Shown: positions 1 through 64,000 of the stretch, one piece after another | Layout of the letters: the number at the start of each line of letters is the position of its first letter | Numbering within the stretch: position 1 is the first letter of the stretch | Source of the DNA: an uncultured Gammaproteobacteria bacterium | Lineage (GTDB): Bacteria > Patescibacteriota > Patescibacteriia > UBA9934 > CAMTUG01 | Direction: 5' to 3' | Assembly: GCA_964588955.1 (NCBI GenBank) | Contig: CAZPQJ010000007.1 | Span: 3,128 to 67,127, forward strand | DNA length: 64,000 bases | Notes under the pieces: model-generated | Databases searched by the model: none | Seen by the model: the letters and a program-made list of their open reading frames with translations, nothing else | What the model was told of the DNA's origin: nothing | Made by a program: the position numbers and the translations under genes

Positions 1-196
1 TGGTCGGCTTGTGTTTGGCAAGAACGCGCTTGGCAGACCAGGTGAGGAGGAGAATAAGGAGTGATTTCATAAAAACAAATAGTGAAAAGCCTAAGGTCCA
101 AACAATGTCTAAAAACTAAATGCGAAAATGTTAAACCGATTTAGTCTTTATGTTTTTAGTTTTTGTTTCGTCTTTTCAAGATTACGTATTTAGTCT

Positions 197-1951
197 TTAC
201 CGTTGCGGGGGTACTTCAAAGTACCTTAGCAAATACTCCGCAATCTGACCAAACAATGGCGCGGCAGTGGACTCAGCATACTGCACGTCGCGCGGGTGAT
301 CGATACGCACCACCATAGCGAACTTCGGGTCACCTACAGGGCCGTAGCCGGCAAAGGAACCGATTGTGGCATCACTGGAATAATGACCGTTGGCGCCAGC
401 CACCTGTGCGGTTCCCGTTTTGCCAGCAATGTAATACCCTGGCACACCCGCTTTCTTGCCGTGCCCATTCTCCACAACAGAAACCAACATGGCACTCACC
501 AAATTCGAAGTCTTTTCACTAATCACCTGCCGTATTTCTATAGGGGTCGTTTTCTCTACCCGCCCACTCGGATAATCTTTCTCCTCTACAATGTAGGGCT
601 GCATCAAGTGTCCGCCATTGCCAAGCGCCGCGTAAGCCGAGGCCATTTGTAGGGTGGTCGCCGTAATCCCTTGTCCAAAGGAAGCAGTGGCCGGATAGCA
701 ATCACTTTTTTGATCGAGCGAACTTATATCACCAGGCAGTTCCTTCGTTAACTCAATCCCCGTGTAGGAACCGAGCCCAAAGTTTTTCACGTAGTCGGCA
801 AATCGATCTTTACCCATGGTCTGCATCACAAAAATGACTCCTGTGTTGATGGACTCTTCCAGCACATTGGTCATGTTCTGCAATCCATACACGTGATCAT
901 CCGAGTTATGGATAGGAACATCACAGACCCCTTCCACGACACCCGTGTCTTCAAAAGTGGTCGACGGGGTCACCGCTCCAGCATCAATACCAGCAGCCAT
1001 GGTTAATCCTTTCATGATGGATCCCGGTTCGTAGGCATCAAAAATCGTCGGGTTGTTGAAGGTATTAATACTTTCCACGTTGCCATAATCATTAGGGTCA
1101 AAATCTGGCGATCCACACATAGCCAACACTTCTCCCGTGGTTGGATTCAAAATCACCACCGAACCGCCATCGGCACCATGTTTGAGCACCGCAGCGTTGA
1201 GCGCTTTGCAGGCGGTGTATTGAATGTTGCGATCGATGGTGAGCAACAAATCCGCGCCATCAACTGCTGGTTCATACGATCGATCACCAACCGGCACCAA
1301 GCGCCCGGCCGCTTGTTCCGATTGTAAAAACCCTGCCGTACCCGCCAACTCTTCATCCCAATAGCCTTCCGCTCCGTATTTGCCATTCACGCTTCCGTCA
1401 TCATTTGATCCAACAAAACCAAGAACCTGTCCGCCAAACCCTGTTTCCGGATAGGTGCGAAATGACTCGCGCACGTAGGCAATCCCGGCAAGTGCCCCGC
1501 TTTTTTTTGCCGCATCGATTTCCGCCAACTGCTCTTCTGGCACTTTGCGCTGAATAGGCTCGTAGGGATCTTCTTTCTTAGCCAGTTTATCTTGCAGCAG
1601 TAATTTGTCTTCATCGGTCATGCCCAAGATTCCGGCCAACGTCTCCGCCTCGGCATGTACATCTTTCACATTGCGTGGATCCGCATACACAAAACCCAGG
1701 TTGATGTTGGTGGCTACGGGGTAGCGTCCCCCATCTTTCAAATCACGGGCAAAAATTTCCCCGCGCTTGGGATACAAGTCTTCATAAAACGCATATTGCC
1801 CTTCGGCCAGAGCGGTGTAGTAGCCTCCATCGATCACCTGCAAGGTAAACAAACGCAACACAATAAATCCAGCACAGCCCAAAAAAAGAAACCGCAGCAC
1901 GGTTAAGCGCCCACTACCATCGGCTGAGGTTGTTTGGCGGCTTCCTCGCAT
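197..1951 (-). CDS. Penicillin-binding protein 2 / FtsI-type peptidoglycan D,D-transpeptidase
   Basis: 584-aa ORF with an N-terminal TM anchor. It carries the PBP transpeptidase motifs SxxK (PGSIMKGLT), SxN (HNSDD) and KTG (AGKTGTAQ). A dimerisation-domain-like N-terminal half is present. Confidence 0.85.
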   Translation of the reverse strand: MRGSRQTTSADGSGRLTVLRFLFLGCAGFIVLRLFTLQVIDGGYYTALAEGQYAFYEDLYPKRGEIFARDLKDGGRYPVATNINLGFVYADPRNVKDVHAEAETLAGILGMTDEDKLLLQDKLAKKEDPYEPIQRKVPEEQLAEIDAAKKSGALAGIAYVRESFRTYPETGFGGQVLGFVGSNDDGSVNGKYGAEGYWDEELAGTAGFLQSEQAAGRLVPVGDRSYEPAVDGADLLLTIDRNIQYTACKALNAAVLKHGADGGSVVILNPTTGEVLAMCGSPDFDPNDYGNVESINTFNNPTIFDAYEPGSIMKGLTMAAGIDAGAVTPSTTFEDTGVVEGVCDVPIHNSDDHVYGLQNMTNVLEESINTGVIFVMQTMGKDRFADYVKNFGLGSYTGIELTKELPGDISSLDQKSDCYPATASFGQGITATTLQMASAYAALGNGGHLMQPYIVEEKDYPSGRVEKTTPIEIRQVISEKTSNLVSAMLVSVVENGHGKKAGVPGYYIAGKTGTAQVAGANGHYSSDATIGSFAGYGPVGDPKFAMVVRIDHPRDVQYAESTAAPLFGQIAEYLLRYFEVPPQR

Positions 1952-1954
1952 AGG

Positions 1955-3133
1955 CTATTGGGGTAAACCAAAACTGAAGATGGATCCACTGCCGCGCGGA
2001 TTAGAAGAATGCTCAACTTCTTCGCCATCGTTGACTCCGTCGCCGTCGGTGTCCGGATTAGTGGGATCAGTGCCGTAGAAAAATTCAAACCCGTTGCCTA
2101 AGCCATCTTTGTCTGGATCCGTATCTTCTTCCGCCGCCGAAGCGGTATTGCCGGGCAAGGAACCAAAGGAAGAAGTCGCGCCGATCGGTGCGTGTGCCCG
2201 TGCCTCTTGCGAGGTCGGCAAAGCAGCAACGTTAAACCCAAGTTTGCCGAGCGCTTCCGTAATACTCGCGTTTGGATGCGGCGCCTCAATAGAAACCGGC
2301 TGATTGAAATCACTGACGTTGATTTCCAACGTTTGATCCGTCGTCGAGAACGTCAATCGATGGAGCAAAAACGACTTGCGTCCAATCCACAACGTACCCT
2401 GTCCGCTTCCCCAGGCGGCAATCTGGTCAGTCATCGCCTGAAACGTTTGCGGATCAATTGCCGTACCATGACGCATTTCCCAGAGCGTTGCCAAGAAAAC
2501 CGTCATCCCCTCTTTGTCGATGGTGAAGGTATACGGCAAGGCGGCATCGCCATCAATCACCTCAACGCCCCCTGTTTTCGAGGCGTCCACAAGATCAATC
2601 TTTCCCAGCAAGCGCGACAAATCATTCACGTCATCCTCGGTTACATCACGCAACCAATCGCCTCCGGAAAGAGCGGCAAACGAAAAAGTGTCGGGAATAA
2701 TAATCCATTGCTTTTCAAACGCGGACAAATCAACGTCGCCGTACACCGGAGCGTTAGCCAAATACAAATACCGTGTTCCCGCGATGTCGCGATACTCGCC
2801 ATACGGATTACCGTCTTCGACCGACGTGTTGATCGCAAACGTTTGCGCAAAGGATGGCTTGGTCTTGTCGGTCAAATCCACCTGCCCTTGTGAACCCACA
2901 TGTACAGAAAATTCCTCCGCGGGCGGAGGAAAAAAAGGCACACGGGAAACAGACGCGTCCGCCCATTCGGTTTTGATCGTCATGGTCTTTATTGTGGACA
3001 TGGTCTGCAGCATCCGTCGGACATCGCTATTCAAGCCGCGTCCAAAAAGGAACCAGCAAACAAGAACGGCGGCGCTCAAGAGCACCGCCGAGACCGCGAA
3101 CAGTCCAACCAATTTTGTCGGATTGATCTGCAT
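1955..3133 (-). CDS. Hypothetical membrane-anchored protein with C-terminal thrombospondin-type-3-like Ca-binding Asp repeats
   Basis: 392-aa ORF with an N-terminal TM helix. The C-terminus reads DPDKDGLGNGFEFFYGTDPTNPDTDGDGVNDGEE. It lies 4 bp upstream of the PBP gene on the same strand. Confidence 0.5.
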   Translation of the reverse strand: MQINPTKLVGLFAVSAVLLSAAVLVCWFLFGRGLNSDVRRMLQTMSTIKTMTIKTEWADASVSRVPFFPPPAEEFSVHVGSQGQVDLTDKTKPSFAQTFAINTSVEDGNPYGEYRDIAGTRYLYLANAPVYGDVDLSAFEKQWIIIPDTFSFAALSGGDWLRDVTEDDVNDLSRLLGKIDLVDASKTGGVEVIDGDAALPYTFTIDKEGMTVFLATLWEMRHGTAIDPQTFQAMTDQIAAWGSGQGTLWIGRKSFLLHRLTFSTTDQTLEINVSDFNQPVSIEAPHPNASITEALGKLGFNVAALPTSQEARAHAPIGATSSFGSLPGNTASAAEEDTDPDKDGLGNGFEFFYGTDPTNPDTDGDGVNDGEEVEHSSNPRGSGSIFSFGLPQ

Positions 3134-3138
3134 GAAGC

Positions 3139-3585
3139 TTAGGCGACTCTTACGTCATCTTCGCCCAGCATCTTACCATAAAACCACATCTCTTCGCCAA
3201 AGCCGGTCCAGACCAAACAGCGCAGTAATCCGCTGCCTTCCCCTTCGTACTGTTTGACCTCAAAGGCATCGCCTACTTCCTGTTCCACCTCGCCTTCGGC
3301 CAATTTGACCGATCCTTGATCTTCTTCCACCTCTTCGTAACTCTTGCTCAAATAGGTGGCGTAATCATCTTCCTCGGAAACTTCTTCTTCGCAGGGACGC
3401 AAGGAAATCAATTCGTCACCTTCCTGATCAATCACGAGCCATGCTCCGTCGGTTGACCACAGCCAGATCACGCGGTCGCCGGTCGCCAATTCTACTTTCT
3501 CAATTCCCGCAACCATGAACTCACGATCGTCTACGTATAAAAGCGCGTCCGTCGTTGCTTGTTCTAAAATCTCGTCAAAGGACAT
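3139..3585 (-). CDS. Hypothetical acidic protein
   Basis: 148-aa ORF rich in Glu/Asp. It is co-directional and tightly spaced with the two genes downstream. A putative promoter lies upstream: TTGACA-16-TATCAT at 3650..3623 on the minus strand. Confidence 0.5.
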   Translation of the reverse strand: MSFDEILEQATTDALLYVDDREFMVAGIEKVELATGDRVIWLWSTDGAWLVIDQEGDELISLRPCEEEVSEEDDYATYLSKSYEEVEEDQGSVKLAEGEVEQEVGDAFEVKQYEGEGSGLLRCLVWTGFGEEMWFYGKMLGEDDVRVA

Positions 3586-3701
3586 AAGGCATCGGTCAGC
3601 AAATAAATTATCTACATGTGCGATGATATCGTGAAAAAAAAATGTGTCAAGTACATCGCCGCAAAAAACAAAAACCGACTACGTTTTCGTAATCAGTTTC
3701 C

Positions 3702-3777
3702 TGGTCGGGCCGGCGGGACTTGAACCCACGGCCTCTACGTCCCGAACGTAGCGCTCTACCTACTGAGCTACGGCCCG
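3702..3777 (-). tRNA. tRNA-Pro (anticodon CGG)
   Basis: The reverse complement folds as a cloverleaf. The acceptor stem is CGGGCCG/CGGCCCG, the D-arm is GCTC-AGTAGGTA-GAGC, and the anticodon stem is CTACG/CGTAG around the loop TTCGGGA. G37 is present, the T-arm is GTGGG-TTCAAGT-CCCGC, and CCA is encoded. Confidence 0.8.
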
Positions 3778-3877
3778 ACATTGCAGCGCCTTCGTCGACG
3801 ATGCCCCAAGAAGATACCCAATCCCTTGAAAAAGATCAAGGTTTGGATTAGACTCATGGGCACAAGAATCGTTCGAA

Positions 3878-3992
3878 AATGGATGAGATTTCGTTGAACG
3901 GGATGCCAGACTCCGAAACGTATGAATAATACGTTGAGGGGTTGGCAGGGACCTGTGAAACGAAAGCTCGCCAGTTTTGAACGATTCTCTAA
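3878..3992. repeat. Copy 1 of a ~115-nt repeated structured element ('element B'), immediately upstream of tRNA-Pro(GGG)
   Basis: It shares three blocks with 20832..20950 and 35495..35612. The 5' block is gaaaatggatgagatttcgttgaacggg. A central hairpin reads acgtatgaataatacgt. The 3' block reads gaaacgaaagctcgccagttttgaacgattc. The ends pair with each other (gaaaatgg / ccagttttg). Confidence 0.55.
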
Positions 3993-4067
3993 CGGGCTAT
4001 GGCGCAGTGGTAGCGCGCTTGCATGGGGTGCAAGAGGTCGAGGGTTCAAGTCCCTCTAGCCCGACCA
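3993..4067 (+). tRNA. tRNA-Pro (anticodon GGG)
   Basis: The acceptor stem is CGGGCTA/TAGCCCG. The D-arm is GCGC-AGTGGTA-GCGC. The anticodon stem is CTTGC/GCAAG around the loop ATGGGGT. The T-arm is GAGGG-TTCAAGT-CCCTC, followed by ACCA. Confidence 0.8.
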
Positions 4068-4097
4068 AAAATTCTTACTTCGGTAGGAATTTTTTTG
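4068..4097 (+). terminator. Rho-independent terminator after the tRNA
   Basis: The stem aattcttac/gtaggaatt closes the loop ttcg and is followed by TTTTTTT. Confidence 0.7.
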
Positions 4098-4188
4098 TTG
4101 GGCTGGAGTAGACCAAACTAGACAAATTCTCTTCAATAGACTAAACCATACCCGTCTCAGAGCATCTCGCGCGAGACAGGAGACCTTC

Positions 4189-4644
4189 ATGCACGAAGAA
4201 ACGACGAAGCGCACGCAGAATCTGACAGCACTGGTGATTGCGCTTGTCAACAAAGGCGTGCTGATCGGTGAACGGGTGGCGATCAACGAAGGTGGTATCG
4301 TCTACTACGAATGGCCGATCGGGAGAAACAGGACGATCGTCATGAGCGTCCGTGACGACGGGCACTGGATCAGCGGCGGCTGGCCGGATCAGACCACGCT
4401 CGCGATCCACTTCCGAGATCCCACCTGGAGTCTCACCTTCTACGCATCGAGGGACGACACGCGCTTCACCTCCAGCAACGCGCCTCCCCTGCCGCGAGGA
4501 CTTAACAAACGAACGGCACCGCAAAACGGCTGGTATCGCTTCTGGAAAGACAAGCTCAACATCCCGACGGTCACGCTCACGCTCGAAGAGCTGGTGGCGA
4601 CCATCGCCTGGTACCTCAACTGGGCCACTCTCCGAGAACCCTAG
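4189..4644 (+). CDS. Hypothetical protein (Trp-rich), in a locally high-GC (~60%) cassette next to a tRNA
   Basis: 151-aa ORF preceded by the RBS acaGGAGAcc. A hairpin with a U-tract follows at ~4657-4720. The antisense ORF 4141..4656 is judged to be a shadow. Confidence 0.5.
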   Translation: MHEETTKRTQNLTALVIALVNKGVLIGERVAINEGGIVYYEWPIGRNRTIVMSVRDDGHWISGGWPDQTTLAIHFRDPTWSLTFYASRDDTRFTSSNAPPLPRGLNKRTAPQNGWYRFWKDKLNIPTVTLTLEELVATIAWYLNWATLREP

Positions 4645-4738
4645 CCTCACCCTCATCCCGCACCGCCTCGCGGTCGAAGCGCCCCCTCGCGCTCCTGCGG
4701 GCGGTGCGTTTTCGATTTTGAGGTATAATCAACCCACT

Positions 4739-5533
4739 ATGTTTCAAAAGCCTATACGACGCTTCCGACCACGAGGACAAGCAGTGGCTCATAAGGCTAC
4801 GTCTTGGGGACCAGTAGCGGAATGGTACGACAAACTACTAGAACAAAAAGGCACCTTTCAAAAAGAGGTCATTTTGCCAAACCTCCTGCGGATGATGCAG
4901 ATCAAACGTGGGATGAAGATTATTGATATTGCCTGCGGTACCGGATTTTTTAGCCGCACGTTTTTTCAACAAGGTGCCGAGGTAGTCGGAGTGGATATTT
5001 CTAAAGAATTAGTCGACATCGCCCGACACGATTCCCCGCCAGGGATCGACTACAAAGTAACGCCGGCGGAGAAGCTTGGCATTTTTGCGGATGCGTCATT
5101 TGACGCGGCGGTGATTATTCTCGCCATTCAAAATATTCAGCGCTATCAAAAAGCGTTGGCGGAAGCTGGGCGGGTGTTGAAACCGGGAGGAAAACTGTTC
5201 ATCGTCATGAACCACCCAACCTTTCGCATTCCCCGCGCCAGCGGATGGAAATTCATTGGCGAAGCGCAAGTGCGATTGGTGGAACGCTACCTAGGCGAAT
5301 TTGAAGTGGCTATGCGCACCCACGGCGAGGAGCACACCAGTGTGGAAACGGTCAGTTTTCATCGCCCGCTGCAAAGCTATGCCAAAGCCCTTAAGGCGGC
5401 AGGGCTTGCCATTACAGACATGGAAGAATGGATCTCTCATAAAGTCAGCGATTCTGGTCCACGTGCCGAAGCGGAAAATCGCGCTCGCCAAGAAATTCCC
5501 TTGTTCATGGCAATCGAAGCCACCAAGTTATGA
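4739..5533 (+). CDS. Class I SAM-dependent methyltransferase (Methyltransf_11/25-like)
   Basis: Motif I reads IIDIACGTGFFS. Acidic D and GGKLF follow it. The start was chosen at MFQKP. The upstream part of track ORF 4352..5533 is low-complexity and overlaps the 4189..4644 gene. TATAAT at 4724..4729 lies 9 nt before the ATG. Confidence 0.75.
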   Translation: MFQKPIRRFRPRGQAVAHKATSWGPVAEWYDKLLEQKGTFQKEVILPNLLRMMQIKRGMKIIDIACGTGFFSRTFFQQGAEVVGVDISKELVDIARHDSPPGIDYKVTPAEKLGIFADASFDAAVIILAIQNIQRYQKALAEAGRVLKPGGKLFIVMNHPTFRIPRASGWKFIGEAQVRLVERYLGEFEVAMRTHGEEHTSVETVSFHRPLQSYAKALKAAGLAITDMEEWISHKVSDSGPRAEAENRARQEIPLFMAIEATKL

Positions 5534-6192
5534 AAAAAATCCATCGCTTTCTGCTGCCATCTGATCTCGCCCATCAACTGCGAGATGTATTGAAAATGGA
5601 GATTGAGGAAGAGGTTGATTTGATTGACGGCGCAGGCGTGGAAGGTCGGGCGAAGATTGTTGCGCTGCAACCAAACGTCGAGGTGGAACTCACAAATATT
5701 CAACACAGTCAGGCGGAGCCGACGATTAAAGTCACTCTCTACGCCGCAATTTTGAAACGAGAAAACTTCGAAATGATTGTGCAAAAAGCCACCGAGGTTG
5801 GCGTGAGTGAAATTGTTCCCATCATCACGGCACGGACAATCAAAACGGGATTAAAACTTGATCGTCTGCAAAAGATTGCTGCTGAAGCGGCAGAGCAAGC
5901 CGGGCGAGCGGTGGTGCCGATCGTTCATGACGCGATTTCGTTCAAACAATCCCTTGTCGATTGCGCACGCAATGATGTGAATGTTATATCGGATCCCTCA
6001 GGCGAGGCACAGTGGCCCCGCCTATACGGATCCGTGGGGTTGTTCGTGGGACCCGAAGGTGGATGGACGCCGGAAGAACTACATGAAGCGCAGGCAGCCA
6101 AATGCCAACCTCAAACGCTGGGCAACCAAATTTTACGCGGAGAAACCGCGGCGGTCATCGCCACTTACCTTGCTGTGCACAAAAGACTATAG
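5530..6192 (+). CDS. rsmE: 16S rRNA (uracil1498-N3)-methyltransferase RsmE (SPOUT family)
   Basis: 220-aa ORF with the motifs GPEGGWT and LRGETAAV and a PUA-like N-terminus. It overlaps the upstream methyltransferase stop by 4 bp. Confidence 0.8.
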   Translation: MKKIHRFLLPSDLAHQLRDVLKMEIEEEVDLIDGAGVEGRAKIVALQPNVEVELTNIQHSQAEPTIKVTLYAAILKRENFEMIVQKATEVGVSEIVPIITARTIKTGLKLDRLQKIAAEAAEQAGRAVVPIVHDAISFKQSLVDCARNDVNVISDPSGEAQWPRLYGSVGLFVGPEGGWTPEELHEAQAAKCQPQTLGNQILRGETAAVIATYLAVHKRL

Positions 6193-6220
6193 TAGAGGGA
6201 GGGAGTGATCATCCCTTCCT

Positions 6221-7426
6221 GTGAAAAAAGCGTTTTTTCTTATTGCGATCGTGATCGTGGCCGTCGGGCTGGGATATGCCGGATATCGCTTATATCAGAG
6301 CGCCGGTGGTATTGGACCTGTTTTGTTGCCCGTTTCAGAAAACGCCGCCGAAGAAGTCATCGCCAACGCCTCGCCGTTTCAGATTCCCAGCGGCTTTTCG
6401 TTATCCGTATTTTCCAAAGATGTTCCCGGAGCGCGGGTAATGACGTATGACCCCGCAGGAACATTGCTTGTCAGTTTGACCTCAAAAAATAAAGTCGTTG
6501 CTTTGCCTGATAGTGATGGCAACGGCGCCGATGAAGTGATCACTGTCCTCGATGGACTAAGCCATCCGCACGGCATGATGTTTTATCAAGACAAACTGTA
6601 CGTCGCTGAAGAGCAACGGGTGGTCGGATACGACTACGACGCGACCGCGCATACAGCATCCAATCCGAAAAAACTGCTCGATCTTCCAAGCGGCGGCCGT
6701 CACACGACACGCACCTTGATGATGCTACCCTATCCACAAGAGACAACCGTGCTCATTTCCGTGGGTTCAAGCTGCGATGTGTGCAACGAGGCGGATCCAA
6801 ACACGCGCGCGGCGATTCTGGCCTACGACTTTACCACAGGCCAAATCAGCACCTACGCCACAGGGTTACGTAACGCCGTGTTTCTTGCCACACAACCGGT
6901 GGACGGGAGCACCTGGGCCACAGAGATGGGGCGCGATCACTTGGGCAACGACTTGCCGCCCGATGAAATTAATATCGTCAGCCCTGGCAAGGACTTTGGT
7001 TGGCCTATTTGCTACGGACAAAATATTCACGACACTACCTTCGACAAAAACCAATACATCCGCGACCCGTGCGCAGACAAGCAACCGTCGCACATCGACT
7101 TACCCGCACACGTGGCACCCCTTGGCCTCGCCTTTATTCCCGAGGAGGGTTGGCCGGAAGATTGGTGGTATGATTTGTTGGTGGCCGAACATGGCTCCTG
7201 GAATAGCACCACGCCCGTGGGATACAAAATCGCTCGTCTCAAATTGGACGCACAAGGAAATTATTCTGGAACGGAAGATTTTATGACGGGCTTTTTGCAA
7301 GGCGCCTTAGCCGCTGGTCGGCCAGTGGATATTTTGGTACAACCCGGGGGAACGGTCTATGTGTCCGACGACAAAGCCGGAGTGATTTATCGCTTAAATC
7401 GCCTTGTGGATCCCGCAGGGCTTTAA
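6221..7426 (+). CDS. PQQ-dependent sugar dehydrogenase (YliI/soluble aldose dehydrogenase-like beta-propeller)
   Basis: 401-aa ORF with an N-terminal TM/signal sequence. The layout is GSDH-like: FSLSVFSKDVPGARVMTYDPAGTLLVS, then HGSWNS, then YVSDDKAGVIYRL. Confidence 0.65.
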   Translation: MKKAFFLIAIVIVAVGLGYAGYRLYQSAGGIGPVLLPVSENAAEEVIANASPFQIPSGFSLSVFSKDVPGARVMTYDPAGTLLVSLTSKNKVVALPDSDGNGADEVITVLDGLSHPHGMMFYQDKLYVAEEQRVVGYDYDATAHTASNPKKLLDLPSGGRHTTRTLMMLPYPQETTVLISVGSSCDVCNEADPNTRAAILAYDFTTGQISTYATGLRNAVFLATQPVDGSTWATEMGRDHLGNDLPPDEINIVSPGKDFGWPICYGQNIHDTTFDKNQYIRDPCADKQPSHIDLPAHVAPLGLAFIPEEGWPEDWWYDLLVAEHGSWNSTTPVGYKIARLKLDAQGNYSGTEDFMTGFLQGALAAGRPVDILVQPGGTVYVSDDKAGVIYRLNRLVDPAGL

Positions 7427-7435
7427 TCCATAGCT

Positions 7436-7966
7436 ATGAAAAAACTTCTTTACGTTTTCTGTACCGTTGGACTGATCACCATCGCCGTCGTGCTGACCCT
7501 CACCTTCACTTCTCGTCCGACAACAACCACGAACGCGACAAACACCTCGACGAACACTAACGCCGTCGTGAATACTCCGACAGGGCGTCCGAATGGTGGC
7601 TTAGCGGTGCGACCCAATAAAGACGACTTGATTATCGTGAATAATTTAACAGCCAACGCGGTGGTAGAAAGCCCGCTTACGATTGAAGGTGAAGCGCGCG
7701 GCAGCTGGTACTTTGAAGCCGTCTTCCCTGTCGCTCTTTATGATGCCGATGGTAATGTGATCGCCAGTGGTCAGGCACAAGCACAAAGTGACTGGATGAC
7801 GAGCGACTATGTACCGTTTACGGTTACACTCACCTTTAGCAAACCTACCACCGAGACGGGTGTGTTGAAACTGATGAAAGACAATCCTTCCGGTGATCCC
7901 GCGCGCGATAACGCACTCGATATTCCCGTACGCTTTGTAGCGAGCGGTGAAGTCATCAATCAATAA
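7436..7966 (+). CDS. Secreted protein with a Gmad2 immunoglobulin-like domain
   Basis: A signal/TM sequence is followed by a Thr/Asn-rich linker. The C-terminus reads ESPLTIEGEARGSWYFEAVFPVALYDADGNVIASGQAQAQSDWMTSDYVPF, which is typical of Gmad2. Confidence 0.55.
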   Translation: MKKLLYVFCTVGLITIAVVLTLTFTSRPTTTTNATNTSTNTNAVVNTPTGRPNGGLAVRPNKDDLIIVNNLTANAVVESPLTIEGEARGSWYFEAVFPVALYDADGNVIASGQAQAQSDWMTSDYVPFTVTLTFSKPTTETGVLKLMKDNPSGDPARDNALDIPVRFVASGEVINQ

Positions 7967-7967
7967 T

Positions 7968-8291
7968 ATGGATTTAACGCAAAAGAAATGCGTGGCTTGC
8001 GAAGGCGGCACGCCACCACTCACGGCCGATCAAGTCGCGACGTACTTAGCGGAACTGAAAACGCCATGGGAAGTGATCGACAATAAAAAAATTCGCCATC
8101 TCTACACCTTCATCGATTTCAAGGAAGCGATGGCCTTCGTGAACAAGGTGGCCGACGTTGCCGAAGCGGAGCAGCATCATCCGGATATTACGGTCAGCTG
8201 GAATAAGGTAACGATCGAACTCACCACTCATTCCATTGGAGGCTTATCGGAAAACGATTTCATTGTGGCCAGCAAGATCGAGACGATCTAA
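7968..8291 (+). CDS. phhB: 4a-hydroxytetrahydrobiopterin dehydratase (pterin-4a-carbinolamine dehydratase, DCoH/PhhB)
   Basis: The [EA]EQHHPDI motif is present and the protein is ~108 aa. The start was chosen at MDLTQ. The track start at 7947 would overlap the upstream gene. Confidence 0.8.
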   Translation: MDLTQKKCVACEGGTPPLTADQVATYLAELKTPWEVIDNKKIRHLYTFIDFKEAMAFVNKVADVAEAEQHHPDITVSWNKVTIELTTHSIGGLSENDFIVASKIETI

Positions 8292-8863
8292 AAATCAATT
8301 CCTTCGCGTGCTTTGACGCCGGAATAAAAATAATGTTTGACTAACTTCACTTCCGAAACCAGATGCGCTTTTTTCTTAAAAGATTCTGGTGCATTGCGGC
8401 CGGTTAAAATCATTTCCAATCGATCGGGTTTGCGCTCTAACAAATCCAGTACCTCCTGCTCATCCAAAAATCCGAGTGCGGTACTTGAATTCACTTCATC
8501 CAGCACGAGCAGATCATAATGGTCAGACGTGATCAGCTCAAGCGCCTTAGCCAAACCGGCGCGACCGAGAGCGCGGTCTTCTTCGGTAATCGAAAAATCA
8601 AATCGACCGCTGACAGGATCAATGCGATCGCGTCCGAAGGCGTGCCATTCCACTCCAAGCCGATCGAACACACGGCGCTCCATGTAATGCTCCCCGCCTT
8701 TATCAAAATAGAGAAACGCCGCTTTCTTTCCCGCTCCCAGCGTACGAATCACCGACCCAATCGCCGAGGTTGTTTTCCCCTTGCCGTCGCCAGTAACGAC
8801 TTGAATCAAGCCGTAGCCTTGGCGGCCTTTAATGCGCTCATCAAGAATCGGCTGATCGCTCAT
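8288..8863 (-). CDS. cobO: Cob(I)yrinic acid a,c-diamide / cob(I)alamin adenosyltransferase (CobA/CobO/BtuR family)
   Basis: A P-loop (VVTGDGKGKTTSAIG) is followed by DEVN, HYDLLVLDE and LILTGRNAPE, which is characteristic of the family. Confidence 0.8.
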   Translation of the reverse strand: MSDQPILDERIKGRQGYGLIQVVTGDGKGKTTSAIGSVIRTLGAGKKAAFLYFDKGGEHYMERRVFDRLGVEWHAFGRDRIDPVSGRFDFSITEEDRALGRAGLAKALELITSDHYDLLVLDEVNSSTALGFLDEQEVLDLLERKPDRLEMILTGRNAPESFKKKAHLVSEVKLVKHYFYSGVKAREGIDF

Positions 8864-9996
8864 AGCAAACTGACGGTGCCAGCGTCGGCATCTACAAACA
8901 CCCGATCACCATTTTTCAACACCTGGGTGGCGTTTTTAGCAGCCACGATGCAGGGTTTTTTCAGTTCGCGGCAAACAATCGCCGCGTGTGACAAAATACC
9001 ACCAAAGTCGGTTACGACCGCAGCGCTTTGCATCATGAGCGGCAAATAATCTGGCGAAGTGAACTCACAGACTAAAATGTCATCGGAAGAAAGTTGTGTC
9101 GTCGCTATCTCTTCTGGACGCACCACCCGCACCGTCCCCTCTGCCGATCCGCTTGATCCCGTCCGCCCACGCGCTACGACCTCTCCTCCCCTTACCAAGG
9201 GGAGGCTGGGAGGGGTCTGCGAGATGGTCTGCGTCTGCGACGCCGGCGGCTGAAACTCTTTCCACAACTGCCGATTGTAATCAATAAACCACGTACCAAA
9301 ATCCGGCGTACACACGCCTTCAAAATATCCACACAAAACATTATCCACGAACTCGCCTTGCAGTTCATCGGCAATACGCTGACGGAGTGTGGAATCTTCA
9401 ACGCGAATCATCGAGACCAACTCTTCGACGTGTTCCTTAGCGCCCGGCTGCGGCGGAATCACTTTCCATTCCCCGTTAGCCACCCAAAACGTCATCGGCT
9501 CCCCTTCGTCGTGTATCCCTTGGGTGAGTTGATGGTGTGCACCGGCGACGATCTCTCCAAACACGCCTTGCGTAGATACAATAAAAATCGTCGACCACGT
9601 ATGCGCTTCAGGGTGCGGCATGAAATCAGCACGATACCCCGCGTGATCAATCGGTTGTTCGGCAAACCAAGTCATGGCTTCATCGACACTAGATCCTCGC
9701 GTGCGATATTTTGGTTGACTCACGTCATAGGGCACCAAACGCAAAGCACATTTTTCTTGCCCATGTTCAGCAAGCCAAGCAGCGACCGCTTCACTCATCT
9801 GCGCCACTTCCGTTGCGGGAAAGGATTGCGGCTGATCTGACGGCAAACCGATCAGGTCGCCGAGCACTTTCAAGCGCGCACGCTTCTCGTTGTCTTCGGC
9901 GCGAAAGGCGGCGGCGGTTGGCGAGCCAATCTTCTCCAACCATTCGGTAAGAGAAATCTGCGTCTTCAGCAACTCTGCCAAGTTTACTTTCTCCAT
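8860..9996 (-). CDS. Protein with a C-terminal PEP-utilising-enzyme mobile (phosphohistidine swivel) domain
   Basis: The C-terminus carries GRTGSSGSAEGTVRVV and then GGILSHAAIVCRELKKPCIV. The N-terminal ~250 aa are unassigned. It overlaps cobO by 4 bp. Confidence 0.6.
   Translation of the reverse strand: MEKVNLAELLKTQISLTEWLEKIGSPTAAAFRAEDNEKRARLKVLGDLIGLPSDQPQSFPATEVAQMSEAVAAWLAEHGQEKCALRLVPYDVSQPKYRTRGSSVDEAMTWFAEQPIDHAGYRADFMPHPEAHTWSTIFIVSTQGVFGEIVAGAHHQLTQGIHDEGEPMTFWVANGEWKVIPPQPGAKEHVEELVSMIRVEDSTLRQRIADELQGEFVDNVLCGYFEGVCTPDFGTWFIDYNRQLWKEFQPPASQTQTISQTPPSLPLVRGGEVVARGRTGSSGSAEGTVRVVRPEEIATTQLSSDDILVCEFTSPDYLPLMMQSAAVVTDFGGILSHAAIVCRELKKPCIVAAKNATQVLKNGDRVFVDADAGTVSLL
9180..9215. repeat. 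36-nt palindromic element embedded in-frame in the CDS (second copy at 22444..22480)
   Basis: The sequence is cctctcctccccttaccaaggggaggctgggagggg. The other copy differs at only ~2 positions. Here the element encodes ...TPPSLPLVRGGE... in the linker just before the swivel domain. Confidence 0.6.
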
Positions 9997-10000
9997 ACGA

Positions 10001-10519
10001 CTATTTTATATGCACGAGCGCCATGATTAACGCGTCTTTGCAAAAGTGCACACGATCAATGCGCCCTTCGGTCAAAATGCCAATCACTCCGCCAGCGGTG
10101 CCAATTTTTGGATGATCGGTGTAGCCAGCCACGCGGGCGGCGGTAGACATATCCATTCCTTGTTCAACAATCAGTTGACGCATATCCGCCGGCAGAGAAA
10201 ATCCAGGAGAAAACCCAATTGACAATTTCTCTCCGTCGTATACAGCACACACATCAAACTTCATCACGCAATCATCCATCACCGGCATGGTGATCGTTCC
10301 ACCCTCAATCCCTATGGAGTAATCGCAATCCTGAAACGCCGCTTTGGCGCGATTGATCGCCCCCGTCACGGTGCGCTCGAGCGTGTCCGGTTCCTCACCA
10401 ACGCCGGAATCCACCTCCACACCGATCACTTCAGCATCGGCAAACTTGGGATACAGCGCCAGCACCTCGCGAGTGGATTGCAACTTGCAGGCGTTTTGGG
10501 AACCAAGAACAACGCGCAT
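10001..10519 (-). CDS. Non-canonical purine NTP phosphatase (YjjX/inosine-xanthosine triphosphatase family)
   Basis: MRVVLGSQN is followed by E..S[GV]V, which resembles the YjjX fold. The start was chosen at the MRVV Met. Confidence 0.6.
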   Translation of the reverse strand: MRVVLGSQNACKLQSTREVLALYPKFADAEVIGVEVDSGVGEEPDTLERTVTGAINRAKAAFQDCDYSIGIEGGTITMPVMDDCVMKFDVCAVYDGEKLSIGFSPGFSLPADMRQLIVEQGMDMSTAARVAGYTDHPKIGTAGGVIGILTEGRIDRVHFCKDALIMALVHIK

Positions 10520-10520
10520 A

Positions 10521-10991
10521 TTAAGCGACAGGATGTTCACGACGCCATTTAACAATGTCTATTGCCGCCAGCGCCGCTTCGTAGCCTTTATTAAATTCAT
10601 TATCTCCCGACCGTGCCTCCACTTGCGCCATGGTCGTGACCGGCAAAACTTCGATCAGGATCGGCAGGTCATGGTCATGCATTACACGAACAAACCCTTG
10701 CTCGATCATGTTTAAAATCAATTCAAAATGAAAGGTCTCCCCTTTCATAATCACCCCGAAACAAACAATCGCCTCGTACTGCTTGGTCTTGGCCAACCGA
10801 TCCGCAGCCAAGGGAAGTTCGAGCGCACCCGGCAATACATGCACCTCCGACTCCGCTCCTGCCGCAGCAAGCAATTCGGCACACTTCTTGACCATCAAAT
10901 CTGTATGCTCGCGGTGCCACTTGGACTGCAGCAAAGCAATCTTAGCCCCCTCAATTTTCGGCAAGTTAGACGTATCGTAGGCGTGTTGCAT
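10521..10991 (-). CDS. ribH: 6,7-dimethyl-8-ribityllumazine synthase
   Basis: 156-aa ORF. KIALLQSKWH, LPGALELP and AIVCFGVIMKGETFHFE are typical of RibH. Confidence 0.85.
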   Translation of the reverse strand: MQHAYDTSNLPKIEGAKIALLQSKWHREHTDLMVKKCAELLAAAGAESEVHVLPGALELPLAADRLAKTKQYEAIVCFGVIMKGETFHFELILNMIEQGFVRVMHDHDLPILIEVLPVTTMAQVEARSGDNEFNKGYEAALAAIDIVKWRREHPVA

Positions 10992-11053
10992 AGGTTGGAA
11001 ACATTACGGGCGGGATCAAACGACCCCGCCCATTATCTTAACCTATCTTGGAT

Positions 11054-14000
11054 TTAACTGCATCCGCTGGTGCTGCCGCAGTTGAGGCATTTGTAGCAAG
11101 CGGCGTTACGGACCATGATCGAGCCACAGGTTTCACAGGCTGGGGCATCGGATTGATTATCGAAGGTGGAGGTATGGGAAACCGGAAGGGGTGAAGTGGC
11201 TGAGTGACTAGTGGTTAGGGGCTGGTCGGAAGAAGCACTCGTCGAAGCGATCGGTTCAGCGAAAATGTTCGCCTGTGCCTGTTTGACTTCCACCTTGGCA
11301 CTGGCGTCTTCGGCAGCAGCAGAGGATTGGGCGCTCGGGGCTTCGCTTGGGGCGATCACCGCGTTGACTCCCACCGTCATCTGCTCGTCTGGGGTCATAA
11401 ACTTCAAGGCCATCCAACGGAAAATGTAATCGACGATCGACTTGGCGATACGGATATGTTCGTTGTTGGTGTAACCACTCGGTTCGAAACGCATGTGCAC
11501 AAACTTGTTGACCAACACTTGCAATGGCACGCCATACTGCAACCCGATCGATACGCTCGTAGCAAACGCATCCATGAGCCCCGAAACAACCGTGCCTTCT
11601 TTGGCCATGGTGATGAACATCTCTCCAGGCTTACCATCATCGTACAATCCTACGGTGATGTAACCTTCATGAGAACCGATAGCGAATTTGTGGGTCATGG
11701 CGCGGCGCTCGTCTGGCAAGCGGCGGCGGCGTGGTTTATTGTCGACCTCGACTTCTTTGGTGGCGACGGTCGTAACTTTTGCTTTTTGATCTTTATCCAA
11801 GCTGGTGGTGAGCGGCTGCTGACGCTTCGATCCGTCACGGTAAATGGCGATCGCTTTTAATCCAAGACGGGCACCTTCCATATAAGCATCGATCACGTCT
11901 TGCACCGTGGATTCCTGCGGCATGTTGACCGTTTTGGAGATGGCTCCCGAAACAAACGGCTGCACCGCGGCCATCATGCGCACGTGGCCCATGTAGTGAA
12001 TCGAGCGCGTACCGTTTTTGGCTTTAAAGGCGCAGTCAAAAATCGGCAAATCTTTTTCTTGCAAATGAGGTGCGCCTTCCACGGTATCTTTTTCATCAAT
12101 GTATTTTAAGATGTCGTCAACCTGTTCTTTGGAGTATCCCAAACGCGTCAACGCTTCAGGCACCGTTTGGTTAACGATCTTAATCATTCCCCCACCGACC
12201 AACCACTTGTACTTCACGAGCGCGATGTCGGGTTCAATGCCGGTCGTGTCGCAGTCCATTAAGAACGAGATCGTTCCTGTTGGCGCAATCACCGAAATCT
12301 GCGCGTTGCGTACGCCAAACTGATCGCCATGGGAAACCATCTGCTCCCAAGCCTGACGGTGAGAAATCTGTAAGTCCTGTGGCACTCCAACATCGGACAC
12401 CTTGTAGGAAGCGTCGCGATGCATGCGCATCACTTCCATGCACGGCTCTGCGTTCACCTTGTAGCCATTGAACGGACCGATCTTCTCAGCAATCAACGCC
12501 GACTGATCGTAGCAGACACCGGAAAGCAACGAGGTAATGGCGGCAGCAAAGTTACGCGCCTCTTCAGAGTCGTAAGCCAAGCCACGACTCATGAGCAACG
12601 CACCAAGGTTAGCGTAGCCAATGCCGAGTGGCCGGAAATCATGCGAGTTCTGTTCGATCGCTGGTGTTGGGTAGCTGGAGTTGCCGACAGCAATTTCCAT
12701 GGCCGTAATCACCACGCGCGCCGCGGCAGAAAACGATTCCACATCAAATTCCTGTTTGTCGCCCATCTGCTTGCGGAAGCGCATCAAGTTGAGCGAAGAC
12801 AAGTTACAGGCCGTGTCGTTCAAGAACATGTATTCGCTACACGGATTGCTGGCGTGAATACGATCGGTATTTTTGCAGGTGTGCCATTTGTTAATGGTAG
12901 TGTCGTACTGCATACCCGGATCACCGGAATGCCAAGCCGACTCGCCAATCATCTGCATCAAATCGCGCGCTTTGTAACTGACGGACGGCTTGCCCGTGGT
13001 TACTTCTTTGGTTTGCCAATCGCCGCCGTTCTCTACCGCGCGAATAAACTCATCCGGTACACGCACCGAGTTGTTGGCGTTTTGAAAAAAGATAGAGGAG
13101 TAGGCAGCCCCATCAATAGAACCATCATAGCCGGCATCAATCAACGCCCACGCTTTTTTCTCTTCTTCCACTTTACATTTAATGAAGTCTTCAATGTCTG
13201 GGTGCTCAATGTTCAAAATAACCATTTTAGCGGCGCGGCGGGTTTTGCCTCCACTCTTAATGACTCCAGCAAAGGCGTCGAGTCCTTTCATAAAACTGAT
13301 CGGGCCAGACGATCGACCATTGCTGCCACCCAAGAATTCTTTGCTCGAGCGCAGCGGCGACAAGTTAATGCCGGAACCAGAACCATTCTTGAAAATCATC
13401 CCTTCGGTGGTACACAAGTGCAAAATGGAACGCATGTCGTCTTGCACCGAGTTGATGAAGCACGCGGAACATTGCGGGTGCGGGTTGATGCCCACGTTGA
13501 ACCACACCGGCGAGTTAAAGGCCGCCATTTGATTGACCAAAATGTGGGTCAGTTCGTGCTCAAAGATCTCCGCGTCTTCCGCCGTTTGGAAATAACCGTC
13601 TTTGCGTCCCCAGTCGGCCATGGTCACGGCCACGCGGGAAATAAGTTGTTTAACCGAGGTCTCACGATCAGCCTGTCCGACTTTGCCGCGGAAATATTTT
13701 TGCACCACAATGTTGGTGGCGGTCTGCGACCAAAAGTCCGGCACTTCTACGTTGGTTTGTTCAAAAACAGTGGCTCCTTTTTCATTGGTAATCTTGGCCG
13801 TACGCATCTGCCAGTTAATCAAATCATACGGATGTTTGCCGGGAGTAGTGAAATAGCGTTTAACCGTAATCCCATGCCCGTAACGCGGGGTGTGGTTATC
13901 ATCGCGTTTCTCTAAACGCCCCATGGCGTACTTCTTGCTGACGTGCGCCAAGTTCAAATCAATCAAGGTCAAGTTAACCACCTCGCGGACGTCGCCTGTA

Positions 14001-14269
14001 GAAGGCGTGGTGTGTCCATCAAACACGCGTACCAAGCGCCCGACGACTTGGTCGACAATGCGCTCGTACAATCCATCGTCTTTCATCCCTGCCTCGCTGA
14101 GCGCCGCGGCGATCGACTTGGCAAGTTTGGCGCGGTCGAAACTCTCTTCAGCGCCACTGCGTTTTTTCACCGACTTCAACGACGTCACATATTGCCACAC
14201 CGCCTCGCCCACTCCCTCGGTTGTTCCAGTCGCGGTTTGAGTAGATGGGGACGGAGAGAAGGTGGACAT
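11054..14269 (-). CDS. nrdJ: Ribonucleoside-diphosphate/triphosphate reductase, class II (adenosylcobalamin-dependent), with an N-terminal ATP-cone
   Basis: 1071-aa ORF. An ATP-cone lies at the N-terminus (VKKRSGAEESFDRAKL). The RNR active-site block reads SNPCSEYMFLNDTACNLSS. A C-terminal Zn ribbon reads CETCG...CYKCLNCG. Confidence 0.85.
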   Translation of the reverse strand: MSTFSPSPSTQTATGTTEGVGEAVWQYVTSLKSVKKRSGAEESFDRAKLAKSIAAALSEAGMKDDGLYERIVDQVVGRLVRVFDGHTTPSTGDVREVVNLTLIDLNLAHVSKKYAMGRLEKRDDNHTPRYGHGITVKRYFTTPGKHPYDLINWQMRTAKITNEKGATVFEQTNVEVPDFWSQTATNIVVQKYFRGKVGQADRETSVKQLISRVAVTMADWGRKDGYFQTAEDAEIFEHELTHILVNQMAAFNSPVWFNVGINPHPQCSACFINSVQDDMRSILHLCTTEGMIFKNGSGSGINLSPLRSSKEFLGGSNGRSSGPISFMKGLDAFAGVIKSGGKTRRAAKMVILNIEHPDIEDFIKCKVEEEKKAWALIDAGYDGSIDGAAYSSIFFQNANNSVRVPDEFIRAVENGGDWQTKEVTTGKPSVSYKARDLMQMIGESAWHSGDPGMQYDTTINKWHTCKNTDRIHASNPCSEYMFLNDTACNLSSLNLMRFRKQMGDKQEFDVESFSAAARVVITAMEIAVGNSSYPTPAIEQNSHDFRPLGIGYANLGALLMSRGLAYDSEEARNFAAAITSLLSGVCYDQSALIAEKIGPFNGYKVNAEPCMEVMRMHRDASYKVSDVGVPQDLQISHRQAWEQMVSHGDQFGVRNAQISVIAPTGTISFLMDCDTTGIEPDIALVKYKWLVGGGMIKIVNQTVPEALTRLGYSKEQVDDILKYIDEKDTVEGAPHLQEKDLPIFDCAFKAKNGTRSIHYMGHVRMMAAVQPFVSGAISKTVNMPQESTVQDVIDAYMEGARLGLKAIAIYRDGSKRQQPLTTSLDKDQKAKVTTVATKEVEVDNKPRRRRLPDERRAMTHKFAIGSHEGYITVGLYDDGKPGEMFITMAKEGTVVSGLMDAFATSVSIGLQYGVPLQVLVNKFVHMRFEPSGYTNNEHIRIAKSIVDYIFRWMALKFMTPDEQMTVGVNAVIAPSEAPSAQSSAAAEDASAKVEVKQAQANIFAEPIASTSASSDQPLTTSHSATSPLPVSHTSTFDNQSDAPACETCGSIMVRNAACYKCLNCGSTSGCS

Positions 14270-14362
14270 AGGCGTGGGCGTTAACGTGTTGATTTAATCC
14301 TTTAAGAGATGAAAAGAATGACGGGCTTTCGCAAGCACCAATCATTCTTTGACTCCTCTTCG

Positions 14363-14411
14363 CCACAACATCTTGTGGCAACAAAGGAGAGTATAACACA
14401 ATAGGTTGTGG
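14363..14411. promoter_or_regulatory. Two tandem NrdR-box-like palindromes upstream of nrdJ
   Basis: The boxes are ccacaaCATCttgtgg (14363..14378) and acacaaTAGGttgtgg (14396..14411). Their centres are ~33 bp apart, in the 5' region of the minus-strand nrdJ. Confidence 0.45.
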
Positions 14412-14481
14412 TAGAGCAAAGGGCGGGGTTATCCACAGAAAATCCCTCTCAAGCTCCCCTTTTCGGCAAGAAACGGATCGG

Positions 14482-15060
14482 TTAAAACCCCATCGTCAAA
14501 TTGATCGACGGCTGTTCCACGGCCTTTTCTTGAAAATCCACCGGCACTTCATGCAGAACTCCGAGACGGTCGTAATAGCGGATGATTCCGTATTTCTTCC
14601 CAAATTCATAGACCTCTTTTGTCACCTTCACGTCCATTTCACAATACTCTTTAATTTTGCCAATCTCTCCTTGTTTCCACCATTCCACCGCCTGCAGACC
14701 ATGGCCGCTTTTGCCATAGCCAAGGGTAGCCTGGGCAACATCGTCGAGCTTAACTCGAAATCCCAAAGATTTAGCGATCACTTCGAGCAGATCGAGCGAA
14801 GGAAAGGTCTGAAAATCGCCCGCGTAATAAACATTCATCACGTTATAATCGAACCCTTTGGTGTTATAGCCAATAATCCTCCCCGAGGTCTCCAACCGCT
14901 TCCACAACTTCGGCAAATCTGCCTCTTCGTAAGAGACGTACTCATCGGTTTCGTAGAAATAACAGCTGACCACGGAAATCTTTAATAACGAATGGTCGTA
15001 GGCTCCGACCTCCTGAAAGGTGTTTTGGGTTTCAATATCTAAGACGACTTCATTGGACAT
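14482..15060 (-). CDS. RNase H-like 3'-5' exonuclease domain protein (PolB-exo/YprB-like)
   Basis: Acidic motifs are spaced like Exo I-III: VLDIETQN, then GYNTKGFDYNV, then YCEMDV. The start was chosen at MSNEV, four nt after the upstream gene. Confidence 0.55.
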   Translation of the reverse strand: MSNEVVLDIETQNTFQEVGAYDHSLLKISVVSCYFYETDEYVSYEEADLPKLWKRLETSGRIIGYNTKGFDYNVMNVYYAGDFQTFPSLDLLEVIAKSLGFRVKLDDVAQATLGYGKSGHGLQAVEWWKQGEIGKIKEYCEMDVKVTKEVYEFGKKYGIIRYYDRLGVLHEVPVDFQEKAVEQPSINLTMGF

Positions 15061-15070
15061 AGCCGGATGA

Positions 15071-15622
15071 TTATAACACATCTTCGGGGTGGTAGGCTTT
15101 GAGCCACCCATCCTCGGCAAACGGGATCCAGTCGGTAAAAGGAAAATCCCGAGCAACAACCCGGCACCCCTTAGGAAGTTCGGTTAGGAGCTTGGGTTTA
15201 AGCCGTTCGATCATCGCTGGCAATAAAAAAAGTGTCACTACGTCTGCCGGAGGCAAGGAAACAAAAAAGAGATTTCCTGAACGCACGTCGACACGATCGG
15301 CCACACCAGCCAAGCGTGCTCGGACGCGAGTCACGATGCGCAAGAAGGGATTAATCTCATAGCCGATGGATTGCATTCCAAACTCCTTGGCCGCGACAAT
15401 CAACACCGATCCCGTACCACTACCCAAATCAACAAGCGTCTCCCCTGCTTTGCCATCCGCCAAGCGAATCATTCTACGCACAATTGATTTCGGTGTTCCC
15501 ACATACGGCGCACCCCACAAGACTCCTAAACCAAAAGAGGCGATGATGAGCGAAATCAACGCCAATAAGCCAGCAACAATAAGCAGTAGAGTAATCACGA
15601 TCGACGACATAATTTCAGGCAT
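15071..15622 (-). CDS. Class I SAM-dependent methyltransferase with N-terminal TM helices
   Basis: VDLGSGTGSVLIVAAK is motif I, followed by GYEINP. The start was chosen at MPEIMSS. The track N-terminus runs into repeat element A. Confidence 0.65.
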   Translation of the reverse strand: MPEIMSSIVITLLLIVAGLLALISLIIASFGLGVLWGAPYVGTPKSIVRRMIRLADGKAGETLVDLGSGTGSVLIVAAKEFGMQSIGYEINPFLRIVTRVRARLAGVADRVDVRSGNLFFVSLPPADVVTLFLLPAMIERLKPKLLTELPKGCRVVARDFPFTDWIPFAEDGWLKAYHPEDVL

Positions 15623-15637
15623 ACGTTCACTCAGGCT

Positions 15638-15838
15638 CTCCGAAGCGGACGGGGTAGACGTTGCTCCGCAGAGCAGAACAGCCGACCAACGGTTCGAGCG
15701 ACGGACAGAAAACCGCACAAACGATTAAACAAACACAGGCCTTGTAGGTCTGTGTTGTTCTGAGCTCGAACCGTTGGGTTGTTTCTTTAGGCCTTCTGCT
15801 CAAGGACAACGTCTGCCCCGGACGCGAAGGTGAGCCAC
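15638..15838. repeat. ~200-bp MITE-like element with imperfect terminal inverted repeats ('element A', copy 1)
   Basis: The left TIR is ctccgaagcggacggggtagacgttg. The right TIR is caacgtctgccccggacgcgaaggtgag. An internal 14-bp perfect palindrome is present (ccaacggttcgagc ... gctcgaaccgttgg). A near-identical inverted copy lies at 33181..33420. A half copy lies at 20732..20797. Confidence 0.75.
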
Positions 15839-15875
15839 GGGGTAGTCAGCAGCTCGCCATGTTGATGGGTTCGCT

Positions 15876-16379
15876 CTATTCGTACCAATGCTCGCAGTAA
15901 GGCGTCTCCGCAATACAATAGTGCTCCCACTTTTTGTTGGGATATTTCTTTAGCAAGTTGCGGGCGATCCAGCGATCGACGGAATAACGTCCAGCTCCGC
16001 TGAAAAATAACATCGCCGCCATGGAAAAAATCAAAATCTCTAAGCGCACGTCACCCGAAAAACCAATAGGAATCCGCTCGGAAAAAATAGAGCTAGCCAT
16101 TTCTACCAACAACATAAATCCCGACAACCGTGTCAAAAATCCGGGAATAATTAACGCTCCACCCAACAACTCCACAAAAGAAAATGCGAGCAAAATAATA
16201 AAAGCAACGGGTCCGGGTAAAATTTCTAAGAACGTGCCAGGATGCACCCGCATCATGAACAAACGACTAGCCCCGTGCAGTAAGAGCAACGTGCCAAGAG
16301 TAATGCGTGCCGGCAGCATCCCCCACATTGGCCGGGTGACAAAAATCGACAAAAGAAAATTCTCTTTTTTGATGGTCAT
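15876..16379 (-). CDS. DoxX-family membrane protein
   Basis: Four TM helices typical of DoxX are present. The C-terminus is Cys/His-rich (CIAETPYCEHWY). Confidence 0.55.
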   Translation of the reverse strand: MTIKKENFLLSIFVTRPMWGMLPARITLGTLLLLHGASRLFMMRVHPGTFLEILPGPVAFIILLAFSFVELLGGALIIPGFLTRLSGFMLLVEMASSIFSERIPIGFSGDVRLEILIFSMAAMLFFSGAGRYSVDRWIARNLLKKYPNKKWEHYCIAETPYCEHWYE

Positions 16380-16394
16380 AAACGGATCAACGGA

Positions 16395-17396
16395 TTAATC
16401 CCCTGTCGTTAAACGTACGCCTGCCTGCCACAATCCATCTTGACCATGTTCCCGCATCCAATACCAATATTCAACCCCCCAAAAATCCACCTCATCAAAT
16501 CCAGCCTGTTTGGCAAACGCCACATTAGCGGAAAGTTCCGTTGGCGTAAACTGGGAAGCGAGCTCTTCCGGTGTCTGTTCCTCAATTCCCTTGGTAAACC
16601 ACGGTTCCGCCTGCAGTTCCGAGACAATCACCTTATCCGTAAACGGGCGCACAGCCAAGGTTTTTGCGGCATAGTACTCGGGGCCCAGGGGATAGACCGA
16701 ATATCCGACTACATCATTCCAGGTAACACGATACATACTCACGCCCAATACATTGGCCGGGATAGCCGTGTCTAGCCAAAATTCATTCTCGCCGCTCGTG
16801 GTGAGTTGGATGGGCTTGTTGGAAAGGCGTTTCACAAGCGCGACTTCCTGATCAAACAATTCCGCGTCGGGAGTTGGACATTCACCAAAACTATAAAACG
16901 GTTCATTCTCTACTTGATAACGTTCAACAACTTCTTGATCGTCATAACGCCGGACGATATTTTCTAGCTCATCCAACAAACTTTGACGAGCTTCCGCGCG
17001 TGACATTTTTTCCGCCCAATCAGGAATATAACACTCGGGCCACCGGGGCACTTTGCGACCAATAGCCAATGTTACACGCACGTCACGCTTCGCGGCTTCG
17101 GCAAGCATCCAATCCAGATCATCAAAATGATAAACATGTTCTTCCGGCTCAAGCTCACTCCAATACACAGGCAAACGGACACGTTTAATCTGCAGCTCAT
17201 CCAGCATTGCCGTATACACCTCGCGCCAGCGCAATCCTAAATTTTCAGCGTAGACCGTGGAAAATGTTGCTCCGTAACTCACGGTGAGCGCATGCTGTTT
17301 TGTCCGCGCTCCCAGCACGGCCAAGACAGCGACAACCACCGCGAACAGAAAAAAGACTGCGCCCTCGGCCAACTTTTTGTGATGAATCCTCCTCAT
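16395..17396 (-). CDS. Glycoside hydrolase family 5-like (TIM-barrel, beta-mannanase/endoglucanase-type)
   Basis: An N-terminal TM is present. The NEP acid/base motif reads YQVENEPF. A later conserved Glu region and YWSELEP are also present. Confidence 0.6.
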   Translation of the reverse strand: MRRIHHKKLAEGAVFFLFAVVVAVLAVLGARTKQHALTVSYGATFSTVYAENLGLRWREVYTAMLDELQIKRVRLPVYWSELEPEEHVYHFDDLDWMLAEAAKRDVRVTLAIGRKVPRWPECYIPDWAEKMSRAEARQSLLDELENIVRRYDDQEVVERYQVENEPFYSFGECPTPDAELFDQEVALVKRLSNKPIQLTTSGENEFWLDTAIPANVLGVSMYRVTWNDVVGYSVYPLGPEYYAAKTLAVRPFTDKVIVSELQAEPWFTKGIEEQTPEELASQFTPTELSANVAFAKQAGFDEVDFWGVEYWYWMREHGQDGLWQAGVRLTTGD

Positions 17397-17412
17397 ACAA
17401 CACGTTTACACA

Positions 17413-19050
17413 CTAAACCTCTTCTCGTTTTTCTCGCACAAACGTCAACCAGCTTTCAATCACTTCAATCGCCATTTTAAATGGTGCCTCAATAATAAAA
17501 TCCATAAAGAAAAGAAAAACGTTGATACGCGGGGTACGCAAAGAAATCCAACGACCAGCACGAACAATGGGAAGGGTGAACACGTCGATGATCGCGCCGA
17601 AAATTCCTCGCTTCACCGTTGGTAAAACAACTTCTTTGCTAGATTGGCGGATGCGGATACCAAAGAACGTCACTAACGATAAGAACAACAAGAAAATAGC
17701 CATGGAAACCGCGTTAAAGCCAAACGTAATCAGAAGCACGCCAATAGCACCGTATGTTACCAGGAACGAGGCCGCATAAAGAACGGCAAAAATAACCGCC
17801 AATGACCCTTGATTCCACGGGCGTTTGACCTTGAAAATCAATTTCAATTCACCGGAACGATACACAATCGCTCGCACACCACGCTGGATGTCTTTGACGT
17901 GCTTCATGTTGACCTTGGTGGTAAGCGCAATGGCCGCCAATAAAAACGGCGGAAAAATAACGTTTACTCCCAAAGGGAAAAGCGAGGTTGTGTGGGAAAC
18001 GAGTAAATCGTATGGCAATTCTATCACCAGCGCCAAAAGCATCTTTGTAAAGAACAGAAAAAGAATGGCGCGAAACACCCGGTTGCGCTGACGAGAAACA
18101 AAGGTGCTAATGCGTGTACTTGCGGCTTTTTTCACCGCTTCATCAAGAAGTGCCGGATTAGCAGCTAACCCCAAAAAGGCATCAGGCTCTTTACCCGCTA
18201 CATCAAATAGCACATTAAACAACACTGCATAGCGCCCCACCTGGCGCGTTAGCTGCTCGCTAATAGGGTGCTTCACCTGATCATCGATCGTTTGCATGGT
18301 GGCGTCAAAATCCGCACAAATAAGCCGTGCCTCCTGTTCGGCATCGGCTCCACCCTTTTTCCAGCCCGGGTGATACAACGCAAACACGCGCGAACGCAAA
18401 CGCGCAATATCCGCTTTCAACAACGTGCGGTACACCGCTAAATACAACTGCAATTCCCGCTGGTCTTCCGGCAAACTCCCCTTTTGCCATTCCAGGTGCT
18501 CGCTAATAATACGAAAAGCAAACGACGCGAGAGCGTCTTCACGACTTGGCGGCATGAGCTTGCCTTCCACGTCGTTGGCCATAATGTCGAGGAGCCAATT
18601 GAACGCCCCTGCCGGATCTCGCGATTCGGCCGCGCTGCGCATGAGCTCGTTATATCGCGTCAGAATCTCGGCAATTTCATCAACGACAATAAGCGGTAAA
18701 GTGCTGTTAGGCAAGTACCGCGCCCAGATTAATTCGGTCAACAAATCCTGAGCTAACGCCTGCGCATCGATGTCTACCCCCACCCGGCGCTTAAGTACCC
18801 GACGAATAGCATTACGACGAAGCAAATGTTCTTCTTCGTATTCCAATACGTTGCGCAATTTTTCGTACATGGAAGCCGCCGTGCTAACGGTTTCCGAAAC
18901 ATGGATCGTTTCGTCACCGGGGTGGGCACGCACCGTTTCATCCAAATGAAAAATCGACGGGAGCTGACGGATCCGTTCATCCATTGGTCCGGACGGAGCC
19001 TCCCCGTGTCCTCCGCCGTGTCCTCCGCCGTGCCCTTCATCATGCGACAT
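17413..19050 (-). CDS. Hypothetical membrane protein
   Basis: 545-aa ORF. The N-terminus carries HGGGHGGGHGE. A ~330-aa soluble region is followed by ~5 TM helices. Confidence 0.5.
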   Translation of the reverse strand: MSHDEGHGGGHGGGHGEAPSGPMDERIRQLPSIFHLDETVRAHPGDETIHVSETVSTAASMYEKLRNVLEYEEEHLLRRNAIRRVLKRRVGVDIDAQALAQDLLTELIWARYLPNSTLPLIVVDEIAEILTRYNELMRSAAESRDPAGAFNWLLDIMANDVEGKLMPPSREDALASFAFRIISEHLEWQKGSLPEDQRELQLYLAVYRTLLKADIARLRSRVFALYHPGWKKGGADAEQEARLICADFDATMQTIDDQVKHPISEQLTRQVGRYAVLFNVLFDVAGKEPDAFLGLAANPALLDEAVKKAASTRISTFVSRQRNRVFRAILFLFFTKMLLALVIELPYDLLVSHTTSLFPLGVNVIFPPFLLAAIALTTKVNMKHVKDIQRGVRAIVYRSGELKLIFKVKRPWNQGSLAVIFAVLYAASFLVTYGAIGVLLITFGFNAVSMAIFLLFLSLVTFFGIRIRQSSKEVVLPTVKRGIFGAIIDVFTLPIVRAGRWISLRTPRINVFLFFMDFIIEAPFKMAIEVIESWLTFVREKREEV

Positions 19051-19097
19051 AGTGGATAGAGTTTAGCAAAAAATGCTGCAACTGATAAGAGCGCGAC

Positions 19098-20453
19098 TCA
19101 CACAATCAACGGCAACGGCCGCATTTCAGGTTCGCGCCCGCAGACAATATCTTCAATGCGGTATGTGCCGTGCGTCGGCGCTTCAACATATCCATTCCAA
19201 GCCATACGAGCAACACCCCCGGAGTTAATCCAATCAAACAGCCATTCGTTGATGTATCGAGGATCGGCCATTGGCACCCCTCCCCCCACATATTGCAACC
19301 AAACCTGATTAAATTTTTCTTGGCTGCCGATGGGCGGAGCGGCGATGATCGGCAACCCAAGAGAGGTGTAGAAACTTAACTCCGACGGCTTGGTCATGAG
19401 TACGTCTGTTTGATGAAGAAAATCGTTGAAACCTTGAAAATATGCTTGCCGGCTCTCAAACGTAGGGATGAGCAGACTTTTACCGATCTGCCGACCAAGC
19501 CCCATCTCCTTAGCGCTTTGTGCAAAATATTCCACCACCGGACCTTGCAGTCCACCCATTAAACATAACCGCACGCGGTTGCGCATGAGGAGCAGCTTTA
19601 AGGAACGCATCACCTCGACTCCCAGTTTCTTTTGCGCCCCCGCTCCGCCTACGGAAAACGTTAATGTTAGCGGATGAGTAGGTTTGGAAGTACACATGGC
19701 CATCGTTTTTCCAACTCGGGACTCGAGCACTTTTTGATAACGGGAAATAAAGATTCCTTTTGGATCCAAATTGCACAACCGCGCCATCAAATCTTTCTGC
19801 AATAATTTTTCTGGATACCCACCTATAAGATCCTTCGGTAACGGAAAACCAGTAAGGATGATTTGTTGTTCCGGTACGCCGTAGAGTTTCAAACGTTCCT
19901 GACAACGACCATTAGAAGCAAAATAGCGAATCTTGCTGGTTTTTGGATCAAGCGACACCCAGTGGCGGGCAATGTCGGCGTCGGTAGTCACACAATAAAT
20001 TTCCCCAGGGTAACCGAAATAATCCGCCATGAAAGCCACGGTAAAAAATGTTGTAACAATCGGCAAAGGATTTTGTCGCAGGCGATCAATAAGATCACGT
20101 CCTTGTCCCTTGGCAATTAAACGATAAATTTGTTTGAGCTGAAAACTCGGTTTAGAAAGATCGCGTCGCGGATAAAATGGAGGGATCTCTTGAAACTCAT
20201 CCATGATGCTAAAAGCCAGATCGCCAATAATGGGAATGGGCTTAAGGCGGGAGATGGTCTCATAGACCTGACGACTCGTTTGCCAGAGTTCTTTGTCTTT
20301 AGCGGGAATGCCTTTGTAGTTGTTGGCCGAAATGATTTCCCCTCCGCCCAAATCTTTCAAAGCAAAAGCGGCACGGGCGTGACCGTAGCCCATGTCAACG
20401 TCGATCACGTGGGCGAATTTTTCTTTGGAACCAATAGCGTGGTGATCCTTCAT
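19098..20453 (-). CDS. Putative GT-B fold glycosyltransferase (MGDG-synthase/MurG-like)
   Basis: The N-terminus carries a VDMGYGHARAA G-loop-like motif. The C-terminal half carries TFSVGGAGAQ and VLMTKPSELSFYTSLGLPII, which resemble a GT28 C-domain. Confidence 0.4.
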   Translation of the reverse strand: MKDHHAIGSKEKFAHVIDVDMGYGHARAAFALKDLGGGEIISANNYKGIPAKDKELWQTSRQVYETISRLKPIPIIGDLAFSIMDEFQEIPPFYPRRDLSKPSFQLKQIYRLIAKGQGRDLIDRLRQNPLPIVTTFFTVAFMADYFGYPGEIYCVTTDADIARHWVSLDPKTSKIRYFASNGRCQERLKLYGVPEQQIILTGFPLPKDLIGGYPEKLLQKDLMARLCNLDPKGIFISRYQKVLESRVGKTMAMCTSKPTHPLTLTFSVGGAGAQKKLGVEVMRSLKLLLMRNRVRLCLMGGLQGPVVEYFAQSAKEMGLGRQIGKSLLIPTFESRQAYFQGFNDFLHQTDVLMTKPSELSFYTSLGLPIIAAPPIGSQEKFNQVWLQYVGGGVPMADPRYINEWLFDWINSGGVARMAWNGYVEAPTHGTYRIEDIVCGREPEMRPLPLIV

Positions 20454-20731
20454 AGTGTACGCATTTTAGCACACTTGACGATGCACTAAAACATCTTCCC
20501 ACTTTCTTTGTTCCGTCAAAGAAAGAGGAGGTTATGAAACCGTCCGGCCTATCCTGCGTTCGCCGGGCCAGTAGCGGCAGAACATCCCTTGCTGCGGAAC
20601 TCGCTTCTCGGCTAACAAGATAAATAAGCCTCGTACGCTCAAACAATCCTCGCTTCTGAAGGAAAGGATGTTCTGCCGCACTGGCTCCGTCGTACTCGGA
20701 ACGGCCGGGGGCGAACGGGCAAGGGGCGAAC

Positions 20732-20797
20732 GGGACACGGACGGGGCTAATGTTGCTCCGCAGAGCAGAACAGCCGACCAACGGTTCGAGCGACGAG
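20732..20797. repeat. Truncated (left-half) copy of element A
   Basis: gggacacggacggggctaatgttgctccgcagagcagaacagccgaccaacggttcgagcgacg matches the element A left arm. It is preceded by three ggcgaacggg tandem repeats. Confidence 0.65.
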
Positions 20798-20831
20798 GGT
20801 TAGTTTCAAAAGCGCTTATCGTGGACGCACG

Positions 20832-20950
20832 GATTTCAGAAAATGGATGAGATACGAAGTCTTGGAGGCGAAGCAGGCTGCCGAGGCGTATGCACTGATA
20901 CGGTGAGGCAGCTGCGAGCCGAAAGACGAGTAGCTCGCCATTTTCTAAAT
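20832..20950. repeat. Copy 2 of element B (~115-nt structured repeat)
   Basis: It begins gaaaatggatgagat. Its central hairpin reads ggcgtatgcactgatacggtg. Its 3' block reads cgaaagacgagtagctcgccattttctaaatcc. The ends are complementary (gaaaatgg / ccattttc). Confidence 0.55.
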
Positions 20951-21004
20951 CCGCGGAAATATAAAAACCCCTCAGGTTACCCTAAGGAGTTTTTATATTT
21001 CCGA

Positions 21005-21253
21005 TTACTCGCGAGGAGCTTTCGGGCGAGCCACGTCGAGGTGGATCGGACGGCCGTCGATTTCGCTTCCGTCGAGTTCAGCGATAGCCTTTTGGGCTTC
21101 CTCTGCAGTCGAGAAGGTTACGAATCCGAAGCCTTTCTTCATAGGAACGTACACGTCGGTCACGGTTCCAACGCCAGCAAAGTGGTCGCGGACCATGTCC
21201 TCGGTAGCTCCGAAGGAAAGGTTGCCGATGAACAGGCGATTGCCATTGTCCAT
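21005..21253 (-). CDS. RRM-type RNA-binding protein
   Basis: 82-aa ORF. RNP-2 reads LFIGNL and RNP-1 reads KGFGFVTF. Confidence 0.85.
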   Translation of the reverse strand: MDNGNRLFIGNLSFGATEDMVRDHFAGVGTVTDVYVPMKKGFGFVTFSTAEEAQKAIAELDGSEIDGRPIHLDVARPKAPRE

Positions 21254-21349
21254 AGTTTTCGGTTAGGGGTATCTGCGCTCCGCCGTTCGCGGTCGTTGTT
21301 CGACGCTCGCTCGGTCGTCAGTACCGGATGAATTACGAGAACTACTATA

Positions 21350-22393
21350 TCACGAAACGGCCTTTTTGTCAATGGGGGTCGTCGATTTCCTTAGCCATTC
21401 CTTAAAAAATCTGCCAATTTGACCAGAAGCATGAGCCAAACCTATAGCCATAAACACCGCGTCGCGCAGGCGAATAATCAACACCAAGGCCAAGGCATTA
21501 ATCGTCACTCCAAGAAGGGCAAATAGACCGGTATTTGAGGCTTCCAGGAACCCTAACCCTCCTGGCACAGGAATCAGCAGCGCAAAACCAGGAATCGTGC
21601 TCGACAAAAGCGCCTGAGTAAAATTCAACGAGACCCCAAGAAAATGCGCAATAAACCAATTCTCAAACGTGCGGAAAGAAATCATCACCATCGACAAAAT
21701 AAGCAGCCACAAGATCATGAGCGGGCGATCACGTAAAAACGTTGTCATTTGTGCCTCCATCCCCTTCAACCATTCCTCCACATGATGAAACCGTTTGACG
21801 CGATTCAGCCTCAGCGAACGAAAAATGATCTGAAAGAATCCTTTGCCGGAAACCGTCGCGTAATAAAATGTTCCCACAACAGCCATAAAGATTAGCAACC
21901 CTGCGCCAACAATCACCCCCGCATTTCCAAGCGCCACCCCGCTCACAATCGCCAAAATAAATCCAATGGCAATAAAAAAGATAAACGCCGTGGTCTCGAA
22001 CGCCAAATCAATCACGACAGAACTCGTCGCGTGCTTGACCGGCACCCCATCTTCCGCCAGCAATCCCACACGAATCGGTTCAGAACCGAAAATTGACAGC
22101 GGCAAAATATACATAAACGCGTACCCAGACATGCGGTGCAAGTACAACCGCAAAAAGCCTAAGCGCTGTTTGCGCGGCAACCCTTCATTTACAATCACCC
22201 GCCAGCGATACACGTATAAGGCAAAATTGATCATTGAGGTAACGACATAAGCAGCGAACGGTGCAAAACCGAAGGCTAACAAGGTCATTACCACATTCTG
22301 TGGCCCTTCTTTCCAAATGAGTCCTGCCAAAATCGCCAAGCCCACGAGCAAAAGAAAAACAAATCCACCAATACGTTTCACGGCTATATGCAT
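21350..22393 (-). CDS. UPF0104 / lysylphosphatidylglycerol-synthase-TM-region family membrane protein (flippase-like)
   Basis: 347-aa ORF with ~8 TM helices. It has the family-typical N-terminal KR..G...L.V and an RWR block (YVYRWRVIV). Confidence 0.55.
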   Translation of the reverse strand: MHIAVKRIGGFVFLLLVGLAILAGLIWKEGPQNVVMTLLAFGFAPFAAYVVTSMINFALYVYRWRVIVNEGLPRKQRLGFLRLYLHRMSGYAFMYILPLSIFGSEPIRVGLLAEDGVPVKHATSSVVIDLAFETTAFIFFIAIGFILAIVSGVALGNAGVIVGAGLLIFMAVVGTFYYATVSGKGFFQIIFRSLRLNRVKRFHHVEEWLKGMEAQMTTFLRDRPLMILWLLILSMVMISFRTFENWFIAHFLGVSLNFTQALLSSTIPGFALLIPVPGGLGFLEASNTGLFALLGVTINALALVLIIRLRDAVFMAIGLAHASGQIGRFFKEWLRKSTTPIDKKAVS

Positions 22394-22411
22394 ACTCCAA
22401 ACATCATACCA

Positions 22412-22440
22412 AAAACCAGTGGTTTGTGACCACTGGTTTT
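22412..22440 (-). terminator. Rho-independent terminator downstream of hup
   Basis: A perfect palindrome, aaaaccagtggt-ttgtg-accactggtttt, carries T-runs. Confidence 0.65.
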
Positions 22441-22443
22441 GAT

Positions 22444-22480
22444 CCTCTCCTCCCCTTTCAAAGGGGAGGCTGGGAGGGGG
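22444..22480. repeat. 36-nt palindromic element (intergenic copy; see 9180..9215)
   Basis: The sequence is cctctcctcccctttcaaaggggaggctgggaggggg. Confidence 0.6.
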
Positions 22481-22484
22481 CTTT

Positions 22485-22766
22485 CTAAAGAACCGCTTCC
22501 TTGGCAGCTTTGGCCACGCGGAACTTCACCACCGTCTTCGCTGGAATCTGAATGGTAGCGCCCGTAGCCGGGTTGCGACCTGAGCGAGCAGCACGGTGCA
22601 CTTTGACCATTTTTCCCAAACCGTTCAAAGCAAACTCTCCGTTGGACTTCACTTGAGCGTAGGCGAGCTCAACGAGCTTGTCCATGAACATGCTCACGTC
22701 TTTCTTGGACATGCCGGTTTTTTCGGCGAGGGTCTGGAGCAACTGTGACTTGGTCATCTTAGCCAT
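22485..22766 (-). CDS. hup: HU-family nucleoid-associated DNA-binding protein
   Basis: 93-aa ORF. GRNPATGATIQIPAKTVVKFR matches the HU arm signature. Confidence 0.9.
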   Translation of the reverse strand: MAKMTKSQLLQTLAEKTGMSKKDVSMFMDKLVELAYAQVKSNGEFALNGLGKMVKVHRAARSGRNPATGATIQIPAKTVVKFRVAKAAKEAVL

Positions 22767-22868
22767 AAGGTTGGTGTGCGGCGAACCGCGTGATTAATTT
22801 TCGGAACAAAGGTTCCCTAACTGGCAATAAGTATAGCAAACCCCTGTTTTCTTGGGAATAGTGACAGG

Positions 22869-23120
22869 TTACTCTTCGTTCTCGGTTGCCTTGACAAGCC
22901 GAACCACCTCAGTGTCCATCTCGTCGACAATCCCGGCAATCTCCCCATCGATCTTCGCCTGTATTTGACGATTTTCCTCTAACGTTTGCGCCATTTTCTG
23001 ATCAACCTCCTCCATAAGCCGCGAAGTTTCCTCAATCGCTGCTTGGGTTTTGTCGATTTCTTTGGCCGTGGCATCGAGCATCTCCTGCTCTTCTGTGTCT
23101 TGTGGATGTTGGGGCTTCAT
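22869..23120 (-). CDS. Hypothetical acidic coiled-coil protein
   Basis: 83-aa ORF with heptad-like E/Q/K-rich sequence. It lies 4 bp downstream of the giant coiled-coil gene. Confidence 0.45.
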   Translation of the reverse strand: MKPQHPQDTEEQEMLDATAKEIDKTQAAIEETSRLMEEVDQKMAQTLEENRQIQAKIDGEIAGIVDEMDTEVVRLVKATENEE

Positions 23121-23123
23121 AGA

Positions 23124-26100
23124 TTATCCAAGCAGAAACTTAAGAAACTTCTTCATGAGAGACTTTCCTACGGCCTGTTTCTTTCCACCCCCCACTTTGT
23201 CCGCCAACAAGGATTCAAAGAAATCTGTCTGCGAGTCCCGACCACTCAAATCCCCAGAGACGCGTTCGTAGCCCTTACGCAATACTTGGTCAGTAATATA
23301 TTCTGGCGAATCTTTGCCAACCGAATCATTCCACTTCTCCACCATGGATTTAACGCGTGATTTACCACGCTCAACAGCCCCGCTCTTTTGTTCCTCTTCA
23401 TCCACGTCGTCTTGTTGCGACTTAACCAGCGCATCTACTTGATCGTTAGAAAAACCTAAGTTAGCGGCAATGTCTGGACGCATACCCCAATCCTTCATTT
23501 GATCGGCAGTAACGGTCGACAAGTCCACTTTCGTCTCATTCCCATCTTTATCCACATAATTTCTCTGGTTCGTATCTGGATCAATCACCAACTTTTCCTG
23601 GGCGCCCAAATCAATCACCCAACGATTTTCCGCATCTCTACTGATGCGATTCGGACGCGGAGCTACTTCCGGTTTTGGCACCGCCGCCGGCTCTGCTGCC
23701 TTACCACGTTTAATCTCATCAGACTGCTTATCTAAAGCCGTATTGGAATCAGTCAACGTAGCAACTTCCTGATTCAGACGCGCGATCACGGATTTCTCTT
23801 GCGCCACTTTTCCTTCTAACTCTTTCTTGTGGGCGGCAAGTTGATCCATCGATGTTTTAATCGTCTTCACGCCACCCATCTTGGCCTCTTTAAAGGCTTT
23901 TAATCTCTGTTCAAGACCATTTAAGTGACCATCCACGGCATCAAGCCGATCCTGGTTTTTCTCTTTTGACTCAGCCACCTTACGCTGTTGTTCTTTAAGG
24001 ATCTTAAGAGCCTGTTCGTTGGCCGCCTTCTTTTCCTCCAACCGAGCGACCATACGATCACGCGCTTCGTTGGCACGACGCTCAAAATCCTCTTTTTGCT
24101 GCAACAAGTTTCCTCTCTTACCTTCCAAGGCATTCCACTCTTCTTGCAAACGTTCCCCCGCCTCTTCAAAATCCTTAATCTGTTTGTCGAAACCCGCTTG
24201 ATCAGCCGCAGAAATTCCATGGGCGGCAGCCCCCTCCAACCCAAGCGTTACGTTGATTTTGGCATACTCCTCCTTCAAGTTTTCAACATTTTTTCGCACA
24301 CGAGCAGCGCCAACTTTTGTCGCGTCAACTTCCAGCGCCTTTTTTTCCTTCTGCTTATCAAGATCTTTAATTTTCCCTTCCACCCTGTTAATCAGTCGCT
24401 GATCGTTCCAAACACTCAAACGATCAATAGGGCTAGAAAAGCGCCTCTCAATACTTTCATACAAATCCGCAATAAACCCTTTGCTCTCCGTGGTTAATGC
24501 GGCCGCTTCTTTACCCGCTTCCTCCCCCATTGTGTCGCGCACAAGATCCGAAAAACTCCCCTCATAAGCAGGGGCGTCCGCCTTCTTGTCCGTTCCCGCG
24601 TCTTTTACCTCAGTCTCAACCTCCACTTCAACAGGCTCGCCCGCTTTCGCGCTTGGATCCTCAAATCTTCGTTCCATAGATTTGTTTATATTTCCTCCGG
24701 TGACTTTAGGTTTAATTTTTATGTGGGCGGTTTGATGCATTTGTTCTGCAACCCAGGCTTCTTTTTCTGGCCCAAGCGTCTCTCGTAATGTTGGAGAATG
24801 CAAGAGCTGTTGACTCATTTGATTGGCCAAACCAACAATCAACACGCGCTGGCGATTGGCCACCGCATCATCCCCCGCTTGGACGGCCGCGTTAAAATCA
24901 TCGACTGCCTGATCATAGGCGGTCTCCAGTTTCCCAAAAGCTACTGACTCTGGCGTCTCGGGTTTAGGTTCTTCTTCTACGGGCACAGGCGATACAACTT
25001 CCGGTTGTTTTTGCATGGCCGCCGCAAACGCTTTTCCTTCAGCCACTGCTTGCTGCAAATAAACTTCTCCGCCAGGAACAAGCAATCGCCGCTTTTTCAA
25101 CTGCTCCACGGTCATCAAACCATCCACTAATTCTTGGAAATAGATAAATCGATCTGGCTGCTTCAATTTCTTCGTGTCCCAAATATCCGTCCGCTGGGCT
25201 GTAACTTCGAGCAATTTTTCCAAGTCCCGAGCAGGTACTTCCGTGCCAGCCAGACGAGATTTCATAGGGCGTCGTCCGTAAGTGGCGCCGAGTTCAGGCG
25301 TCGGGGCGGAAGGAATCGTTTTTCTGTCCGCCTCTGGACGCAACCAATTTCTCAAACGTGCAAAGATCCCCGCGGGACGTTTTTGATCACCAACAGGCTG
25401 GGCATTTTCCGCGTAGACAAAACGTCTTGGTGCGGGCGCGGGGCGGTCGAGAACATCGATCTGATCATACAAAGGAGCCAACGTGTCCTTATACTGTTCG
25501 ACAAAGGCTGGAAAGTCAGAAAAACAGTCTTCTAGACGGTCTACCCTGAATGCGGCTTGCAAGTAGGCAACATCTGGTTGATCGCCCGCTAACTGACGAC
25601 GATATTGATCAACAATCAAACGACGATCCATAGAATCAAACGCGTTGAATCGCGCGTCCGGCAGGTTGGCGATACGCTCTTCCAACAGAAGCAACGCATT
25701 CTGGCGCTCTGTCCATCGCTGCGCCTCGGCAGACGTTAAGGTGTTTTCCACTGGACGATTGCGATCCGCAGCCGGAAGTATCCCCGCTTCCGTGTGTTCA
25801 TCGGGAGAAATCAATTGATCACGGCGTGCCTCAAGATTCTTTTGCAATCCGCGCAGCGCCTGCACGCGCTCACCCAACAAACCGTCCCGGGAATTTTGCA
25901 CCATCATCACAAGCTGTGCCGTCATGCGATCATTCGCTCGCGGATCGGCCAACAACTCCCCAATCACACGGCGACGTTCATCCATCGACACAGAATTTTT
26001 CCAAATGGTCGGATCCCCCGCTAAGGCCTCAATTTGATCTCGAAATGCCATCTCTGCGGCGCGATATTCTCCACTCTTCGGATCAATCTCAGCCGAAGTT

Positions 26101-28757
26101 GCGGACCAGCGGCGCTGTAACACAGACATCGATGACGAGTAACCCCTCTCATCTAATTGCTGTCTGAGTTCTTCACGTTGGGCAGACAAATCTTCCAAAT
26201 CATTTCCTAACAATCGAAGAGCCTGAGGGTCGTTACTCCCTTGTGCGCGCAAATCCTCATCCGGCATGCTCTCACTGTCTGCAGCCAGCAACAAAACTTC
26301 CAGTGGCGTCGTAAACGCTCCCCACTGACCAGGGTCGCCAATCTCCGCGGCGATGCGTTGTTCTACCTCTCGTAATTCTTCCAACCAACGATCCTCCTCA
26401 GCTTCCTCCTCGGCCATACTTCGCAAACCAGCCTTCTCCATGGTCGGCAGCGGCACAGCTCCTCCCGGCGTTGGAGTCATATCGACCCCTGGGGAGGTGT
26501 CGGGCATCGCAGCACCTTGAGCAATCAAATTATCAACCGTTGCAGATGCAACCGACCGCCCTTTTTCGGCCAGTGCCTGAATTTCTTTTACTAATGCCTG
26601 ATCAGATTCCAAATCTGGAAAGGCCTCCAGCAACGGCTCTATTTCTCCAGCCAAATCAATAAAACGCTGATTGATTTCCGCCCGCTCTTCGTCTGTATCT
26701 GCCAGGGCCAATGCGTTCGACAACGCGTCCCATCGCTCCACCAAAGGTTGATAGAAACCCGCGGCTTCGTGTTCCGCCGTCTGAGCTACAGCAGCCATAG
26801 AGGCATCAACAGCGGCATCGACGGGGGTGGAATCTATTGTCGCTGATCCTGTCACCGCCTCTACGACTGCACGCTTGGCTTCCATATACGGAGCCATGGC
26901 TCGCGTGAAAAGATCTTTAAATAGCTCCTGCTGCTTTTTCTTTTTTACCACTCCGTCTGGAATCGTAATCACACCCGTGACTTTGTACTCATTTATCGCC
27001 GCGATTAACTGCTGTTCTCGTGTCAGATCACCTTTCTTCGCTTTTTTCCAAATTCCAGACGAAGAAGGAGCCAAATTCTCCAGCACTGCAATTGTGGCTG
27101 CCCGTTCCGTTTCCCTAAATGCATCTACTTTTTGAATCGAGGCATCGATCAAAGCCTCACGAGCAGATCGTCTCATTCCTACCGAATCCTCAAGCGCTTT
27201 TGAGGGCAAGTGATAGGTGCGTTTCGAAGCCGACGTTGCCGCTGCAGCAACATCTGCTTGACGTTGTGCTTCTTCCGCTTCCGCCTGTTCTTTTGCCTCC
27301 ACGATACTTTCAACCAATTGGGCAAACGCTCGCACGTCGTCTCCTTCAAACTCCGGCTCCCGTACAGTTTGCAACGCCTCCTGACGAATCGCCTCGGCTT
27401 CTGCCGACGTACCCGCGGCTTCAATCCGTTCCGTAAAGGTACTAATAGTTTGTTGTTGCTCTACTTTTTTTGCCTCGGCTGCCTCCTGCTGTTTTGCTTC
27501 TACAATCGGCTGGACGCGAGCACTAAAATCCGCGGTTCCTTTTGCGCTATAGGCTGGTGGAACCATCACCTTAGCTGCCTCTGAAATGAGATCCCAAACC
27601 TCATCGAGCGTTCCCGCCTGTTCGATGCGTTGAAAAAACTCATCCGCCACCCGCTGGTGCTCCAGGCGATCCGCTTCCTTTTGCGCTTCACGCGCGTCCT
27701 TGTCTGCTTTCCATTTTGCCTCGAACTCACCTTGAACAATCCCTTTCTCTACCTCTTTTTCTAACAAATCATCGTGCACAACGTCTAACAACACCTCTGG
27801 AGTCGTTGTTAACGCTTCTGCCTTTTTCTTGAATGCCTCACGTGCGGCATCTTTTGCATCACCATCTTCCATCTTTTGCCACGCCTGCATGTCACGCACG
27901 ATCTCCGCGACACTGGTCTCAATAGCCTGTCGATTCTTTATCCAATCATCTTTTGATTGAGCCTTAATAAACCCCGGGTATCCCTCTTTTTTAGCGAACA
28001 CCTCAACAGAGTCCCGTTGCTGTTGCGTCAAGTCATCGAGTAAATCTCTCAACAACGCTTGCTCAGTCTGCCTCACCCCTTTTGTCTTGCCAAAACGCAT
28101 TTCTCTCGGCTTGCGTTCCAACTGACGCAGACTCACATCTAACGCGTCTTGCTGATCGGCGAATGCAGCAAACTTGACCACATCATCCGTACGATTAGCA
28201 AAAAAGGGGTATTGCGACGGATCAAGTCCGCTGCGCTTGGCTTTTAACCACAGTTGCAACATCTCGCGTCCGTGCTGCGTTGCCTTAAACATTTTGTCTG
28301 CTTTACGCTGTTCACCGACCGCAACATCTAATTCACGTCGTTTGAGAAAAAACGGATCGTCTTTCTGATCTGCCCCCTTGGTCGTATCAGCAGAAGCATC
28401 ACCGATTTTCGTATCAGGTTGGACATCAGGATTCGATTTTGACCTACCGTCTTGCGACCCGGCCCCCGCGCGACCGAGGATGCGATCTAATTCTTCCGCG
28501 ACCTTATTCGCCGTCTTTAGTCCATCTGCTTTAAAACCTTTATTAAACGCTTGTATATCACCCGATGCAATAAACTCATCTATGTGTTTGTGGCGTTTTA
28601 TTTCTGTATTTAAATCAGCACTCCATTTTTTTACAAAAAGAGGATTCAACAATTTCTTCCAGGCATTTTCTAGGTCCTCGGCACGCTTCTCTTCTTGCTT
28701 TTTTGCTGCTTCCACATTTGCAGCCGCTTCCGCAAAGGCGTTTTCTTCCTCGACCAT
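23124..28757 (-). CDS. Giant (1877 aa) coiled-coil protein, function unknown
   Basis: One uninterrupted ORF rich in E/A/K/Q/R/L throughout. No catalytic motif was recognised. Confidence 0.7.
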   Translation of the reverse strand: MVEEENAFAEAAANVEAAKKQEEKRAEDLENAWKKLLNPLFVKKWSADLNTEIKRHKHIDEFIASGDIQAFNKGFKADGLKTANKVAEELDRILGRAGAGSQDGRSKSNPDVQPDTKIGDASADTTKGADQKDDPFFLKRRELDVAVGEQRKADKMFKATQHGREMLQLWLKAKRSGLDPSQYPFFANRTDDVVKFAAFADQQDALDVSLRQLERKPREMRFGKTKGVRQTEQALLRDLLDDLTQQQRDSVEVFAKKEGYPGFIKAQSKDDWIKNRQAIETSVAEIVRDMQAWQKMEDGDAKDAAREAFKKKAEALTTTPEVLLDVVHDDLLEKEVEKGIVQGEFEAKWKADKDAREAQKEADRLEHQRVADEFFQRIEQAGTLDEVWDLISEAAKVMVPPAYSAKGTADFSARVQPIVEAKQQEAAEAKKVEQQQTISTFTERIEAAGTSAEAEAIRQEALQTVREPEFEGDDVRAFAQLVESIVEAKEQAEAEEAQRQADVAAAATSASKRTYHLPSKALEDSVGMRRSAREALIDASIQKVDAFRETERAATIAVLENLAPSSSGIWKKAKKGDLTREQQLIAAINEYKVTGVITIPDGVVKKKKQQELFKDLFTRAMAPYMEAKRAVVEAVTGSATIDSTPVDAAVDASMAAVAQTAEHEAAGFYQPLVERWDALSNALALADTDEERAEINQRFIDLAGEIEPLLEAFPDLESDQALVKEIQALAEKGRSVASATVDNLIAQGAAMPDTSPGVDMTPTPGGAVPLPTMEKAGLRSMAEEEAEEDRWLEELREVEQRIAAEIGDPGQWGAFTTPLEVLLLAADSESMPDEDLRAQGSNDPQALRLLGNDLEDLSAQREELRQQLDERGYSSSMSVLQRRWSATSAEIDPKSGEYRAAEMAFRDQIEALAGDPTIWKNSVSMDERRRVIGELLADPRANDRMTAQLVMMVQNSRDGLLGERVQALRGLQKNLEARRDQLISPDEHTEAGILPAADRNRPVENTLTSAEAQRWTERQNALLLLEERIANLPDARFNAFDSMDRRLIVDQYRRQLAGDQPDVAYLQAAFRVDRLEDCFSDFPAFVEQYKDTLAPLYDQIDVLDRPAPAPRRFVYAENAQPVGDQKRPAGIFARLRNWLRPEADRKTIPSAPTPELGATYGRRPMKSRLAGTEVPARDLEKLLEVTAQRTDIWDTKKLKQPDRFIYFQELVDGLMTVEQLKKRRLLVPGGEVYLQQAVAEGKAFAAAMQKQPEVVSPVPVEEEPKPETPESVAFGKLETAYDQAVDDFNAAVQAGDDAVANRQRVLIVGLANQMSQQLLHSPTLRETLGPEKEAWVAEQMHQTAHIKIKPKVTGGNINKSMERRFEDPSAKAGEPVEVEVETEVKDAGTDKKADAPAYEGSFSDLVRDTMGEEAGKEAAALTTESKGFIADLYESIERRFSSPIDRLSVWNDQRLINRVEGKIKDLDKQKEKKALEVDATKVGAARVRKNVENLKEEYAKINVTLGLEGAAAHGISAADQAGFDKQIKDFEEAGERLQEEWNALEGKRGNLLQQKEDFERRANEARDRMVARLEEKKAANEQALKILKEQQRKVAESKEKNQDRLDAVDGHLNGLEQRLKAFKEAKMGGVKTIKTSMDQLAAHKKELEGKVAQEKSVIARLNQEVATLTDSNTALDKQSDEIKRGKAAEPAAVPKPEVAPRPNRISRDAENRWVIDLGAQEKLVIDPDTNQRNYVDKDGNETKVDLSTVTADQMKDWGMRPDIAANLGFSNDQVDALVKSQQDDVDEEEQKSGAVERGKSRVKSMVEKWNDSVGKDSPEYITDQVLRKGYERVSGDLSGRDSQTDFFESLLADKVGGGKKQAVGKSLMKKFLKFLLG

Positions 28758-28829
28758 AAAGGTATAGCTATGAACACTCAGCGTTTAAGGCAATGTTCGA
28801 GGCAATCATATCACGCACCGGCAACTTCC

Positions 28830-30044
28830 TCAATCTTTTTTCTTACTAATGCCTCCAAAAAGTTCCGTCAGGCGAGCGACGTACTTTTCCATCGCCAAGT
28901 CGGCGACGGTGGCGCGGATGGCGTCTGCAGTGGCAAAAAGATGATCTTTCTCCGCGTCAATGGTAGAGAGAGTAGAAAGCAAATCATTCTTGTCACCCGC
29001 CGCGAATAAAAAGCCATTCTCTCCTTCGCGAATCAATTCCGCCACTCCGCCAATATCTGCCGCTACTACAGGCAAACCAGACTGCAAAGCTTCATAAATC
29101 ACCGTTGGTGAGTTTTCATAGCACAATGAAGGCACGACTAAGGCATCGGAGATTTGAAAGAGCTTAACCAACTGATCCATCGCCAAAAAACCTACGTAGT
29201 TAAAACGACGATCTTGCTTAGCTGTCGATTGAATAAAGGCAGACAACGAACCCTCCCCGGCGATCGTGAGCTCGAACGGCACATGTGAAGCTTTGAGACT
29301 TTCGATCAAAAAACGGATACCCTTATGCTCTTCCAGCTGGCCAACAAACAACAAACGCATTGACCCCGTTGAACGAACAAGGCGCGGCAAATAGCGCGTA
29401 TGCGGAGCAGGATTCATCATCACCCGCACGTCGCTCTTTGGGAAAAAGCGTCGTGCTTGATAAAACTCTTGCAAGAATCGTGATGGCGAAAGTACCACCG
29501 TTGGCGAGCCCATCAACCAACGACAAATCCGGGTATACACCCCGCGCGCGAAACGAATACAACATCGCGACCGCTCACTGCCGGCAATAATCAGTCCACT
29601 GGGAACAGAAAGCTGCACGTCATGAACATGGTGCACGTGCGGCAATCCACACGAACGAATCGCTCGCGGAATCATCAGTCCAATCCCCTTCAAATTATTA
29701 GTCCACACAACATCGGGTTGAATTTCTTTCAACAAGCGTCGAACAACGATCGCATTGAAAGGATTGAACATGTCAATAATGTGCCACAGCAAACGCAAAG
29801 GCGCCGGATGTTTGTAATCGCGCAACGAGTGATAGAAATTAAGAGGATAGTAACGATAAATGCGCTCATTGGACTTTTCTTCTAGCCGTGGCACGAGCGT
29901 TTTCGTACCGCCATACGGACGCGTGGTGATCACGTGGATTTTGTGTCCGGACGCCAATAATTCCGTGACAATCCGGGTGAGAACAATTTCCGCGCCGCCG
30001 CGAAGATACGGTGGATATAAGTTAGTGATGATGACAATCTTCAT
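28830..30044 (-). CDS. Glycosyltransferase family 4 (GT-B, group 1)
   Basis: The C-domain reads FVGQLEEHKGIRFLI and then E..P.V..EA...G.PVVAADIGG....I.EGENGFLF. This is the EX7E region. Confidence 0.8.
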   Translation of the reverse strand: MKIVIITNLYPPYLRGGAEIVLTRIVTELLASGHKIHVITTRPYGGTKTLVPRLEEKSNERIYRYYPLNFYHSLRDYKHPAPLRLLWHIIDMFNPFNAIVVRRLLKEIQPDVVWTNNLKGIGLMIPRAIRSCGLPHVHHVHDVQLSVPSGLIIAGSERSRCCIRFARGVYTRICRWLMGSPTVVLSPSRFLQEFYQARRFFPKSDVRVMMNPAPHTRYLPRLVRSTGSMRLLFVGQLEEHKGIRFLIESLKASHVPFELTIAGEGSLSAFIQSTAKQDRRFNYVGFLAMDQLVKLFQISDALVVPSLCYENSPTVIYEALQSGLPVVAADIGGVAELIREGENGFLFAAGDKNDLLSTLSTIDAEKDHLFATADAIRATVADLAMEKYVARLTELFGGISKKKD

Positions 30045-31092
30045 ATACGGTGATTAATCGCTCCAGTAGTCGATCCCAGTCGTACTCCTCTACCACCCGC
30101 TTGCGCGCGTTAGCTCCCAGTTTCCCACAAAAGACCTCGTCATTCAACAACTGGTCGATGGCGCGGGTAAGCGCGGAAGCGTCGCCAGGTGGCACCAACA
30201 ATCCTGTCTGCCCATCTTTAACCACCGTGCGCACGCCGGGCAAATCCGAAGCGATGGTGGGAATACCGCTCGCCGCCGCTTCCAATGCCACCAACCCAAA
30301 TGCCTCAGCCGATGATGTTGAAGGAAAAAGATGCATCGTCGCCAAACGATAACATGTCGGCAGCTCTTCCGGTGAACGGCTACCAACAAAATGCACACGG
30401 TCAGAGGAGACAGATGCTTCAAAACCCGCTCGCAAATCTCCATCGCCGATAATCACTAGATGGGCGGAGAAAGAAGGAGAAAGAAGGAGAAACGATTGAA
30501 GAAGAGTAGGAACACCTTTAAAGGCATGAGCAGTATCAAGCCCGCCGACAAACACCAACACCGGAGCGTTCGCCGGGATCGCGAGTTGCGTTCGCAACAT
30601 GGCTTCTTCTCCCGTGGCCACGGGATGAAAACGACGAATATCTACACCGAACGGCAGTTCAACAAGACGCGCCAAACGACGGAAACGGCGCAACGCCGAA
30701 GCCGCGGCATAATCCAACGAACTGACCAAAATCTTTTTTGCCCGCAAAAGAATGAGCGGTTGAATCAAGGTGCGATGCAAGCGAAACACCAATCCTTTGA
30801 TTCCCCTTGCCCGCGCGTCCATGTGATAGGTCAGGACAATGGGTCGACGGCAAAAAAGCGCGACCTGTTCCGCTCCGCCATACAAGGGATAGTGCAAATG
30901 CACCACGTCAAACGCGTTCAAACGCCGCAATTGCTGCGGCGAAAAAAATCCGGCATTGCCAATCTTCCAGGCGGGCGTGAACACCTCCACCTCGTGCCCC
31001 AAGGCGCGTAAGCGTTCCGTATACTCGTAGGCGACCGAGCCCATCCCCCCGCGATACGGAGGATAAACCGGCGTGACCTGGGCAATCTTCAT
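30022..31092 (-). CDS. Glycosyltransferase family 4
   Basis: The N-terminus reads MKIAQVTPVYPPYRGGMG. The C-domain reads SSAEAFGLVALEAAASGIPTIASDLPGVRTVVKDGQTGLLV. The start was chosen at the MKIAQ Met. Confidence 0.8.
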   Translation of the reverse strand: MKIAQVTPVYPPYRGGMGSVAYEYTERLRALGHEVEVFTPAWKIGNAGFFSPQQLRRLNAFDVVHLHYPLYGGAEQVALFCRRPIVLTYHMDARARGIKGLVFRLHRTLIQPLILLRAKKILVSSLDYAAASALRRFRRLARLVELPFGVDIRRFHPVATGEEAMLRTQLAIPANAPVLVFVGGLDTAHAFKGVPTLLQSFLLLSPSFSAHLVIIGDGDLRAGFEASVSSDRVHFVGSRSPEELPTCYRLATMHLFPSTSSAEAFGLVALEAAASGIPTIASDLPGVRTVVKDGQTGLLVPPGDASALTRAIDQLLNDEVFCGKLGANARKRVVEEYDWDRLLERLITVYEDCHHH

Positions 31093-31096
31093 ACAA

Positions 31097-31435
31097 TTAT
31101 TTTTTCTCCGGCTCTTGCGCGCGATCAATCGCGATCTTGCGAACAAGTTCCGTCAACTCTTTGTGATGCTGGTCTTGCCGCGCGGCCAAACGAAAAATCG
31201 TATAAAACAACACCGGCAAAGAAATGTACACCATCAAATCCGCGCCGCGTCCCACCCCAACAAGCTGGGCAATGACGTCTGTTGTCTGTGGACTAAAGGC
31301 CACTAAAATAACCAGCGCCCAAAACACCATCCACAAAAGAAACCAGCCCGCGGCAACTTTTTGCGCGCGGTATTGTTTATAAATACGCACGATCACGATC
31401 ACGGCAAAGGCGATTAAAAAAAGCTTGAAGAGCAT
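31097..31435 (-). CDS. DUF2304-family small membrane protein (GT2-associated)
   Basis: 112-aa ORF with 3 TM helices and a Q/H/E-rich C-terminus. It sits next to a Dpm1-like GT2 gene, as is typical for the family. Confidence 0.55.
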   Translation of the reverse strand: MLFKLFLIAFAVIVIVRIYKQYRAQKVAAGWFLLWMVFWALVILVAFSPQTTDVIAQLVGVGRGADLMVYISLPVLFYTIFRLAARQDQHHKELTELVRKIAIDRAQEPEKK

Positions 31436-31440
31436 AGGTA

Positions 31441-32127
31441 TTAACGCAAAAATTTACCTTTCATAAAGTCATAGGCCACGCGAAAGGCCGCCGAAGTACT
31501 TTGACCTTGGGCGCGACTTTTGGCCAAAGTCTCCTGGGTATAACGAATAGTTACCGGTACCTCCTGATACCGCAACTTTTGAATAGCAATTTGATCGGGA
31601 ATTTCGGAGGCGTGAGCCATGCGATCAAGGGTAATGCGCACGCGCTCGGCAGCGGAGCGCGAGAAGGCGCGAAAGCCGCAATGCGTGTCCGTCAACCATA
31701 AGCCGGAGAACAAAAACGTAAACGCGGGAATCATGGCGTGCATCAACCGTCGGGCAAGCGGAATATTTTGTACCTCTCCTAAATAGCGCGAACCGAGGGT
31801 TACGTCTACCTTACCCGTGGCGATTGGTGTGATGATTGGTAAAATATCCGATCCTTGCATTTGGCCGTCGGCGTCAAAGTGAACAATAATATCAGCGGCG
31901 AGCTGGCGTAAAGCAAAATCGGTTCCGGTTTGCAAGGCTGCCCCTTGGCCGCGATTTACGACATGGGTTAGCACGTACGCCCCCGCTTGGCGTGCCTTCG
32001 CTCCCGTCGCATCGCGCGAACAATCGTCCACCACCACTACGGCGGAAACAAAGAGAGCGGCATCGCGAACCGAATCCGCAATCCGCTCCCCCTCATTGTA
32101 CGCGGGAATCACAGCCACTACCTTCAC
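31441..32127 (-). CDS. Glycosyltransferase family 2 (dolichyl-phosphate-mannose-synthase-like)
   Basis: VIPAYNEGERI is followed by a DD motif (VVVDDCSRD) and then DADGQ (DxD). Confidence 0.8.
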   Translation of the reverse strand: MKVVAVIPAYNEGERIADSVRDAALFVSAVVVVDDCSRDATGAKARQAGAYVLTHVVNRGQGAALQTGTDFALRQLAADIIVHFDADGQMQGSDILPIITPIATGKVDVTLGSRYLGEVQNIPLARRLMHAMIPAFTFLFSGLWLTDTHCGFRAFSRSAAERVRITLDRMAHASEIPDQIAIQKLRYQEVPVTIRYTQETLAKSRAQGQSTSAAFRVAYDFMKGKFLR

Positions 32128-33140
32128 AGAGTCGTGAGTAAAATTTTATTAGCTTTGACGTATTCAATCGTTTTGCGCAAGCCATCTTCTAAGCGCACGA
32201 GCGGCAGCCAACCGAGCGCTTCGCGAGCGCGAGAAATGTTAGGAAGCCCGAGCGAGGTTAGAAAAAGCAACGCGGGTTCAAACGTAACCTGCGAGGTGGA
32301 GCCCACCATTGTCACAATCTGCCGAGCGACATCGGCAATCTTCACATCCACGTCGTTACCAATATTCACCACGCGCGTTTCCGGACCACTCCCCATTAAA
32401 CGCGTGAGACCGTCTACGCAATCACTCACGTACAACAACGAAGTAGAAAATTGTTCGTCGCCGTACACCACCAAATCTTTCTGATCAATGGCGTTTAAGA
32501 CAAAATCAGGAATCAAGTGACCGTCAAACAGTGGCATCCGCGGTCCGTAGACGCGGAAGATGCGAGCAATTTTCGTTTCAATGCCGTGCACTTGCGCGTA
32601 GGTTTCGAACATCGTTTCTGAAAAACGACGTCCTTCATCGTAACAAGCGCGCGGCGAAAGCTGATCAACCACGCCATTCATCTCTTCGGTAAACACCGTT
32701 CGTTCGGCACTGCGAGATCCGTACACAACCGCACTAGAGGCAAGAAGAATCTTGGCGCGATATTTTACCGCCAAATCCAGCACGGTTCGATTACCAACAC
32801 TGCTAGAAAGCAGTGTTTGCATTTTAAATTGATCGAACTTTTTGATGGATGTTGGGCAGGCTAAATGATAGATCTCTTGAATCCCTTGAAATTTGATTTG
32901 AAAATGAGCCAATTCCGGAAACGATTCCAAATGAATCGGTTCATTAACATCGAGACGCAAAAATTGAAAATCGGGACTCTGAAGCAATCCATTAATGTTC
33001 TGTTCATGCGAGGTGGCAAAGTTGTCGACGCAGATCACTCGATGGCCTTCACTTAACAAGCGCTCACACAAATGCGAGCCAATAAATCCGGCGCCGCCGG
33101 TTACCAAAATATTTTTTTTGCCTGATTCCAAGGTCGACAT
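32124..33140 (-). CDS. NAD-dependent epimerase/dehydratase, UDP-glucuronate decarboxylase (UXS)-like
   Basis: NILVTGGAGFIGSHLCERLL is a Rossmann GxxGxxG motif. YxxxK is present, and the length matches the UXS/ArnA-type SDR-e family. Confidence 0.7.
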   Translation of the reverse strand: MSTLESGKKNILVTGGAGFIGSHLCERLLSEGHRVICVDNFATSHEQNINGLLQSPDFQFLRLDVNEPIHLESFPELAHFQIKFQGIQEIYHLACPTSIKKFDQFKMQTLLSSSVGNRTVLDLAVKYRAKILLASSAVVYGSRSAERTVFTEEMNGVVDQLSPRACYDEGRRFSETMFETYAQVHGIETKIARIFRVYGPRMPLFDGHLIPDFVLNAIDQKDLVVYGDEQFSTSLLYVSDCVDGLTRLMGSGPETRVVNIGNDVDVKIADVARQIVTMVGSTSQVTFEPALLFLTSLGLPNISRAREALGWLPLVRLEDGLRKTIEYVKANKILLTTL

Positions 33141-33180
33141 ACGTGAAGTAGTTTAGCGCAAAAGAACGAACTTGTCATGC

Positions 33181-33420
33181 TCGGACTCCCCTCCCACGTC
33201 CGAGCCAGACGTTGTCCTTGAGCAGAAGGCCTAAAGGAACAACCCAACGGTTCGAGCTCAGAACAGCAGAGATCTACACGTTCAGTTATTATTTGTTGTG
33301 TTCGTTTGACTTTCCGTCCGTCGCTCGAACCGTTGGTCGGCTGTTCTGCTCTTCGGAGCAACGTCTGTCCCGTCCGTGTCCGGGTCGCCCGAGCAATAGG
33401 CGACCCGAAGCGGACGGGGC
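33181..33420. repeat. Element A, copy 2 (inverted relative to copy 1)
   Basis: Its reverse complement matches 15638..15838 over the TIRs and both internal arms. It also contains gggtcgcccgagcaataggcgaccc, a hairpin. Confidence 0.75.
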
Positions 33421-33599
33421 GGAATGGGTTTGGTCAGATCACGCCGACCGAGATGTTCGAGCGGCAGGAGAAGATCTGTACAACACAGAACAATTTAATC
33501 TAATCTTTCAAACACCCCTATGCTGAGCAAGAACATCGAGGTTGTTTCTCTTGTAGGCCTGATCTGACCAACACAGACCGACCCGGGAGCGAGGGGCGC

Positions 33600-34775
33600 C
33601 TATTGCGTCAGCGTCAGCGTCGGTGTCGGGGTGGGTGTCGGGGTGGGTGTCGCAGCTAGCATCTGTTGCTCCGCCCAAGCAACTTCAAGCTCACGACCCA
33701 TAATGAGCGCTCGCTCGGCGTTCAAGCGCCCGGCGCCCATTTGTCCAGCGTATTTTGTTCCACGCACGTTCAGCGGATCAACAGAAAGTTTGATCACTGT
33801 TTGAATTTGTTCCACGGTTAATTCAGGAAAACCCCCTTTAATAAGCGCGGCCACAGCCGTCACCTGCGGGGCGGCAACCGAAGTGCCTTCGTACGGTCCG
33901 TTATAGGCCTCGCCAAACGTAGGATCTTTAGGGCGGTATTCCACCGAACTGTAAACCCCTGTTCCCGGCGCCGTTACATCAGTGCAATCAGAACCGTAGT
34001 TAGAAAAATCCGCTTTAGCATCGTCTTCATCACTCGCAGCCACGCCCAACACCCAATCTTCCAAAGGTGTCCCCATACACACCGGATAAATCGGCGTGTC
34101 ATTCATGTCGACTCCCCCACCGTCTTCATTGCCAACCGCGGCCACAATCACCACCCCTTGGCGATAGGCGTCGCGAATCGCCCGCTCAAAATTCGCATCA
34201 AAGGTGTAACTGGCAAAGCTCATGTTAATAACATTCGCGCCTTGTTCCACGGCATAACGCACGCCAGAAGCTGCGTCGCGTTCGTTGCCAGCCCCCAAAC
34301 CATCCAGCACCCGCACCGGCATAATCTGCGCGCGCCAGTTGATCCCAGCTATTCCTTGACTATTATTGGTTTCCGCGGCGATGATTCCAGAAACAGCCGT
34401 GCCATGATTGATGGCGTCTACATACAATCCGTGGTCGTTATCTGGATGCGGGTCGTTATCGTTCCCCACAAAATCCCAACCATGAACGTCGTCGATAAAG
34501 CCATTGCCGTCGTTATCGATGCCGTCACCAGCGGTCTCGCCACTGTTGCTCCAAATCTTATTTTCTAAATCTGGATGATCAATATCCACGCCGCTGTCGA
34601 TTACCGCAATCACCACATCGCGATTACCAACCGTAATGTCCCACGCCGACTGCGCCGAAATTTGACGCAAGTACCATTGAGAATCTTTGGCCAAGGGATC
34701 ATTCGGCTCGCGCGCGTACGCTGGAGCGGCCGCAAGGCTACCAATAAGGGCGATGATCAAAAAAAACTTCTTCAC
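33600..34775 (-). CDS. Subtilisin-like serine protease (peptidase S8)
   Basis: The Asp, His and Ser catalytic motifs are present: VIDSGVDIDHPDL, HGTAVSGIIAA and GTSVAAPQVTAVAAL. A signal peptide and a C-terminal (TP)n tail are present. Confidence 0.85.
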   Translation of the reverse strand: MKKFFLIIALIGSLAAAPAYAREPNDPLAKDSQWYLRQISAQSAWDITVGNRDVVIAVIDSGVDIDHPDLENKIWSNSGETAGDGIDNDGNGFIDDVHGWDFVGNDNDPHPDNDHGLYVDAINHGTAVSGIIAAETNNSQGIAGINWRAQIMPVRVLDGLGAGNERDAASGVRYAVEQGANVINMSFASYTFDANFERAIRDAYRQGVVIVAAVGNEDGGGVDMNDTPIYPVCMGTPLEDWVLGVAASDEDDAKADFSNYGSDCTDVTAPGTGVYSSVEYRPKDPTFGEAYNGPYEGTSVAAPQVTAVAALIKGGFPELTVEQIQTVIKLSVDPLNVRGTKYAGQMGAGRLNAERALIMGRELEVAWAEQQMLAATPTPTPTPTPTLTLTQ

Positions 34776-35464
34776 AGCGCCATGGTTTTTCGCAACTCTT
34801 CTTTAATCTCCTCTGAATCCGGTGCCAACACCGCCGCTTGGCGATAAGCCGAAAGCGCTTGATCAATATCGCCTTGGGCCACGTATAGTCGCCCCAATTT
34901 CACGTAGAACGAAGAACTTTCTGGATTATCAATCAATGCTTGCTTCAAAAGGGGGATCAACTGATCCGCGCGATCATCCATGCGATAGCCTGTGTAGTAA
35001 CGATACAGCTTGTTGTAAGCAATTTCTGAAGGATCCTGTTCAATAGCTTTTTTATAATAATCTTCTGCTGCCATCGGGTCGCCCATATCGATCACAATGT
35101 CGCCCATATTATTCCAGGCGGTTTCGTTACCAGGATCCCCTGACGTTACTACAGTGTAATCAGCAAAGGCCAGCTGCAACTTGCCCAAACGTTGGTAGGC
35201 GTTGGCGCGCAAAAAGTACAAATCAAGAGCGTAAGCTCCTGCCGCTTCTTTGTCCGTAATCTGGGTGGTCAAATCCGCCACGGTTTGTTCAAACTCCGCT
35301 CGCTTATCGTCTGGCAAATTGACTTCGATTTCACTCAAGCGCTCCACCGGAGGCGGCGTTGGCACCGGCTCAGACGGCTTTAAGACAAAGAGATATGCTA
35401 CCGCCCCAGCAGCGAGAATCAACGACACGAACACGATTAACAGAGAAGGTTTGGATTGAGACAT
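34772..35464 (-). CDS. Tetratricopeptide-repeat protein with an N-terminal TM anchor
   Basis: TPR-like helices carry W/Y/A/P signatures (AYQRLGKLQLAFADY, AWNNMGDI, YYKKAIE). The start was chosen at MSQSK. The track N-terminus overlaps repeat element B. Confidence 0.65.
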   Translation of the reverse strand: MSQSKPSLLIVFVSLILAAGAVAYLFVLKPSEPVPTPPPVERLSEIEVNLPDDKRAEFEQTVADLTTQITDKEAAGAYALDLYFLRANAYQRLGKLQLAFADYTVVTSGDPGNETAWNNMGDIVIDMGDPMAAEDYYKKAIEQDPSEIAYNKLYRYYTGYRMDDRADQLIPLLKQALIDNPESSSFYVKLGRLYVAQGDIDQALSAYRQAAVLAPDSEEIKEELRKTMAL

Positions 35465-35494
35465 AGCAATAGTCTTTTTTATCGAGAATCTTTT

Positions 35495-35612
35495 TAAAAT
35501 TGATGGATTTTCGTTGAACGGGCTGTTGAGCTCGGGAGACGTATGGATATATACGTCGAGCGAGTCAACGGGCGCCCGTGAGACGAAAAGACGCAATTTT
35601 AAAGAGATTCTA
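35495..35612. repeat. Copy 3 of element B
   Basis: It begins aaaattgatggattttcgttgaacggg. Its central hairpin reads acgtatggatatatacgt. Its 3' block reads gagacgaaaagacgcaattttaaagagattc. Confidence 0.55.
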
Positions 35613-35783
35613 GTATAGCAAAACCAAACACCTCCTGCCAATGGCAGGAGGTGTGAGGTAGGCGCAGTGACGACCCGCCCGAAGGCAAGATGGTGTACGC
35701 CAAGGTTTGTGCTGCCTGTGGACCAGAGCACCCGAGAGCGCGCCGGAGACAGAACAGCGATTCAGGATCCGGTACTCGTTTAA

Positions 35784-38700
35784 CTAGTAAACGAGGGTTC
35801 CACCCGTGAGCGGCAACGACTTGACGTAGGTACCGTCAACATCTGTGCCCTGGGTGTCATCATCCCAGATGATCGATCCATCCGGATCCGTACCGGCGTT
35901 GGTAGACACTTCGCTGTCGCGTGGGATGTCGAAGCGCACCGTGTCGTCGTCGCTCGAGCTTGCGCCCGTGGTGTCGACGTACAAGGAGTAGGTTTCGGTT
36001 GCACCCGCGGCGATTTCAACGGAGGTGGTGAGGTCCATAACGATGTACGTTACGACTTCATCCGCGCCACAAGAAGCGCCAGTGGAATCAAGGAAGGTCC
36101 AGTCACCATCCACGTCGAGGTCGTCAGACAAATCGTCGTAGTTGTAGAACGAGAAGTCTGCAGCCGCGAGCGCTGGAGAGGCGTCACATTGGTTCCAGTC
36201 TGGATCCGCTTCACCGTTGTTGTCGGTCGAAGTCATCTTGAAGGTCAACTCGTCGAGAGTCACGTAACCGTGAGAATCGGCGGCGATGTTCAAGCGGAGC
36301 ACTTCGTCCAAGCCTGGGATAGCCGAGCCAGACGGAGAACCACTTGCGCGGCTCAACGTTGGCTTGGTCTTGCGCAATTCGAAGGTGTCGGCGGTCTGGT
36401 CAGTACCAGAGTCAACAGTGGTCGTACCGGAGCTCACGCCTGTGTAAGACGTGGTGTCGGCATCGATACCGATGACCAAGGTGTCGCCAGAGGCGGCGCC
36501 AGAAGCTGAAACGGTGCTGGTGTCAACAGTAACGGTCAGGTCGGCCGTACCGTCAACAGGCACGAACATATCGAGACCTTCGAAGGTCGCGACGCCGCTG
36601 GAGAACACGGAGCTGGAGGTCTTGGTTTGACCGTCCTCATCTTCGTAGCTCACCGAAACGGAGTCAGCAGCTTCGTCAGCGCCGGCGTTGGTGATGTTTA
36701 CGGTGTCCACGATGAAGGACTCCGTAGCGGCGGTGAAGCGGAAGACACCAACCTCAACGTCGGAGCTGCCTCCAATGATGATGGTCGAGTCTGGGCTGTC
36801 AGAGCCGAGAGCGGTGGTCAAGGTACCGTTGGCAACCACACCAACTTCGATGGTGTCAGCAGTGTTACCGTCGGTCAAGGTGATCGAAGAACCAGTCAAC
36901 TGGTCTCCGTCTTCGTCTTCGGCGACGATATCGCCAACAACGGCGATTTCAACCGCGTACTCGTCTGGGGTAGCAACCACGGAAAGGTTGGCGAGGTCAC
37001 AAGTGACCGTCAACTTCTCGGTGCTGCCGGCAGGAATGGTCCAGTCAAAGCCGTCGAAGCTGACGTCGGCGCTAGAATCCGGAGATTCTGGGCCGTCGAC
37101 CAACTCACCGTCGGCGTTGTAGATGGAGCAAGAAGTGATGCGATCGTCTGCAGCGAGGGCAGAGATATCACCAGCCTCATCGAAGGTGTCATCACCGTCA
37201 GAGTCCACCAAAATGTGGAAGTCAGCGGTGGTAACCGTAATGTCGGAAGCTTCACCAGCGGCGAAGGAGAATCCGACCATGTCCACGTCTTGAGAGCCCT
37301 TCACCACCGTGGCGGAAGACGGTGATCCAGCCAAGTTGATGGTCAAAGAAGCGTCGTTCAAAACCATGGCGTTACCGTTCAAGTCAGCGTTCGGAACGAT
37401 GTCGGTTCCGACCACAAGGTTGTTACCTTGGGCGTCCTCGGCGTCGGTCGCGCTGCTGTCCATGACAGCGGTAATAGTGTCATCAGCGGCGGCGTCTCCG
37501 GTGTCAATGATGTCGGTCACCAAAGACAAGTCCCAAGAGTCACCGGCAGCGATGTCGAACTCGTCACTGAAGACGAGGGTCTGGGTGTTGTCGCCAATCG
37601 TGGCCAACTCTTCTGGCCCCATCAAGGTCGAGCCATCTTCCTTAACGATGCGGAAGTTCTCGAAGTTGAAGTCGGTACCGTCGTCAGCATCGGTCATGGT
37701 CAAGTCAAAGTTCAAGGAGTTCACGGTGGCGTCGTTCTGAGACGTCAAGGTGAAGTTGAAAATGGCTTGATCATCGCCACCAATCTGAAGATCCGTGGCA
37801 GCGGAAGGACCGTTGAAGGCAAAGGTAAGTTTGCCACCGATGATGTTCACAAAGGAACATTCATCGCCGGAAGTAGCACAAGCGGCACCGTCATCGCCCA
37901 TGTTGTTGGTGACTTGCATGCCGAAGCCGAAGTCGCCACCAATGGCGGTAAGGTCCGAGTTCTCTTCCAAAGCGGTCGCGATGGTGTCGTTCGGGTCGCC
38001 GCCGATCTTGGCGGTCACCTTGAAGGTCTTGGTGTTGCCGTCGAGAACAGTGTAGGCGTCGTCGAAGGTGAAGAGCACCAAGTCGTTGCCGATGGATTCA
38101 CCGTCAGCGATCTTGGTTGAGCTCTGCCACAATTCGTACTCGTCGTGATCTTCCGCTTTGTCGACGTTCAACGTAAGCGATTCGATCATGGCGTCCTCGT
38201 TGTTGGCGTCGATGGTAAAACGAGCGATTTCCGCACCTTCCTCACCGATGGTGACATCGGAGAGAGAACCGGTTTCGTCAATCGTCACGGTACCAACTTC
38301 AGCGCCGTCAGTGAGGGTGTTCCATTCGCTGGAAACCGGGAAGTCGCCGTTCACGGATTCAGCTGTAGAGGTCACAGCATCTTCGCTTTCGATTTCGAAA
38401 GCAACGGAAGCGGTGCTCAAATCAGCGTCAACCGTGGTGACGTCACCAGTCAACCAAACCGTTTCGGTGTCGCCATCAGCAACCTCGATTCCGAGGCTGG
38501 AGAAGGTCACGTCGCGGGTGGTGGAGTTGATGCTCTTTCCGTTGGTCAAGCGTTGGCCATTCCAGTACACGTACAGGTTGGCAAACACATCGACGCTAGC
38601 CACACCGGTGAAGTGGAAAGCAAGGTTGCTGACGGTCACGTCAGAACCACTGGCTTCCAAATCAACAGCCATAAGCTGAACGTTGGTGGCGCTCAACGGA

Positions 38701-39482
38701 ACGGTTTGTCCCGATGGGCTGTCACCATTCTCGCTGACCGTAAGACCGCCGCTAACGGTGGTCGTACCCGTAGCTTGCTGAGAAGCGTCCGAGAGGGCAG
38801 GCACTTCAGAGCTAATAGAGCTACCGGTGGAGTAGTCAGAGAGAGCCACGGAAGAATCCGTGATCACGAACTGGCTCATCAAGCGGTTGTCGGTCATACC
38901 GGCGGAAGAGACGGAACGCTTTTCCCCATCCCAAATGAGATAGGTGGTGCTGCCGTCTTTCACCATCATGCCGTCAACGAGCTCAGCGGTCATCATCGAG
39001 GAGCCTTCGGAGTAGTCAGTGAAGAATACATCCGGGACGTCAATGATCCACTTGTTCCAGTCGCTGCCGTACAAATCCGTAGCAACCTCTTCGGTTTCTA
39101 CCCAGCGGATTTCTCCGTCGGTGGTAACCACGTAGGTCTTCGGATCGGTGTCAATTTTCACCATCCATGTGCCGGGGCGCACGACGATGTTGCCGGCGAG
39201 CGGGTAGCTCGCGAGCTGGGAATCACTAACCGTCATGACGTCGTTGAAGTTCGAGTACCACGTCATGTAGGTTTTTTCGTTCGGGAAGGTCCAGCGTTCA
39301 CCACCGTAGTAGTAATACACCGTCGAAAGGCTGCCTTTGATAAGGTCGCCGTTCGAAAGGGTCGTTTCCGCGCTGGCTGCGAGAGGAGCGACGAAGGAAG
39401 CGGCGCCGACAGACCACAAAATGGTCGCGACAGCCACAGCCACCGTGAACGCTCGTTTCCCGAGAGTCATAGCATTCTGCAT
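35784..39482 (-). CDS. Large (1232 aa) secreted cell-surface protein (S-layer/adhesin-like, repeated beta domains)
   Basis: A signal peptide is present. The protein is rich in Thr/Ser/Asp/Gly/Val with repeated Ig-like segments. No catalytic motifs were recognised. Confidence 0.6.
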   Translation of the reverse strand: MQNAMTLGKRAFTVAVAVATILWSVGAASFVAPLAASAETTLSNGDLIKGSLSTVYYYYGGERWTFPNEKTYMTWYSNFNDVMTVSDSQLASYPLAGNIVVRPGTWMVKIDTDPKTYVVTTDGEIRWVETEEVATDLYGSDWNKWIIDVPDVFFTDYSEGSSMMTAELVDGMMVKDGSTTYLIWDGEKRSVSSAGMTDNRLMSQFVITDSSVALSDYSTGSSISSEVPALSDASQQATGTTTVSGGLTVSENGDSPSGQTVPLSATNVQLMAVDLEASGSDVTVSNLAFHFTGVASVDVFANLYVYWNGQRLTNGKSINSTTRDVTFSSLGIEVADGDTETVWLTGDVTTVDADLSTASVAFEIESEDAVTSTAESVNGDFPVSSEWNTLTDGAEVGTVTIDETGSLSDVTIGEEGAEIARFTIDANNEDAMIESLTLNVDKAEDHDEYELWQSSTKIADGESIGNDLVLFTFDDAYTVLDGNTKTFKVTAKIGGDPNDTIATALEENSDLTAIGGDFGFGMQVTNNMGDDGAACATSGDECSFVNIIGGKLTFAFNGPSAATDLQIGGDDQAIFNFTLTSQNDATVNSLNFDLTMTDADDGTDFNFENFRIVKEDGSTLMGPEELATIGDNTQTLVFSDEFDIAAGDSWDLSLVTDIIDTGDAAADDTITAVMDSSATDAEDAQGNNLVVGTDIVPNADLNGNAMVLNDASLTINLAGSPSSATVVKGSQDVDMVGFSFAAGEASDITVTTADFHILVDSDGDDTFDEAGDISALAADDRITSCSIYNADGELVDGPESPDSSADVSFDGFDWTIPAGSTEKLTVTCDLANLSVVATPDEYAVEIAVVGDIVAEDEDGDQLTGSSITLTDGNTADTIEVGVVANGTLTTALGSDSPDSTIIIGGSSDVEVGVFRFTAATESFIVDTVNITNAGADEAADSVSVSYEDEDGQTKTSSSVFSSGVATFEGLDMFVPVDGTADLTVTVDTSTVSASGAASGDTLVIGIDADTTSYTGVSSGTTTVDSGTDQTADTFELRKTKPTLSRASGSPSGSAIPGLDEVLRLNIAADSHGYVTLDELTFKMTSTDNNGEADPDWNQCDASPALAAADFSFYNYDDLSDDLDVDGDWTFLDSTGASCGADEVVTYIVMDLTTSVEIAAGATETYSLYVDTTGASSSDDDTVRFDIPRDSEVSTNAGTDPDGSIIWDDDTQGTDVDGTYVKSLPLTGGTLVY

Positions 39483-39641
39483 AAGGAATTTTCCTTTTCT
39501 TTCGTTTAATGATAGAGCGATGAAGCGGCCTATGCGGCCTCGACCTTTCAGCTTCTTCGCGTGATAAACACATCCGGTGTGCCGACCTTATTGGTCAACA
39601 CTCGTTGATCCGCAAAACGGACCAACGAGTAGTGAGCAATG

Positions 39642-40724
39642 CTACTCAATCGGGGACAAATCTACTGAGGCGTCTTGCTGGGCAACAATCGACAATTCCA
39701 AGGCGGCGATTTGCGCTTCCACTTCGCTAATCGTGTTATCAATTTCATCCAATTGTTCGAACGCAGAACGATAACCACCAGCAGCCATAATATTCATCGC
39801 TTCATGCACTTGCGTGTTCACGTGCTGCAAACGCGAGGTCATGAACTTCAAATCTGTGCCGACAGGAAGTGTTACGGCGCCCGCAGCAACAACATGTTGA
39901 ATCACAGCGACGCGACCGAGAGCTAATTTGACTTGAGCATCGATGGAAAGAAGATTTTGCTGGAACGATTTTTGCAAATCTTCCGTAACGACTCCTTGCT
40001 GCTGCGATGCTTCCGCAGAAGTAACGAGTACCTCGACCGCTTCATCGCCTGCTTGCTCAGCATCTTCTTTTGCGCCAGCGACATCAACCTCTGAAGCATC
40101 ATCGAGAGCTAATGCCGTTTGATCAATAGAGGCGGCGTATTCATTTGCCTTTGCGTCTAAAGCGCTCGCAACTGCCACCGCTTCTTCGCTTCCTTGTAAA
40201 CTCTTCAACGACGTTTTCGCTTCCGCGACTTCATTCTTAAAGGCACTGACCGCCGATTTCATGCGCTCCGTTTTATCGCTGGAATCGGAATGACTGATCG
40301 AGCTCGCTTCAGCCAAACGACGGCTAGCAAACTCCATGTGCAACGCAGCGCGCTTTTGATCGGAAATAGTAATGGAAAGTTGTGCTTGTTCCGTAGCAAT
40401 CTTGATAGGATACAACATGTCGCCAGGTACAGATTCGTACGCGGCGTTCACCGAGGTCATCCAACCACCGGCGGCCAACACCAAAATACCAATCCCAACC
40501 ATGAGTGGGCGCAACACCGCGTGACGGAATTCAAACAAAAATGTATCCGCGTAATCGCGCAAGGTGTAAACCGGACGGGAAACATCTTCCGCGCCAATCA
40601 TGCGAAGCAAAGCTTCCCGGGCAGCGTTCGTCTGCTCGGGCGTGCGCGCACCAAACTCCGGTTTGTCTCGGAGGGAACGCAACGCTTTAGTTATTTCGCG
40701 ATTGATCGTCATAATCATTTTCAA
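39642..40724 (-). CDS. Putative anti-sigma factor (single TM, DUF5667-like extracytoplasmic coiled-coil domain)
   Basis: It overlaps the ECF sigma gene by 38 bp on the same strand. A cytoplasmic N-terminus, one TM helix and an Ala/Glu-rich helical ectodomain are present. Confidence 0.5.
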   Translation of the reverse strand: MKMIMTINREITKALRSLRDKPEFGARTPEQTNAAREALLRMIGAEDVSRPVYTLRDYADTFLFEFRHAVLRPLMVGIGILVLAAGGWMTSVNAAYESVPGDMLYPIKIATEQAQLSITISDQKRAALHMEFASRRLAEASSISHSDSSDKTERMKSAVSAFKNEVAEAKTSLKSLQGSEEAVAVASALDAKANEYAASIDQTALALDDASEVDVAGAKEDAEQAGDEAVEVLVTSAEASQQQGVVTEDLQKSFQQNLLSIDAQVKLALGRVAVIQHVVAAGAVTLPVGTDLKFMTSRLQHVNTQVHEAMNIMAAGGYRSAFEQLDEIDNTISEVEAQIAALELSIVAQQDASVDLSPIE

Positions 40725-41274
40725 TGTGGTGCTGATCCAGAAGTTCTCGTAAAGCTTTTAGCGCTCGGTGTAACTGTGTTCGTACGGCTCCCTCATTCTT
40801 TTCCAGTGCTTCACCGATTTCACGCATCGACATTTCATCTAAGTACCGCATCACCACCACGTCACGATATTCTTCTTTCAATCTTGGTAAGAGCTGCGCA
40901 ATCGCTTCGATGGAGATAACCGTGGAAAGTGTTCCTTCAATCACTTCGTGTGAGTCACCAATAATGTGTTCGCCTTCGCTCATGTCTACCTCTTGCGGAC
41001 GTCGCGACTTGGTGCGATAGAAGTTTGCGCAGACCGTTCGAGCAATGCGATAGAGAAATGGCGAGACGTTTTCGACCGGGGTCGTTTGCATGTACTCCCA
41101 CGCTCGCACGAACACTTCAGACAAGGCGTCTTCAGCGTCGTTTCGCGTTGGCAGCTTAAAGGTCAAATAGCGACTGATACGGGACTCATACAAGTTGTAT
41201 AATTCACCGAACGCTCTTTGATCCTTATTGCGGTAAACCCGCAATAAGAGAAACTTTTCACGTTGGGTGTTCAT
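40687..41274 (-). CDS. RNA polymerase sigma-70 family ECF sigma factor
   Basis: The region-2 motifs FGELYNLYESRISRY and AEDALSEVFVRAW are present. Region 4 reads VVVMRYLDEMSMREIGEALEKNEGAVRTQLHRALKAL. Confidence 0.8.
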   Translation of the reverse strand: MNTQREKFLLLRVYRNKDQRAFGELYNLYESRISRYLTFKLPTRNDAEDALSEVFVRAWEYMQTTPVENVSPFLYRIARTVCANFYRTKSRRPQEVDMSEGEHIIGDSHEVIEGTLSTVISIEAIAQLLPRLKEEYRDVVVMRYLDEMSMREIGEALEKNEGAVRTQLHRALKALRELLDQHHIENDYDDQSRNN

Positions 41275-41477
41275 ACTCCCGTCTACTTAATAAGTCGCCA
41301 ACAAAAACAAAACGTTACAGTGCGTTTCCGAGGCCGACCTATTATAGCAGATCGTTATGGCAAAAAGTGACCGTTTTTCGCCGTTTTATAGACATCTTGT
41401 GGATGATCCAACCCTCTCGTTGGAAGATGTTTCTTACCATAAATTGGGAAAATCCTCAATAGTCATGGGTAAAAAAC

Positions 41478-41506
41478 TTGACAAGATTACCAACTCTGTC
41501 TACACT
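41478..41506 (+). promoter_or_regulatory. Sigma-70-type promoter (TTGACA-N17-TACACT) for the HTH gene
   Basis: A canonical -35 (41478..41483) and -10 (41501..41506) lie ~30 bp upstream of the ATG at 41537. Confidence 0.6.
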
Positions 41507-41536
41507 AGCGTGGACAAAGTAACGTGTTAAATACCT

Positions 41537-41821
41537 ATGTCCGCCCAAGTCATTCGACTCTCTGTGTCAGAAGCTGCCAAAATCTTCGGAGTCAGCACAC
41601 GCACCGTGCGTCGTGCCATCGCCGAAGAAGCAATCACCTATGTTGTGGTTCAAGGCCGTTATAAAATTAACTTTGAATCTCTCTTACGGTGGTCGCAAGA
41701 AACAAGTACCGTACGCAACAAACGCGATCGCCAAGGGATTGGTCAGTTTGTGGATCAGTGGAAAATTAAAAACAAACTGTACTCCCCTAACCCAAAGATA
41801 GTAGAATCTCAACAGCACTAA
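41537..41821 (+). CDS. Helix-turn-helix DNA-binding protein (excisionase/MerR-like HTH_17)
   Basis: The HTH reads LSVSEAAKIFGVSTRTVRRAIAEEAI. The protein is small (94 aa). It is divergent from the sigma/anti-sigma operon. Confidence 0.6.
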   Translation: MSAQVIRLSVSEAAKIFGVSTRTVRRAIAEEAITYVVVQGRYKINFESLLRWSQETSTVRNKRDRQGIGQFVDQWKIKNKLYSPNPKIVESQQH

Positions 41822-41822
41822 T

Positions 41823-43805
41823 GTGACGTTCCGATTCTCTTTACTTATTACCATCGCTTCCCTGCTTTTGACGGCTATGCCGGTGCGGGCTTCTTCTAGC
41901 GACTCCGTGCGCACGGCAAACTACTTTTTACTTTCCGGTACAACTCTCGACGACAAGGCCACGCGCGCCACACTCGAAAAATACGATTTGCTTGTTCTCC
42001 CCATTTTAGCGCAAGAATATAACGTCGACTTTTTGAAAGAGGCGCGTGAAGTGAATCCAGATATTATTATCTTGGCGTATGTCCCAACCGTTAGTTGGAA
42101 CAACGTATGGTCATCGGATCTCTACAAAAAACTCAAAAAAGGCATTAAGCCTTCTTGGTGGCTAAAAGACAAAAGCGGCAAACAAGTTTCCATTTGGCCA
42201 AACACAGAGGCACTCAACCTGACCACGGATTGGTACAAGTATTTAGCCGATTGGACCGTCGACGATATTTTGTCTTCAGGATATTGGGATGGTGTGTTTT
42301 ACGATGAAGTGAGCGCGGAAATTAATTGGGTTTCCAACCTGAATATTTCTGACGCGGATTGGACACAGGGACTTGTAAACTTGTTCACACGCACACGCAC
42401 GCGAGCAGGCAAAGATACGATCATTGTCATGAACGGATCAAGCAACGACAAACTCATGCCGCTCACCAACGGCCGTATGTATGAATCCTTCCCTACTCCT
42501 TGGGAGGCAGGTGGTAGCTGGAGCGAAATCGAAAGCCGTTACTTGTCGCAACAAGATAATGTAAGTGGCGAGCCGACCTTTATTATCAACGGCAACAGCG
42601 ACAATACCGGCAATAAAACAGACTATCAAAAAGTCCGCTACGGCCTTACCTCCACTCTGCTCGGCGACGGCTACTTCGGGTACGACTTCGGCACCGAGTC
42701 GCACGGACAAACATGGTACTACGACGAATACGACGCCTTCTTAGGCGAACCTGCCGGTGATCCGAAAGACTTACTGAACCCAAGCAACACAACAATCAAA
42801 CCAAGCGTGTGGGCACGCGATTTCGATAAAGGCAAGGCCGTAGTCAATTCCACGAGTACCACGCAGAAGGTGCGTCTAGATGGCGAATACGAAAAACTTC
42901 ACGGCAGCCAAGATCCATCTACCAACGATGGCCGCATTATTTCTCAGCTCACGTTGCCGGCGGAAGACGGTATTGTTTTGTTGCGCCCATTAGAAACCGT
43001 CAACGACGCGGTTTATAAAAACGGAGCTTTCATTCGCATCTACGATGAAAATGGAGAAACCAAACGTAACGGATTTTTTGCCTACGACTCCGGTGCCACC
43101 GGAGGAGATTTAGTGATCTCCACGGACATGAACAACGACGGCAAACAAGAATTAGTGAGCGCCAACAAAAATCGGGTCGACATTTATGACGCCAACGGCT
43201 CTCTACACGCCTCGTTCTTTCCTTATACCAGCGCTTACACAGGCGGGGTAAACATTGCCATTGGCGATTTGGAAAACGACGGCACGATGGAGATTGTCAC
43301 AGGCACGGAAGATGGTGGCGGTCCGCAAATTCGTATTTTCAATAAAGACGGAGTACTCATCAATCCGGGATTTTTTGCTTACGACACGGCCTTCCGTGGC
43401 GGGGTCAATGTGACCATCGGCGACTTAAACGGCGACGCCACCAAAGAAATCGTGGCCGGCGCAGGCGTTGGCGGCGGGCCGCATGTGCGTGTCTTTAACA
43501 AAGATGGAAAACTGATCAACCCAGGGTTCATGGCTTATGACCCGTCTTTCCGCGGAGGAGTCAACGTGGCCGCGGCAGACGTGGACGGCGATGGCGTAAA
43601 AGAAATCATTACCGGCCCAGGCAAAGGAGGCAAACCGGAAGTAAAGGTATATACTAAAGATGGTATTGCTCTGAATACCGGTTTCCTTGTTTCAGAAACC
43701 ACAGACACAAGCGGAGTTGAAGTTTCCGCTGGAGATTTGGACGGCGATGGCAAAGAGGAAATCTTTACGGTGAGTTCTGACGTGTTCACCCTTTCCTTGT
43801 TCTAA
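41823..43805 (+). CDS. Secreted protein: putative glycoside-hydrolase-like N-domain plus C-terminal FG-GAP (integrin-alpha-type) repeats
   Basis: A signal peptide is present. The C-terminal half has 6 or more repeats of the form DxNxDGxxEIVTG...GGPxVRVFNKDG. Confidence 0.55.
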   Translation: MTFRFSLLITIASLLLTAMPVRASSSDSVRTANYFLLSGTTLDDKATRATLEKYDLLVLPILAQEYNVDFLKEAREVNPDIIILAYVPTVSWNNVWSSDLYKKLKKGIKPSWWLKDKSGKQVSIWPNTEALNLTTDWYKYLADWTVDDILSSGYWDGVFYDEVSAEINWVSNLNISDADWTQGLVNLFTRTRTRAGKDTIIVMNGSSNDKLMPLTNGRMYESFPTPWEAGGSWSEIESRYLSQQDNVSGEPTFIINGNSDNTGNKTDYQKVRYGLTSTLLGDGYFGYDFGTESHGQTWYYDEYDAFLGEPAGDPKDLLNPSNTTIKPSVWARDFDKGKAVVNSTSTTQKVRLDGEYEKLHGSQDPSTNDGRIISQLTLPAEDGIVLLRPLETVNDAVYKNGAFIRIYDENGETKRNGFFAYDSGATGGDLVISTDMNNDGKQELVSANKNRVDIYDANGSLHASFFPYTSAYTGGVNIAIGDLENDGTMEIVTGTEDGGGPQIRIFNKDGVLINPGFFAYDTAFRGGVNVTIGDLNGDATKEIVAGAGVGGGPHVRVFNKDGKLINPGFMAYDPSFRGGVNVAAADVDGDGVKEIITGPGKGGKPEVKVYTKDGIALNTGFLVSETTDTSGVEVSAGDLDGDGKEEIFTVSSDVFTLSLF

Positions 43806-43847
43806 CCTTTTTCCACCCACCAAACAACCGCTTTCTTCCTTTCCCCT

Positions 43848-45635
43848 ATGATCCACATCTTTCGTAAATCGCTGGAAATCGCTTCACAGCCAGGCAAATT
43901 GGTGAGCCGACCGCTGCAAAAAATTTTTCACCACCACTACGCGGAAAAGCGGTTTGCCCGCACGTTGTTTGTGGTGGATATTGTGGTGCTTGTTAGCATC
44001 GCTGTTTCCGTGGGACTTATTTTAGCCTTTACGGTTTTCCGACCAGCAAAAATTGTTAATCTTGTGCATGTAGACGCGACCGTGGCGCCAAGCGATGTTG
44101 TTTCCGGAGGATTATCGACACTCATCTTCCGCTACGAAAACACGTCGAGCGAGGAGTTGCGTTTCGCGCGCCTCAATCTAGGCTTCCCTGCCCATTTTGA
44201 ACAAACAGAAGCCCCGGCGGATCTCACGGAAGTCGCTCCACAAACCTACGACCTTGGGAGCATCGCCCCAGGAGCCAACGGATCGATCAAACTCTCCGGA
44301 GTCATGTTTGGCGACGTGGGTGGCGATCAAGTTTTTCAAAGCACCTTGAGTTTTGTTTATGGTCCGAACGACCGCACCGCCACCAAGTTCAGCGAGCACG
44401 TTTTTCATCCGTCGCATTCAACCTTGGCTCTTGAACTCACCCTCCCCGATCGCGTGGTACAAGGCCAGCAAGCGCAAGGAAAGATCACTTACAAAAACAC
44501 CGGCACGGTAGACTTTCCACAAATCCAAATCGAACCGATCTGGCCAGAAGGGTTCGTACTGGTGAGTAGTTCTCCGGCATTACTGGCCGAAGGCAATTCG
44601 TTCATACTCAACGGATTGCAAGCGGGTCAAGAAGGCACGATTTCGTTCGTTGGCCAAATGCCTCCCACAGAATCGGTCGACTTTATCTTCAACCCCAGCT
44701 TTACCTTTGGTGATGATTATTACACCCAAGATCGTCTGACGCAAAACGTCAAACTTCTTCCCTCACAAATAAAAACCACTACCACGTTCTCTCCTGAAAC
44801 GATTACGCCAGGGGGAACGATGGTGGTTACCGTCGCTTACGAACACATTGGCGAACTTCCCATCAACGACTTGGCGATCAATATCAACACGCTTAATCAG
44901 CCCCTCTTTCAAAAACCATCCTACGAAGTGTTGCAAACAGTGACAGCCGTACAACCGGGAGACATCGGGAGTGCCAGTATCACCGTGCGCTTTAATAGCA
45001 GCATTGACGCCAGAACAGTCAGTACGTACCAACAATTAAGCGCGCTCGTGAAAACCTACGTCAATTACACGCTAACCCAAGACGATCTTCCACCAGCGCA
45101 AATCAGTCTTCTTGGCGCATCCGACAGTTTGAACATCACCAGTCCTGTGGTGCTGGAATCGTTTGGACGCTACGCCTCGCCGCAAGGCGATCAGCTTGGG
45201 CGCGGACCATTGCCGCCGCTTGTTGGCGAAGAAACGAAGTATTGGGTGTTTATGACCATTCGTGGAACAACAAATGATTTAGAGAATCTCAAAATGGACG
45301 CGGACTTAGGTCCTGGAGTCACCTTCACCGGCAAACAAAGTGTTTCCTATGGAGAGAGCTTGAATTACAACACAACAGATCACTCGATCACCTGGACGAT
45401 TGGATCGCTTCCGCCGACGTTGGCACCCGGCAGTCAAATGGTTTCCGTGGCCTTCGAAGTAGCCATCACTCCAACCGCCGACATGATTGGCAAAACCCCA
45501 ACCCTGCTCGCTTCCCCGCTCGTCAGCGCCCGCGACACCTTTACGGGCACCTTCGTCAGCGCCCGCGGTAGCACCATCACGACAAACTTACCATACGATT
45601 CCATGGCCGCGGGACTCGGCGTGGTGGAGGAATAG
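43848..45635 (+). CDS. Hypothetical membrane-anchored extracellular protein
   Basis: 595-aa ORF with an N-terminal TM helix. The remainder is beta-rich and unassigned. Confidence 0.5.
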   Translation: MIHIFRKSLEIASQPGKLVSRPLQKIFHHHYAEKRFARTLFVVDIVVLVSIAVSVGLILAFTVFRPAKIVNLVHVDATVAPSDVVSGGLSTLIFRYENTSSEELRFARLNLGFPAHFEQTEAPADLTEVAPQTYDLGSIAPGANGSIKLSGVMFGDVGGDQVFQSTLSFVYGPNDRTATKFSEHVFHPSHSTLALELTLPDRVVQGQQAQGKITYKNTGTVDFPQIQIEPIWPEGFVLVSSSPALLAEGNSFILNGLQAGQEGTISFVGQMPPTESVDFIFNPSFTFGDDYYTQDRLTQNVKLLPSQIKTTTTFSPETITPGGTMVVTVAYEHIGELPINDLAININTLNQPLFQKPSYEVLQTVTAVQPGDIGSASITVRFNSSIDARTVSTYQQLSALVKTYVNYTLTQDDLPPAQISLLGASDSLNITSPVVLESFGRYASPQGDQLGRGPLPPLVGEETKYWVFMTIRGTTNDLENLKMDADLGPGVTFTGKQSVSYGESLNYNTTDHSITWTIGSLPPTLAPGSQMVSVAFEVAITPTADMIGKTPTLLASPLVSARDTFTGTFVSARGSTITTNLPYDSMAAGLGVVEE

Positions 45636-45649
45636 TAATTTGATAAAAT

Positions 45650-45689
45650 AAAAACATAGACGGGAGTCTCTACTCCCGTCTATGTTTTT
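45650..45689. terminator. Bidirectional intrinsic terminator between convergent genes
   Basis: aaaaacatagacgggagt-ctc-tactcccgtctatgttttt is a perfect 18-bp stem with A/T tracts on both sides. Confidence 0.75.
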
Positions 45690-45731
45690 CCTTGAAAAGG
45701 GATCCTTACGCGACTGGGGGGGCAAGTCAAC

Positions 45732-46946
45732 CTACTTCTTCAACACTCGTTGATACGCCTCCATGATTTTTTGATAATGCACTTCCGGGGCGTAGAGCTG
45801 TTCTGCACGATGACGCCCCGCACGGCCAAGAGCGGTGGCGTAAACAGGATCTTCAGCCACACGCGCAATGGCTTGGCGCAATCCTTGTACATCTCCCGGT
45901 TCAAATAACAATCCCGTTTGCGCGTCAGCCACCACTTCTGGCAAGGCTCCGACACGACTAGCGATCACCGGTTTACCAAGCGCCATCGCCTCAACCGCGA
46001 CAAGTCCAAACACTTCATGCCACAATGACGGCACAATCACCGCTCGGGCGCCGCGCACCAAATCCCACAAGGCCTCCCCGCTCTGGTACCCCTCAAATGT
46101 TACGTTGTTCATTTTATCGCCTTCTATGTGCAGATGTTGCTCTTCTGGTCCTGTGCCGACGATCTTGCACGGTACCCCCGGCATCTCCTGCATGGCGCGC
46201 AATAACACATCTACCCCCTTCTCTTCCACCAATCGCCCGTAATACAACACGTAACCGCTATCTTGGTACCGCGGCGCTTCAGCCACAAGACTCGTAAACA
46301 ACGGCACTTGCGTAAAACGCGCGCGATCAAAGCCGGCGGCAACATACGTGTTTTCTACGTATTGCGACGAAGTTAAAAACTGGTCAATCGTACGCGAATA
46401 ACTTTGCCGCAAGCGATGAAGTTTAAAACTCAGCGCCTGAGCGAACGAAGCGCGGTAAGAGTCTTTGTGAAAACGAGAGAACGTAAGCGTAGCCAGCGAC
46501 TTATGCGCCAAGTTTTCCGATCCGCCATGACGCCACATCATGTAATTGGGCGCGATTAAATGATAATCATGCACGCTCATGACGATGGGAATTTTTTCTT
46601 GTTTTAAAACATCGAGCACCGACGGCGAGATTTGTCCGTAAACGTTATGCACGTGTGCAACATCGGGGCGCGTGCGCTGAATGAGTTCACGCATCTTCCG
46701 CGCCGCTTCAAACGAATAGAGCATGCGGGCAAACGTTCGCAACCCTTGCCAACCGCCACGCACTTCCCCCGTCTCCACCGGACTCACAAAATAACGATCG
46801 TAGATACTCGGCGCGTTTTTCGCGTCTTTCATGGCAAAAGGAATCACCTCGTGACCGTGTGCCGTTAACAAATCTGAGAGCTCCATCATGTAGCGATCCG
46901 CTCCCCCCTTGGGCCAATAATATTTGTTGATTTGGAGAATCTTCAT
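45732..46946 (-). CDS. Glycosyltransferase family 4
   Basis: The N-terminus reads MKILQINKYYWPKGGADRY. The C-domain reads EVFGLVAVEAMALGKPVIASRVGALPEVVADAQTGLLFEPGD. The start was chosen at MKILQ. Confidence 0.8.
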   Translation of the reverse strand: MKILQINKYYWPKGGADRYMMELSDLLTAHGHEVIPFAMKDAKNAPSIYDRYFVSPVETGEVRGGWQGLRTFARMLYSFEAARKMRELIQRTRPDVAHVHNVYGQISPSVLDVLKQEKIPIVMSVHDYHLIAPNYMMWRHGGSENLAHKSLATLTFSRFHKDSYRASFAQALSFKLHRLRQSYSRTIDQFLTSSQYVENTYVAAGFDRARFTQVPLFTSLVAEAPRYQDSGYVLYYGRLVEEKGVDVLLRAMQEMPGVPCKIVGTGPEEQHLHIEGDKMNNVTFEGYQSGEALWDLVRGARAVIVPSLWHEVFGLVAVEAMALGKPVIASRVGALPEVVADAQTGLLFEPGDVQGLRQAIARVAEDPVYATALGRAGRHRAEQLYAPEVHYQKIMEAYQRVLKK

Positions 46947-47617
46947 ACCATGGCGATCAAAACAGACGTAAACCCAAACAGGCGCTGACGGACGATTTTG
47001 ACACGCGCTTCTTTCGGAAACAAACGTCGCAGCGATCGAGCGGATAACAAGGTGAGTTTCCCTGGCGTTCCCTCGTGTTTGCGTCCGAGAAGTTGATAAA
47101 AAAGATTGCGCGCGTCGGTTGGCAGCCAATGCAAGAACGGGATCATGGTGTGGGATTCAATGGGGAACGATCGCGAAGGGGTAGTAAGAAACACCCGCTT
47201 GCCGACACGCAAACACTCTCGTACAAACGCTTCTTGCGATTTCGTATACCCCACATGCTCGATGACCGCGTTTGAAAACACCACATCGAACTGTTTGTCC
47301 GCAAACGGCAAATGCTTACCATCTCCCTGAACAACCGTTACGGCAGGATAACGTTTATGAAAAGCTGTAAGATCATCAACGCCAACAGCGGTGATTTTTT
47401 CTGGATGCTCATACCACTCTTCCAAAAAGTTTTCCGCTCGTTCGCCGCTGGCCGCTCCGGAAACACCGACATCTAAAATCGTGGTGGCAAACGTCGGCCG
47501 CATCTGCCGCAAAAACAATCGGAACTTGCGCTTACGCGATGTAATCGTTAGCCGATGGGTGAGTTTCCACACCAACCCGTTTGGCCACTGCCAGAGTGTT
47601 TGAGATAACCAGGACAT
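46943..47617 (-). CDS. Class I SAM-dependent methyltransferase
   Basis: Motif I reads ILDVGVSGAASG. Post-I D and VFSNAVIEHV follow. The start is uncertain: MSWLS was chosen, and the track start is 47686. Confidence 0.6.
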   Translation of the reverse strand: MSWLSQTLWQWPNGLVWKLTHRLTITSRKRKFRLFLRQMRPTFATTILDVGVSGAASGERAENFLEEWYEHPEKITAVGVDDLTAFHKRYPAVTVVQGDGKHLPFADKQFDVVFSNAVIEHVGYTKSQEAFVRECLRVGKRVFLTTPSRSFPIESHTMIPFLHWLPTDARNLFYQLLGRKHEGTPGKLTLLSARSLRRLFPKEARVKIVRQRLFGFTSVLIAMV

Positions 47618-47619
47618 AC

Positions 47620-47760
47620 TAGAAAAAATTCGAAATACGAAATACCAAATCCGAAATAAATTCAAAATTCGAATAGGAAAATCCACAAACAGTTTTCCCT
47701 TTTTCCCATCTCCTTTTTCCGATTGTTTCGAATTTAGAATTTCGGATTTCGGATTTCATA
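47620..47760. repeat. Palindromic intergenic element (aaatccgaaat / atttcggattt arms; polypurine ggaaaaaggagatgggaaaaaggg core)
   Basis: ccaaatccgaaataaattcaaaattcgaa pairs with ttcgaatttagaatttcggatttcgg. The core is related to the GGAGAAA-rich elements at 59290, 61170 and 62770. Confidence 0.5.
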
Positions 47761-49282
47761 TGACTTTCTCTTCCTCGCCTAACACCGCCACAAATCCTGC
47801 GTACATCCACAAGTAAATGGCTAGCGATCGCACTTCAAAAAAGGTCGCTAAGAACGCGTTGAGGGCAACAGCAATCATGGCACCAGCAAATCCAAAAGCC
47901 AGTGAGCAGATGAACGGATCTTTGCTCGCGCGCCCCACACGCAGAGCGTAGAAAAACAAGGCCAAGTACATCCACAAGAAAAATCCTATGCCAAGCGTGC
48001 CCGTTTCTCCCCAAATCGAAAACCAGTTATTGTCGATGTACCCCGCCGTTCCATATACGCCAAACGGCAAGCCAAGCGTGTCGTACACTTTGGTGTTGTG
48101 AAACAGAATCGCTGTTCCCCCGCCGTACATGCCTGGCCCCCAACCAAAAATCGGCGCGGCTGGCACAACACTGGTTACCGTTTGCACAACCCAAAACAAT
48201 CGCCCAAGTCCGTAGTACTCCCCTTGCCAACGTTCGTACGAGAAGGCTTCAAAGAACCGTTCGGCAACGGTTTGCTGCGGGACGTCGATCAGGCTATTAA
48301 CGATAATGCCCGTGTAGGCCAAATAGCCAACAATCACGGCAGCGATCACTCCGAGTCCAATCAGCACTTTGCGGTCGCGTCGCACATACAAGGCGATGAA
48401 CAAAAATCCCAAGACAAATCCAAACCAGCTCGAACGCGAGTACGTCAAAATGAGCGCGGGAATGCCGAGCAAAAAAAGCCACGGCAGTTCTTTACGCTCC
48501 GCGCGCACCAATTTTTCATACAAAAAGCTAGCGGCGATGATCAGGAAAAAAGCGAGAAACACCCCCAGGCGGTCGTAACGCCCAAGCGTGGCAAACACGC
48601 GGCTGCCCGCGTCCCAAAACTGAATTGTCCCTTCGGTAATCTGAAACTCGCCAAAAGTGCGTGTTTCTGATGGAAGCAAAAAGGTATCCAAAGGCGTACC
48701 AACAACGGCTTGCGTGAGCGCGATCGCCGCCTGCAGACAAACCACACCAAAAAGTACCATCGTCAATCGGTGGACAAAGGCTTTGTCGGGGCGCAACATG
48801 ATGACCGCAAAGTAAATGAGAATGAAACGGATGATGGAGCGAATACCAAACAAGGCAATCGTCGGATCAACTAAATTGAAGACACTGGAGGCGCCAAGAG
48901 CGATGAGGAAAAAGATGAACGGCATGGTCAATGGATTGGCACGAAACCGTTCGCCGCGGCTGAGCATGCGAATAAGTGCCACGACAAAAATGAGGTACAC
49001 CAATCCTTCAGAAAAAAATCTGGCGAATAGATACAAGTCGTCTGGCATCCACTTGAGCAAAAACGGTTCAAATGGCAAATAGACAGACAAAAACGCCAAG
49101 CTCCAGAGTGGCTTCACGATGGTCAAAAAAAGAAAAACAATGGCGATGAGCGTGCCAAGCACAAACGTTGGCGACAAAAAGACCACGCCAAGCACAGCAA
49201 ACACGAGCACAGCCAAAACAGAAACAAGAATAAGCGGCATGCGCTCGTCGCTGTGCTTATACGCCTCCCGCAAGTTGACCAT
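47756..49282 (-). CDS. O-antigen ligase/polymerase (Wzy_C) family membrane protein
   Basis: About 12 TM helices are present. The signature LILTYSRSSWFGFVLGF (Wzy_C motif) is present. The start is uncertain, between 49240 and 49354. TATAAT lies 9 nt upstream of the ATG at 49282. Confidence 0.7.
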   Translation of the reverse strand: MVNLREAYKHSDERMPLILVSVLAVLVFAVLGVVFLSPTFVLGTLIAIVFLFLTIVKPLWSLAFLSVYLPFEPFLLKWMPDDLYLFARFFSEGLVYLIFVVALIRMLSRGERFRANPLTMPFIFFLIALGASSVFNLVDPTIALFGIRSIIRFILIYFAVIMLRPDKAFVHRLTMVLFGVVCLQAAIALTQAVVGTPLDTFLLPSETRTFGEFQITEGTIQFWDAGSRVFATLGRYDRLGVFLAFFLIIAASFLYEKLVRAERKELPWLFLLGIPALILTYSRSSWFGFVLGFLFIALYVRRDRKVLIGLGVIAAVIVGYLAYTGIIVNSLIDVPQQTVAERFFEAFSYERWQGEYYGLGRLFWVVQTVTSVVPAAPIFGWGPGMYGGGTAILFHNTKVYDTLGLPFGVYGTAGYIDNNWFSIWGETGTLGIGFFLWMYLALFFYALRVGRASKDPFICSLAFGFAGAMIAVALNAFLATFFEVRSLAIYLWMYAGFVAVLGEEEKVI

Positions 49283-49309
49283 AATGGGATTATTATAACA
49301 CAAAGTCAA

Positions 49310-49338
49310 CGCCCCTGAAGGAGTTTCCTTCAGGGGCG
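49310..49338 (-). terminator. Terminator hairpin of the upstream lipoprotein gene (CCCCTGAAGG palindrome family)
   Basis: The sequence is cgcccctgaagg-agtttc-cttcaggggcg. Related hairpins lie at 57720..57757 and 52972..53005. Confidence 0.55.
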
Positions 49339-49449
49339 TAAGAATCTCTCGCACCCCTTCAGGAAGATCTCCCTTCAGGGCGCGTTGGCGGAGGTCGGTC
49401 CCGCTCTCTTGATACTCGACCTACAGCGGGACTTCTCCTCGCTGGATGC

Positions 49450-51042
49450 CTACTTCCAGTAGGCGTTGATGTAGGCGCCGTCGTTGGCGCCCGTCTTGGA
49501 GCCGTCGCCGTCGTCATCGGTCGAAACCGGGACGGCGAAGAGCGGAGCCTCGTCGTCGCGGTAGAGGTTGCCCACCACCGCGAACTCGTAGACGCCGTCG
49601 CCATCCGTGTCGCCGATGTTGGCGGCCCCCCATTGGACCTCGGCCCCGTCGAAGTACTCGACCTGGAGCACTTCGAACCCCGTGGGGAACTCCATCGGCT
49701 CGGAGACGATCTCGGTGGTCAGCACCCCGAAGTCGGCAGTGGCGATCACGGTCCACTCGAGGGTGTCCCAGCTCCAGGACCAGATCTGCCCCCCGTAGAA
49801 GCCCTCAGGGAGCTCCCAGGTGACGATCGAGAGGCCGTCGTCGATCTCCGTGCCGGTGTCGGCGGTATCGGCGTCGACAGCCGTGTCGGAGTCCTCGGTC
49901 CCGACGCCCGTGCCCGCGGTGTCCGCCGCGGAGTCGATGCCGGTCTCGACGGACCCGGTGGCCGTGTCGACCGTGCCGGTGTCGGTGGCCGTGTCGGAGT
50001 CGACCGCGGTGTCGGCCTCGGCGGTGTCGCTGTCCGCGACCGCGCCGGAGTCCGAGTCGACGAGCACGATACCGGAATCGCTCCCGGTGTCCGTGTCGCT
50101 GTCGACGCCGGTGTCGATCGCGCCGGTGTCGGTGTCCTCGGGCAGACAGTCGTCGCCCTCGTCCACCTGGCCGTCGCAGTCGTTGTCGATCTTGTCGCAC
50201 TCCTCGACGGCGCTCGGGTTGATGGCCTCCGCGTTGTCGTCGCAGTCGATCGCGCCGCTGACGGTGGTGAAACCGTCGCCGTCACAGTCGTTGTCGACGC
50301 ACGGGTCTTCCTCCGCGGAATCCGCCGCGGTGTCGGTGTCCCCGGTGCCGCCGGAGTCGACGGTGCCGGAGTCTTCGGGCTCGGCGCCCGTGTCGACGAC
50401 CTCGCAGCCCTCGTCGACCAGCCCGTCGCAGTCGTCGTCCCGCTCGTTGGAGCAGGTCTCGACCGCACCGGGGTTGACCGACTTGTAGTCGTCGTCACAG
50501 TCGCCCGGGAGGCTCGCGTCGGCGCACTCGGCGCCTTCACAGAACCCGTCGCCGTCGTTGTCGTATTCGCCGACCACGGTGCCGCTGTCAGCGTCCGTGT
50601 CGGAATCGGTGTCGGTGTCCGCGTCCGAATCCGTGTCGGCATCCGTGTCCGAGTCCGCATCGGTGTCGCTGTCGGAATCCGAATCGGTGTCCGAGTCCGT
50701 GTCAGCGTCCGTGTCGGAATCGGTGTCGGTGTCCGCGTCGGAGTCGGTGTCCGTGTCCGCCTCGCCGGTATCGACACTGCCGCTGCCGGCCGTGTCGACG
50801 ATCTCGCCGGTGTCGGTGTCCGTGCCCGAGTCCGTGTTGGTGTCCACGATCCCCGAGTCTTCCCCGGAGTCCGTCTCGACCGTTCCCGTCTCGGTGTCCG
50901 CCGTGTCGACCGGGGCGCTGTCGCCCGTGTCGATCTCGCCCGTCTCCCCCTGCTCGACGCTGCCGGTGTCGGCGACATCGTAGTCGAGGTCGATCGGGTT
51001 GCTGTCGCAGCCGACGAGGATCAAGCTGATGATCAGGAACAT
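49450..51042 (-). CDS. Lipoprotein with acidic (DTD/DSD)n tract and MopE-like Asp/Cys-rich 'putative metal-binding' repeats
   Basis: The lipobox is LILVGC. It is followed by tandem DxDxDGDGxxxxxDCDDxxxxxxPGAxExCxxxDxDCDG-type units and a W-rich C-domain. GC is ~67%. Confidence 0.7.
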   Translation of the reverse strand: MFLIISLILVGCDSNPIDLDYDVADTGSVEQGETGEIDTGDSAPVDTADTETGTVETDSGEDSGIVDTNTDSGTDTDTGEIVDTAGSGSVDTGEADTDTDSDADTDTDSDTDADTDSDTDSDSDSDTDADSDTDADTDSDADTDTDSDTDADSGTVVGEYDNDGDGFCEGAECADASLPGDCDDDYKSVNPGAVETCSNERDDDCDGLVDEGCEVVDTGAEPEDSGTVDSGGTGDTDTAADSAEEDPCVDNDCDGDGFTTVSGAIDCDDNAEAINPSAVEECDKIDNDCDGQVDEGDDCLPEDTDTGAIDTGVDSDTDTGSDSGIVLVDSDSGAVADSDTAEADTAVDSDTATDTGTVDTATGSVETGIDSAADTAGTGVGTEDSDTAVDADTADTGTEIDDGLSIVTWELPEGFYGGQIWSWSWDTLEWTVIATADFGVLTTEIVSEPMEFPTGFEVLQVEYFDGAEVQWGAANIGDTDGDGVYEFAVVGNLYRDDEAPLFAVPVSTDDDGDGSKTGANDGAYINAYWK

Positions 51043-51339
51043 GTGGGTCTCCTTGCAGGCACTCTGGCCTGCCATGGGTTCACGCTTTCAGGAACGTCTC
51101 AAACGCACAAACGTGGATTGCGCTCGAGAAAAGGGAGGAGATTCGGCTCCTTTGTCCTAGTTCCGCAACGATTTACCATCATCACGAAACAGGAAAATAT
51201 AGCATAAAAATGGGGTTTTGTCAATGGTACATGGCCAATATTGGCCAAAAAATGCCATTAAACGCGAAGACGCCGCCCGAGGAGTGAACCTGGGCGGACG
51301 TCGTTGGAGGTCAGGGCCCGGTCGGGTTGGTAGAAGCGG

Positions 51340-52857
51340 CTAGGGGGCGGTGATCATGCGGGAGTAGTCGCCGTCGCCGTCGGGGTCGACCAGGGTGACG
51401 GAGTTGGGCACCCCGTCCGTGCTGGAGTGGATGCTGGCCGAGGCGTCGTCGGCGAGCGAGGTGCCGTCCGGGAAGTAGGCGTCGACGGTGGCGCTGTCGC
51501 TGCCGCCGAGGCACAGGTCCATGGTGAAGGCGAAGTACCAGGAGGTGCCGCCGAGGAAGCTACTCGAGACCGTCACCCCGACCACGCCTTCCGGGGACCA
51601 CTCGCCGCTGAGCGCCGAGCCACCCCCGGTGACTTCGGCCACGAACGAGTCGGGCTGGCCGTTGTTGCTGTTCAACTCGACCAGGAACTCGCACGGATCC
51701 TCGTCGACGCTACCGTCACAGTCGTTGTCGAGGCCGTCGCTGCCCTTGTCGGCGGCGCCGGGGTGGATGGTGTCGTCGGTGTCGTCGCAGTCGTCGTCGT
51801 TGTCGACGTAGTCGGAGGGAGCCGTGCAACTCGTGAAGGTGTCACTCGGGTCGCCGTAGCCGTCCTCGTCGCCGTCGTAGTAGCGGGTGACCTCGTCGAC
51901 CGCGCGGTCGTGGATGTCGCCGTCGCAGTCGTTGTCCACGCCGTCGGTGGCGCAGGTCTCCGGGGCGCCGGTGTAGGTGGCGGCGTCGTAGTCGTTGCAG
52001 TCGAGGGTGTTGTCGACGAAGCCACCGGGCGCCTCGCAGCCTTCGGTGGAGGAGCTGGCGTTGCCCTGGCCGTCGGCGTCGACGTCGGCGTAGAAGGGAC
52101 TCATCACCCCCTCGTCGACGCTCTCGTCACAGTTGTCGTCGACGCCGTTGCAGGACTCGGGGGCACCGGGGTAGATGGTGCCGTCGTCGTCGTTGCAGTC
52201 GTCGGCGTTGGCCGACCACCCGGGGAAGGCCTCGCAGGCGAGGATCGTCGACGCGTTGCTGCCGTAGGTGTCGCCGTCGGCGTCGATGTAGATGGTGGTG
52301 TAGAGACCCTCCTCGTCCGTGTCGACCCAGGTGTCCCAGGTGTCGCAGTCGTTGGGCTGACCGTCACAGACCTCCGGCGCGCCGGGGTAGATCCAGGCGT
52401 TGTCGTCGTCGCAGTCCCAATGGAACTCGCTCGGGTCGCCGTCACCGTCCTCATCGTAGTAGTCGTCGTCGGTGAGCTGCTCGTAGGCGTCGGAGAGCTC
52501 CCCGCCGTTGGCTGCCACGAACTCCTCGAGGGTGTCGATGTCGCAGGCCATGGCCACGCCGTTGCTGTCGTTGAAGCCGTCGCCGTCGCTGTCCATGGCC
52601 CAGATGTTGTCGACGTGGTAGGTGTCGGCGTCGTCGGCCGCGCCGTCGCAGTCGTTGTCGACTCCTCCGTCGCACAGCTCGACCGCCCCGGGGTGGATGT
52701 TGGGGTCGGCGTCATCGCAGTCCCCGCCGAGCTCGGTGTAGCTGTCTCCGTCGTCGTCGACGTAGTAGCCCTTCTCGGTCGAACCCGACTTGTCAGTGGG
52801 ATTGCGACCGGTACCGGCACAGGCCGCGAGGAGGAGGATGAGGGAAAGGTAGCGCAT
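51340..52857 (-). CDS. Lipoprotein with MopE-like Asp/Cys-rich repeats
   Basis: The lipobox is LLLAACAG. There are 5 or more DCDD..PGA.E.C.G.DNDCDG repeats. GC is high. Confidence 0.7.
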   Translation of the reverse strand: MRYLSLILLLAACAGTGRNPTDKSGSTEKGYYVDDDGDSYTELGGDCDDADPNIHPGAVELCDGGVDNDCDGAADDADTYHVDNIWAMDSDGDGFNDSNGVAMACDIDTLEEFVAANGGELSDAYEQLTDDDYYDEDGDGDPSEFHWDCDDDNAWIYPGAPEVCDGQPNDCDTWDTWVDTDEEGLYTTIYIDADGDTYGSNASTILACEAFPGWSANADDCNDDDGTIYPGAPESCNGVDDNCDESVDEGVMSPFYADVDADGQGNASSSTEGCEAPGGFVDNTLDCNDYDAATYTGAPETCATDGVDNDCDGDIHDRAVDEVTRYYDGDEDGYGDPSDTFTSCTAPSDYVDNDDDCDDTDDTIHPGAADKGSDGLDNDCDGSVDEDPCEFLVELNSNNGQPDSFVAEVTGGGSALSGEWSPEGVVGVTVSSSFLGGTSWYFAFTMDLCLGGSDSATVDAYFPDGTSLADDASASIHSSTDGVPNSVTLVDPDGDGDYSRMITAP

Positions 52858-52933
52858 CTCGATTGACTCCGTTGGGGTGATCTCCCTAAGAAAAGCACTT
52901 GGAAACCCAGTAACTTCCGCATGGGGAGATAGG

Positions 52934-52962
52934 GTTATACCCAGGAACTGTCAAATTGTCAA
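52934..52962 (-). promoter_or_regulatory. Candidate promoter (TTGACA-N17-TATAAC) for the 51340..52857 gene
   Basis: On the minus strand, ttgaca is at 52962..52957 and tataac at 52939..52934. Confidence 0.4.
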
Positions 52963-53018
52963 TATAATGAGGATCCCCTCAGGAAGAGCGCTTCCCGAGG
53001 GGATCTTGAGAAACCCGG

Positions 53019-54629
53019 TCAAAACTTGCCGTCACAGTCGTCGTCGTAGGCGTCGTCGGGCGCGTCGTAGGCGCCGGGGTGGGTGGAGTCGTTGCTGTCG
53101 TCGCAGTCGCCGTTGTGGTCGACGTAGCCTTCCGGACAGATTCCGTCCTTGGCGGCAATCCCGCCCACGGAGTCGCCGTAGCCGTCGTTGTCGGCGTCCG
53201 GGAAGCAGGCCACTTCGCAGACGTTGTCTTCGTCGATGACGCCGTCACCGTTGTTGTCGACGCCGTCGCACTCCTCGACGTCACTGCAGTCCGCGATCCC
53301 GTCGCTGTCGGCGTCGAAACCTTCGTCAACCTCATCATCGCAGTCGTCGTCGAGGCCGTTGCAGATCTCTTCCGCGTCGGGGTTGATCGCCGCGTCGGCA
53401 TCGTCACAGTCGCCGCTCTCCGCGATGTAGCCAGAGGGCGCGCTGCAGTTCTCGATGCTGTCGCGACTGTCACCGAAGCCGTCGTTGTCGCCATCGTAGT
53501 ACCAGGTGGTGGCTCCGGTGGCGTCGGACTCGTCGGTGGTGCCGTCGCAGTCGTTGTCCGCGCTGTCGCAGACCTCGCTCGCGCCGGGGTTGATCGTCGA
53601 ATCGCCGTCGTCGCAGTCGCCCTTGGCTTCGACGTAGCCGCTCGGGGCGGTGCAGGTCGTCTCGCTCTTGCGGGCGAGGCCGTACCCGTCGCTGTCCGCG
53701 TCGAGGTAGAACGTGGAAGTGCCCACGGCGCTGTCGGGATCGATCTCGCCATCGCAGTCGTCGTCGAGGCCGTTGCAGGTCTCGATCGCGTCCGGGTTCA
53801 CTTCCGCGCTCGTGTCGTCGCAGTCGCCCGCGTCCACCACGTAGCCCGAGGGCTCGTAGCAACTGACGACCGCGTCGCCCGGGTTGCCGAAGCTGTCACC
53901 GTCGTTGTCCGCGAACCAGGTCGGGGCACCGAAGGCGTCGCCCTCGTCGACGCTGCCATCGCAGTCGTTGTCGAGGCCGTCGCAGTACTCGGTAGCGCCC
54001 AGGTGCACGCCCACGTCGGCGTCGTTGCAGTCGTCGGCGTTCTCGACGTACTCCTCGGGCACGGAACAGGCCAGGGTGGAGGAACTCGCGTTCCCCTGCC
54101 CGTCGCCGTCCGCGTCTTCGTAGAACGTCAGCTCGACGCCTTCGTCGACGCCCCCGTCGCAGTCGTTGTCCGCACTGTCGCAGACTTCGCTCGCGCTCGG
54201 GTTGACGTCGCTGCGCGCGTCGTCGCAGTCGTTGGCGTTCACGACGTAGCTCGGGATCTCCACGCAGGTGGTGATCTCGATGCTGGCGTCGCCGTAGCCG
54301 TCGCCGTCGCCGTCGAAGTAGCGCGCGTCGCCATCGTCGCTCTCGCCATCGCAGTTGTCGTCCACGCCGTTGCCGCAGATCTCGGCCACGCCAGGGTTGA
54401 CGCTCGCGTTGTTGTCGTCGCAGTCGGCCTCAGCGCCGTAGCCGTCGCCGTCGTTGTCCGTGTCGACGACCCCACCGCTGTCGCTGTCGACGTTGGTGTC
54501 GCTGTCGTCGCCGCCGGTCTCGACGTTGCCGGTCTCTTCGACCGAATCGGCCGAGTCGACATCGTCCGAATCCCCGTTGTACGGGGGCAGGAACATGTCC
54601 ATGCAGGCACTCAAAAGGAGCAAGATCAC
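53019..54629 (-). CDS. Lipoprotein with MopE-like Asp/Cys-rich repeats
   Basis: The lipobox is LLLSAC. There are ~9 repeats of the form DADGDGxG....C.....YV....DCDD.....NPGA.E.C...DNDCDG. Confidence 0.7.
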   Translation of the reverse strand: MILLLLSACMDMFLPPYNGDSDDVDSADSVEETGNVETGGDDSDTNVDSDSGGVVDTDNDGDGYGAEADCDDNNASVNPGVAEICGNGVDDNCDGESDDGDARYFDGDGDGYGDASIEITTCVEIPSYVVNANDCDDARSDVNPSASEVCDSADNDCDGGVDEGVELTFYEDADGDGQGNASSSTLACSVPEEYVENADDCNDADVGVHLGATEYCDGLDNDCDGSVDEGDAFGAPTWFADNDGDSFGNPGDAVVSCYEPSGYVVDAGDCDDTSAEVNPDAIETCNGLDDDCDGEIDPDSAVGTSTFYLDADSDGYGLARKSETTCTAPSGYVEAKGDCDDGDSTINPGASEVCDSADNDCDGTTDESDATGATTWYYDGDNDGFGDSRDSIENCSAPSGYIAESGDCDDADAAINPDAEEICNGLDDDCDDEVDEGFDADSDGIADCSDVEECDGVDNNGDGVIDEDNVCEVACFPDADNDGYGDSVGGIAAKDGICPEGYVDHNGDCDDSNDSTHPGAYDAPDDAYDDDCDGKF

Positions 54630-54868
54630 GGGACCTCCAGGGTAGGATAATCTTCAAAACAGAGCAGGCCCCTATTTTGAAGATCGGTTGGGGAAAAGTG
54701 CTAATCGTTGCTTTTGGCCTGACTTATGCCCTTGTCAGTCCAAAAACACCTCTCAAATTAGCCTTGTTTTCCTTGTCCGCGAACTGTAGTTCTTATCACG
54801 ATAATCAAGAAACGTCAAGCAATTGCGCCTCCCCAGGGAGTACCCGGGGAGGCGCAAGCAGTCAGGGA

Positions 54869-56722
54869 CTAGCCGTCGATGATGCCGTCGCAGTCGTCGT
54901 CGAAGCCGTTGCAGGCGGCCTCAGGGGTGACACCATCGTCCCCCAGGCAGTCTTCGGCGCCCGGGTGAACCCCGGAGTCCTCGTCGCTGCAGTCGCCGTC
55001 GCAGACGGTGTAGCCATCGCCGTCCGCGTCAGTGGTGTCCGTATCCGGGTTGATACCGGCATCGTTATCGTCGCAGTCGTCGGCGTTGTCAACGTAACCT
55101 TCGGGCGCCACACAGGCGTCGTAGGTGACGCTCGCGTCGCCGAAGCCGTCGCCATCGGCGTCGGCGTAGAACGTGCTGGTGTCGATCGCGGAGTCTTCGT
55201 CCACGTCGCCGTCGCAGTCGTTGTCGACGCCGTCGCAGAGTTCGTCGGCGTCGGGGTTGATCAACGGATCCATGTCGTCGCACTCGGAGCACGCTGCGAA
55301 CCCATCGCCATCCGCGTCTTCGACCCCCACCGACCCATCGCAGTTGTAGTCGAGGCCAGCGTTACAGGCCTCGGGCGCGCCGGGGTAGTAGGCGGCATCG
55401 CTGTCGTCGCAGTCGTCGACGTTGTCGACGTAGCCCTCCGGCGCCACGCAAGCGTCGTAGGTGACGCTCGCGTCGCCGTAGCCGTCGCCGTCCGCATCGG
55501 CGTACCAGGTGCTCGCGTCGATCGCATCGTCCTCGTCCACGTCGCCATCGCAGTCGTTGTCGACCTCGTCGCAGAGCTCGTCGGCGTCGGGGTTGATGTC
55601 GACGTTGGAGTCGTCGCAGTCAGTGGTGGTTCGCGCGTAGCCAACGACGCTACCGCAGGAAATGATCGATCCAGAGGGATCGCTCGATCCGTAGCCATCG
55701 TCGTCAGCATCAAGGTAGAGCGGCACCGCGTCCAGCGCGGAGTACTCATCCGTCTCCCCGTCGCAGTCGTCGTCCTTGCCGTTGCAGTACTCGTCGGCGT
55801 CGGGGTAGATGGCTGCGTCGCTGTCGTTGCAGTCAACGTCGCTCGTGTAGCCGTCGCCGTCGAGATCGACAGGCGCGGTGTCGACGATCACGCCACTGTC
55901 ACCGGTGTCGGCCGTGTCGATCGTACCGGTGTCACCCGTGTCCGTGGTGTCGACGATCCCTCCGGTGTCGGTGTCGATCGCGGTGTCCACGGTGTCACCC
56001 GTGCCAGTGTCGCCGGTGTCGGCCGTGTCGACCGTACCGGTGTCGGTGTCCTCAAGCGGACAGATCTCGCCTTCGTCCACGTCGCCGTCGCAGTCGTTGT
56101 CCGCGCTGTCGCAGACTTCGGTGGCGCCGGGGTTGATGGCGTAGCTCGTGTCGTCACAGTCGTCCCCGTTGAAGACATACCCAATGGGGATGTCGCACTG
56201 CACCTGGATGGTCGAGGCGTCGCCGTAGCCGTCGTGATCCGCATCCTCGTACAAGGTGAACATGTCCTCGGCGGCGTTGTCGACATAGCCGTCGCAGTTG
56301 TCGTCGAGGTTGTTGCACGCCTCGAGCGCGCCGGGGTGAACGGCCGCGTCGGAGTCGTCGCAATCGTCGGACTCCAGCACCCAGGCTGCGCCATCGGAAG
56401 GCTGGCTGCAGCTTTCGTAGGCATCCTCGGTTTTGCCGTAGCCGTCGCCGTCGAGATCGAGGTACCAGGTACGTGTTCCCTCTTCGTCGACCTCGCCATC
56501 GCAGTCGTTGTCGACATCATCGCAGACTTCGGTGGCGTCCGGGTGGACGGCCGCATCGTTGTCGTCGCAGTCCTCGTCGGAACCGTAGCCGTCGCCGTCC
56601 GCGTCAAGCGCGGGCAGGCTGACGGAATCGTCAATCGCCGTCTCGTCGTTTCCGCCCTTCCCCGAGTCTTGCGGGAGGGGGCAGCCAGCGAGAAGAAACA
56701 GGAACAGGATGAAGGAACGCAT
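54869..56722 (-). CDS. Lipoprotein with MopE-like Asp/Cys-rich repeats
   Basis: The lipobox is LLAGC and the start is at MRSFILF. The C-terminus reads DCLGDDGVTPEAACNGFDDDCDG and is shared with the next gene. Confidence 0.7.
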   Translation of the reverse strand: MRSFILFLFLLAGCPLPQDSGKGGNDETAIDDSVSLPALDADGDGYGSDEDCDDNDAAVHPDATEVCDDVDNDCDGEVDEEGTRTWYLDLDGDGYGKTEDAYESCSQPSDGAAWVLESDDCDDSDAAVHPGALEACNNLDDNCDGYVDNAAEDMFTLYEDADHDGYGDASTIQVQCDIPIGYVFNGDDCDDTSYAINPGATEVCDSADNDCDGDVDEGEICPLEDTDTGTVDTADTGDTGTGDTVDTAIDTDTGGIVDTTDTGDTGTIDTADTGDSGVIVDTAPVDLDGDGYTSDVDCNDSDAAIYPDADEYCNGKDDDCDGETDEYSALDAVPLYLDADDDGYGSSDPSGSIISCGSVVGYARTTTDCDDSNVDINPDADELCDEVDNDCDGDVDEDDAIDASTWYADADGDGYGDASVTYDACVAPEGYVDNVDDCDDSDAAYYPGAPEACNAGLDYNCDGSVGVEDADGDGFAACSECDDMDPLINPDADELCDGVDNDCDGDVDEDSAIDTSTFYADADGDGFGDASVTYDACVAPEGYVDNADDCDDNDAGINPDTDTTDADGDGYTVCDGDCSDEDSGVHPGAEDCLGDDGVTPEAACNGFDDDCDGIIDG

Positions 56723-56870
56723 CGTTTTCTCCGGTCTTGGTGGGTGGGTCATACGGCTCTTTTGGTTTAGAGCCGACAAAGAAACCTACACGTTAAAGAC
56801 CAAAAAGTCAAGGGTTAAGACGTCATTACGCCTCCCCAGGGAGTACCCGGGGAGGCGTAAAAGTCAGGGA

Positions 56871-57473
56871 CTAGCCGTCCTTCTTGCCGTCACAATCGTC
56901 GTCGATGCCGTTGCAGCCTGCCTGCGGGGTGACCCCGTCATCGGCCAGGCAATCTTCTGCGCCCGGGTACATGCCGTTGTCCGCGTCGTTACAATCGCCG
57001 GCGCAAGTCGTGTAGCCATCGCCGTCGCTGTCGAAGCCTTCATCAACGCCGCCGTCGCAGTCGTCGTCGAGGCCGTCGCAGATCTCCATGGCGTTCGGGT
57101 TGATGACCGAGGAGGTGTCGTCACAGTCGGTGTTGTCGACCACGTAGCCCGCGACTTCCTCGCAGGAGGTGACCATCGCGCCCGCGTCCCCGAAGCCGTC
57201 GGCGTCGAGGTCGAGGTAGTAGAGGGTGGCGTCCGTGGCCGCGTTGTCCACTTGGCCGTCGCAGTTGTCGTCGAAGCCGTTGCAGACTTCTTCTGCCCCG
57301 GGGTAGACGCTCGCGTTGTCATCGTCACAGTCGTCGCCGAACACGAACCCGTCGTGGTCGCTGTCGATCTGATCGACGCCCGCTGTGGAATCGACCACTT
57401 CCGACGCCGTGTCGACATCGTTGAGTTGGATCGACGCAGAGGAACAGGCCAGCAAGAAGATAATCAAGGACAT
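56871..57473 (-). CDS. Small lipoprotein with MopE-like repeats (paralog of 54869..56722)
   Basis: The lipobox is LLACSS. The C-terminus reads DCLADDGVTPQAGCNGIDDDCDG. A ~50-nt 3' region including a terminator hairpin is shared with 54826..54877. Confidence 0.7.
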   Translation of the reverse strand: MSLIIFLLACSSASIQLNDVDTASEVVDSTAGVDQIDSDHDGFVFGDDCDDDNASVYPGAEEVCNGFDDNCDGQVDNAATDATLYYLDLDADGFGDAGAMVTSCEEVAGYVVDNTDCDDTSSVINPNAMEICDGLDDDCDGGVDEGFDSDGDGYTTCAGDCNDADNGMYPGAEDCLADDGVTPQAGCNGIDDDCDGKKDG

Positions 57474-57719
57474 GGATGATCTCCGGTAGAGATATGGATG
57501 CCATTTGCAGGTCTCTTGTAATCAAGAGCCAACAAAGAAACCTACACGCCGGAAGCCGAAAGGTCAAGGGTGGTAATACGTGGATTTTCAAAAAACGCCA
57601 GCTGCAAGGCGCGGGGAAGCCGGCGAAGGAGCCGTATCTAAACATACGGCGACAAGACGGCGGGGCCCCGCAACACAGCAGATGGCGGAATTTTGGAAAT
57701 CCATAATCCAAAATATGAA

Positions 57720-57757
57720 GCGCCCCTGAAGAAGAGAGAGCTTCCTTCAGGGGCGCA
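57720..57757 (-). terminator. Terminator hairpin (CCCCTGAAG palindrome) after the 57824 gene
   Basis: gcgcccctgaag-aagagagagcttc-cttcaggggcgc is followed on the sense strand by a T-rich tract. Confidence 0.55.
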
Positions 57758-57823
57758 AAGAGTTTCTTCGTCGCGCCCCCTTGGGAAGATTCCTCTTCTT
57801 CAGGGGCGCCTCGTTGTGCCGGG

Positions 57824-59158
57824 CTAGTAGCGCGTGGACCAGATCCAGTCACCGATGATGTAGGCGATCAACTCGCCCCCGTCTTCGACACCCGACTCCT
57901 TCGAGTAGGTGTAGTAGACCTCGGAGACGCCGGACCCCGAGGAGTCCGTGCAGACCCAGGAGATTTCTCCCCGGATCTCCACGTCGTCGGTGCCCTCGCC
58001 GGTCGACTCGACCGAGAAGTTGACGCCGTCGCCGTTGACGCAACCCGCGTTGATGCGGGCGGCCTCACCGGACTCCATCGTGTACACCTCGGAGATGGTG
58101 TCGGTGCTCGACGCGGTCGTGCCCAGGGACGAATCCCAGGACCAGCCAACGCTCGTCGCGACCTCCGCCTCGGTGTACATGGCCGCGCACTCCTCGGGCG
58201 AGACCCAGGTGAACGTACAGGTGTACGTCTCCGAGCCCGAGCCCGTGTCGCCGGTGTCGGTCGTGTCCTCGATGCAGGCGGCGGGGTTGCCCTCGCCGTC
58301 GTCACCGCACACCTTCCCGGCGGACGCGCAGTCGTAGGACTCGACCGCGGTGTGCTCCTCGTTGCAGTAGTACGTCACATCCCCGACGCACTTGGGGTAC
58401 TCGGAGCAGTCGATGCCCGACCCAGTGTCGCCGGTGTCCTCGCAGGCGTCGCCCTCGTCCACGCTGCCGTCGCAGTCGTTGTCGATCCCGTCGCACTTCT
58501 CGGTGGCGCCGGGGTTGACCTCGGGGTTGGCGTCGTCGCAGTCGACATCGTCGTAGCCGTCGTCGTCCGCATCGTCGTCGGCACAGGCGTCACCTTCGTC
58601 GGAGTGGCCATCACAGTCGTCGTCGAAGCCGTTGCAGGTCTCGGTGGCGCTGGGGTTGATGGCCCAGTTCCCGTCGTCGCAATCGCCTTCGTCCTCGGTG
58701 TAGCCGTCGCCGTCCGCGTCGTCGTCGGTGTCGCAGTCCTCGTCGATCGAGCCGTCGCAGTCGTTGTCCACGCCGTTGCCGCAGATCTCGGACGCGCCGG
58801 GGTAGACGCTGGCGTCGCTGTCATTGCAGTCGACACCTTCGCCGTAGCCGTCGTTGTCGACGTCCGTGTCGGTCTCGCAGACTTCATCGACGTCGCCGTC
58901 GCAGTCGTCGTCGAGGCCGTTGCACTTCTCGGTCGCGCCGGGGTAGATGGCGGAGGAGGTGTCGTCGCAGTCAACGTCGTCGCCGTAGCCGTCGCCGTCG
59001 GCATCGACCGGACCGGTGTCCGTGTCGGTGTCGCCGGTCTCGGCCGTCTCGCCGGTCTCCGCGGTCTCGTGGGAGTCCGCGGTGTCGACCGAGCCGGTGT
59101 CTCCGACGTCGGTACGGATGTTGTTGGCAAGCCCGCAGGCCATCAGGGTGATCAACAT
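57824..59158 (-). CDS. Lipoprotein with MopE-like repeats and a Cys-rich C-terminal domain
   Basis: The lipobox is LMACG and the start was chosen at MLITLMACG. There are 6 repeats, followed by a C-domain rich in C/W/Y. Confidence 0.65.
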   Translation of the reverse strand: MLITLMACGLANNIRTDVGDTGSVDTADSHETAETGETAETGDTDTDTGPVDADGDGYGDDVDCDDTSSAIYPGATEKCNGLDDDCDGDVDEVCETDTDVDNDGYGEGVDCNDSDASVYPGASEICGNGVDNDCDGSIDEDCDTDDDADGDGYTEDEGDCDDGNWAINPSATETCNGFDDDCDGHSDEGDACADDDADDDGYDDVDCDDANPEVNPGATEKCDGIDNDCDGSVDEGDACEDTGDTGSGIDCSEYPKCVGDVTYYCNEEHTAVESYDCASAGKVCGDDGEGNPAACIEDTTDTGDTGSGSETYTCTFTWVSPEECAAMYTEAEVATSVGWSWDSSLGTTASSTDTISEVYTMESGEAARINAGCVNGDGVNFSVESTGEGTDDVEIRGEISWVCTDSSGSGVSEVYYTYSKESGVEDGGELIAYIIGDWIWSTRY

Positions 59159-59194
59159 GGGGTGATACTCCGCGGCTTCAAGCCGCGCTCGCAC

Positions 59195-59432
59195 TGTTAC
59201 GGGAACCGGAAACTCACACAGGATTGTGCGTCCGTCGTCGTTGTCCAGGAATTGAACCTTTCGGACGGACGGAAGTTGGGGAACAGGATTGGGAGATAAA
59301 GATGGAGAAAGAGGGAGAAAAATGGATATTGGGAAAAAATTCTTTTCCCTTTCTCCTATCTCCTATTTTCTCCTACTTTTTCTCTATCCACCCAATTCCA
59401 CAACTTCCATCCGCCTATACAGATTCAATCTC
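59195..59432. repeat. Upstream module copy 1 (~240 bp): conserved 5' leader hairpin plus GGAGAAA-rich palindrome, directly upstream of the 57824..59158 gene
   Basis: It runs ggaaccggaaactcacacaggattgtgcg-tccgtcgtcgttgtcc...gaacctttcggacggacggaagttgggg, then ggagataaagatggagaaagagggagaaaaatggatattggg...ttcttttccctttctcctatctcc, then ccacaacttccatccgcc. It matches 61069..61292. Confidence 0.7.
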
Positions 59433-59534
59433 AGGTAACTGATCTTGTAAAGAACCCTCGCAGACCACGAACGTTTCATGATCTCTGAGAGTGGGTCCTC
59501 GGACTGTGTGCCGAGAACCCATCGAACGTCGAAC

Positions 59535-61028
59535 CTACTCCTCCTCGGACTCGGTCTGCTTGGCGCGGGCGGCGTCGGCTTCGGCCTTGGCTTGCGCCTG
59601 GGCTTCCAGCCGCGCCCTCTTCTGGTCGGCGAACTCGAGGCGATCACTGCCGACGATCGCCATCTTCAAGGAGAAGATCGCGCCGACACCCGCCGTGTCA
59701 TCGGTCCGCTCGTTGTGCTCCAAGGTGATGATCTGGACCCCCGTGTTGTAGGTGACCTGACCGGCCGCCTCGAACGCGAAGTTCCCGACCCGGAAGTCCC
59801 CGAAGCCGCTGAGGCCATAGAGGACTCCGCCGACCTGGGACTCCATGAGGGCGTCCTGGTCGAACAGACCGACCTGGACACCGTGCAGACCGATCACCCC
59901 GCCGATGCCGATCTCGTTGATCGGCTTCGCGTAGACACTGAACGTGCCCGCGTAGCCCAACGAGTCACCGGACAGGATCGCGCTGTAGCCACCGAACGCG
60001 GCACGGGCGTAGCGGTGATCGACGCCGAGGTGCGCTACCAGACCCGGGCCGATGAGCCCGGTGTCGAGGACGACACCCCCACCGATGCCGAGGGTGGGCC
60101 AGAACGCGCGGTTGTGCGCGTCCTTGAGCTCGGTGGTACGGACGTAGGCGGTGTCCGCGGTCTTGCGGACGGCGTCCACGATCTCGAGGGATCCCTTGAT
60201 CTCCTCGATCCGCAGGGAGTTCTCGGTCTGGAGCCCATCGATCTTCCCCTCGGCCGTCGCGAGACGACCGTTGGTCTTCACGAGCTCGCTCTGCTCGGCC
60301 TTGCCGTCGAGGCGCTTGCCGAGCAAGATCGCCGCGGCGAAGGACGAGTCCGTGGCGGAGGAGCAGTACACACTGTCTCCGCTCACCACGGTCCAGACCC
60401 CTTCGGCTCGGTTGATGGTGTACCCGTCCGGGACGCTCTGCGTGGCGGCGTAGGCGAACCCCACCGTCTCGCAGAAATCGACCCGCTGCATCTCCGCGAG
60501 GATCTTGGAGTGCTCGTCCACGGTGGCCGAGACCTTCTTCACCTCGCCGGCGGCCCAGTTGGCGGTGCGCTTCGCGTCCATCGCATCGACGACGTCCCGG
60601 TTGCCCGAGTCGGCGTCGATCGCCACCTCACACTTGAGGACGTCGGAGTCGAAGTTGAAGACGAAGCCGTCCTTCTCGCACACCGGCCGTCCGGCCTTGT
60701 CGCTCCACACCAGGCCAGAGACGGAACCGAAGTTCCCTCCGCCGATGATGGGGCGCTCGAGGTCGGACTTCCGCCAGTGGCGGATGGTGCCGTGGACGCG
60801 GTAGGACAACTCGACGGCGGCCCGCAGGCTCACCGGCTCGTCGGCCTTGGCGTCGCAGTCCGTCTTCGGGCACTCGTCCTTCTTCGGCTCGGCCTTCTTC
60901 TCGTCCGCGGCGACCGTGGTCGTCGTGGTCGTGGCCGTCGTGGCGGTGGTGGTGGCCGGGGTGGTCTTCGCGCTGGGGTTGGCGCCCGCAAACGCGGGAG
61001 CGGAAACGAGAACCAGGGAGATCAACAT
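59535..61028 (-). CDS. Secreted protein with a Thr-rich linker and a Gly-rich beta-strand (porin/OMP beta-barrel-like) C-region
   Basis: A signal peptide reads MLISLVLVSAPAFAGA. (T/A)n and CPKTDCD follow. Alternating Gly/hydrophobic segments and an Ala/Glu-rich helical tail follow. GC is high. Confidence 0.55.
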   Translation of the reverse strand: MLISLVLVSAPAFAGANPSAKTTPATTTATTATTTTTTVAADEKKAEPKKDECPKTDCDAKADEPVSLRAAVELSYRVHGTIRHWRKSDLERPIIGGGNFGSVSGLVWSDKAGRPVCEKDGFVFNFDSDVLKCEVAIDADSGNRDVVDAMDAKRTANWAAGEVKKVSATVDEHSKILAEMQRVDFCETVGFAYAATQSVPDGYTINRAEGVWTVVSGDSVYCSSATDSSFAAAILLGKRLDGKAEQSELVKTNGRLATAEGKIDGLQTENSLRIEEIKGSLEIVDAVRKTADTAYVRTTELKDAHNRAFWPTLGIGGGVVLDTGLIGPGLVAHLGVDHRYARAAFGGYSAILSGDSLGYAGTFSVYAKPINEIGIGGVIGLHGVQVGLFDQDALMESQVGGVLYGLSGFGDFRVGNFAFEAAGQVTYNTGVQIITLEHNERTDDTAGVGAIFSLKMAIVGSDRLEFADQKRARLEAQAQAKAEADAARAKQTESEEE

Positions 61029-61068
61029 GTCAGACTCCGTTGCGGCATTCTAGCCGCGTTGAGCACTC

Positions 61069-61292
61069 TTGGAACCGGGAAACTCACGCAGAATTGCGCG
61101 CCCGTCCGTTGTGTCCTTTTGGGTATTGAACCTTTCGGACGGACGGAAGTCGGGGTGGGAAGATAAAATAGGAGAAATGAGGAGAAAGAAGGATATTGGG
61201 GAAGACTTTCTCCCTTTCTCCTATTTTCTCCATCTTTTTCTTTTTATCCTTCCAAGATCCACAACTTCCATCCGCCACGATCAATTCAATCC
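61069..61292. repeat. Upstream module copy 2 (matches 59195..59432), directly upstream of the 59535..61028 gene
   Basis: The layout is the same three parts. The GGAGAAA palindrome is ataggagaaatgaggagaaagaaggatattggggaagactttctccctttctcctattttctcc. Confidence 0.7.
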
Positions 61293-61330
61293 AATCTATT
61301 TTGAGTAGGTTCAGTTGTAATGAACACCGA

Positions 61331-61725
61331 TAAGGTTCGACATAGCTCAGAAACGAGGAGGAGGCGTTCTGAACGACATCAAACCGTATCGAAGGTCATT
61401 TTTAGGGACAATTCGCAGATCTTGCGAACGCCTAAAAGTAGCAGGAAATTGGGTTTTTGTCAAGGGGTTTGTGGAGAAAATGGGAAAAATAGGAGAAATA
61501 AGGAGAAAATGGGAGAAAAATACCAAAACAAAACAACGTCCGCTTTATCGACCTGAGAATCACCTGTCGTGATGAGGAGGAGGCATCATGACCGTGCGGT
61601 CTCAGGCCGGCAAAAGGGGCGTTGTGGCGGGCACCTTACCAAAGCCCCGAGGGGGCGTCAAGAAGGTTATAAACAATAGAAAAATAGGAGAAATAAGGAG
61701 AAAGTTGGAGAAAAGTGACAAAAGC
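61331..61725. repeat. Tandem ~190-bp duplication (two units) ending in GGAGAAA-rich tracts
   Basis: Unit 1 runs gaggaggaggcg ... gtcaagggg ... aaaataggagaaataaggagaaaatgggagaaaa. Unit 2 runs gaggaggaggca ... gtcaagaagg ... aaaataggagaaataaggagaaagttggagaaaa. The shared DNA is read in different frames by the two small track ORFs. It is therefore judged non-coding. Confidence 0.5.
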
Positions 61726-62090
61726 TATTTTTTCGAAGCCAAATCTTTTGTCGAGAAAATATATCTATTTAACAACACTTGAACCGCCCGTAATTGTGCG
61801 CGCAACAACTCTGCGTCTATAATCTGAACTTTTCCCCGCTCCAATAAGAGGTCCGTCCAATGCAGTGCTTCAATGAGAGATCCACGCGCATTGTAGTTAA
61901 ACTTGTTGCGATCAAGAAAATGAAATCTTCCAAACCCCTCCGCGATATTCGCGCCAATGGAATCAATAGCAGAAATCCACTGATCCCCAATCACTTTCTT
62001 TGTTTGCCAATCGAATTTATCATAAAGAAGCCAGGCGCATTTTGATATTTGCCTGGCCTCACGGTAAACAGCGAGATCATATAAATCCAT
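61725..62090 (-). CDS. Four-helix-bundle protein (23S rRNA-intervening-sequence protein family)
   Basis: 121-aa ORF with the family-typical IANNIAEG-like core (GANIAEGFGR) and length. Confidence 0.7.
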   Translation of the reverse strand: MDLYDLAVYREARQISKCAWLLYDKFDWQTKKVIGDQWISAIDSIGANIAEGFGRFHFLDRNKFNYNARGSLIEALHWTDLLLERGKVQIIDAELLRAQLRAVQVLLNRYIFSTKDLASKK

Positions 62091-62132
62091 ATCCCCTTTC
62101 TCTTTTCTCCTTCTTTCTCCTACTTTTTCCCT

Positions 62133-62765
62133 CTATCCTTCATGAATCAACTGATGTCGACGACGAATGCGTTCTGCTTTTAACATGACAAAGGCTACGC
62201 CCGCCAAGCCACCAAGAACGGCTCCGGCGAAGGCGTTCAAGGGAATGTTGGGTCGCACCGGCCAGCGGGAGTTTAAGGGGTCATCGACTAATTGAATGCT
62301 GATCGATCCACCAGAGGTGTACTGCCAACCTTCGGTCACAATCACGCTCGAAAGCGCGCGGGCAATGAGTTCCGCTTGGGCAACATCTGGGTGATAGACA
62401 GCGATGGTGAGCAACCCTGTGCCGCGCGTTACCGTAGCGGCGACGGTTTTACCCCAAGTCTTGCGGCGCTTGTTGGCATCGGTGGGAAAGTAATCGCGGT
62501 CGATTTGACTAGAGGTAGCCATCACTTTGTCGAAGAAGGTGGTGGTGTAAATGACGTTGGTAATGTCTTCGGCCACGCGCTCGGCCGAACGACTGGCGGT
62601 GTAGGCATCAACGGTGCCAAGTTGTTGAATGATCAGCAAGCGTACGGTGGAGCTATAGGCCAACGGACGCAACAGAGAAAGCACCACACCCAACAAAATA
62701 CCAACAGCGGCCATGATGACAATGCTGTGCCAAAAATTTAACAAGGCGGAAGTATGGCGGGACAT
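62133..62765 (-). CDS. Polysaccharide chain-length determinant (Wzz/CapA/YveK-like co-polymerase)
   Basis: Two TM helices are present, at the N-terminus and at the C-terminus (GGLAGVAFVML). A periplasmic domain lies between them and a basic tail follows. Confidence 0.6.
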   Translation of the reverse strand: MSRHTSALLNFWHSIVIMAAVGILLGVVLSLLRPLAYSSTVRLLIIQQLGTVDAYTASRSAERVAEDITNVIYTTTFFDKVMATSSQIDRDYFPTDANKRRKTWGKTVAATVTRGTGLLTIAVYHPDVAQAELIARALSSVIVTEGWQYTSGGSISIQLVDDPLNSRWPVRPNIPLNAFAGAVLGGLAGVAFVMLKAERIRRRHQLIHEG

Positions 62766-62900
62766 AGAAAGATAAAAATAAAAAGTAGGAGAAAAAAGGA
62801 GAAAGGAGAAAGTGGGATAAACGGAGAAAATAGGATATTGGGGAAAGGACTTTCCCCTTTCTCATACTTTATCTTTTCTCCATCTTTTTTTTATCTCTTT
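62765..62900. repeat. GGAGAAA-rich palindromic element (copy outside the high-GC island)
   Basis: The sequence is gtaggagaaaaaaggagaaaggagaaagtgggataaacggagaaaataggatattggggaaaggactttcccctttctcatactttatcttttctcc. Confidence 0.6.
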
Positions 62901-63949
62901 CCCAATTCTACCTCAAAGGTCATCTCCACACCAGTGCGATTCACAACAATGGTCACACGATCACCAGGATTGAAACGCGCCAACACGTCGGCGAGCGATT
63001 CCGTGTCGCTCACCGAAACATCGGAAACGCGCTCCACCACATCGCCCTTTTGCAGCCCGGCAGTAATAGCCGGTGAACCCAGAGTGATGCTAGAAATTTC
63101 TGTACCGAGACGGGACGGATGTACAGACGCACCAAGATAAGCGCGGCTCATTTCTCCGTTGCGAATAATCGTTTTGATGGCAGAGAGCATTTGATGGATA
63201 GGCAAAGCCCCCACTCCACCGACAGACCCTTCCGTTTTCGCCAGCGTCAGGGCGACAAATTCTCCAGAACTGTTGGCAACAATACCCGAAGGAAGAATGA
63301 TTTGATCAGCCAAGGCCATGTTAGACGTAAAGGTTTCCGCGGCGGTTATAGAAGTGCTGGAAATTACCTGACGCGGATTAACCACGGCGGTCGGCACAAT
63401 AGCGTCATCGCCCACCACGGCATACACCGCCTCTCCCCCTTGCATTCCTTCAGAATCACCAAACGGCACCACGGGCAACCCGGAGGCATTACTCACGTGC
63501 GCCATAACAAGCGATGAGAGCGGATCGAAGTCGATGGTGTCAATTGCGTATAGCGTGTCGCCAATGCGGGCAGAAACAAGCCCAACGGAAGCGCTGGTGA
63601 ATACGTCAGTTGTGGTAGCGATCCAGCCATCGGACGTGACCACCACCCCCACCCCTTTTTCTTGTCCGGCCGTAAACGTTCCATCTGCACTAGGGGGATA
63701 AAACAGAACAAGCGCCGGCGCGACCGAACGACGCACGTTACCAAGGGCTTCATCAACACTGCCTGGAAGCGGACGTGGTTTTGTACCAGAAAACTGGGTG
63801 TTGCTTGTATCGCTCTGCTGCAACGAAGCGCTATAGCGAATCAAATAGGTTCCGCTAGCCACGGCGCCGAGAATGCCGGCCAAGGCACCGATCACCAAAA
63901 CAGGGATGGTTAATTTCAAGATAGGCTTCAGAGCGTTTGGGATAGGCAT
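62891..63949 (-). CDS. HtrA/DegP-like trypsin-fold serine protease with C-terminal PDZ domain (possibly 5'-extended beyond window)
   Basis: An N-terminal TM helix is present. The Ser region is degenerate (IVANSSGEFV). The C-terminal PDZ reads GDVVERVSDVSVSD...GDRVTIVVNRTGVEMTFEV. The reading frame stays open to the window edge. Confidence 0.5.
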   Translation of the reverse strand: MPIPNALKPILKLTIPVLVIGALAGILGAVASGTYLIRYSASLQQSDTSNTQFSGTKPRPLPGSVDEALGNVRRSVAPALVLFYPPSADGTFTAGQEKGVGVVVTSDGWIATTTDVFTSASVGLVSARIGDTLYAIDTIDFDPLSSLVMAHVSNASGLPVVPFGDSEGMQGGEAVYAVVGDDAIVPTAVVNPRQVISSTSITAAETFTSNMALADQIILPSGIVANSSGEFVALTLAKTEGSVGGVGALPIHQMLSAIKTIIRNGEMSRAYLGASVHPSRLGTEISSITLGSPAITAGLQKGDVVERVSDVSVSDTESLADVLARFNPGDRVTIVVNRTGVEMTFEVELGKR

Positions 63950-64000
63950 ACCAATCAATTCTTTACGGATAATCTGTCGCAGGCTGAGGCTCGCCGTAGC

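Follow-up and report, generated by a model that had tools for sequence, protein, structure and literature searches.

A strand-specific hairpin repeat family in intergenic spacers and tRNA leaders of Patescibacteria

The repeated element analysed here is one of a family of hairpin repeats, about 125–130 nt long, non-coding and non-autonomous, which has spread through the spacers and tRNA leaders of Patescibacteria. In our reading it acts as the single-stranded sense strand, most likely in the form of RNA. We give this reading as a whole about an even chance. The family displays two of the properties by which a structured non-coding RNA is recognised, namely covariation beyond relatedness and strand specificity. 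It has not been catalogued previously and is a new representative of the structured intergenic hairpin repeats; its nearest known counterparts are ERIC, Correia and, above all, bcr1.

The window, i.e. the whole stretch of 64,000 nt that was analysed, contains four copies, all on the + strand. Three of them had been reported in the initial annotation at about the same positions: c1 at 3865..3988 (+; a 124-nt rod hairpin, MFE −63.8 kcal/mol, z −9.8, covariance model score 96.8 bits), c2 at 20830..20953 (+; MFE −66.3 kcal/mol, z −8.2, 75.7 bits) and c3 at 35485..35611 (+; MFE −68.4 kcal/mol, z −12.0, 99 bits). Their rods are about 124–127 nt long, and copies are spaced 15–17 kb apart among housekeeping genes. 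Mean column identity in the c1–c3 alignment is 72%, c2 being the most diverged of the three. The 5' block, tip and 3' block that had been described as shared are found in all three, specifically as AAAAT-K-GATGRR, CGTATG-loop-ATACG and RACGAR..CGC-N-ATTTT. A pattern made of the shared blocks matches the window at exactly 3 sites, with 0 expected from 100 shuffles. The fourth copy, c4 (57579..57706, +), is a diverged subfamily member which was found by the covariance model of c1–c3 and later also by a 38-member model (46.5 bits, E 1.4e-7); the other window copies have model E-values of 1e-13 to 1e-18. c4 retains the rod, the tip (CCGUAU/AUACGG), CAGAU and AAUUUU, is without UNGAUG, and resembles the copies of loci L051 and L055. 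All four copies form a rod of about 55 bp each (z −8 to −12).

In addition to these copies the window has a separate hairpin repeat of about 190 nt, element A, at 15646-15824 (+) and 33197-33390 (−), with a half copy at 20724-20795. As had been noted, c2 adjoins this half copy, lying 33 nt downstream of it, and on its other side is the bidirectional terminator of the RRM-protein gene (20957-21004). This proximity speaks for the view that the repeat is simply the terminal part of element A, but c2 is the only window copy adjoining element A; c1, c3, c4 and about 40 members elsewhere have no element A beside them. Since dozens of copies exist without element A, the repeat is not its terminal part. 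Chance similarity of three hairpins is opposed by the pattern, expected 0 times, and by the model E-values of 1e-13 to 1e-18. Both of these explanations are refuted by the results, and taken together we consider them extremely improbable. A degenerate "end-to-start junction" had also been proposed beside element A at 15850-15875. It comes down to a 10-nt and a 7-nt resemblance, for which the full model reports nothing at E <= 1, and because there is no model match we treat it as chance.

Folding changes the picture of the architecture. The initial annotation described terminal pairing plus an internal hairpin, instead of which each copy folds into one continuous rod. The pairing of the ends is real, but the closing helix extends about 11 bp farther outward than was noted. 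In c1 the arms of the closing helix are AGAATCGTTCGAAAATGG and CCAGTTTTGAACGATTCT; as compared between copies the arms are AGAAUCGUUCGAAAAUGG and CCAGUUUUGAACGAUUCU in c1 and AGAAUCUUUUUAAAAUUG and CAAUUUUAAAGAGAUUCU in c3, and compensatory changes separate c1 from c3. More specifically, the base helix of c1 pairs 3865-3882 with 3971-3988, the conserved motif AAAAU-G-G-A-UG occupies 3876-3885, and the tip helix consists of CGUAU (3919-3923) paired with AUACG (3929-3933) around the loop GAAUA (3924-3928). This tip helix is bordered by tandem G.A pairs, which are clear also at UGAA/UGAA. Loop variation, taken earlier as a sign of structured RNA, is correct for the loop at the apex, whereas those inside the rod are rich in purines and conserved.

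The same architecture is seen throughout the family. The outer helix (9–12 bp) is the least conserved part, its sequence varying freely while pairing is kept. Inside it lies a conserved AAAAU/AUUUU helix, followed by one covarying pair N–N' (G-C, U-A, U.G or A-U) and then by a G-C pair, a bulged A, a U.G pair (34/36 members) and another G-C pair. On the 3' side this base module reads C-G-C-N'-AUUUU, opposite AAAAU-N-G. Farther inward, helices alternate with two or three purine-rich internal loops up to the tip helix CGUA(U)/(A)UACG, which carries a free loop of 3–6 nt. CNA (CCA, CGA, CAA or CUA) stands at the 3' base of the element. It is important to note that the pattern used to collect members demanded AAAAUKGAUGR, CGUAU and AUACGNNGAG, so the invariance of these three is partly circular. 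The 3' half (A.AUCGC-N'-AUUUU and the outer arm) was outside the pattern and is conserved nevertheless.

Alignment, covariance modelling and a check for compensatory changes, which had been suggested as the way to assess the proposal, all came out in favour of a structured family. Already among c1–c3, 12 of 52 pairs carry compensatory changes. In a model-based alignment of 36 members standard pairs are formed by 94% of cells, compared with 73% in 500 column shuffles and about 41% when the partners are slid, and both sides have changed in 21 of 31 pairs. The covariation score is 0.555 versus 0.162, and none of the 500 shuffles attains any of the observed values.

The fold also depends on the strand, as expected of a single-stranded, RNA-like molecule. 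Reverse strands of c1–c3 fold 12–20 kcal/mol worse, and for c4 the MFE is −64.3 kcal/mol on the + strand versus −55.6 kcal/mol on the − strand. Of 38 members, 37 reach a lower MFE as the sense strand; the mean difference is −14 kcal/mol, and folds of the sense strand contain about three times more G.U pairs. Mutation bias between leading and lagging strands would act in the opposite direction, and the asymmetry therefore points to selection on the single-stranded sense form.

Further copies were sought in genomes and metagenomes, and many were found. A pattern scan of 185,579 species genomes gave 25 loci and a metagenome scan 23, whereas the viral contigs scanned gave 0 members. Covariance models confirm about 38 members, and overall about 40 are known beyond the window copies; these loci are non-independent samples, nine coming from one MAG and several forming orthologue sets. 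Some were found by the model only (L003a, L010b, c4, L050, L051, L055a/b and L059), and these mostly keep CGUA and vary elsewhere. Judged by record titles, the hosts are mostly Patescibacteria, i.e. Ca. Uhrbacteria, Nomurabacteria, Paceibacteria, Minisyncoccia, "Saccharibacteria" and UBA6201, with nine loci in the Ca. Uhrbacteria MAG nzgw337. Two short contigs labelled Gammaproteobacteria carry members, and four gut Eubacteriales/Clostridia MAGs have a shorter version of about 108 nt. The window itself is from a relative of the Uhrbacteria: its proteins are 62–63% identical to named Uhrbacteria proteins, and other matches reach 76–80%. At Rfam 15 gathering scores the window yields two tRNAs only and no family for the element, and twenty member loci yield rRNA, tRNA and RNase P only. 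Permissive Rfam scans of c1 and L018 gave matches at chance level (9–11 bits). Literature searches with the literal element sequence returned primers only, and keyword searches returned no description of such a repeat in CPR bacteria.

Members lie among ordinary housekeeping genes, those for ThrRS, GluRS, Tex, PfkB, htpX and an RRM protein among them. All-against-all BLAST of 248 ORFs from 33 loci revealed no recurrent partner protein and no transposase, and IS elements and Nop-domain proteins are absent from the scanned neighbours. The spacers occupied are very short, and in either orientation some elements overlap stop codons. Where a gene converges on the element, the sense-strand 3' end may lie right at its stop codon; this is so in 19 of 42 loci, at distances of −13 to +5 nt. 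Relative to both neighbours about 23 copies are antisense, about 10 sense and 6 mixed. Orientation tracks base composition better than gene direction: of 42 loci, 31 have the sense strand on the C-rich strand and 6 have it on the G-rich strand, the remaining 5 being flat in composition. In the window the GC skew is negative over 1–48 kb, and all four copies are on the + strand.

The position beside stop codons raises the question whether the element acts in cis within mRNA, be it by stabilising a 3' end, by termination or attenuation, or as a processing site between cistrons. Such roles are on record for ERIC and Correia elements (PMC3184786); in the present family the hairpin starts −13 to +5 nt from the stop codon in the 19 loci mentioned above, L005 lies between genes read by eye as dnaK and dnaJ, and L016 lies between two co-directional genes. 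c3 would also fit. It had been placed between two gene ends, but what it actually adjoins is the start of a TPR-protein gene and the terminator of the upstream gene on the − strand. The ATG of the TPR gene is at 35464 (− strand), divergent from c3 and 20 nt from its 5' end, and a promoter-like site at 35641-35612 (−) would transcribe the antisense strand of c3 as a probable 5' leader of this gene. At the 19 stop-codon loci, however, it is the antisense strand that is contained in the mRNA. On average this strand folds less stably by 14 kcal/mol, and it is not the one with the conserved G.U and G.A pairs. Orientation is mixed, the neighbours are unrelated housekeeping genes, tRNA leaders are used too, and no U-tract follows the outer helix. 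A role in cis thus appears quite improbable as the basis of the family. Since most copies are antisense to their neighbours, the likeliest RNA at many loci is the weaker antisense hairpin, as exemplified by c3.

Comparison of related genomes reveals both gain or loss and persistence. In nzgw337 the similarity between copies stops exactly at the base of the hairpin, and copies about 90% identical occur within one genome. We compared the syntenic block HU – LPG synthase – RRM – DUF6938 – ... – RNR. The site of c2, between RRM and DUF6938, is empty in L050 (77% identity; 125-nt spacer) and in L053/L054 (69% identity; 45-nt spacer). Conversely, L050 has a copy in the spacer between HU and LPG synthase, which is empty in the window, and L051/L052 carry one at a point where the two neighbouring genes of the window are separated by 17 nt. 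In a strain contig with an identical RRM protein and a one-base difference in the flank, 78 nt including the 5' arm of c2 are missing. Such filled and empty orthologous sites mean that the element also behaves as a small mobile repeat. Some copies are old, being kept at orthologous sites with compensatory changes. The DUF2207-htpX site holds a copy in L018, L022 and L055 and none in L058 (57-nt spacer); in L056 and L057 DUF2207 is missing and with it a comparable spacer, and neither locus gives a model hit. L018 and L022, whose flanking proteins are 79% and 48% identical, have copies that differ by compensatory changes in both outer and inner helices. The leader of tRNA-Arg(GCG) holds a copy in both L006 and L041. 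c1 and c3 have in common about 25 nt of 5' flank (AAGGUUUGGAUU..AGAC..CAU), which at c3 is the start of the TPR gene, and at least one window copy therefore arose by segmental duplication.

Mobility of a bare hairpin could mean that the element is of the REPIN/REP or IS200/IS605 type. A Y1 (HUH) transposase or RAYT from another part of the genome would then act on the sense DNA hairpin, and the fold would be selected for transposition. Target-site duplications, direct repeats and consistent TA flanks are absent from 42 members; the TA seen beside the copies of L050 and L051 seems to be due to stop codons that happen to lie there. A bare hairpin with no duplicated target agrees with HUH-type transposition, as do the copies of about 90% identity within one genome and an orientation tied to GC skew and thus to replication. 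Moreover, a Y1_Tnp gene is present in the close relative L050 (16728-17297). This gene is, however, flanked by other palindromes (GGCGGGGC-N-GCCCCGCC) and not by the present element, and there is no Y1 gene near about 40 members. Neither a conserved flank nor a 5' tetranucleotide or target was found. IS608-type elements use the lagging-strand template, and here the well-folding strand is on the C-rich strand, i.e. the leading-strand template, which is opposite to that rule. The core is conserved across CPR classes, while REPINs are lineage-specific. We regard a DNA hairpin of this type as improbable.

Seven members adjoin tRNA genes (Pro, Gly, Thr, Arg, Val). That c1 abuts a tRNA had been noted correctly: the gap to tRNA-Pro(GGG) (3993..4067, +), which lies directly 3' of c1, is 2–4 nt. 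A hairpin and T-run read from the sequence as a terminator follow the tRNA at ~4067-4097. Upstream of c1 is a sigma-70-like promoter, TTGAAA-17-TAGACT (3826..3854, +), with 9/12 consensus matches and 0.2 expected in shuffles. From its position this putative promoter would start an RNA 2–4 nt before the base of c1, giving a transcript of c1 plus tRNA-Pro(GGG), and RNase P cleavage at the 5' end of tRNA-Pro would set the 3' end of the c1 RNA. L003a, L006 and L041 share this arrangement with c1, the sense strand lying just 5' of a tRNA and after a promoter-like site where upstream sequence is present. In L006 the order is TTGACG-18-TATAAA, element, tRNA. In L059 a TATAAT box is located about 5 nt before the hairpin base. 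The own-promoter signals of c1, L006 and L059 are consensus matches only, and promoter-like −10 boxes are not enriched on the sense side (27/42 versus 21/42 on the antisense side). Since the copies are no longer homologous beyond the base of the hairpin, the element does not carry a promoter or terminator along with it.

These data bear on the earlier proposal of a candidate small RNA family. Its structural part and the family itself were borne out. The idea of a discrete sRNA gene found no support, given the missing promoter and terminator, the mixed and mostly antisense orientation, and the filled and empty sites. In its full form it would have each copy encode a rod-shaped RNA, about 127 nt long, which acts in trans by binding or sequestering a conserved CPR protein, like 6S, Y or CsrB-type RNAs, and which multiplies by gene duplication. 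Very strong covariation and the strand-specific fold fit this well, and so do the nucleotides conserved in the loops and at the base outside the collection pattern (U.G in 34/36; CGC-N'-AUUUU), the orthologous copies kept with compensatory changes, and the presence of the family in several CPR classes and in Clostridia. The four promoter-element-tRNA units would yield a discrete RNA after RNase P cleavage. Against this, the conserved unit has neither promoter nor terminator, and copies are pressed against stop codons or overlap them in both orientations. Presence differs between genomes with proteins about 75–80% identical, 20-kb stretches of three relatives are free of copies, half of c2 is gone from one strain, and no partner gene co-occurs in 33 loci. 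A trans-acting sRNA gene family is possible, but we do not favour it.

We return to a dispersed hairpin repeat with an active single-stranded sense form. Three observations make RNA the likely form: G.U and G.A pairs are conserved on one strand; the four promoter-element-tRNA units would release the rod after RNase P cleavage; and the well-folding strand is on the leading-strand template, which is not that of replication-coupled ssDNA transposons. According to this model the sense strand would be transcribed, at c1 from the putative promoter at 3826-3854 together with tRNA-Pro and then freed by RNase P, and at other copies from neighbouring or divergent promoters. The conserved base and the purine-rich loops suggest a docking site for a protein or nuclease. 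More specifically, the base and the G.A loops may form a docking or processing platform for a conserved host factor, such as an RNase III-type dsRNA nuclease or a protein that binds G.A motifs; among the scanned neighbours no binding partner was identified. Docking at the element could then alter the processing or stability of adjacent transcripts. New copies would arise by a trans-acting mechanism and sometimes by segmental duplication, and would survive best when the strongly folding strand is off the lagging-strand template. The orientation bias is probably explained most simply by survival, as a stable hairpin on the lagging-strand template invites deletion. The half-deleted variant of c2 shows that such losses occur.

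More tentatively, and with distinctly less confidence than in the hairpin repeat as such, the family may be a new and widespread class of structured RNA in CPR bacteria, a rod of about 127 nt whose conserved base module and tandem-G.A loops would have a dedicated role, namely titrating or docking an RNA-binding protein or a nuclease that is itself conserved. In many cases a precursor joined to a tRNA would be synthesised first and RNase P would then free the rod, while the family would spread in the manner of mobile genes, as a bacterial analogue of SINE-like RNA genes.

Genomes of CPR/Patescibacteria are tiny and densely packed, and few non-coding RNAs have been described in them. With 4 copies in 64 kb and at least 9 in one MAG, the element takes up a measurable share of scarce intergenic DNA. 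Its range from Uhrbacteria to Nomurabacteria, Paceibacteria and gut Clostridia makes it either an abundant unrecognised RNA or a successful mobile hairpin. In practical terms the analysis yields a covariance model for annotation and a marker of recent strain rearrangement. The family also lends itself, as a clean example, to the joint study of three things: how selection acts on a single-stranded fold, how insertions come and go, and how replication-strand bias arises.

Several known structures were considered and rejected. A kink-turn or box C/D motif came to mind because UNGAUGAG is present, but Watson-Crick covariation of N and N' (columns 19/120) makes this part a continuous helix; in addition, the 3' strand reads C-N'-A and not CUGA, and there is no 3-nt bulge before the G.A pairs. 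Integron attC sites have core sites (RYYYAAC/GTTRRRY) that are absent here, where the base is AAAAUNG / CN'AUUUU and no cassette array is found. The element is not an intrinsic terminator, as its AUUUU is internal, paired with AAAAU and followed by the outer helix, and a terminator scan calls none at the elements. Hammerhead and hairpin ribozymes, SRP, 6S, Y and 5S RNAs and group II domain 5, prompted by GAUGAG, CGAAA and GAGCCGUAU, were rejected by reading: the hammerhead core positions C3/U4 are absent, GAAA is nowhere left unpaired in the predicted fold, a three-way junction is lacking, several copies occur per genome, and GAGCC is not conserved across members.

Stem-loop units of tigRNAs in CPR bacteria have variable palindromic stems and short conserved base motifs (PMC12045711; bioRxiv 10.64898/2026.09.09.750476). 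The present element is like them in being a hairpin of CPR genomes with CNA at the 3' base. tigRNAs, however, have two unpaired spacers of 8–12 nt between box C (CNA) and box D (UG/CG), tandem arrays and an adjacent tas gene, whereas the present element is an almost fully paired rod that occurs as dispersed single units with no Nop-domain or tas gene nearby. A TIGR stem-loop guide was rejected on these architectural grounds.

REPIN/REP-RAYT systems consist of bare hairpin repeats of about 100 nt that have no duplicated target site and form within-genome families, and REPINs reportedly keep their hairpins through compensatory change. Unlike them, the present family lacks the GTAG/CGTC tag and the two-REP architecture, and none of its member loci has a linked RAYT. 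With MITEs such as ERIC, Correia, RUP and Nezha it shares the hairpin and the filled and empty sites, but not the IS-matching terminal repeats and target duplications.

ERIC, Correia and bcr1 are intergenic repeats of about 100–155 bp that are co-transcribed with their surroundings, and orientation-dependent effects of ERIC co-transcription with neighbours have been reported (PMC3184786). The present element resembles ERIC/IRU (~127 bp) in size, in being an imperfect palindrome that folds as a long hairpin, in its restriction to intergenic DNA, often just 3' of stop codons, and in a copy number that varies widely between genomes. ERIC-type elements end in inverted repeats and are bordered by TA or by target duplications (PMC3184786), and this signature is missing here; there is no sequence similarity, and the host phylum is another. 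Unlike in ERIC, the outer helix is the most variable and covarying part, and conservation of the core extends over lineages of class rank. The bcr1 repeat from the Bacillus cereus group, about 155 bp, is transcribed and its RNA structure is preserved by compensatory changes (PMC3184786). Like bcr1, the present family is dispersed in intergenic DNA with a strain distribution that is not conserved. Unlike bcr1, which has 5-bp direct repeats and is confined to one species group, it has no direct repeats and extends over many CPR lineages and some Clostridia.

Two of the copies of the 127-nt element in the window, c1 (3865-3988, +) and c3 (35485-35611, +), have approximately 25 nt of 5' flank in common (AAGGTTTGGATT..AGAC..CAT; 3840-3862 at c1 and 35443-35466 at c3). 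At c3 this flank consists of the first codons of a TPR gene (ATG at 35464, - strand), and its counterpart at c1, an orphan pseudo-start, continues into the tRNA-Pro(CGG). Since the flanks are alike and a TPR gene start at c3 is matched by an orphan pseudo-start at c1, the sequences indicate that gene start and element were copied together by segmental duplication. An organism related to that of the window (locus L059) has, at the position corresponding to c1 and the tRNA-Pro, a 167-nt hairpin (L059 3634-3800), which occupies the whole space between a TATAAT box (a few nt upstream, about 5) and the methyltransferase orthologue's ATG. Its score is 24 bits; it contains GGAUGA and has a tip flanked by GA...GAG, and its sense strand is better folded by 17.6 kcal/mol. 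This hairpin is a member of the superfamily of the 127-nt element.

The 8-10 nt directly 5' of the hairpin are weakly alike in several Uhrbacteria copies, namely c1, c2 and those of loci L009, L017 and L023 (ATGGGCAC, GTGGACGCA, GTAGCGCAC, CTGGCGTA and ATGGCGC). This weak likeness hints that, in one subfamily, a short 5' tail that stays unpaired may belong to the repeat unit.

Copy c2 (20830-20953, +) is convergent with a gene for a single-RRM RNA-binding protein of 82 aa (21005-21253, -), and a bidirectional terminator is common to both. Relatives without c2 still have the RRM gene, and therefore the adjacency is probably a coincidence. A Logan contig (L049, SRR17347193) encodes an RRM protein identical to that of the window, with 1 base different in the flanking DNA (L049 2290-2467 versus window 20780-21020). 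It carries a clean 78-nt deletion, by which the 5' arm of c2 and 8 nt upstream are gone; the gap reflects either a deletion associated with the hairpin or an artefact of the assembly.

The second hairpin repeat of the window, element A, is about 190 nt long and is unrelated to the 127-nt element. It is found at 15646-15824 (copy 1, +) and 33197-33390 (-) and as a half copy at 20724-20795 (+), with 87-93% identity among the copies and no match in Rfam. As RNA, the + strand of copy 1 folds with an MFE of -103.8 kcal/mol (z -10), versus -91.4 for the opposite strand.

Directly 3' of the diverged copy c4 (57579-57706, +) lie two GC-rich hairpins (57715-57813; GCGCCCCTGAAG...CTTCAGGGGCGC), which score weakly with the hairpin models and probably serve the upstream gene on the - strand as terminators. 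A very large, GC-rich coding region (~49450-59200, -; GC 61-65%) is repetitive, with periods between about 141 and 207 nt, and its GTCGCAGTCGTTGTCGAC-type units, which number in the dozens, encode Asp/Cys-rich repeats. Its reading frames appear fragmented in the ORF list, and an adjoining 200-aa protein (56871-57473) matches Cu-binding_MopE.

In the CPR genomes of L018 (4169-4209) and L022 (2168-2238), htpX is preceded by TTGACA-7nt-TATAAT, with the ATG following after 6 nt. This arrangement suggests a leaderless htpX mRNA and an unusual promoter spacing.

In a close relative (L050), RNR and DMRL synthase are separated by an inserted Y1_Tnp (IS200-like) gene, and three REP-like palindromes (TATAGGCGGGGC-N-GCCCCGCC) lie both within and after the 3' part of that gene (gene and palindromes, L050 16728-17330). 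Together they look like a RAYT/REP-like system that has no relation to the 127-nt element. The window lacks this system.

Follow-up and report, generated by a model that had tools for sequence, protein, structure and literature searches.

The E. coli repeats known as BoxC or PIT elements were reportedly described by Bachellier in the 1990s and by Hoyne and Maher in 2000 and 2002. To our knowledge, neither a function nor a copying mechanism has been found in the roughly 30 years for which the BoxC/PIT/TM class has been known, and we know of no link between this class and a RAYT gene. REP and REPIN elements carry a 5′ GTAG or CGTC tag, co-occur with a RAYT (IS200-like Y1 transposase) gene and have no mirror arm. 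The small dispersed repeats (SDRs) of Nostoc, which Elhai et al. reportedly described in 2008, are said to be mobile hairpin repeats of ~21–27 nt that nest in one another and have no known transposase.

In a class II purine-motif intrastrand triplex, a pyrimidine arm at the 5′ end is followed by a purine arm and then, at the 3′ end, by a reverse-Hoogsteen arm. Holder et al. (2015, PMC4666352), who defined the class in this way, traced its E. coli representative to BoxC (1990s) and to Hoyne and Maher's PIT elements (2000). The same study counted 3,610 E. coli-type motifs in 262 proteobacterial genomes, with G/C-rich motifs abundant in cyanobacteria; the motifs form inverted doublets of a type A and a type B, genome variability is locally higher around them, the copies of E. 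coli K-12 are "always intergenic", and the class has no associated transposase (PMC4666352). As isolated single-stranded DNA, the E. coli motif formed a stable triplex in vitro as determined by CD and NMR, but a triplex was found neither in duplex DNA nor in vivo; in vivo, PIT elements acted neither as promoters nor as terminators and did not affect polymerase, and purine-motif triplexes do not form in RNA (PMC4666352). Rickettsia palindromic elements (RPEs), which are known from Rickettsia, are ~150 bp long, fall into ten families and encode a conserved peptide (PMC10969869).

A 36-nt repeat with three arms occurs twice in the window

The whole stretch of DNA analyzed here (64 kb; hereafter the window) holds two copies, and only two, of a 36-mer. 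Copy A (CCTCTCCTCCCCTT-ACC-AAGGGGAGGCTGGGAGGGG) was read at positions 9180–9215, inside a gene, and copy B (CCTCTCCTCCCCTT-TCA-AAGGGGAGGCTGGGAGGGG) at 22444–22479, in intergenic DNA. Both sites, and the occurrence of one dispersed repeat in intergenic DNA as well as in an open reading frame, had been put forward in the initial annotation and were confirmed, with one correction: the loop of copy B had been given as TCC and is TCA. The copies are identical at 34 of 36 bases, the differences being confined to loop 1 (ACC versus TCA), and their similarity ends exactly at both ends of the unit, with none one base beyond. At up to three mismatches, the 19-nt right half matched twice in the window against ~0.01 matches expected from shuffles, in agreement with the earlier opinion that a chance resemblance of the two sites was unlikely. 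A search of the whole window against Rfam at gathering thresholds returned two tRNAs only, with no match at copy A or B.

A class II triplex scan of the window found both copies and gave no match in 20 block shuffles. On the (+) strand, which is the G-rich one, copy A (9180..9216) comprises a 5′ extension CCTCT (9180–9184), a pyrimidine arm CCTCCCCTT (9185–9193), loop 1 ACC (9194–9196), a purine arm AAGGGGAGG (9197–9205), loop 2 CTG (9206–9208) and a reverse-Hoogsteen (mirror) arm GGAGGGGT (9209–9216). Its eight possible triads are six G.G-C, one A.A-T and one T.A-T, and the ninth position is mismatched. The intergenic copy B (22444..22480, + strand) is laid out in the same way, with CCTCT at 22444–22448, the pyrimidine arm at 22449–22457, the loop TCA at 22458–22460, the purine arm at 22461–22469, the loop CTG at 22470–22472 and the mirror arm GGAGGGGG at 22473–22480; seven of its eight triads are possible, the final position being mismatched. 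In both copies the Watson–Crick stem of CCTCCCCTT and AAGGGGAGG is a perfect 9 bp and the loops are 3 nt long, and the third arm mirrors the purine arm and is neither its complement nor a direct repeat of it. The subtype of the window copies can thus be written as CCTCCCCTT-N3-AAGGGGAGG-CTG-GGAGGGGT.

The 5′ CCTCT extension is present in the window copies and at one metagenome locus, and nearly all other copies are without it. It can pair with the third arm, and this is why the window unit resembles a 36-nt (bulged) palindromic hairpin; in DNA and RNA folds, CCTCT offers a competing all-Watson–Crick hairpin that takes up the third arm. The unit had initially been described as a palindrome; it is not simply one, as its 3′ third mirrors the purine arm.

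Copy B lies close to hup, a gene on the (–) strand (22485..22766) that encodes an HU-like protein of 93 aa and whose stop codon is 4 nt from the repeat. On the other side of copy B, away from hup, folding revealed a terminator-like hairpin on the (–) strand, AAAACCAGTGG...CCACTGGTTTT (22412..22440), which a simple terminator scan did not flag. Copy B had been placed after the hup terminator; because it is found between the stop codon and this hairpin, it sits in the 3′ UTR of hup and precedes the terminator in the transcript.

The element belongs with the BoxC/PIT/TM repeats

Each of the two copies has the class II architecture, which calls for a pyrimidine arm and a complementary purine arm (loop of 1–6 nt, stem of at least 8) and, after a further loop of 1–6 nt, an antiparallel third arm with at most one mismatch (8/8 in copy A, 7/8 in copy B). 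The motif occurs above its scrambled frequency, and its arms are conserved and its loops variable. The window element and TM-ECO/BoxC/PIT have in common a layout of three 9-nt arms (the first C-rich, the other two G-rich, with a loop of 3–6 nt after the first and one of 3 nt after the second), a length of ~33–37 nt, highly conserved arms with variable loops, inverted A + B doublet subtypes, many dispersed copies and the lack of a linked transposase. They differ in the arm itself (AAGGGGAGG in the window element versus the GGGNGAGGG pattern in TM-ECO), in the extra 5′ CCTCT of the window copies and in the host (probably Patescibacteria versus Proteobacteria). The main difference is one of location: the E. 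coli copies are always intergenic, whereas copy A and many of its relatives lie in frame within genes. Strict TM-ECO/BoxC membership was accordingly rejected, since the pattern CCCTCNCCC-N3-6-GGGNGAGGG-N3-GGGNGAGGG had no regular-expression match on either strand of the window and copy A is not intergenic. Judged by its arms, the window element is a different subtype of the known BoxC/PIT/TM class of class II intrastrand triplex repeats. The window subtype itself would be expected to fold as a triplex by analogy with its E. coli relative, for which the structure was seen in vitro only.

Other small repeats resemble the element in part. Like REP/REPIN sequences, which are imperfect hairpins of 20–40 nt, often in inverted doublets, it probably acts as single-stranded DNA. 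A REP-type GTAG or CGTC tag was not found: copy A has CTAC at 9174–9177, on the wrong side and in the wrong polarity, and copy B has none. The Nostoc SDRs are likewise very small, nesting hairpin repeats, a likeness drawn from their description and useful as a lead. H-DNA, too, has homopurine mirror repeats that can form reverse-Hoogsteen triads; it arises from duplex mirror repeats under supercoiling, whereas the three arms of the window element follow one another on a single strand.

Distribution of the core and the mirror rule

Species-representative genomes were scanned for the core, defined by 27 specified bases, which was found at 72 genome loci in many phyla. Its hosts include Nitrospira, Nitrospina, Vibrio/Photobacterium, cyanobacteria, Chloroflexota, several Patescibacteria, Prevotella, Gemmatales and Deltaproteobacteria. 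The arms are identical across the 72 loci, with differing loops and flanks, and GGAGGGG is mostly followed by a T. Many other subtypes lie in these flanks, for example CCCCTCCTT-N3-AAGGAGGGG-TTA-GGGGTGGTT, together with inverted pairs of type A and type B. The impression that such repeats are rarely described outside Rickettsia does not hold, given a class reported in more than 260 genomes and an exact core spread over so many phyla.

A metagenome scan for the full 36-mer yielded one unrelated locus (in three samples) and no further copies from the source organism. In viral contigs the exact subtype had no match, and three subtypes with loop 2 relaxed were found at 1, 6 and 5 loci; these counts give no sign of phage carriage or enrichment. 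Neither a target-site duplication nor a shared flank was detected at copy A, at copy B, at the related metagenome locus or in the flanks of the core loci.

The geometry of the third arm was examined in 231 perfect 9-bp pyrimidine/purine hairpins that had not been selected by the search pattern. A tail compatible with triads at all nine positions was present in the mirror register in 50 of them and in the direct-repeat register, used as the control, in 1/231. The 50 hairpins represent 21 distinct arm/tail combinations, in which A stands opposite A or T and G opposite G. Since template copying by a polymerase cannot make a mirror repeat, the pattern points to selection on Hoogsteen geometry, and the covariation of the three arms across subtypes, as read from their sequences, is good evidence for conservation of the triplex geometry.

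These data bear on two other readings. According to the first, the G-rich half GGGGAGGCTGGGAGGGG is what counts and forms a quadruplex, not a triplex. It contains four G runs, with lengths of 4, 2, 3 and 4, and a two-tetrad form is possible. A G-quadruplex is nevertheless highly improbable as the explanation, as two-tetrad structures are all that these runs allow and as it leaves unexplained both the complementary pyrimidine arm and the mirror with A or T opposite A in 21 subtypes. The second reading denies that there is a repeat and holds that a Pro/Gly-rich protein linker, which is indeed compositionally biased and variable, resembles an intergenic hairpin by chance or through convergent selection on the peptide. 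Chance resemblance is refuted by the shuffle expectation, by the sharp boundaries of the 34/36 identity to a non-coding copy and by the identical core at 72 other loci; in addition, orthologs code unrelated peptides from other subtypes (see below), which leaves this second reading with virtually no probability.

Copy A adds 12 codons to the linker before a swivel domain

The host gene of copy A (8860..9996, – strand) is an intact ORF for a PEP-utilisers protein of 378 aa, whose nearest named homologs are from Patescibacteria. The N-terminal domain of the protein is unassigned to a family, and its C-terminal domain is a PEP-utilising mobile (swivel, phosphohistidine) domain, with a Pfam match to PF00391 at residues 304–373 (E = 2.6e-24). 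A CobA-type gene adjoins the host gene, both in the window and in relatives, and this neighbour, together with the named homologs, makes Patescibacteria the probable source of the window.

As the initial annotation had stated, copy A is in frame and disrupts nothing: it encodes residues 261–272 (TPPSLPLVRGGE; T261-PPSLPLVRGG-E272), and the reading frame is undisturbed. Five of the six reading frames through copy A are open, a stop arising only when the loop supplies one. The residues lie in the interdomain linker (residues 243–276), and when the nearest homologs were aligned, only the part joining the N-terminal and swivel domains aligned poorly. The distance from WFIDYNR to GRTGSSGS is 34 aa in the window protein, against a median of 23 among 114 homologs. 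In the closest orthologs, P0003 (82.7% identical outside the linker) and P0004 (66%), the element is absent at the DNA level, and the window linker minus 12 codons has the same length as theirs, so that the check suggested initially, an alignment of orthologs, favours a 12-residue insertion. In the DNA alignment with these orthologs the linker is too diverged to place insertion boundaries or a target-site duplication.

An AlphaFold2 model built from the 114-sequence alignment was confident (mean pLDDT 92.4) and contained a single low-confidence coil, at residues ~251–270 (pLDDT ~57), just before the first strand of the swivel domain. Taken together, the data support copy A as an in-frame, tolerated addition of 12 codons to the linker before the swivel domain. 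Tolerance is attributed to the fact that the encoded coil, Pro/Leu followed by Arg/Gly/Glu, falls in a length-variable, disordered linker. The linker repeat was probably gained around or after the split from the closest relatives.

The same linker is occupied recurrently and the occupants turn over

At the peptide level, repeat-coded peptides were recognized in this linker in ~13 of 114 homologs (about 11%). Confirmation at the DNA level was obtained for nine genes, including that of the window, with three subtypes and both orientations represented; these loci had been picked by their repeat-like peptides and do not constitute an unbiased census. The next closest ortholog, P0002 (81% identical), carries an element of another subtype, CCCCTCCTC-TCT-GAGGAGGGG-TTG-GGGGTGGT, in the same place, orientation and reading phase. 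DNA-confirmed copies in the linker are sense in P0111, P0101, P0092 and P0080 and antisense in P0011. P0115 has one sense and one antisense copy, the latter of the window's subtype and phase, and the sense copy of P0071 has a second, 33-nt hairpin nested in its loop 1 (both DNA-confirmed). All four antisense linker copies are in one reading phase.

The peptides that orthologs encode with other subtypes of this architecture are unrelated, and they vary with orientation and frame. Residues nearly identical to those of the window protein, TPPNLPLERGGE, were found in P0115 and P0097. The insertion reading would have been in difficulty if orthologs carried the same residues on unrelated DNA, and this is not so: in P0115 they are encoded by the same element, P0097 being known from the peptide alone. 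The near-identical residues thus leave the insertion reading intact and mark a site that is recurrently occupied. P0111 and P0092 have different subtypes at identical position and length, an in-place subtype swap. Decay was observed as well, in P0086 as a remnant with an 8-nt deletion and in P0111 in the pyrimidine arm. Occupied genes are distributed over at least five clades, and close relatives (P0003, P0004, P0016 and P0050) are unoccupied.

Among the loci retrieved for these orthologs, a similar pattern was seen in a second gene, that of the CCA-adding enzyme, in whose head domain one loop contains motifs in three genomes, with differing subtypes and orientations.

A permissive linker and a repeat that is probably selfish or neutral

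We consider it probable, with good confidence, that a repeat of the BoxC/PIT/TM class, selfish or neutral, sits in frame in a permissive linker and has been recurrently gained, swapped and allowed to decay there. Much of this account was observed directly: the architecture, the three-way covariation, the spread across phyla, the position in frame, the lack of the repeat in the closest orthologs and its recurrence and turnover at one site. Triplex folding of this sequence, the copying mechanism and the neutrality we infer. As single-stranded DNA, the G-rich (+) strand would fold into a 9-bp hairpin whose major groove would accommodate the 3′ mirror arm as a third strand, bound by G.G-C, A.A-T and T.A-T triads. 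As duplex DNA in the gene, the repeat would be merely 12 extra codons. Copies would persist only where they are harmless, with selection filtering them to permissive protein loops, and disordered loops may tolerate them in gene-dense genomes because the repeat is nearly stop-free and codes flexible Pro/Leu and Gly/Arg/Glu peptides. In the Patescibacteria-like orthologs, the same linker would thus gain repeats, swap their subtype in place, host other hairpins and let copies decay. The in-register subtype swaps would be explained most simply by other copies in the genome, which either served as donors for gene conversion or were re-inserted; a swap in single steps would call for six coordinated substitutions.

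The presence of the repeat in intergenic and coding DNA, its in-frame copies in many genes, the gain and loss evident among close orthologs and the nested insertion in P0071 are also what would be seen with an RPE-like MITE, that is, a miniature transposon moved by a trans-acting transposase and inserted in frame into ORFs. This origin is unlikely. The element measures 33–37 nt against ~150 bp for RPEs, and apart from the hairpin neither terminal inverted repeats nor a target-site duplication were found, so that the usual marks of a MITE are missing; the class has never been connected with a transposase, viral contigs lack the exact subtype and rarely contain other subtypes, and a transposon end does not need a mirrored third arm. 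The initial comparison with RPEs stands as far as behaviour is concerned, since a short palindromic repeat occurs both between genes and in frame in unrelated housekeeping genes, with its peptide at fold-compatible positions. It fails as to identity. RPEs are ~150 bp repeats of Rickettsia with a conserved peptide (PMC10969869), whereas the window element is 36 nt long, has a triplex-type third arm, crosses phyla, encodes peptides that vary with orientation and frame, and has a host gene with Patescibacteria homologs.

Recurrence at one site might instead reflect a selected function, with a DNA or mRNA hairpin kept for translation pausing during co-translational folding, as a recombination joint, or for replication or transcription pausing. 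The occupation of the same linker in ~11% of orthologs and at least five clades, the single reading phase of the antisense copies (4/4), the strong predicted mRNA hairpin (–24 to –29 kcal/mol over 56 nt) and the same positional persistence in the CCA-adding enzyme are in its favour. Several findings speak against it: both orientations and three subtypes are found, decay has set in (in P0086 and in the pyrimidine arm of P0111), and the close relatives P0003, P0004, P0016 and P0050 do without the repeat. Given the mixed orientations, and because RNA does not form purine-motif triplexes, an RNA role dependent on the third arm is disfavoured as well, and PIT elements were inert on promoter, terminator and polymerase in vivo (PMC4666352). 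A selected function is on balance decidedly unlikely, and the selfish or neutral repeat remains the preferred reading.

The shared phase of the antisense copies and the ~11% occupancy could reflect ancient common ancestry or targeting, and not random gain plus filtering. These two observations, and a second gene with the same positional persistence, leave some room for targeting or retention. We therefore tentatively entertain a further possibility, itself rather doubtful, that the triplex-motif repeats of Patescibacteria are actively homing or gene-converting single-stranded DNA elements, targeted to or retained at specific protein loops (the swivel linker and the head-domain loop of the CCA-adding enzyme), where one subtype replaces another in register. 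If so, linkers in gene-dense genomes would owe part of their evolution to a source that had gone unrecognised, and the repeats would provide a handle on the copying mechanism of the whole BoxC/PIT/TM class.

In-frame copies in other genes and phyla

In the best-studied host the class is reported to be strictly intergenic, whereas in small, gene-dense genomes the same class is found in frame in conserved proteins, at the same loops and in many lineages. The literature searched contained no later work on the PIT/TM copying mechanism and no report of in-frame copies, and as far as it shows, such repeated in-frame use of the same protein loops had not been described. Orthologous sites that are filled, empty or swapped provide comparative material for working out how the repeat is copied.

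In other phyla, in-frame copies were detected in PutA, QueG, a PMT-family glycosyltransferase and PurL, either between or within domains; as in the RPEs, the insertions thus affect unrelated genes at fold-compatible positions. The result also explains the recurrent Pro/Gly-rich insertion peptides among metagenome protein predictions.

In-frame triplex motifs in other genes

In the gene encoding the CCA-adding enzyme (PolyA_pol head domain), the triplex motif, a short G/C-rich repeat of the class II purine-motif intrastrand triplex type, was found in frame in three Patescibacteria-like genomes (L083, 3661-3693; L098, 6253-6288; L099, 4091-4176; L-numbers denote loci from other genomes, with locus-internal coordinates). 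In all three, the motifs occupied one common loop (approximately residues 79-106), and the motif subtypes differed among the genomes. Motifs were also in frame in other phyla (L065, 1332-1415; L035, 5820-5851; L013, 3128-3159; L047, 4430-4471), within the genes for PutA, QueG, a PMT-family glycosyltransferase and PurL, the hosts being Gemmatales, Deltaproteobacteria, a cyanobacterium and Nitrospirae. The motif of PutA was an inverted doublet placed in an interdomain linker.

P0071, a homolog of the window's 378-aa PEP-utilizers protein, maintained its reading frame across both the triplex motif and a nested hairpin in the linker preceding the swivel domain (L084, 5001-6140). This GC-rich, 33-nt hairpin, CCGCCAAAGGCGGATCCGCCTCCGGCGG, sits within loop 1 of the motif.

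Composite loci carrying the window's subtype

In Nitrospina/Nitrospirota composite loci (L010, L037, L044, L046, L057 and L068), a palindromic spacer (GGTTGATATCAACC) links the window's subtype to an inverted second subtype, an arrangement reminiscent of the A+B doublets known from E. coli.

Other repeats and features of the window

A weak triplex-like match at 35632-35662 (CTCCTGCC-AAT-GGCAGGAG-GTGT-GAGGTAGG) contained one mismatch, its arms were not purely pyrimidine or purine, and it probably arose by chance.

A second family consisted of A/T-rich purine/pyrimidine tracts (GGAGAAA.../...TTTCTCC) at 59285-59390, 61198-61252, 61482-61509, 62093-62141, 62767-62856 and 30459-30495, which form long inverted repeats flanking genes at 59-63 kb. 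These tracts may be prone to H-DNA or triplex formation and showed no sequence kinship to the G/C-rich triplex motif. A repeat of approximately 180 nt was located at 15646-15824, 33197-33390 (inverted) and 20724-20795 (half copy), with 87-90% identity between copies. It is a long palindrome in itself (GACGTTGCTCC...GGACAACGTC) and is MITE-like.

The G+C content of 49400-59200 was 61-65%, compared with approximately 50% in the rest of the window, and this block was dense in degenerate repeats (GTCGTCGCAGTC...), with overlapping ORFs of approximately 500 aa each on the plus and minus strands. Possible readings are a giant repeat protein rich in Asp and Cys, a segment gained by horizontal transfer, or a contig joined chimerically at this place. 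Adjoining the HU-like gene hup, a minus-strand ORF of 1,877 aa (23124-28757) encodes a strongly charged, coiled-coil-like product.

Follow-up and report, generated by a model that had tools for sequence, protein, structure and literature searches.

The locus described here raises a simple question: what is the ~205-nt sequence that recurs between the genes of the window, as we call the whole 64-kb stretch of DNA that was analysed, and how did it come to lie there? The preliminary description had taken it for a MITE-like unit and had proposed either a non-autonomous mobile element or a structured non-coding RNA family. The analysis supports the mobile half of this proposal, and it lends no support to an independent family of ncRNA genes.

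A palindromic repeat family of ~205 nt is confirmed to be real, with matches far beyond chance. The dispersed copies claimed earlier are borne out by blastn, with E-values down to 4e-49, and by the count of the core 14-mer, which has five exact occurrences where 0.76 would be expected even with two mismatches allowed. The window contains three full copies of 202-207 nt (A, B, and B2) and one half copy (C), giving 3.5 copies in total (Table 1). The earlier count of at least 2.5 had overlooked B2, a fourth copy that is diverged but of full length. The full copy placed at 15638-15838 and the left-half copy placed at 20732-20797 are both real, with limits refined to those in Table 1. The inverted copy placed at 33181-33420 corresponds to copy B, but this range fuses B with the start of B2.

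Copies A and B share 82% identity over 208 nt (blastn, E 4e-49), distributed unevenly, with 94-97% in the arms but 37-62% in the central part and at the outermost ends. Copies A and C share 93% over 58 nt (blastn, E 1e-15). The identity between A and B2 amounts to 61%, with an E-value of 0.002 by blastn with A alone and an alignment that is clear from end to end (33394-33604); nhmmer and covariance models also recover B2, which had itself been part of these models. Overall, B2 is about 50-60% identical to A and B, with a column identity of about 50%. Even in B2, the sequence is kept in the left terminus AGGCGACCCGAAGCGGACGGGG, in the cores GTTCGAGCG and CTGAGC..GAAC, and in an unpaired block of the right arm, GGTTGTTTCT.TT. 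The GC content of the element is 57%. A search of the window for repeats returned the copies as long inverted repeats, listed in Table 1. The ends are untidy in two places: the terminus of copy C is tandemly duplicated, and the 11-nt stretch outside the right end of copy A could be a remnant of another copy or a coincidence (estimated at ~1-2% by chance).

Table 1. Coordinates of the repeat copies and of the other features discussed in the text, counted from the first letter of the window.
Feature	Position	Strand	Remarks
Copy A, full length	15634-15836	+	203 nt; blastn, nhmmer/covariance models
Copy A, left terminal inverted repeat GGCTCTCCGAAGCGGACGGGGTAGACGTTG	15634-15663	+	30 nt, 77% complementary to 15807-15836
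Copy A, right terminal inverted repeat	15807-15836	+	pairs with 15634-15663
Copy A, inner core 14-mer CCAACGGTTCGAGC	15686-15699	+	inverted partner at 15764-15777
11-nt stretch ACGGGGTAGTC	15837-15847	+	abuts the right end of A, outside it; matches 15649-15659 of the left terminal repeat at 10/11
Copy C, left arm only	20725-20795	+	71 nt; 90-93% identity to A and B
Copy C terminus GGGGCGAACGGG, duplicated	20708-20719 and 20723-20734		tandem
Copy B, full length	33183-33389	-	inverted relative to A; blastn, nhmmer, covariance model
Copy B, terminal repeats	out to 33179 and 33394		
Copy B2, full length	33399-33600	+	old and diverged; head-to-head with B, 9 nt apart
Copy B2, terminal repeat GCAATAGGCG	out to 33393 and 33606		
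Stop codon (TAG) of the S8 peptidase gene	33600-33602		within the B2 terminal repeat; S8 gene upstream
Inverted repeat pair	15727-15824 / 33197-33294		98 nt, 87%
Inverted repeat pair	15646-15722 / 33300-33376		77 nt, 88%
Inverted repeat pair, C and B	20724-20795 / 33319-33390		72 nt, 90%
ORF in a copy	15627-15809	-	
ORF in copies	33212-33526	+	
Stop of the DoxX-like gene	15876	-	flanks the site of A
Start of the methyltransferase-like gene	15622	-	flanks the site of A
RRM_1 gene	21005-21253	-	flanks the site of C
162-aa ORF	20843-21331	+	spurious
Second long hairpin	20567-20690		~120 nt; arms 20574-20599 / 20654-20679
tRNA gene	3705-3777	-	
tRNA gene	3993-4064	+	
RsmE-like 16S rRNA methyltransferase gene	5530-6192	+	
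REP-like singlet aggcgaggcacagtggccccgcctata	6000-6026		within the RsmE-like gene
7-nt direct repeat cggatcc	5990-5996 and 6027-6033		brackets the REP-like singlet
Purine/pyrimidine-rich inverted repeats on GGAGAAAG / CTTTCTCC	59266-59413, 61160-61251, 62770-62896, 30459-30495		in spacers
Inverted repeat with CCCCTGAAG…CTTCAGGGGCGC	57717-57812		45-nt arms, 78% complementary, 6-nt loop
GC-rich repeat region	49450-59194	-	~10 kb at 61-66% GC versus ~51% elsewhere

The full copies are all imperfect palindromes over their entire length, each composed of two arms of ~95 nt and a variable centre of ~45 nt, with an extra unpaired block of ~12 nt in the right arm. Terminal inverted repeats and a palindrome of 14 bp had been described earlier. 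The terminal repeats are present, over 30 nt at 77% in A and over 37 nt at 73% in B, but the palindromy extends over the whole length of the element. For the prediction of secondary structures, the equivalent strand and the opposite strand of each copy were folded and scored against shuffled sequences. As RNA, copy A reaches -117.7 kcal/mol (z -9.45) on the equivalent strand and -102.8 kcal/mol (z -6.7) on the opposite one, copy B -104.3 (z -7.5) and -85.2 (z -4.9), and copy B2 -85.1 (z -5.6) and -84.5 (z -5.7). With DNA parameters, copy A folds at -62.3 kcal/mol (z -8.3). The alignment of A, B, and B2 contains compensatory double changes at 14 of the 59 consensus pairs, compared with 5.3±1.8 in shuffled controls, none of 500 reaching 14, and 1-5 in controls with the partners slid. 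All 14 changes fall on one branch (B2 versus A/B) and therefore count as a single strong observation, not as a series of independent ones. The fold-back structure has been kept by compensatory changes on both arms, and such deep but compensated divergence between the copies indicates that the hairpin itself is under constraint.

Very stable hairpins in all three full copies, including the diverged B2 with its compensated stem, might also be expected from a structured RNA family, that is, a separate gene for a small RNA or an mRNA element acting in cis under host selection, with the hairpin as the functional product and dispersal being secondary. The unpaired right-arm block conserved in sequence even in B2 fits this explanation, and so does the better folding of A and B on one strand, by 15-19 kcal/mol. 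However, in an unbiased arm-versus-arm alignment, G·T mismatches are not in excess over A·C mismatches (4 versus 5 in A, 2 versus 2 in B, and 0 versus 3 in B2), and the symmetry therefore belongs to the duplex, or both strands, and not to one RNA strand. We rejected the strand difference in folding energy as a sign of RNA since no G·T excess matches it. Among the signatures of structured RNA suggested earlier, the conservation of the hairpin with its compensatory changes is thus real, but neither an Rfam match nor a strand bias in wobble pairs accompanies it. At the gathering threshold, Rfam detects two tRNAs in the whole window and no match to the element; within 15580-15900, it finds nothing up to an E-value of 10. 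The two tRNA genes are divergent (70 and 68 bits), and their mutual complementarity over 59 nt shows up as an inverted repeat. There are no promoter-like sites within the copies, and we found no terminator-like site on any copy and no T-run after the hairpin on either strand. The orientation with respect to the co-directional flanking genes, all of which are encoded on the minus strand, also differs between the copies, A and B2 pointing one way and B the other. As for coding potential, the ORFs within the copies share peptides only where they share DNA, as noted before, and a search of 5.8 billion proteins with the 60-aa ORF peptide, which would also have caught spurious ORF calls on other copies, turned up no relative.

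To see the copy sites in an evolutionary context, we turned to the gene neighbourhoods. Nearly all named homologues of two flanking proteins belong to Candidatus Uhrbacteria or to the Patescibacteria group, and proteins of the window also occur in Logan assemblies of SRR16481186. Syntenic loci are available from at least six related metagenomic contigs of Patescibacteria, with 55-81% protein identity. Copies B and B2 lie between the genes for an S8 peptidase and a UDP-sugar epimerase/dehydratase, in a spacer of 459 nt that measures 26 nt in two relatives (L006 and L007), 29 nt in L008, and 21 nt in L014. Subtracting B and B2 leaves ~50 nt, in which a promoter-like site, ATGACA-17-TAAACT, has been retained directly upstream of the gene for the epimerase. 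Copy A separates the DoxX-like gene from the methyltransferase-like gene by 253 nt, whereas the two genes overlap in ATGAATAG in L009. In L010, the DoxX gene likewise stops at ATGAATAA, and the methyltransferase-like gene is preceded by a short additional gene. At this site, the ancestral ATG of the methyltransferase gene has become ACG in the window, and the gene now starts past the element. Copy C resides in the spacer between the RRM_1 gene and a DUF6938 gene, which is 551 nt long in the window and 125 nt in L009. Three operon-internal spacers have thus grown from 0-125 to 250-550 nt and one translational overlap has been broken, so the element visibly reshapes gene organisation in one species.

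No copy of the element was found by nhmmer or the covariance model in ~125 kb of the relatives' DNA. Absent at the conserved loci in all relatives, the element serves no conserved host need, and we consider it improbable that the repeat is a structured RNA family. A strain from another sample (SRR17347193), 99.06% identical over 4,805 nt, shares one end of copy A, which lies there just where it does in the window. The simplest history suggested by these sequences would be a gain by insertion within the lineage of the host species, followed by stable inheritance.

The enlarged spacer around copy C has further peculiarities. The 162-aa ORF there is spurious, being antisense to the real RRM_1 gene; that its length equals that of a gene at the same position in L012 and L013 is a coincidence, as the two have no similarity, and no remnant of the relatives' 162-aa gene is present within the window. 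A second long hairpin adjoins copy C in the same spacer. It folds as RNA at -61 kcal/mol (z -7.6), occurs once in the window, and has a sequence unrelated to that of the main element. In two samples, Logan contigs are interrupted in or beside this hairpin. Logan contigs also terminate within copies of the element. We rejected these breaks as evidence for a high copy number because three copies in the window and palindromes as such suffice to cause them, and one break (20524 / 20605) belongs to the other hairpin and not to the main element.

We conclude, with a probability of roughly 0.6, that the repeat is a lineage-specific, non-coding, non-autonomous palindromic insertion element of ~205 nt that is MITE/REPIN-like. 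The occurrence in both orientations, the truncated copy, the head-to-head pair, the three empty sites, the missing coding capacity, and a window free of transposases support this mobile-element reading. As for the last point, Pfam scans of all large ORFs in the window detected no transposase, integrase, or reverse-transcriptase domain, in agreement with the preliminary description, which had seen no transposase. The element inserted in either orientation into very short spacers of conserved gene strings in one Uhrbacteria-like Patescibacteria species. The copies later diverged; one was cut to a half (C), and one landed beside an older copy.

A point against this conclusion is that only 3.5 copies are seen, all from 64 kb of the genome. 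Together with the missing target-site duplications (see below), the lack of a transposase in the window, and the untidy ends at copies C and A, such a low number would also be compatible with a non-mobile origin, in which relics of decayed IS ends or local duplication and recombination produced the copies and the palindromy is incidental. The copies, however, sit in three different spacers, with 5 and 12 kb between them, and the conserved gene strings around these are otherwise collinear; the full-length copies end alike in both orientations. Their palindromy has been held across deep divergence by compensatory changes, none of which would be shown by incidental relics. A non-mobile origin is therefore very unlikely in our view.

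The termini of the element were inspected for traces of insertion. Similarity among the copies sets in at GGC(G/T)… on the left side, and on the right side at …G(A/C)(G/T)CC. The inverted symmetry runs further outward, through GCTCGG in B and GCAATAGG in B2, the latter taking in the TAG stop codon of the S8 gene. No target-site duplication, for which a search had been suggested earlier, and no other flanking direct repeat was found at any copy. The flanks read …CACTCA / ACGGGG… for A, …TGCTCG / GAGCAT… for B, and …GCAATA / TATTGC… for B2, the similarity in B and B2 being inverted, not direct. A conserved target tetranucleotide beside the copies is likewise absent. Since the relatives are distant and their spacers are not alignable base by base, the exact insertion boundaries are only inferred.

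MITEs are shorter than 500 bp, carry terminal inverted repeats, form very stable stem-loops in their transcripts, and have direct repeats that fade as the element ages (PMC10969869). The missing duplications therefore weaken membership in this class without excluding it. We compared the element with the MITEs that form a stem-loop over their whole length, namely Correia/CREE of Neisseria, ERIC/IRU of enterobacteria, RUP of pneumococcus, QMITE2 of Coxiella, and the Rickettsia palindromic elements. Like these, it is non-coding, falls into the range of 100-250 nt, and carries terminal inverted repeats; it is intergenic, often directly after stop codons, and occurs in both orientations and with truncated copies. 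The predicted transcript hairpins of ~-100 kcal/mol are also comparable (PMC10969869), the stem-loop of QMITE2 having -113 kcal/mol (PMC10969869). Unlike known MITEs, the element shows no sequence similarity in collections of E. coli genomes, plasmids, and phages, has no TA or other target-site duplication, and has no known partner IS. With a GC-rich sequence, it also departs from typical MITEs, which are AT-rich. Moreover, it resides in a host of the Patescibacteria (CPR), a group absent from the 2024 review of prokaryotic MITEs (PMC10969869).

The scans of public collections required an exact match of the core (a degenerate 24-mer covering both core arms) or identity at the level of blastn. 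The 24-mer matched once in the genome collection, twice in the metagenome collection, and never in the viral collection, and none of the matches is a copy. All three fall into seemingly unrelated gene-like sequence with flanks unlike the element, and two of them represent one actinomycete sequence. An autonomous partner of the element was found neither by these scans nor among the large ORFs of the window. In its distant mode, blastn found no match among 5,426 E. coli genomes, and hence no likeness to ERIC, REP, or BIME there. Among plasmids and phages, it found nothing except two marginal matches in Gordonia phages (30 nt, E 5e-3), which we treated as chance. Two other kinds of element were dismissed. 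An integron attC site was rejected because of the size (>141 nt), the missing integrase, and the syntenic housekeeping context. ISL3-like or Tn3-like ends (GGCTCT… and GGGG…) are improbable, as the expected duplications of 8 bp or 5 bp are absent.

Which enzyme could have mobilised such an element? The element would have been moved in trans by an enzyme that is encoded elsewhere and recognises structured or inverted ends. Transposition of the Y1/HUH (IS200/IS605) type acts on single-stranded hairpins and leaves no target-site duplication. With no duplication and with self-complementarity over the whole length, a Y1/HUH enzyme acting on a single-stranded hairpin is no less likely than a DDE transposase, and it would explain the need for self-complementarity over the entire length. 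Alternatively, a DDE transposase might act on the terminal repeats, as for a classical MITE; it would normally leave a duplication that fades with age. Nezha-type MITEs of cyanobacteria are linked to transposases of the IS200/IS605 family. They resemble the present element as small, palindromic, and non-autonomous sequences thought to be moved by a Y1 transposase, but our window has no IS200/IS605 partner and its copies no conserved target tetranucleotide.

A special case of the mobile-element reading is a REPIN-like element moved by a Y1 tyrosine transposase of the RAYT type. REPINs are inverted doublets that form hairpins, in which compensatory changes are common, and which leave singlet remnants and occur in clusters (PMC3116915); their system is vertically inherited and lineage-specific (PMC3116915). 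Our element shares with them the inverted doublet that yields one long hairpin and the whole-length palindromy with compensatory changes, and its lack of target-site duplications is as expected for Y1/HUH transposition. The half copy C as a singlet and the head-to-head pair of B and B2 as a cluster also correspond to the published pattern (PMC3116915). RAYT and REP sequences furthermore exist in related genomes: relatives carry a single syntenic RAYT of 189 aa between the genes for ribonucleotide reductase and lumazine synthase. It scores 104 bits with NF047646 (NCBIfam), above the equivalog cut-off of 80, and is flanked by REP hairpins of the form TATAGGCGGGGC-N6-GCCCCGCC (L009 16148-17325, L012 17308-18397, and L006 6917-6938). 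The window itself contains one REP singlet, and at the very ends of B2, ATAGGCG / CGCCTAT agrees with the REP flank plus the beginning of the REP stem.

This last likeness, however, is limited to B2, and the REP hairpins of the relatives differ in sequence from the ~205-nt element. At ~205 nt, the element has about twice the length described for REPINs, and its arms of ~95 nt lack the short GC-rich palindrome of the REP type, which measures about 20-25 nt and has a conserved 5' motif. The only local stem, in the left arm, comprises 5 bp (TGCTC-CGMA-GAGCA), and a conserved 5' tetranucleotide is missing, GTAG occurring in A only. No RAYT was found beside the copies and no cognate RAYT flanked by the element was seen. 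The window has no Y1_Tnp domain, also not in the 62-nt spacer between its ribonucleotide reductase and DMRL synthase (lumazine synthase) genes, where the relatives have their RAYT. No remnant of a RAYT was detected in the window either; tblastn with the RAYTs of the relatives gave nothing credible, the best match (E 0.003, 23%) lying inside a 1877-aa ORF. Given a window without a RAYT, a different REP sequence, and no REP palindrome, we keep the general mobile-element reading at the probability stated above and regard the version driven by a RAYT as rather unlikely. More boldly, a RAYT-type Y1/HUH transposase might have the element as its replicating hairpin partner; the element would then be an unusually long REPIN-like replicator in a streamlined CPR genome, a reading that we also consider doubtful. 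Such a replicator would co-exist with the short GGCGGGGC-type REP found around, and even inside, the RAYT gene of relatives, and its conserved asymmetric bulge would be a site of protein recognition.

Several further observations concern the REP sequences and related genes. A REPIN-like inverted REP doublet, with arms of 33 nt and a spacer of 48 nt, is located in frame within the RAYT ORF of relatives, where it is translated as '…RGAVAPP…'; two genomes have conserved it. The REP singlet of the window lies within the gene for an RsmE-like methyltransferase and is bracketed by a 7-nt direct repeat (Table 1); it has the appearance of an insertion into a gene whose reading frame stayed open. In L008, we noticed a second, different Y1_Tnp-like gene of 250 aa (14316-15236), which scores 58 bits with REP_Tyr_transpos, below the cut-off. 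It lies at the contig end between inverted repeats of 39 nt (87% complementary), forming an IS-like unit, and occupies the place of the 1877-aa gene of the window.

The window also contains other repeats. Purine/pyrimidine-rich inverted repeats in several spacers match each other over up to 33 nt at 94% and may represent a second intergenic repeat family. Another inverted repeat, at 57717-57812, falls into the GC-rich region, which is filled with coding repeats of ~200 nt and of 12-18 nt (D/C-rich metal-binding motifs of the MopE type). The several long ORFs of this region represent either a giant surface protein that was split by frameshifts or assembly errors, or adjacent paralogues.

The ~205-nt element is best filed as a new family within a known class of elements, lacking one defining trait of MITEs, the duplication, and one of REPINs, the REP unit with an adjacent RAYT. 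Overall, it is a solid but ordinary kind of finding. Inserted copies would be co-transcribed with the flanking genes as RNA hairpins of 90 bp, which should uncouple genes that formerly overlapped or were adjacent. By analogy with Correia, ERIC, and REP sequences, the hairpins may affect the processing and stability of mRNA. CREE can generate promoters and binds IHF, and RNase III cuts or protects it (PMC2649163).

Genomes of Patescibacteria (CPR) are small and tightly packed, and small non-coding mobile repeats are essentially undescribed there; we found nothing relevant in the literature on MITEs in Patescibacteria or on RAYT or REP-RAYT systems in CPR. Repeats of this kind break short-read assemblies of uncultured organisms, and they could act as strain markers. 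With a hairpin under constraint, the family offers a small system in which to examine the copying and tolerance of palindromic repeats.
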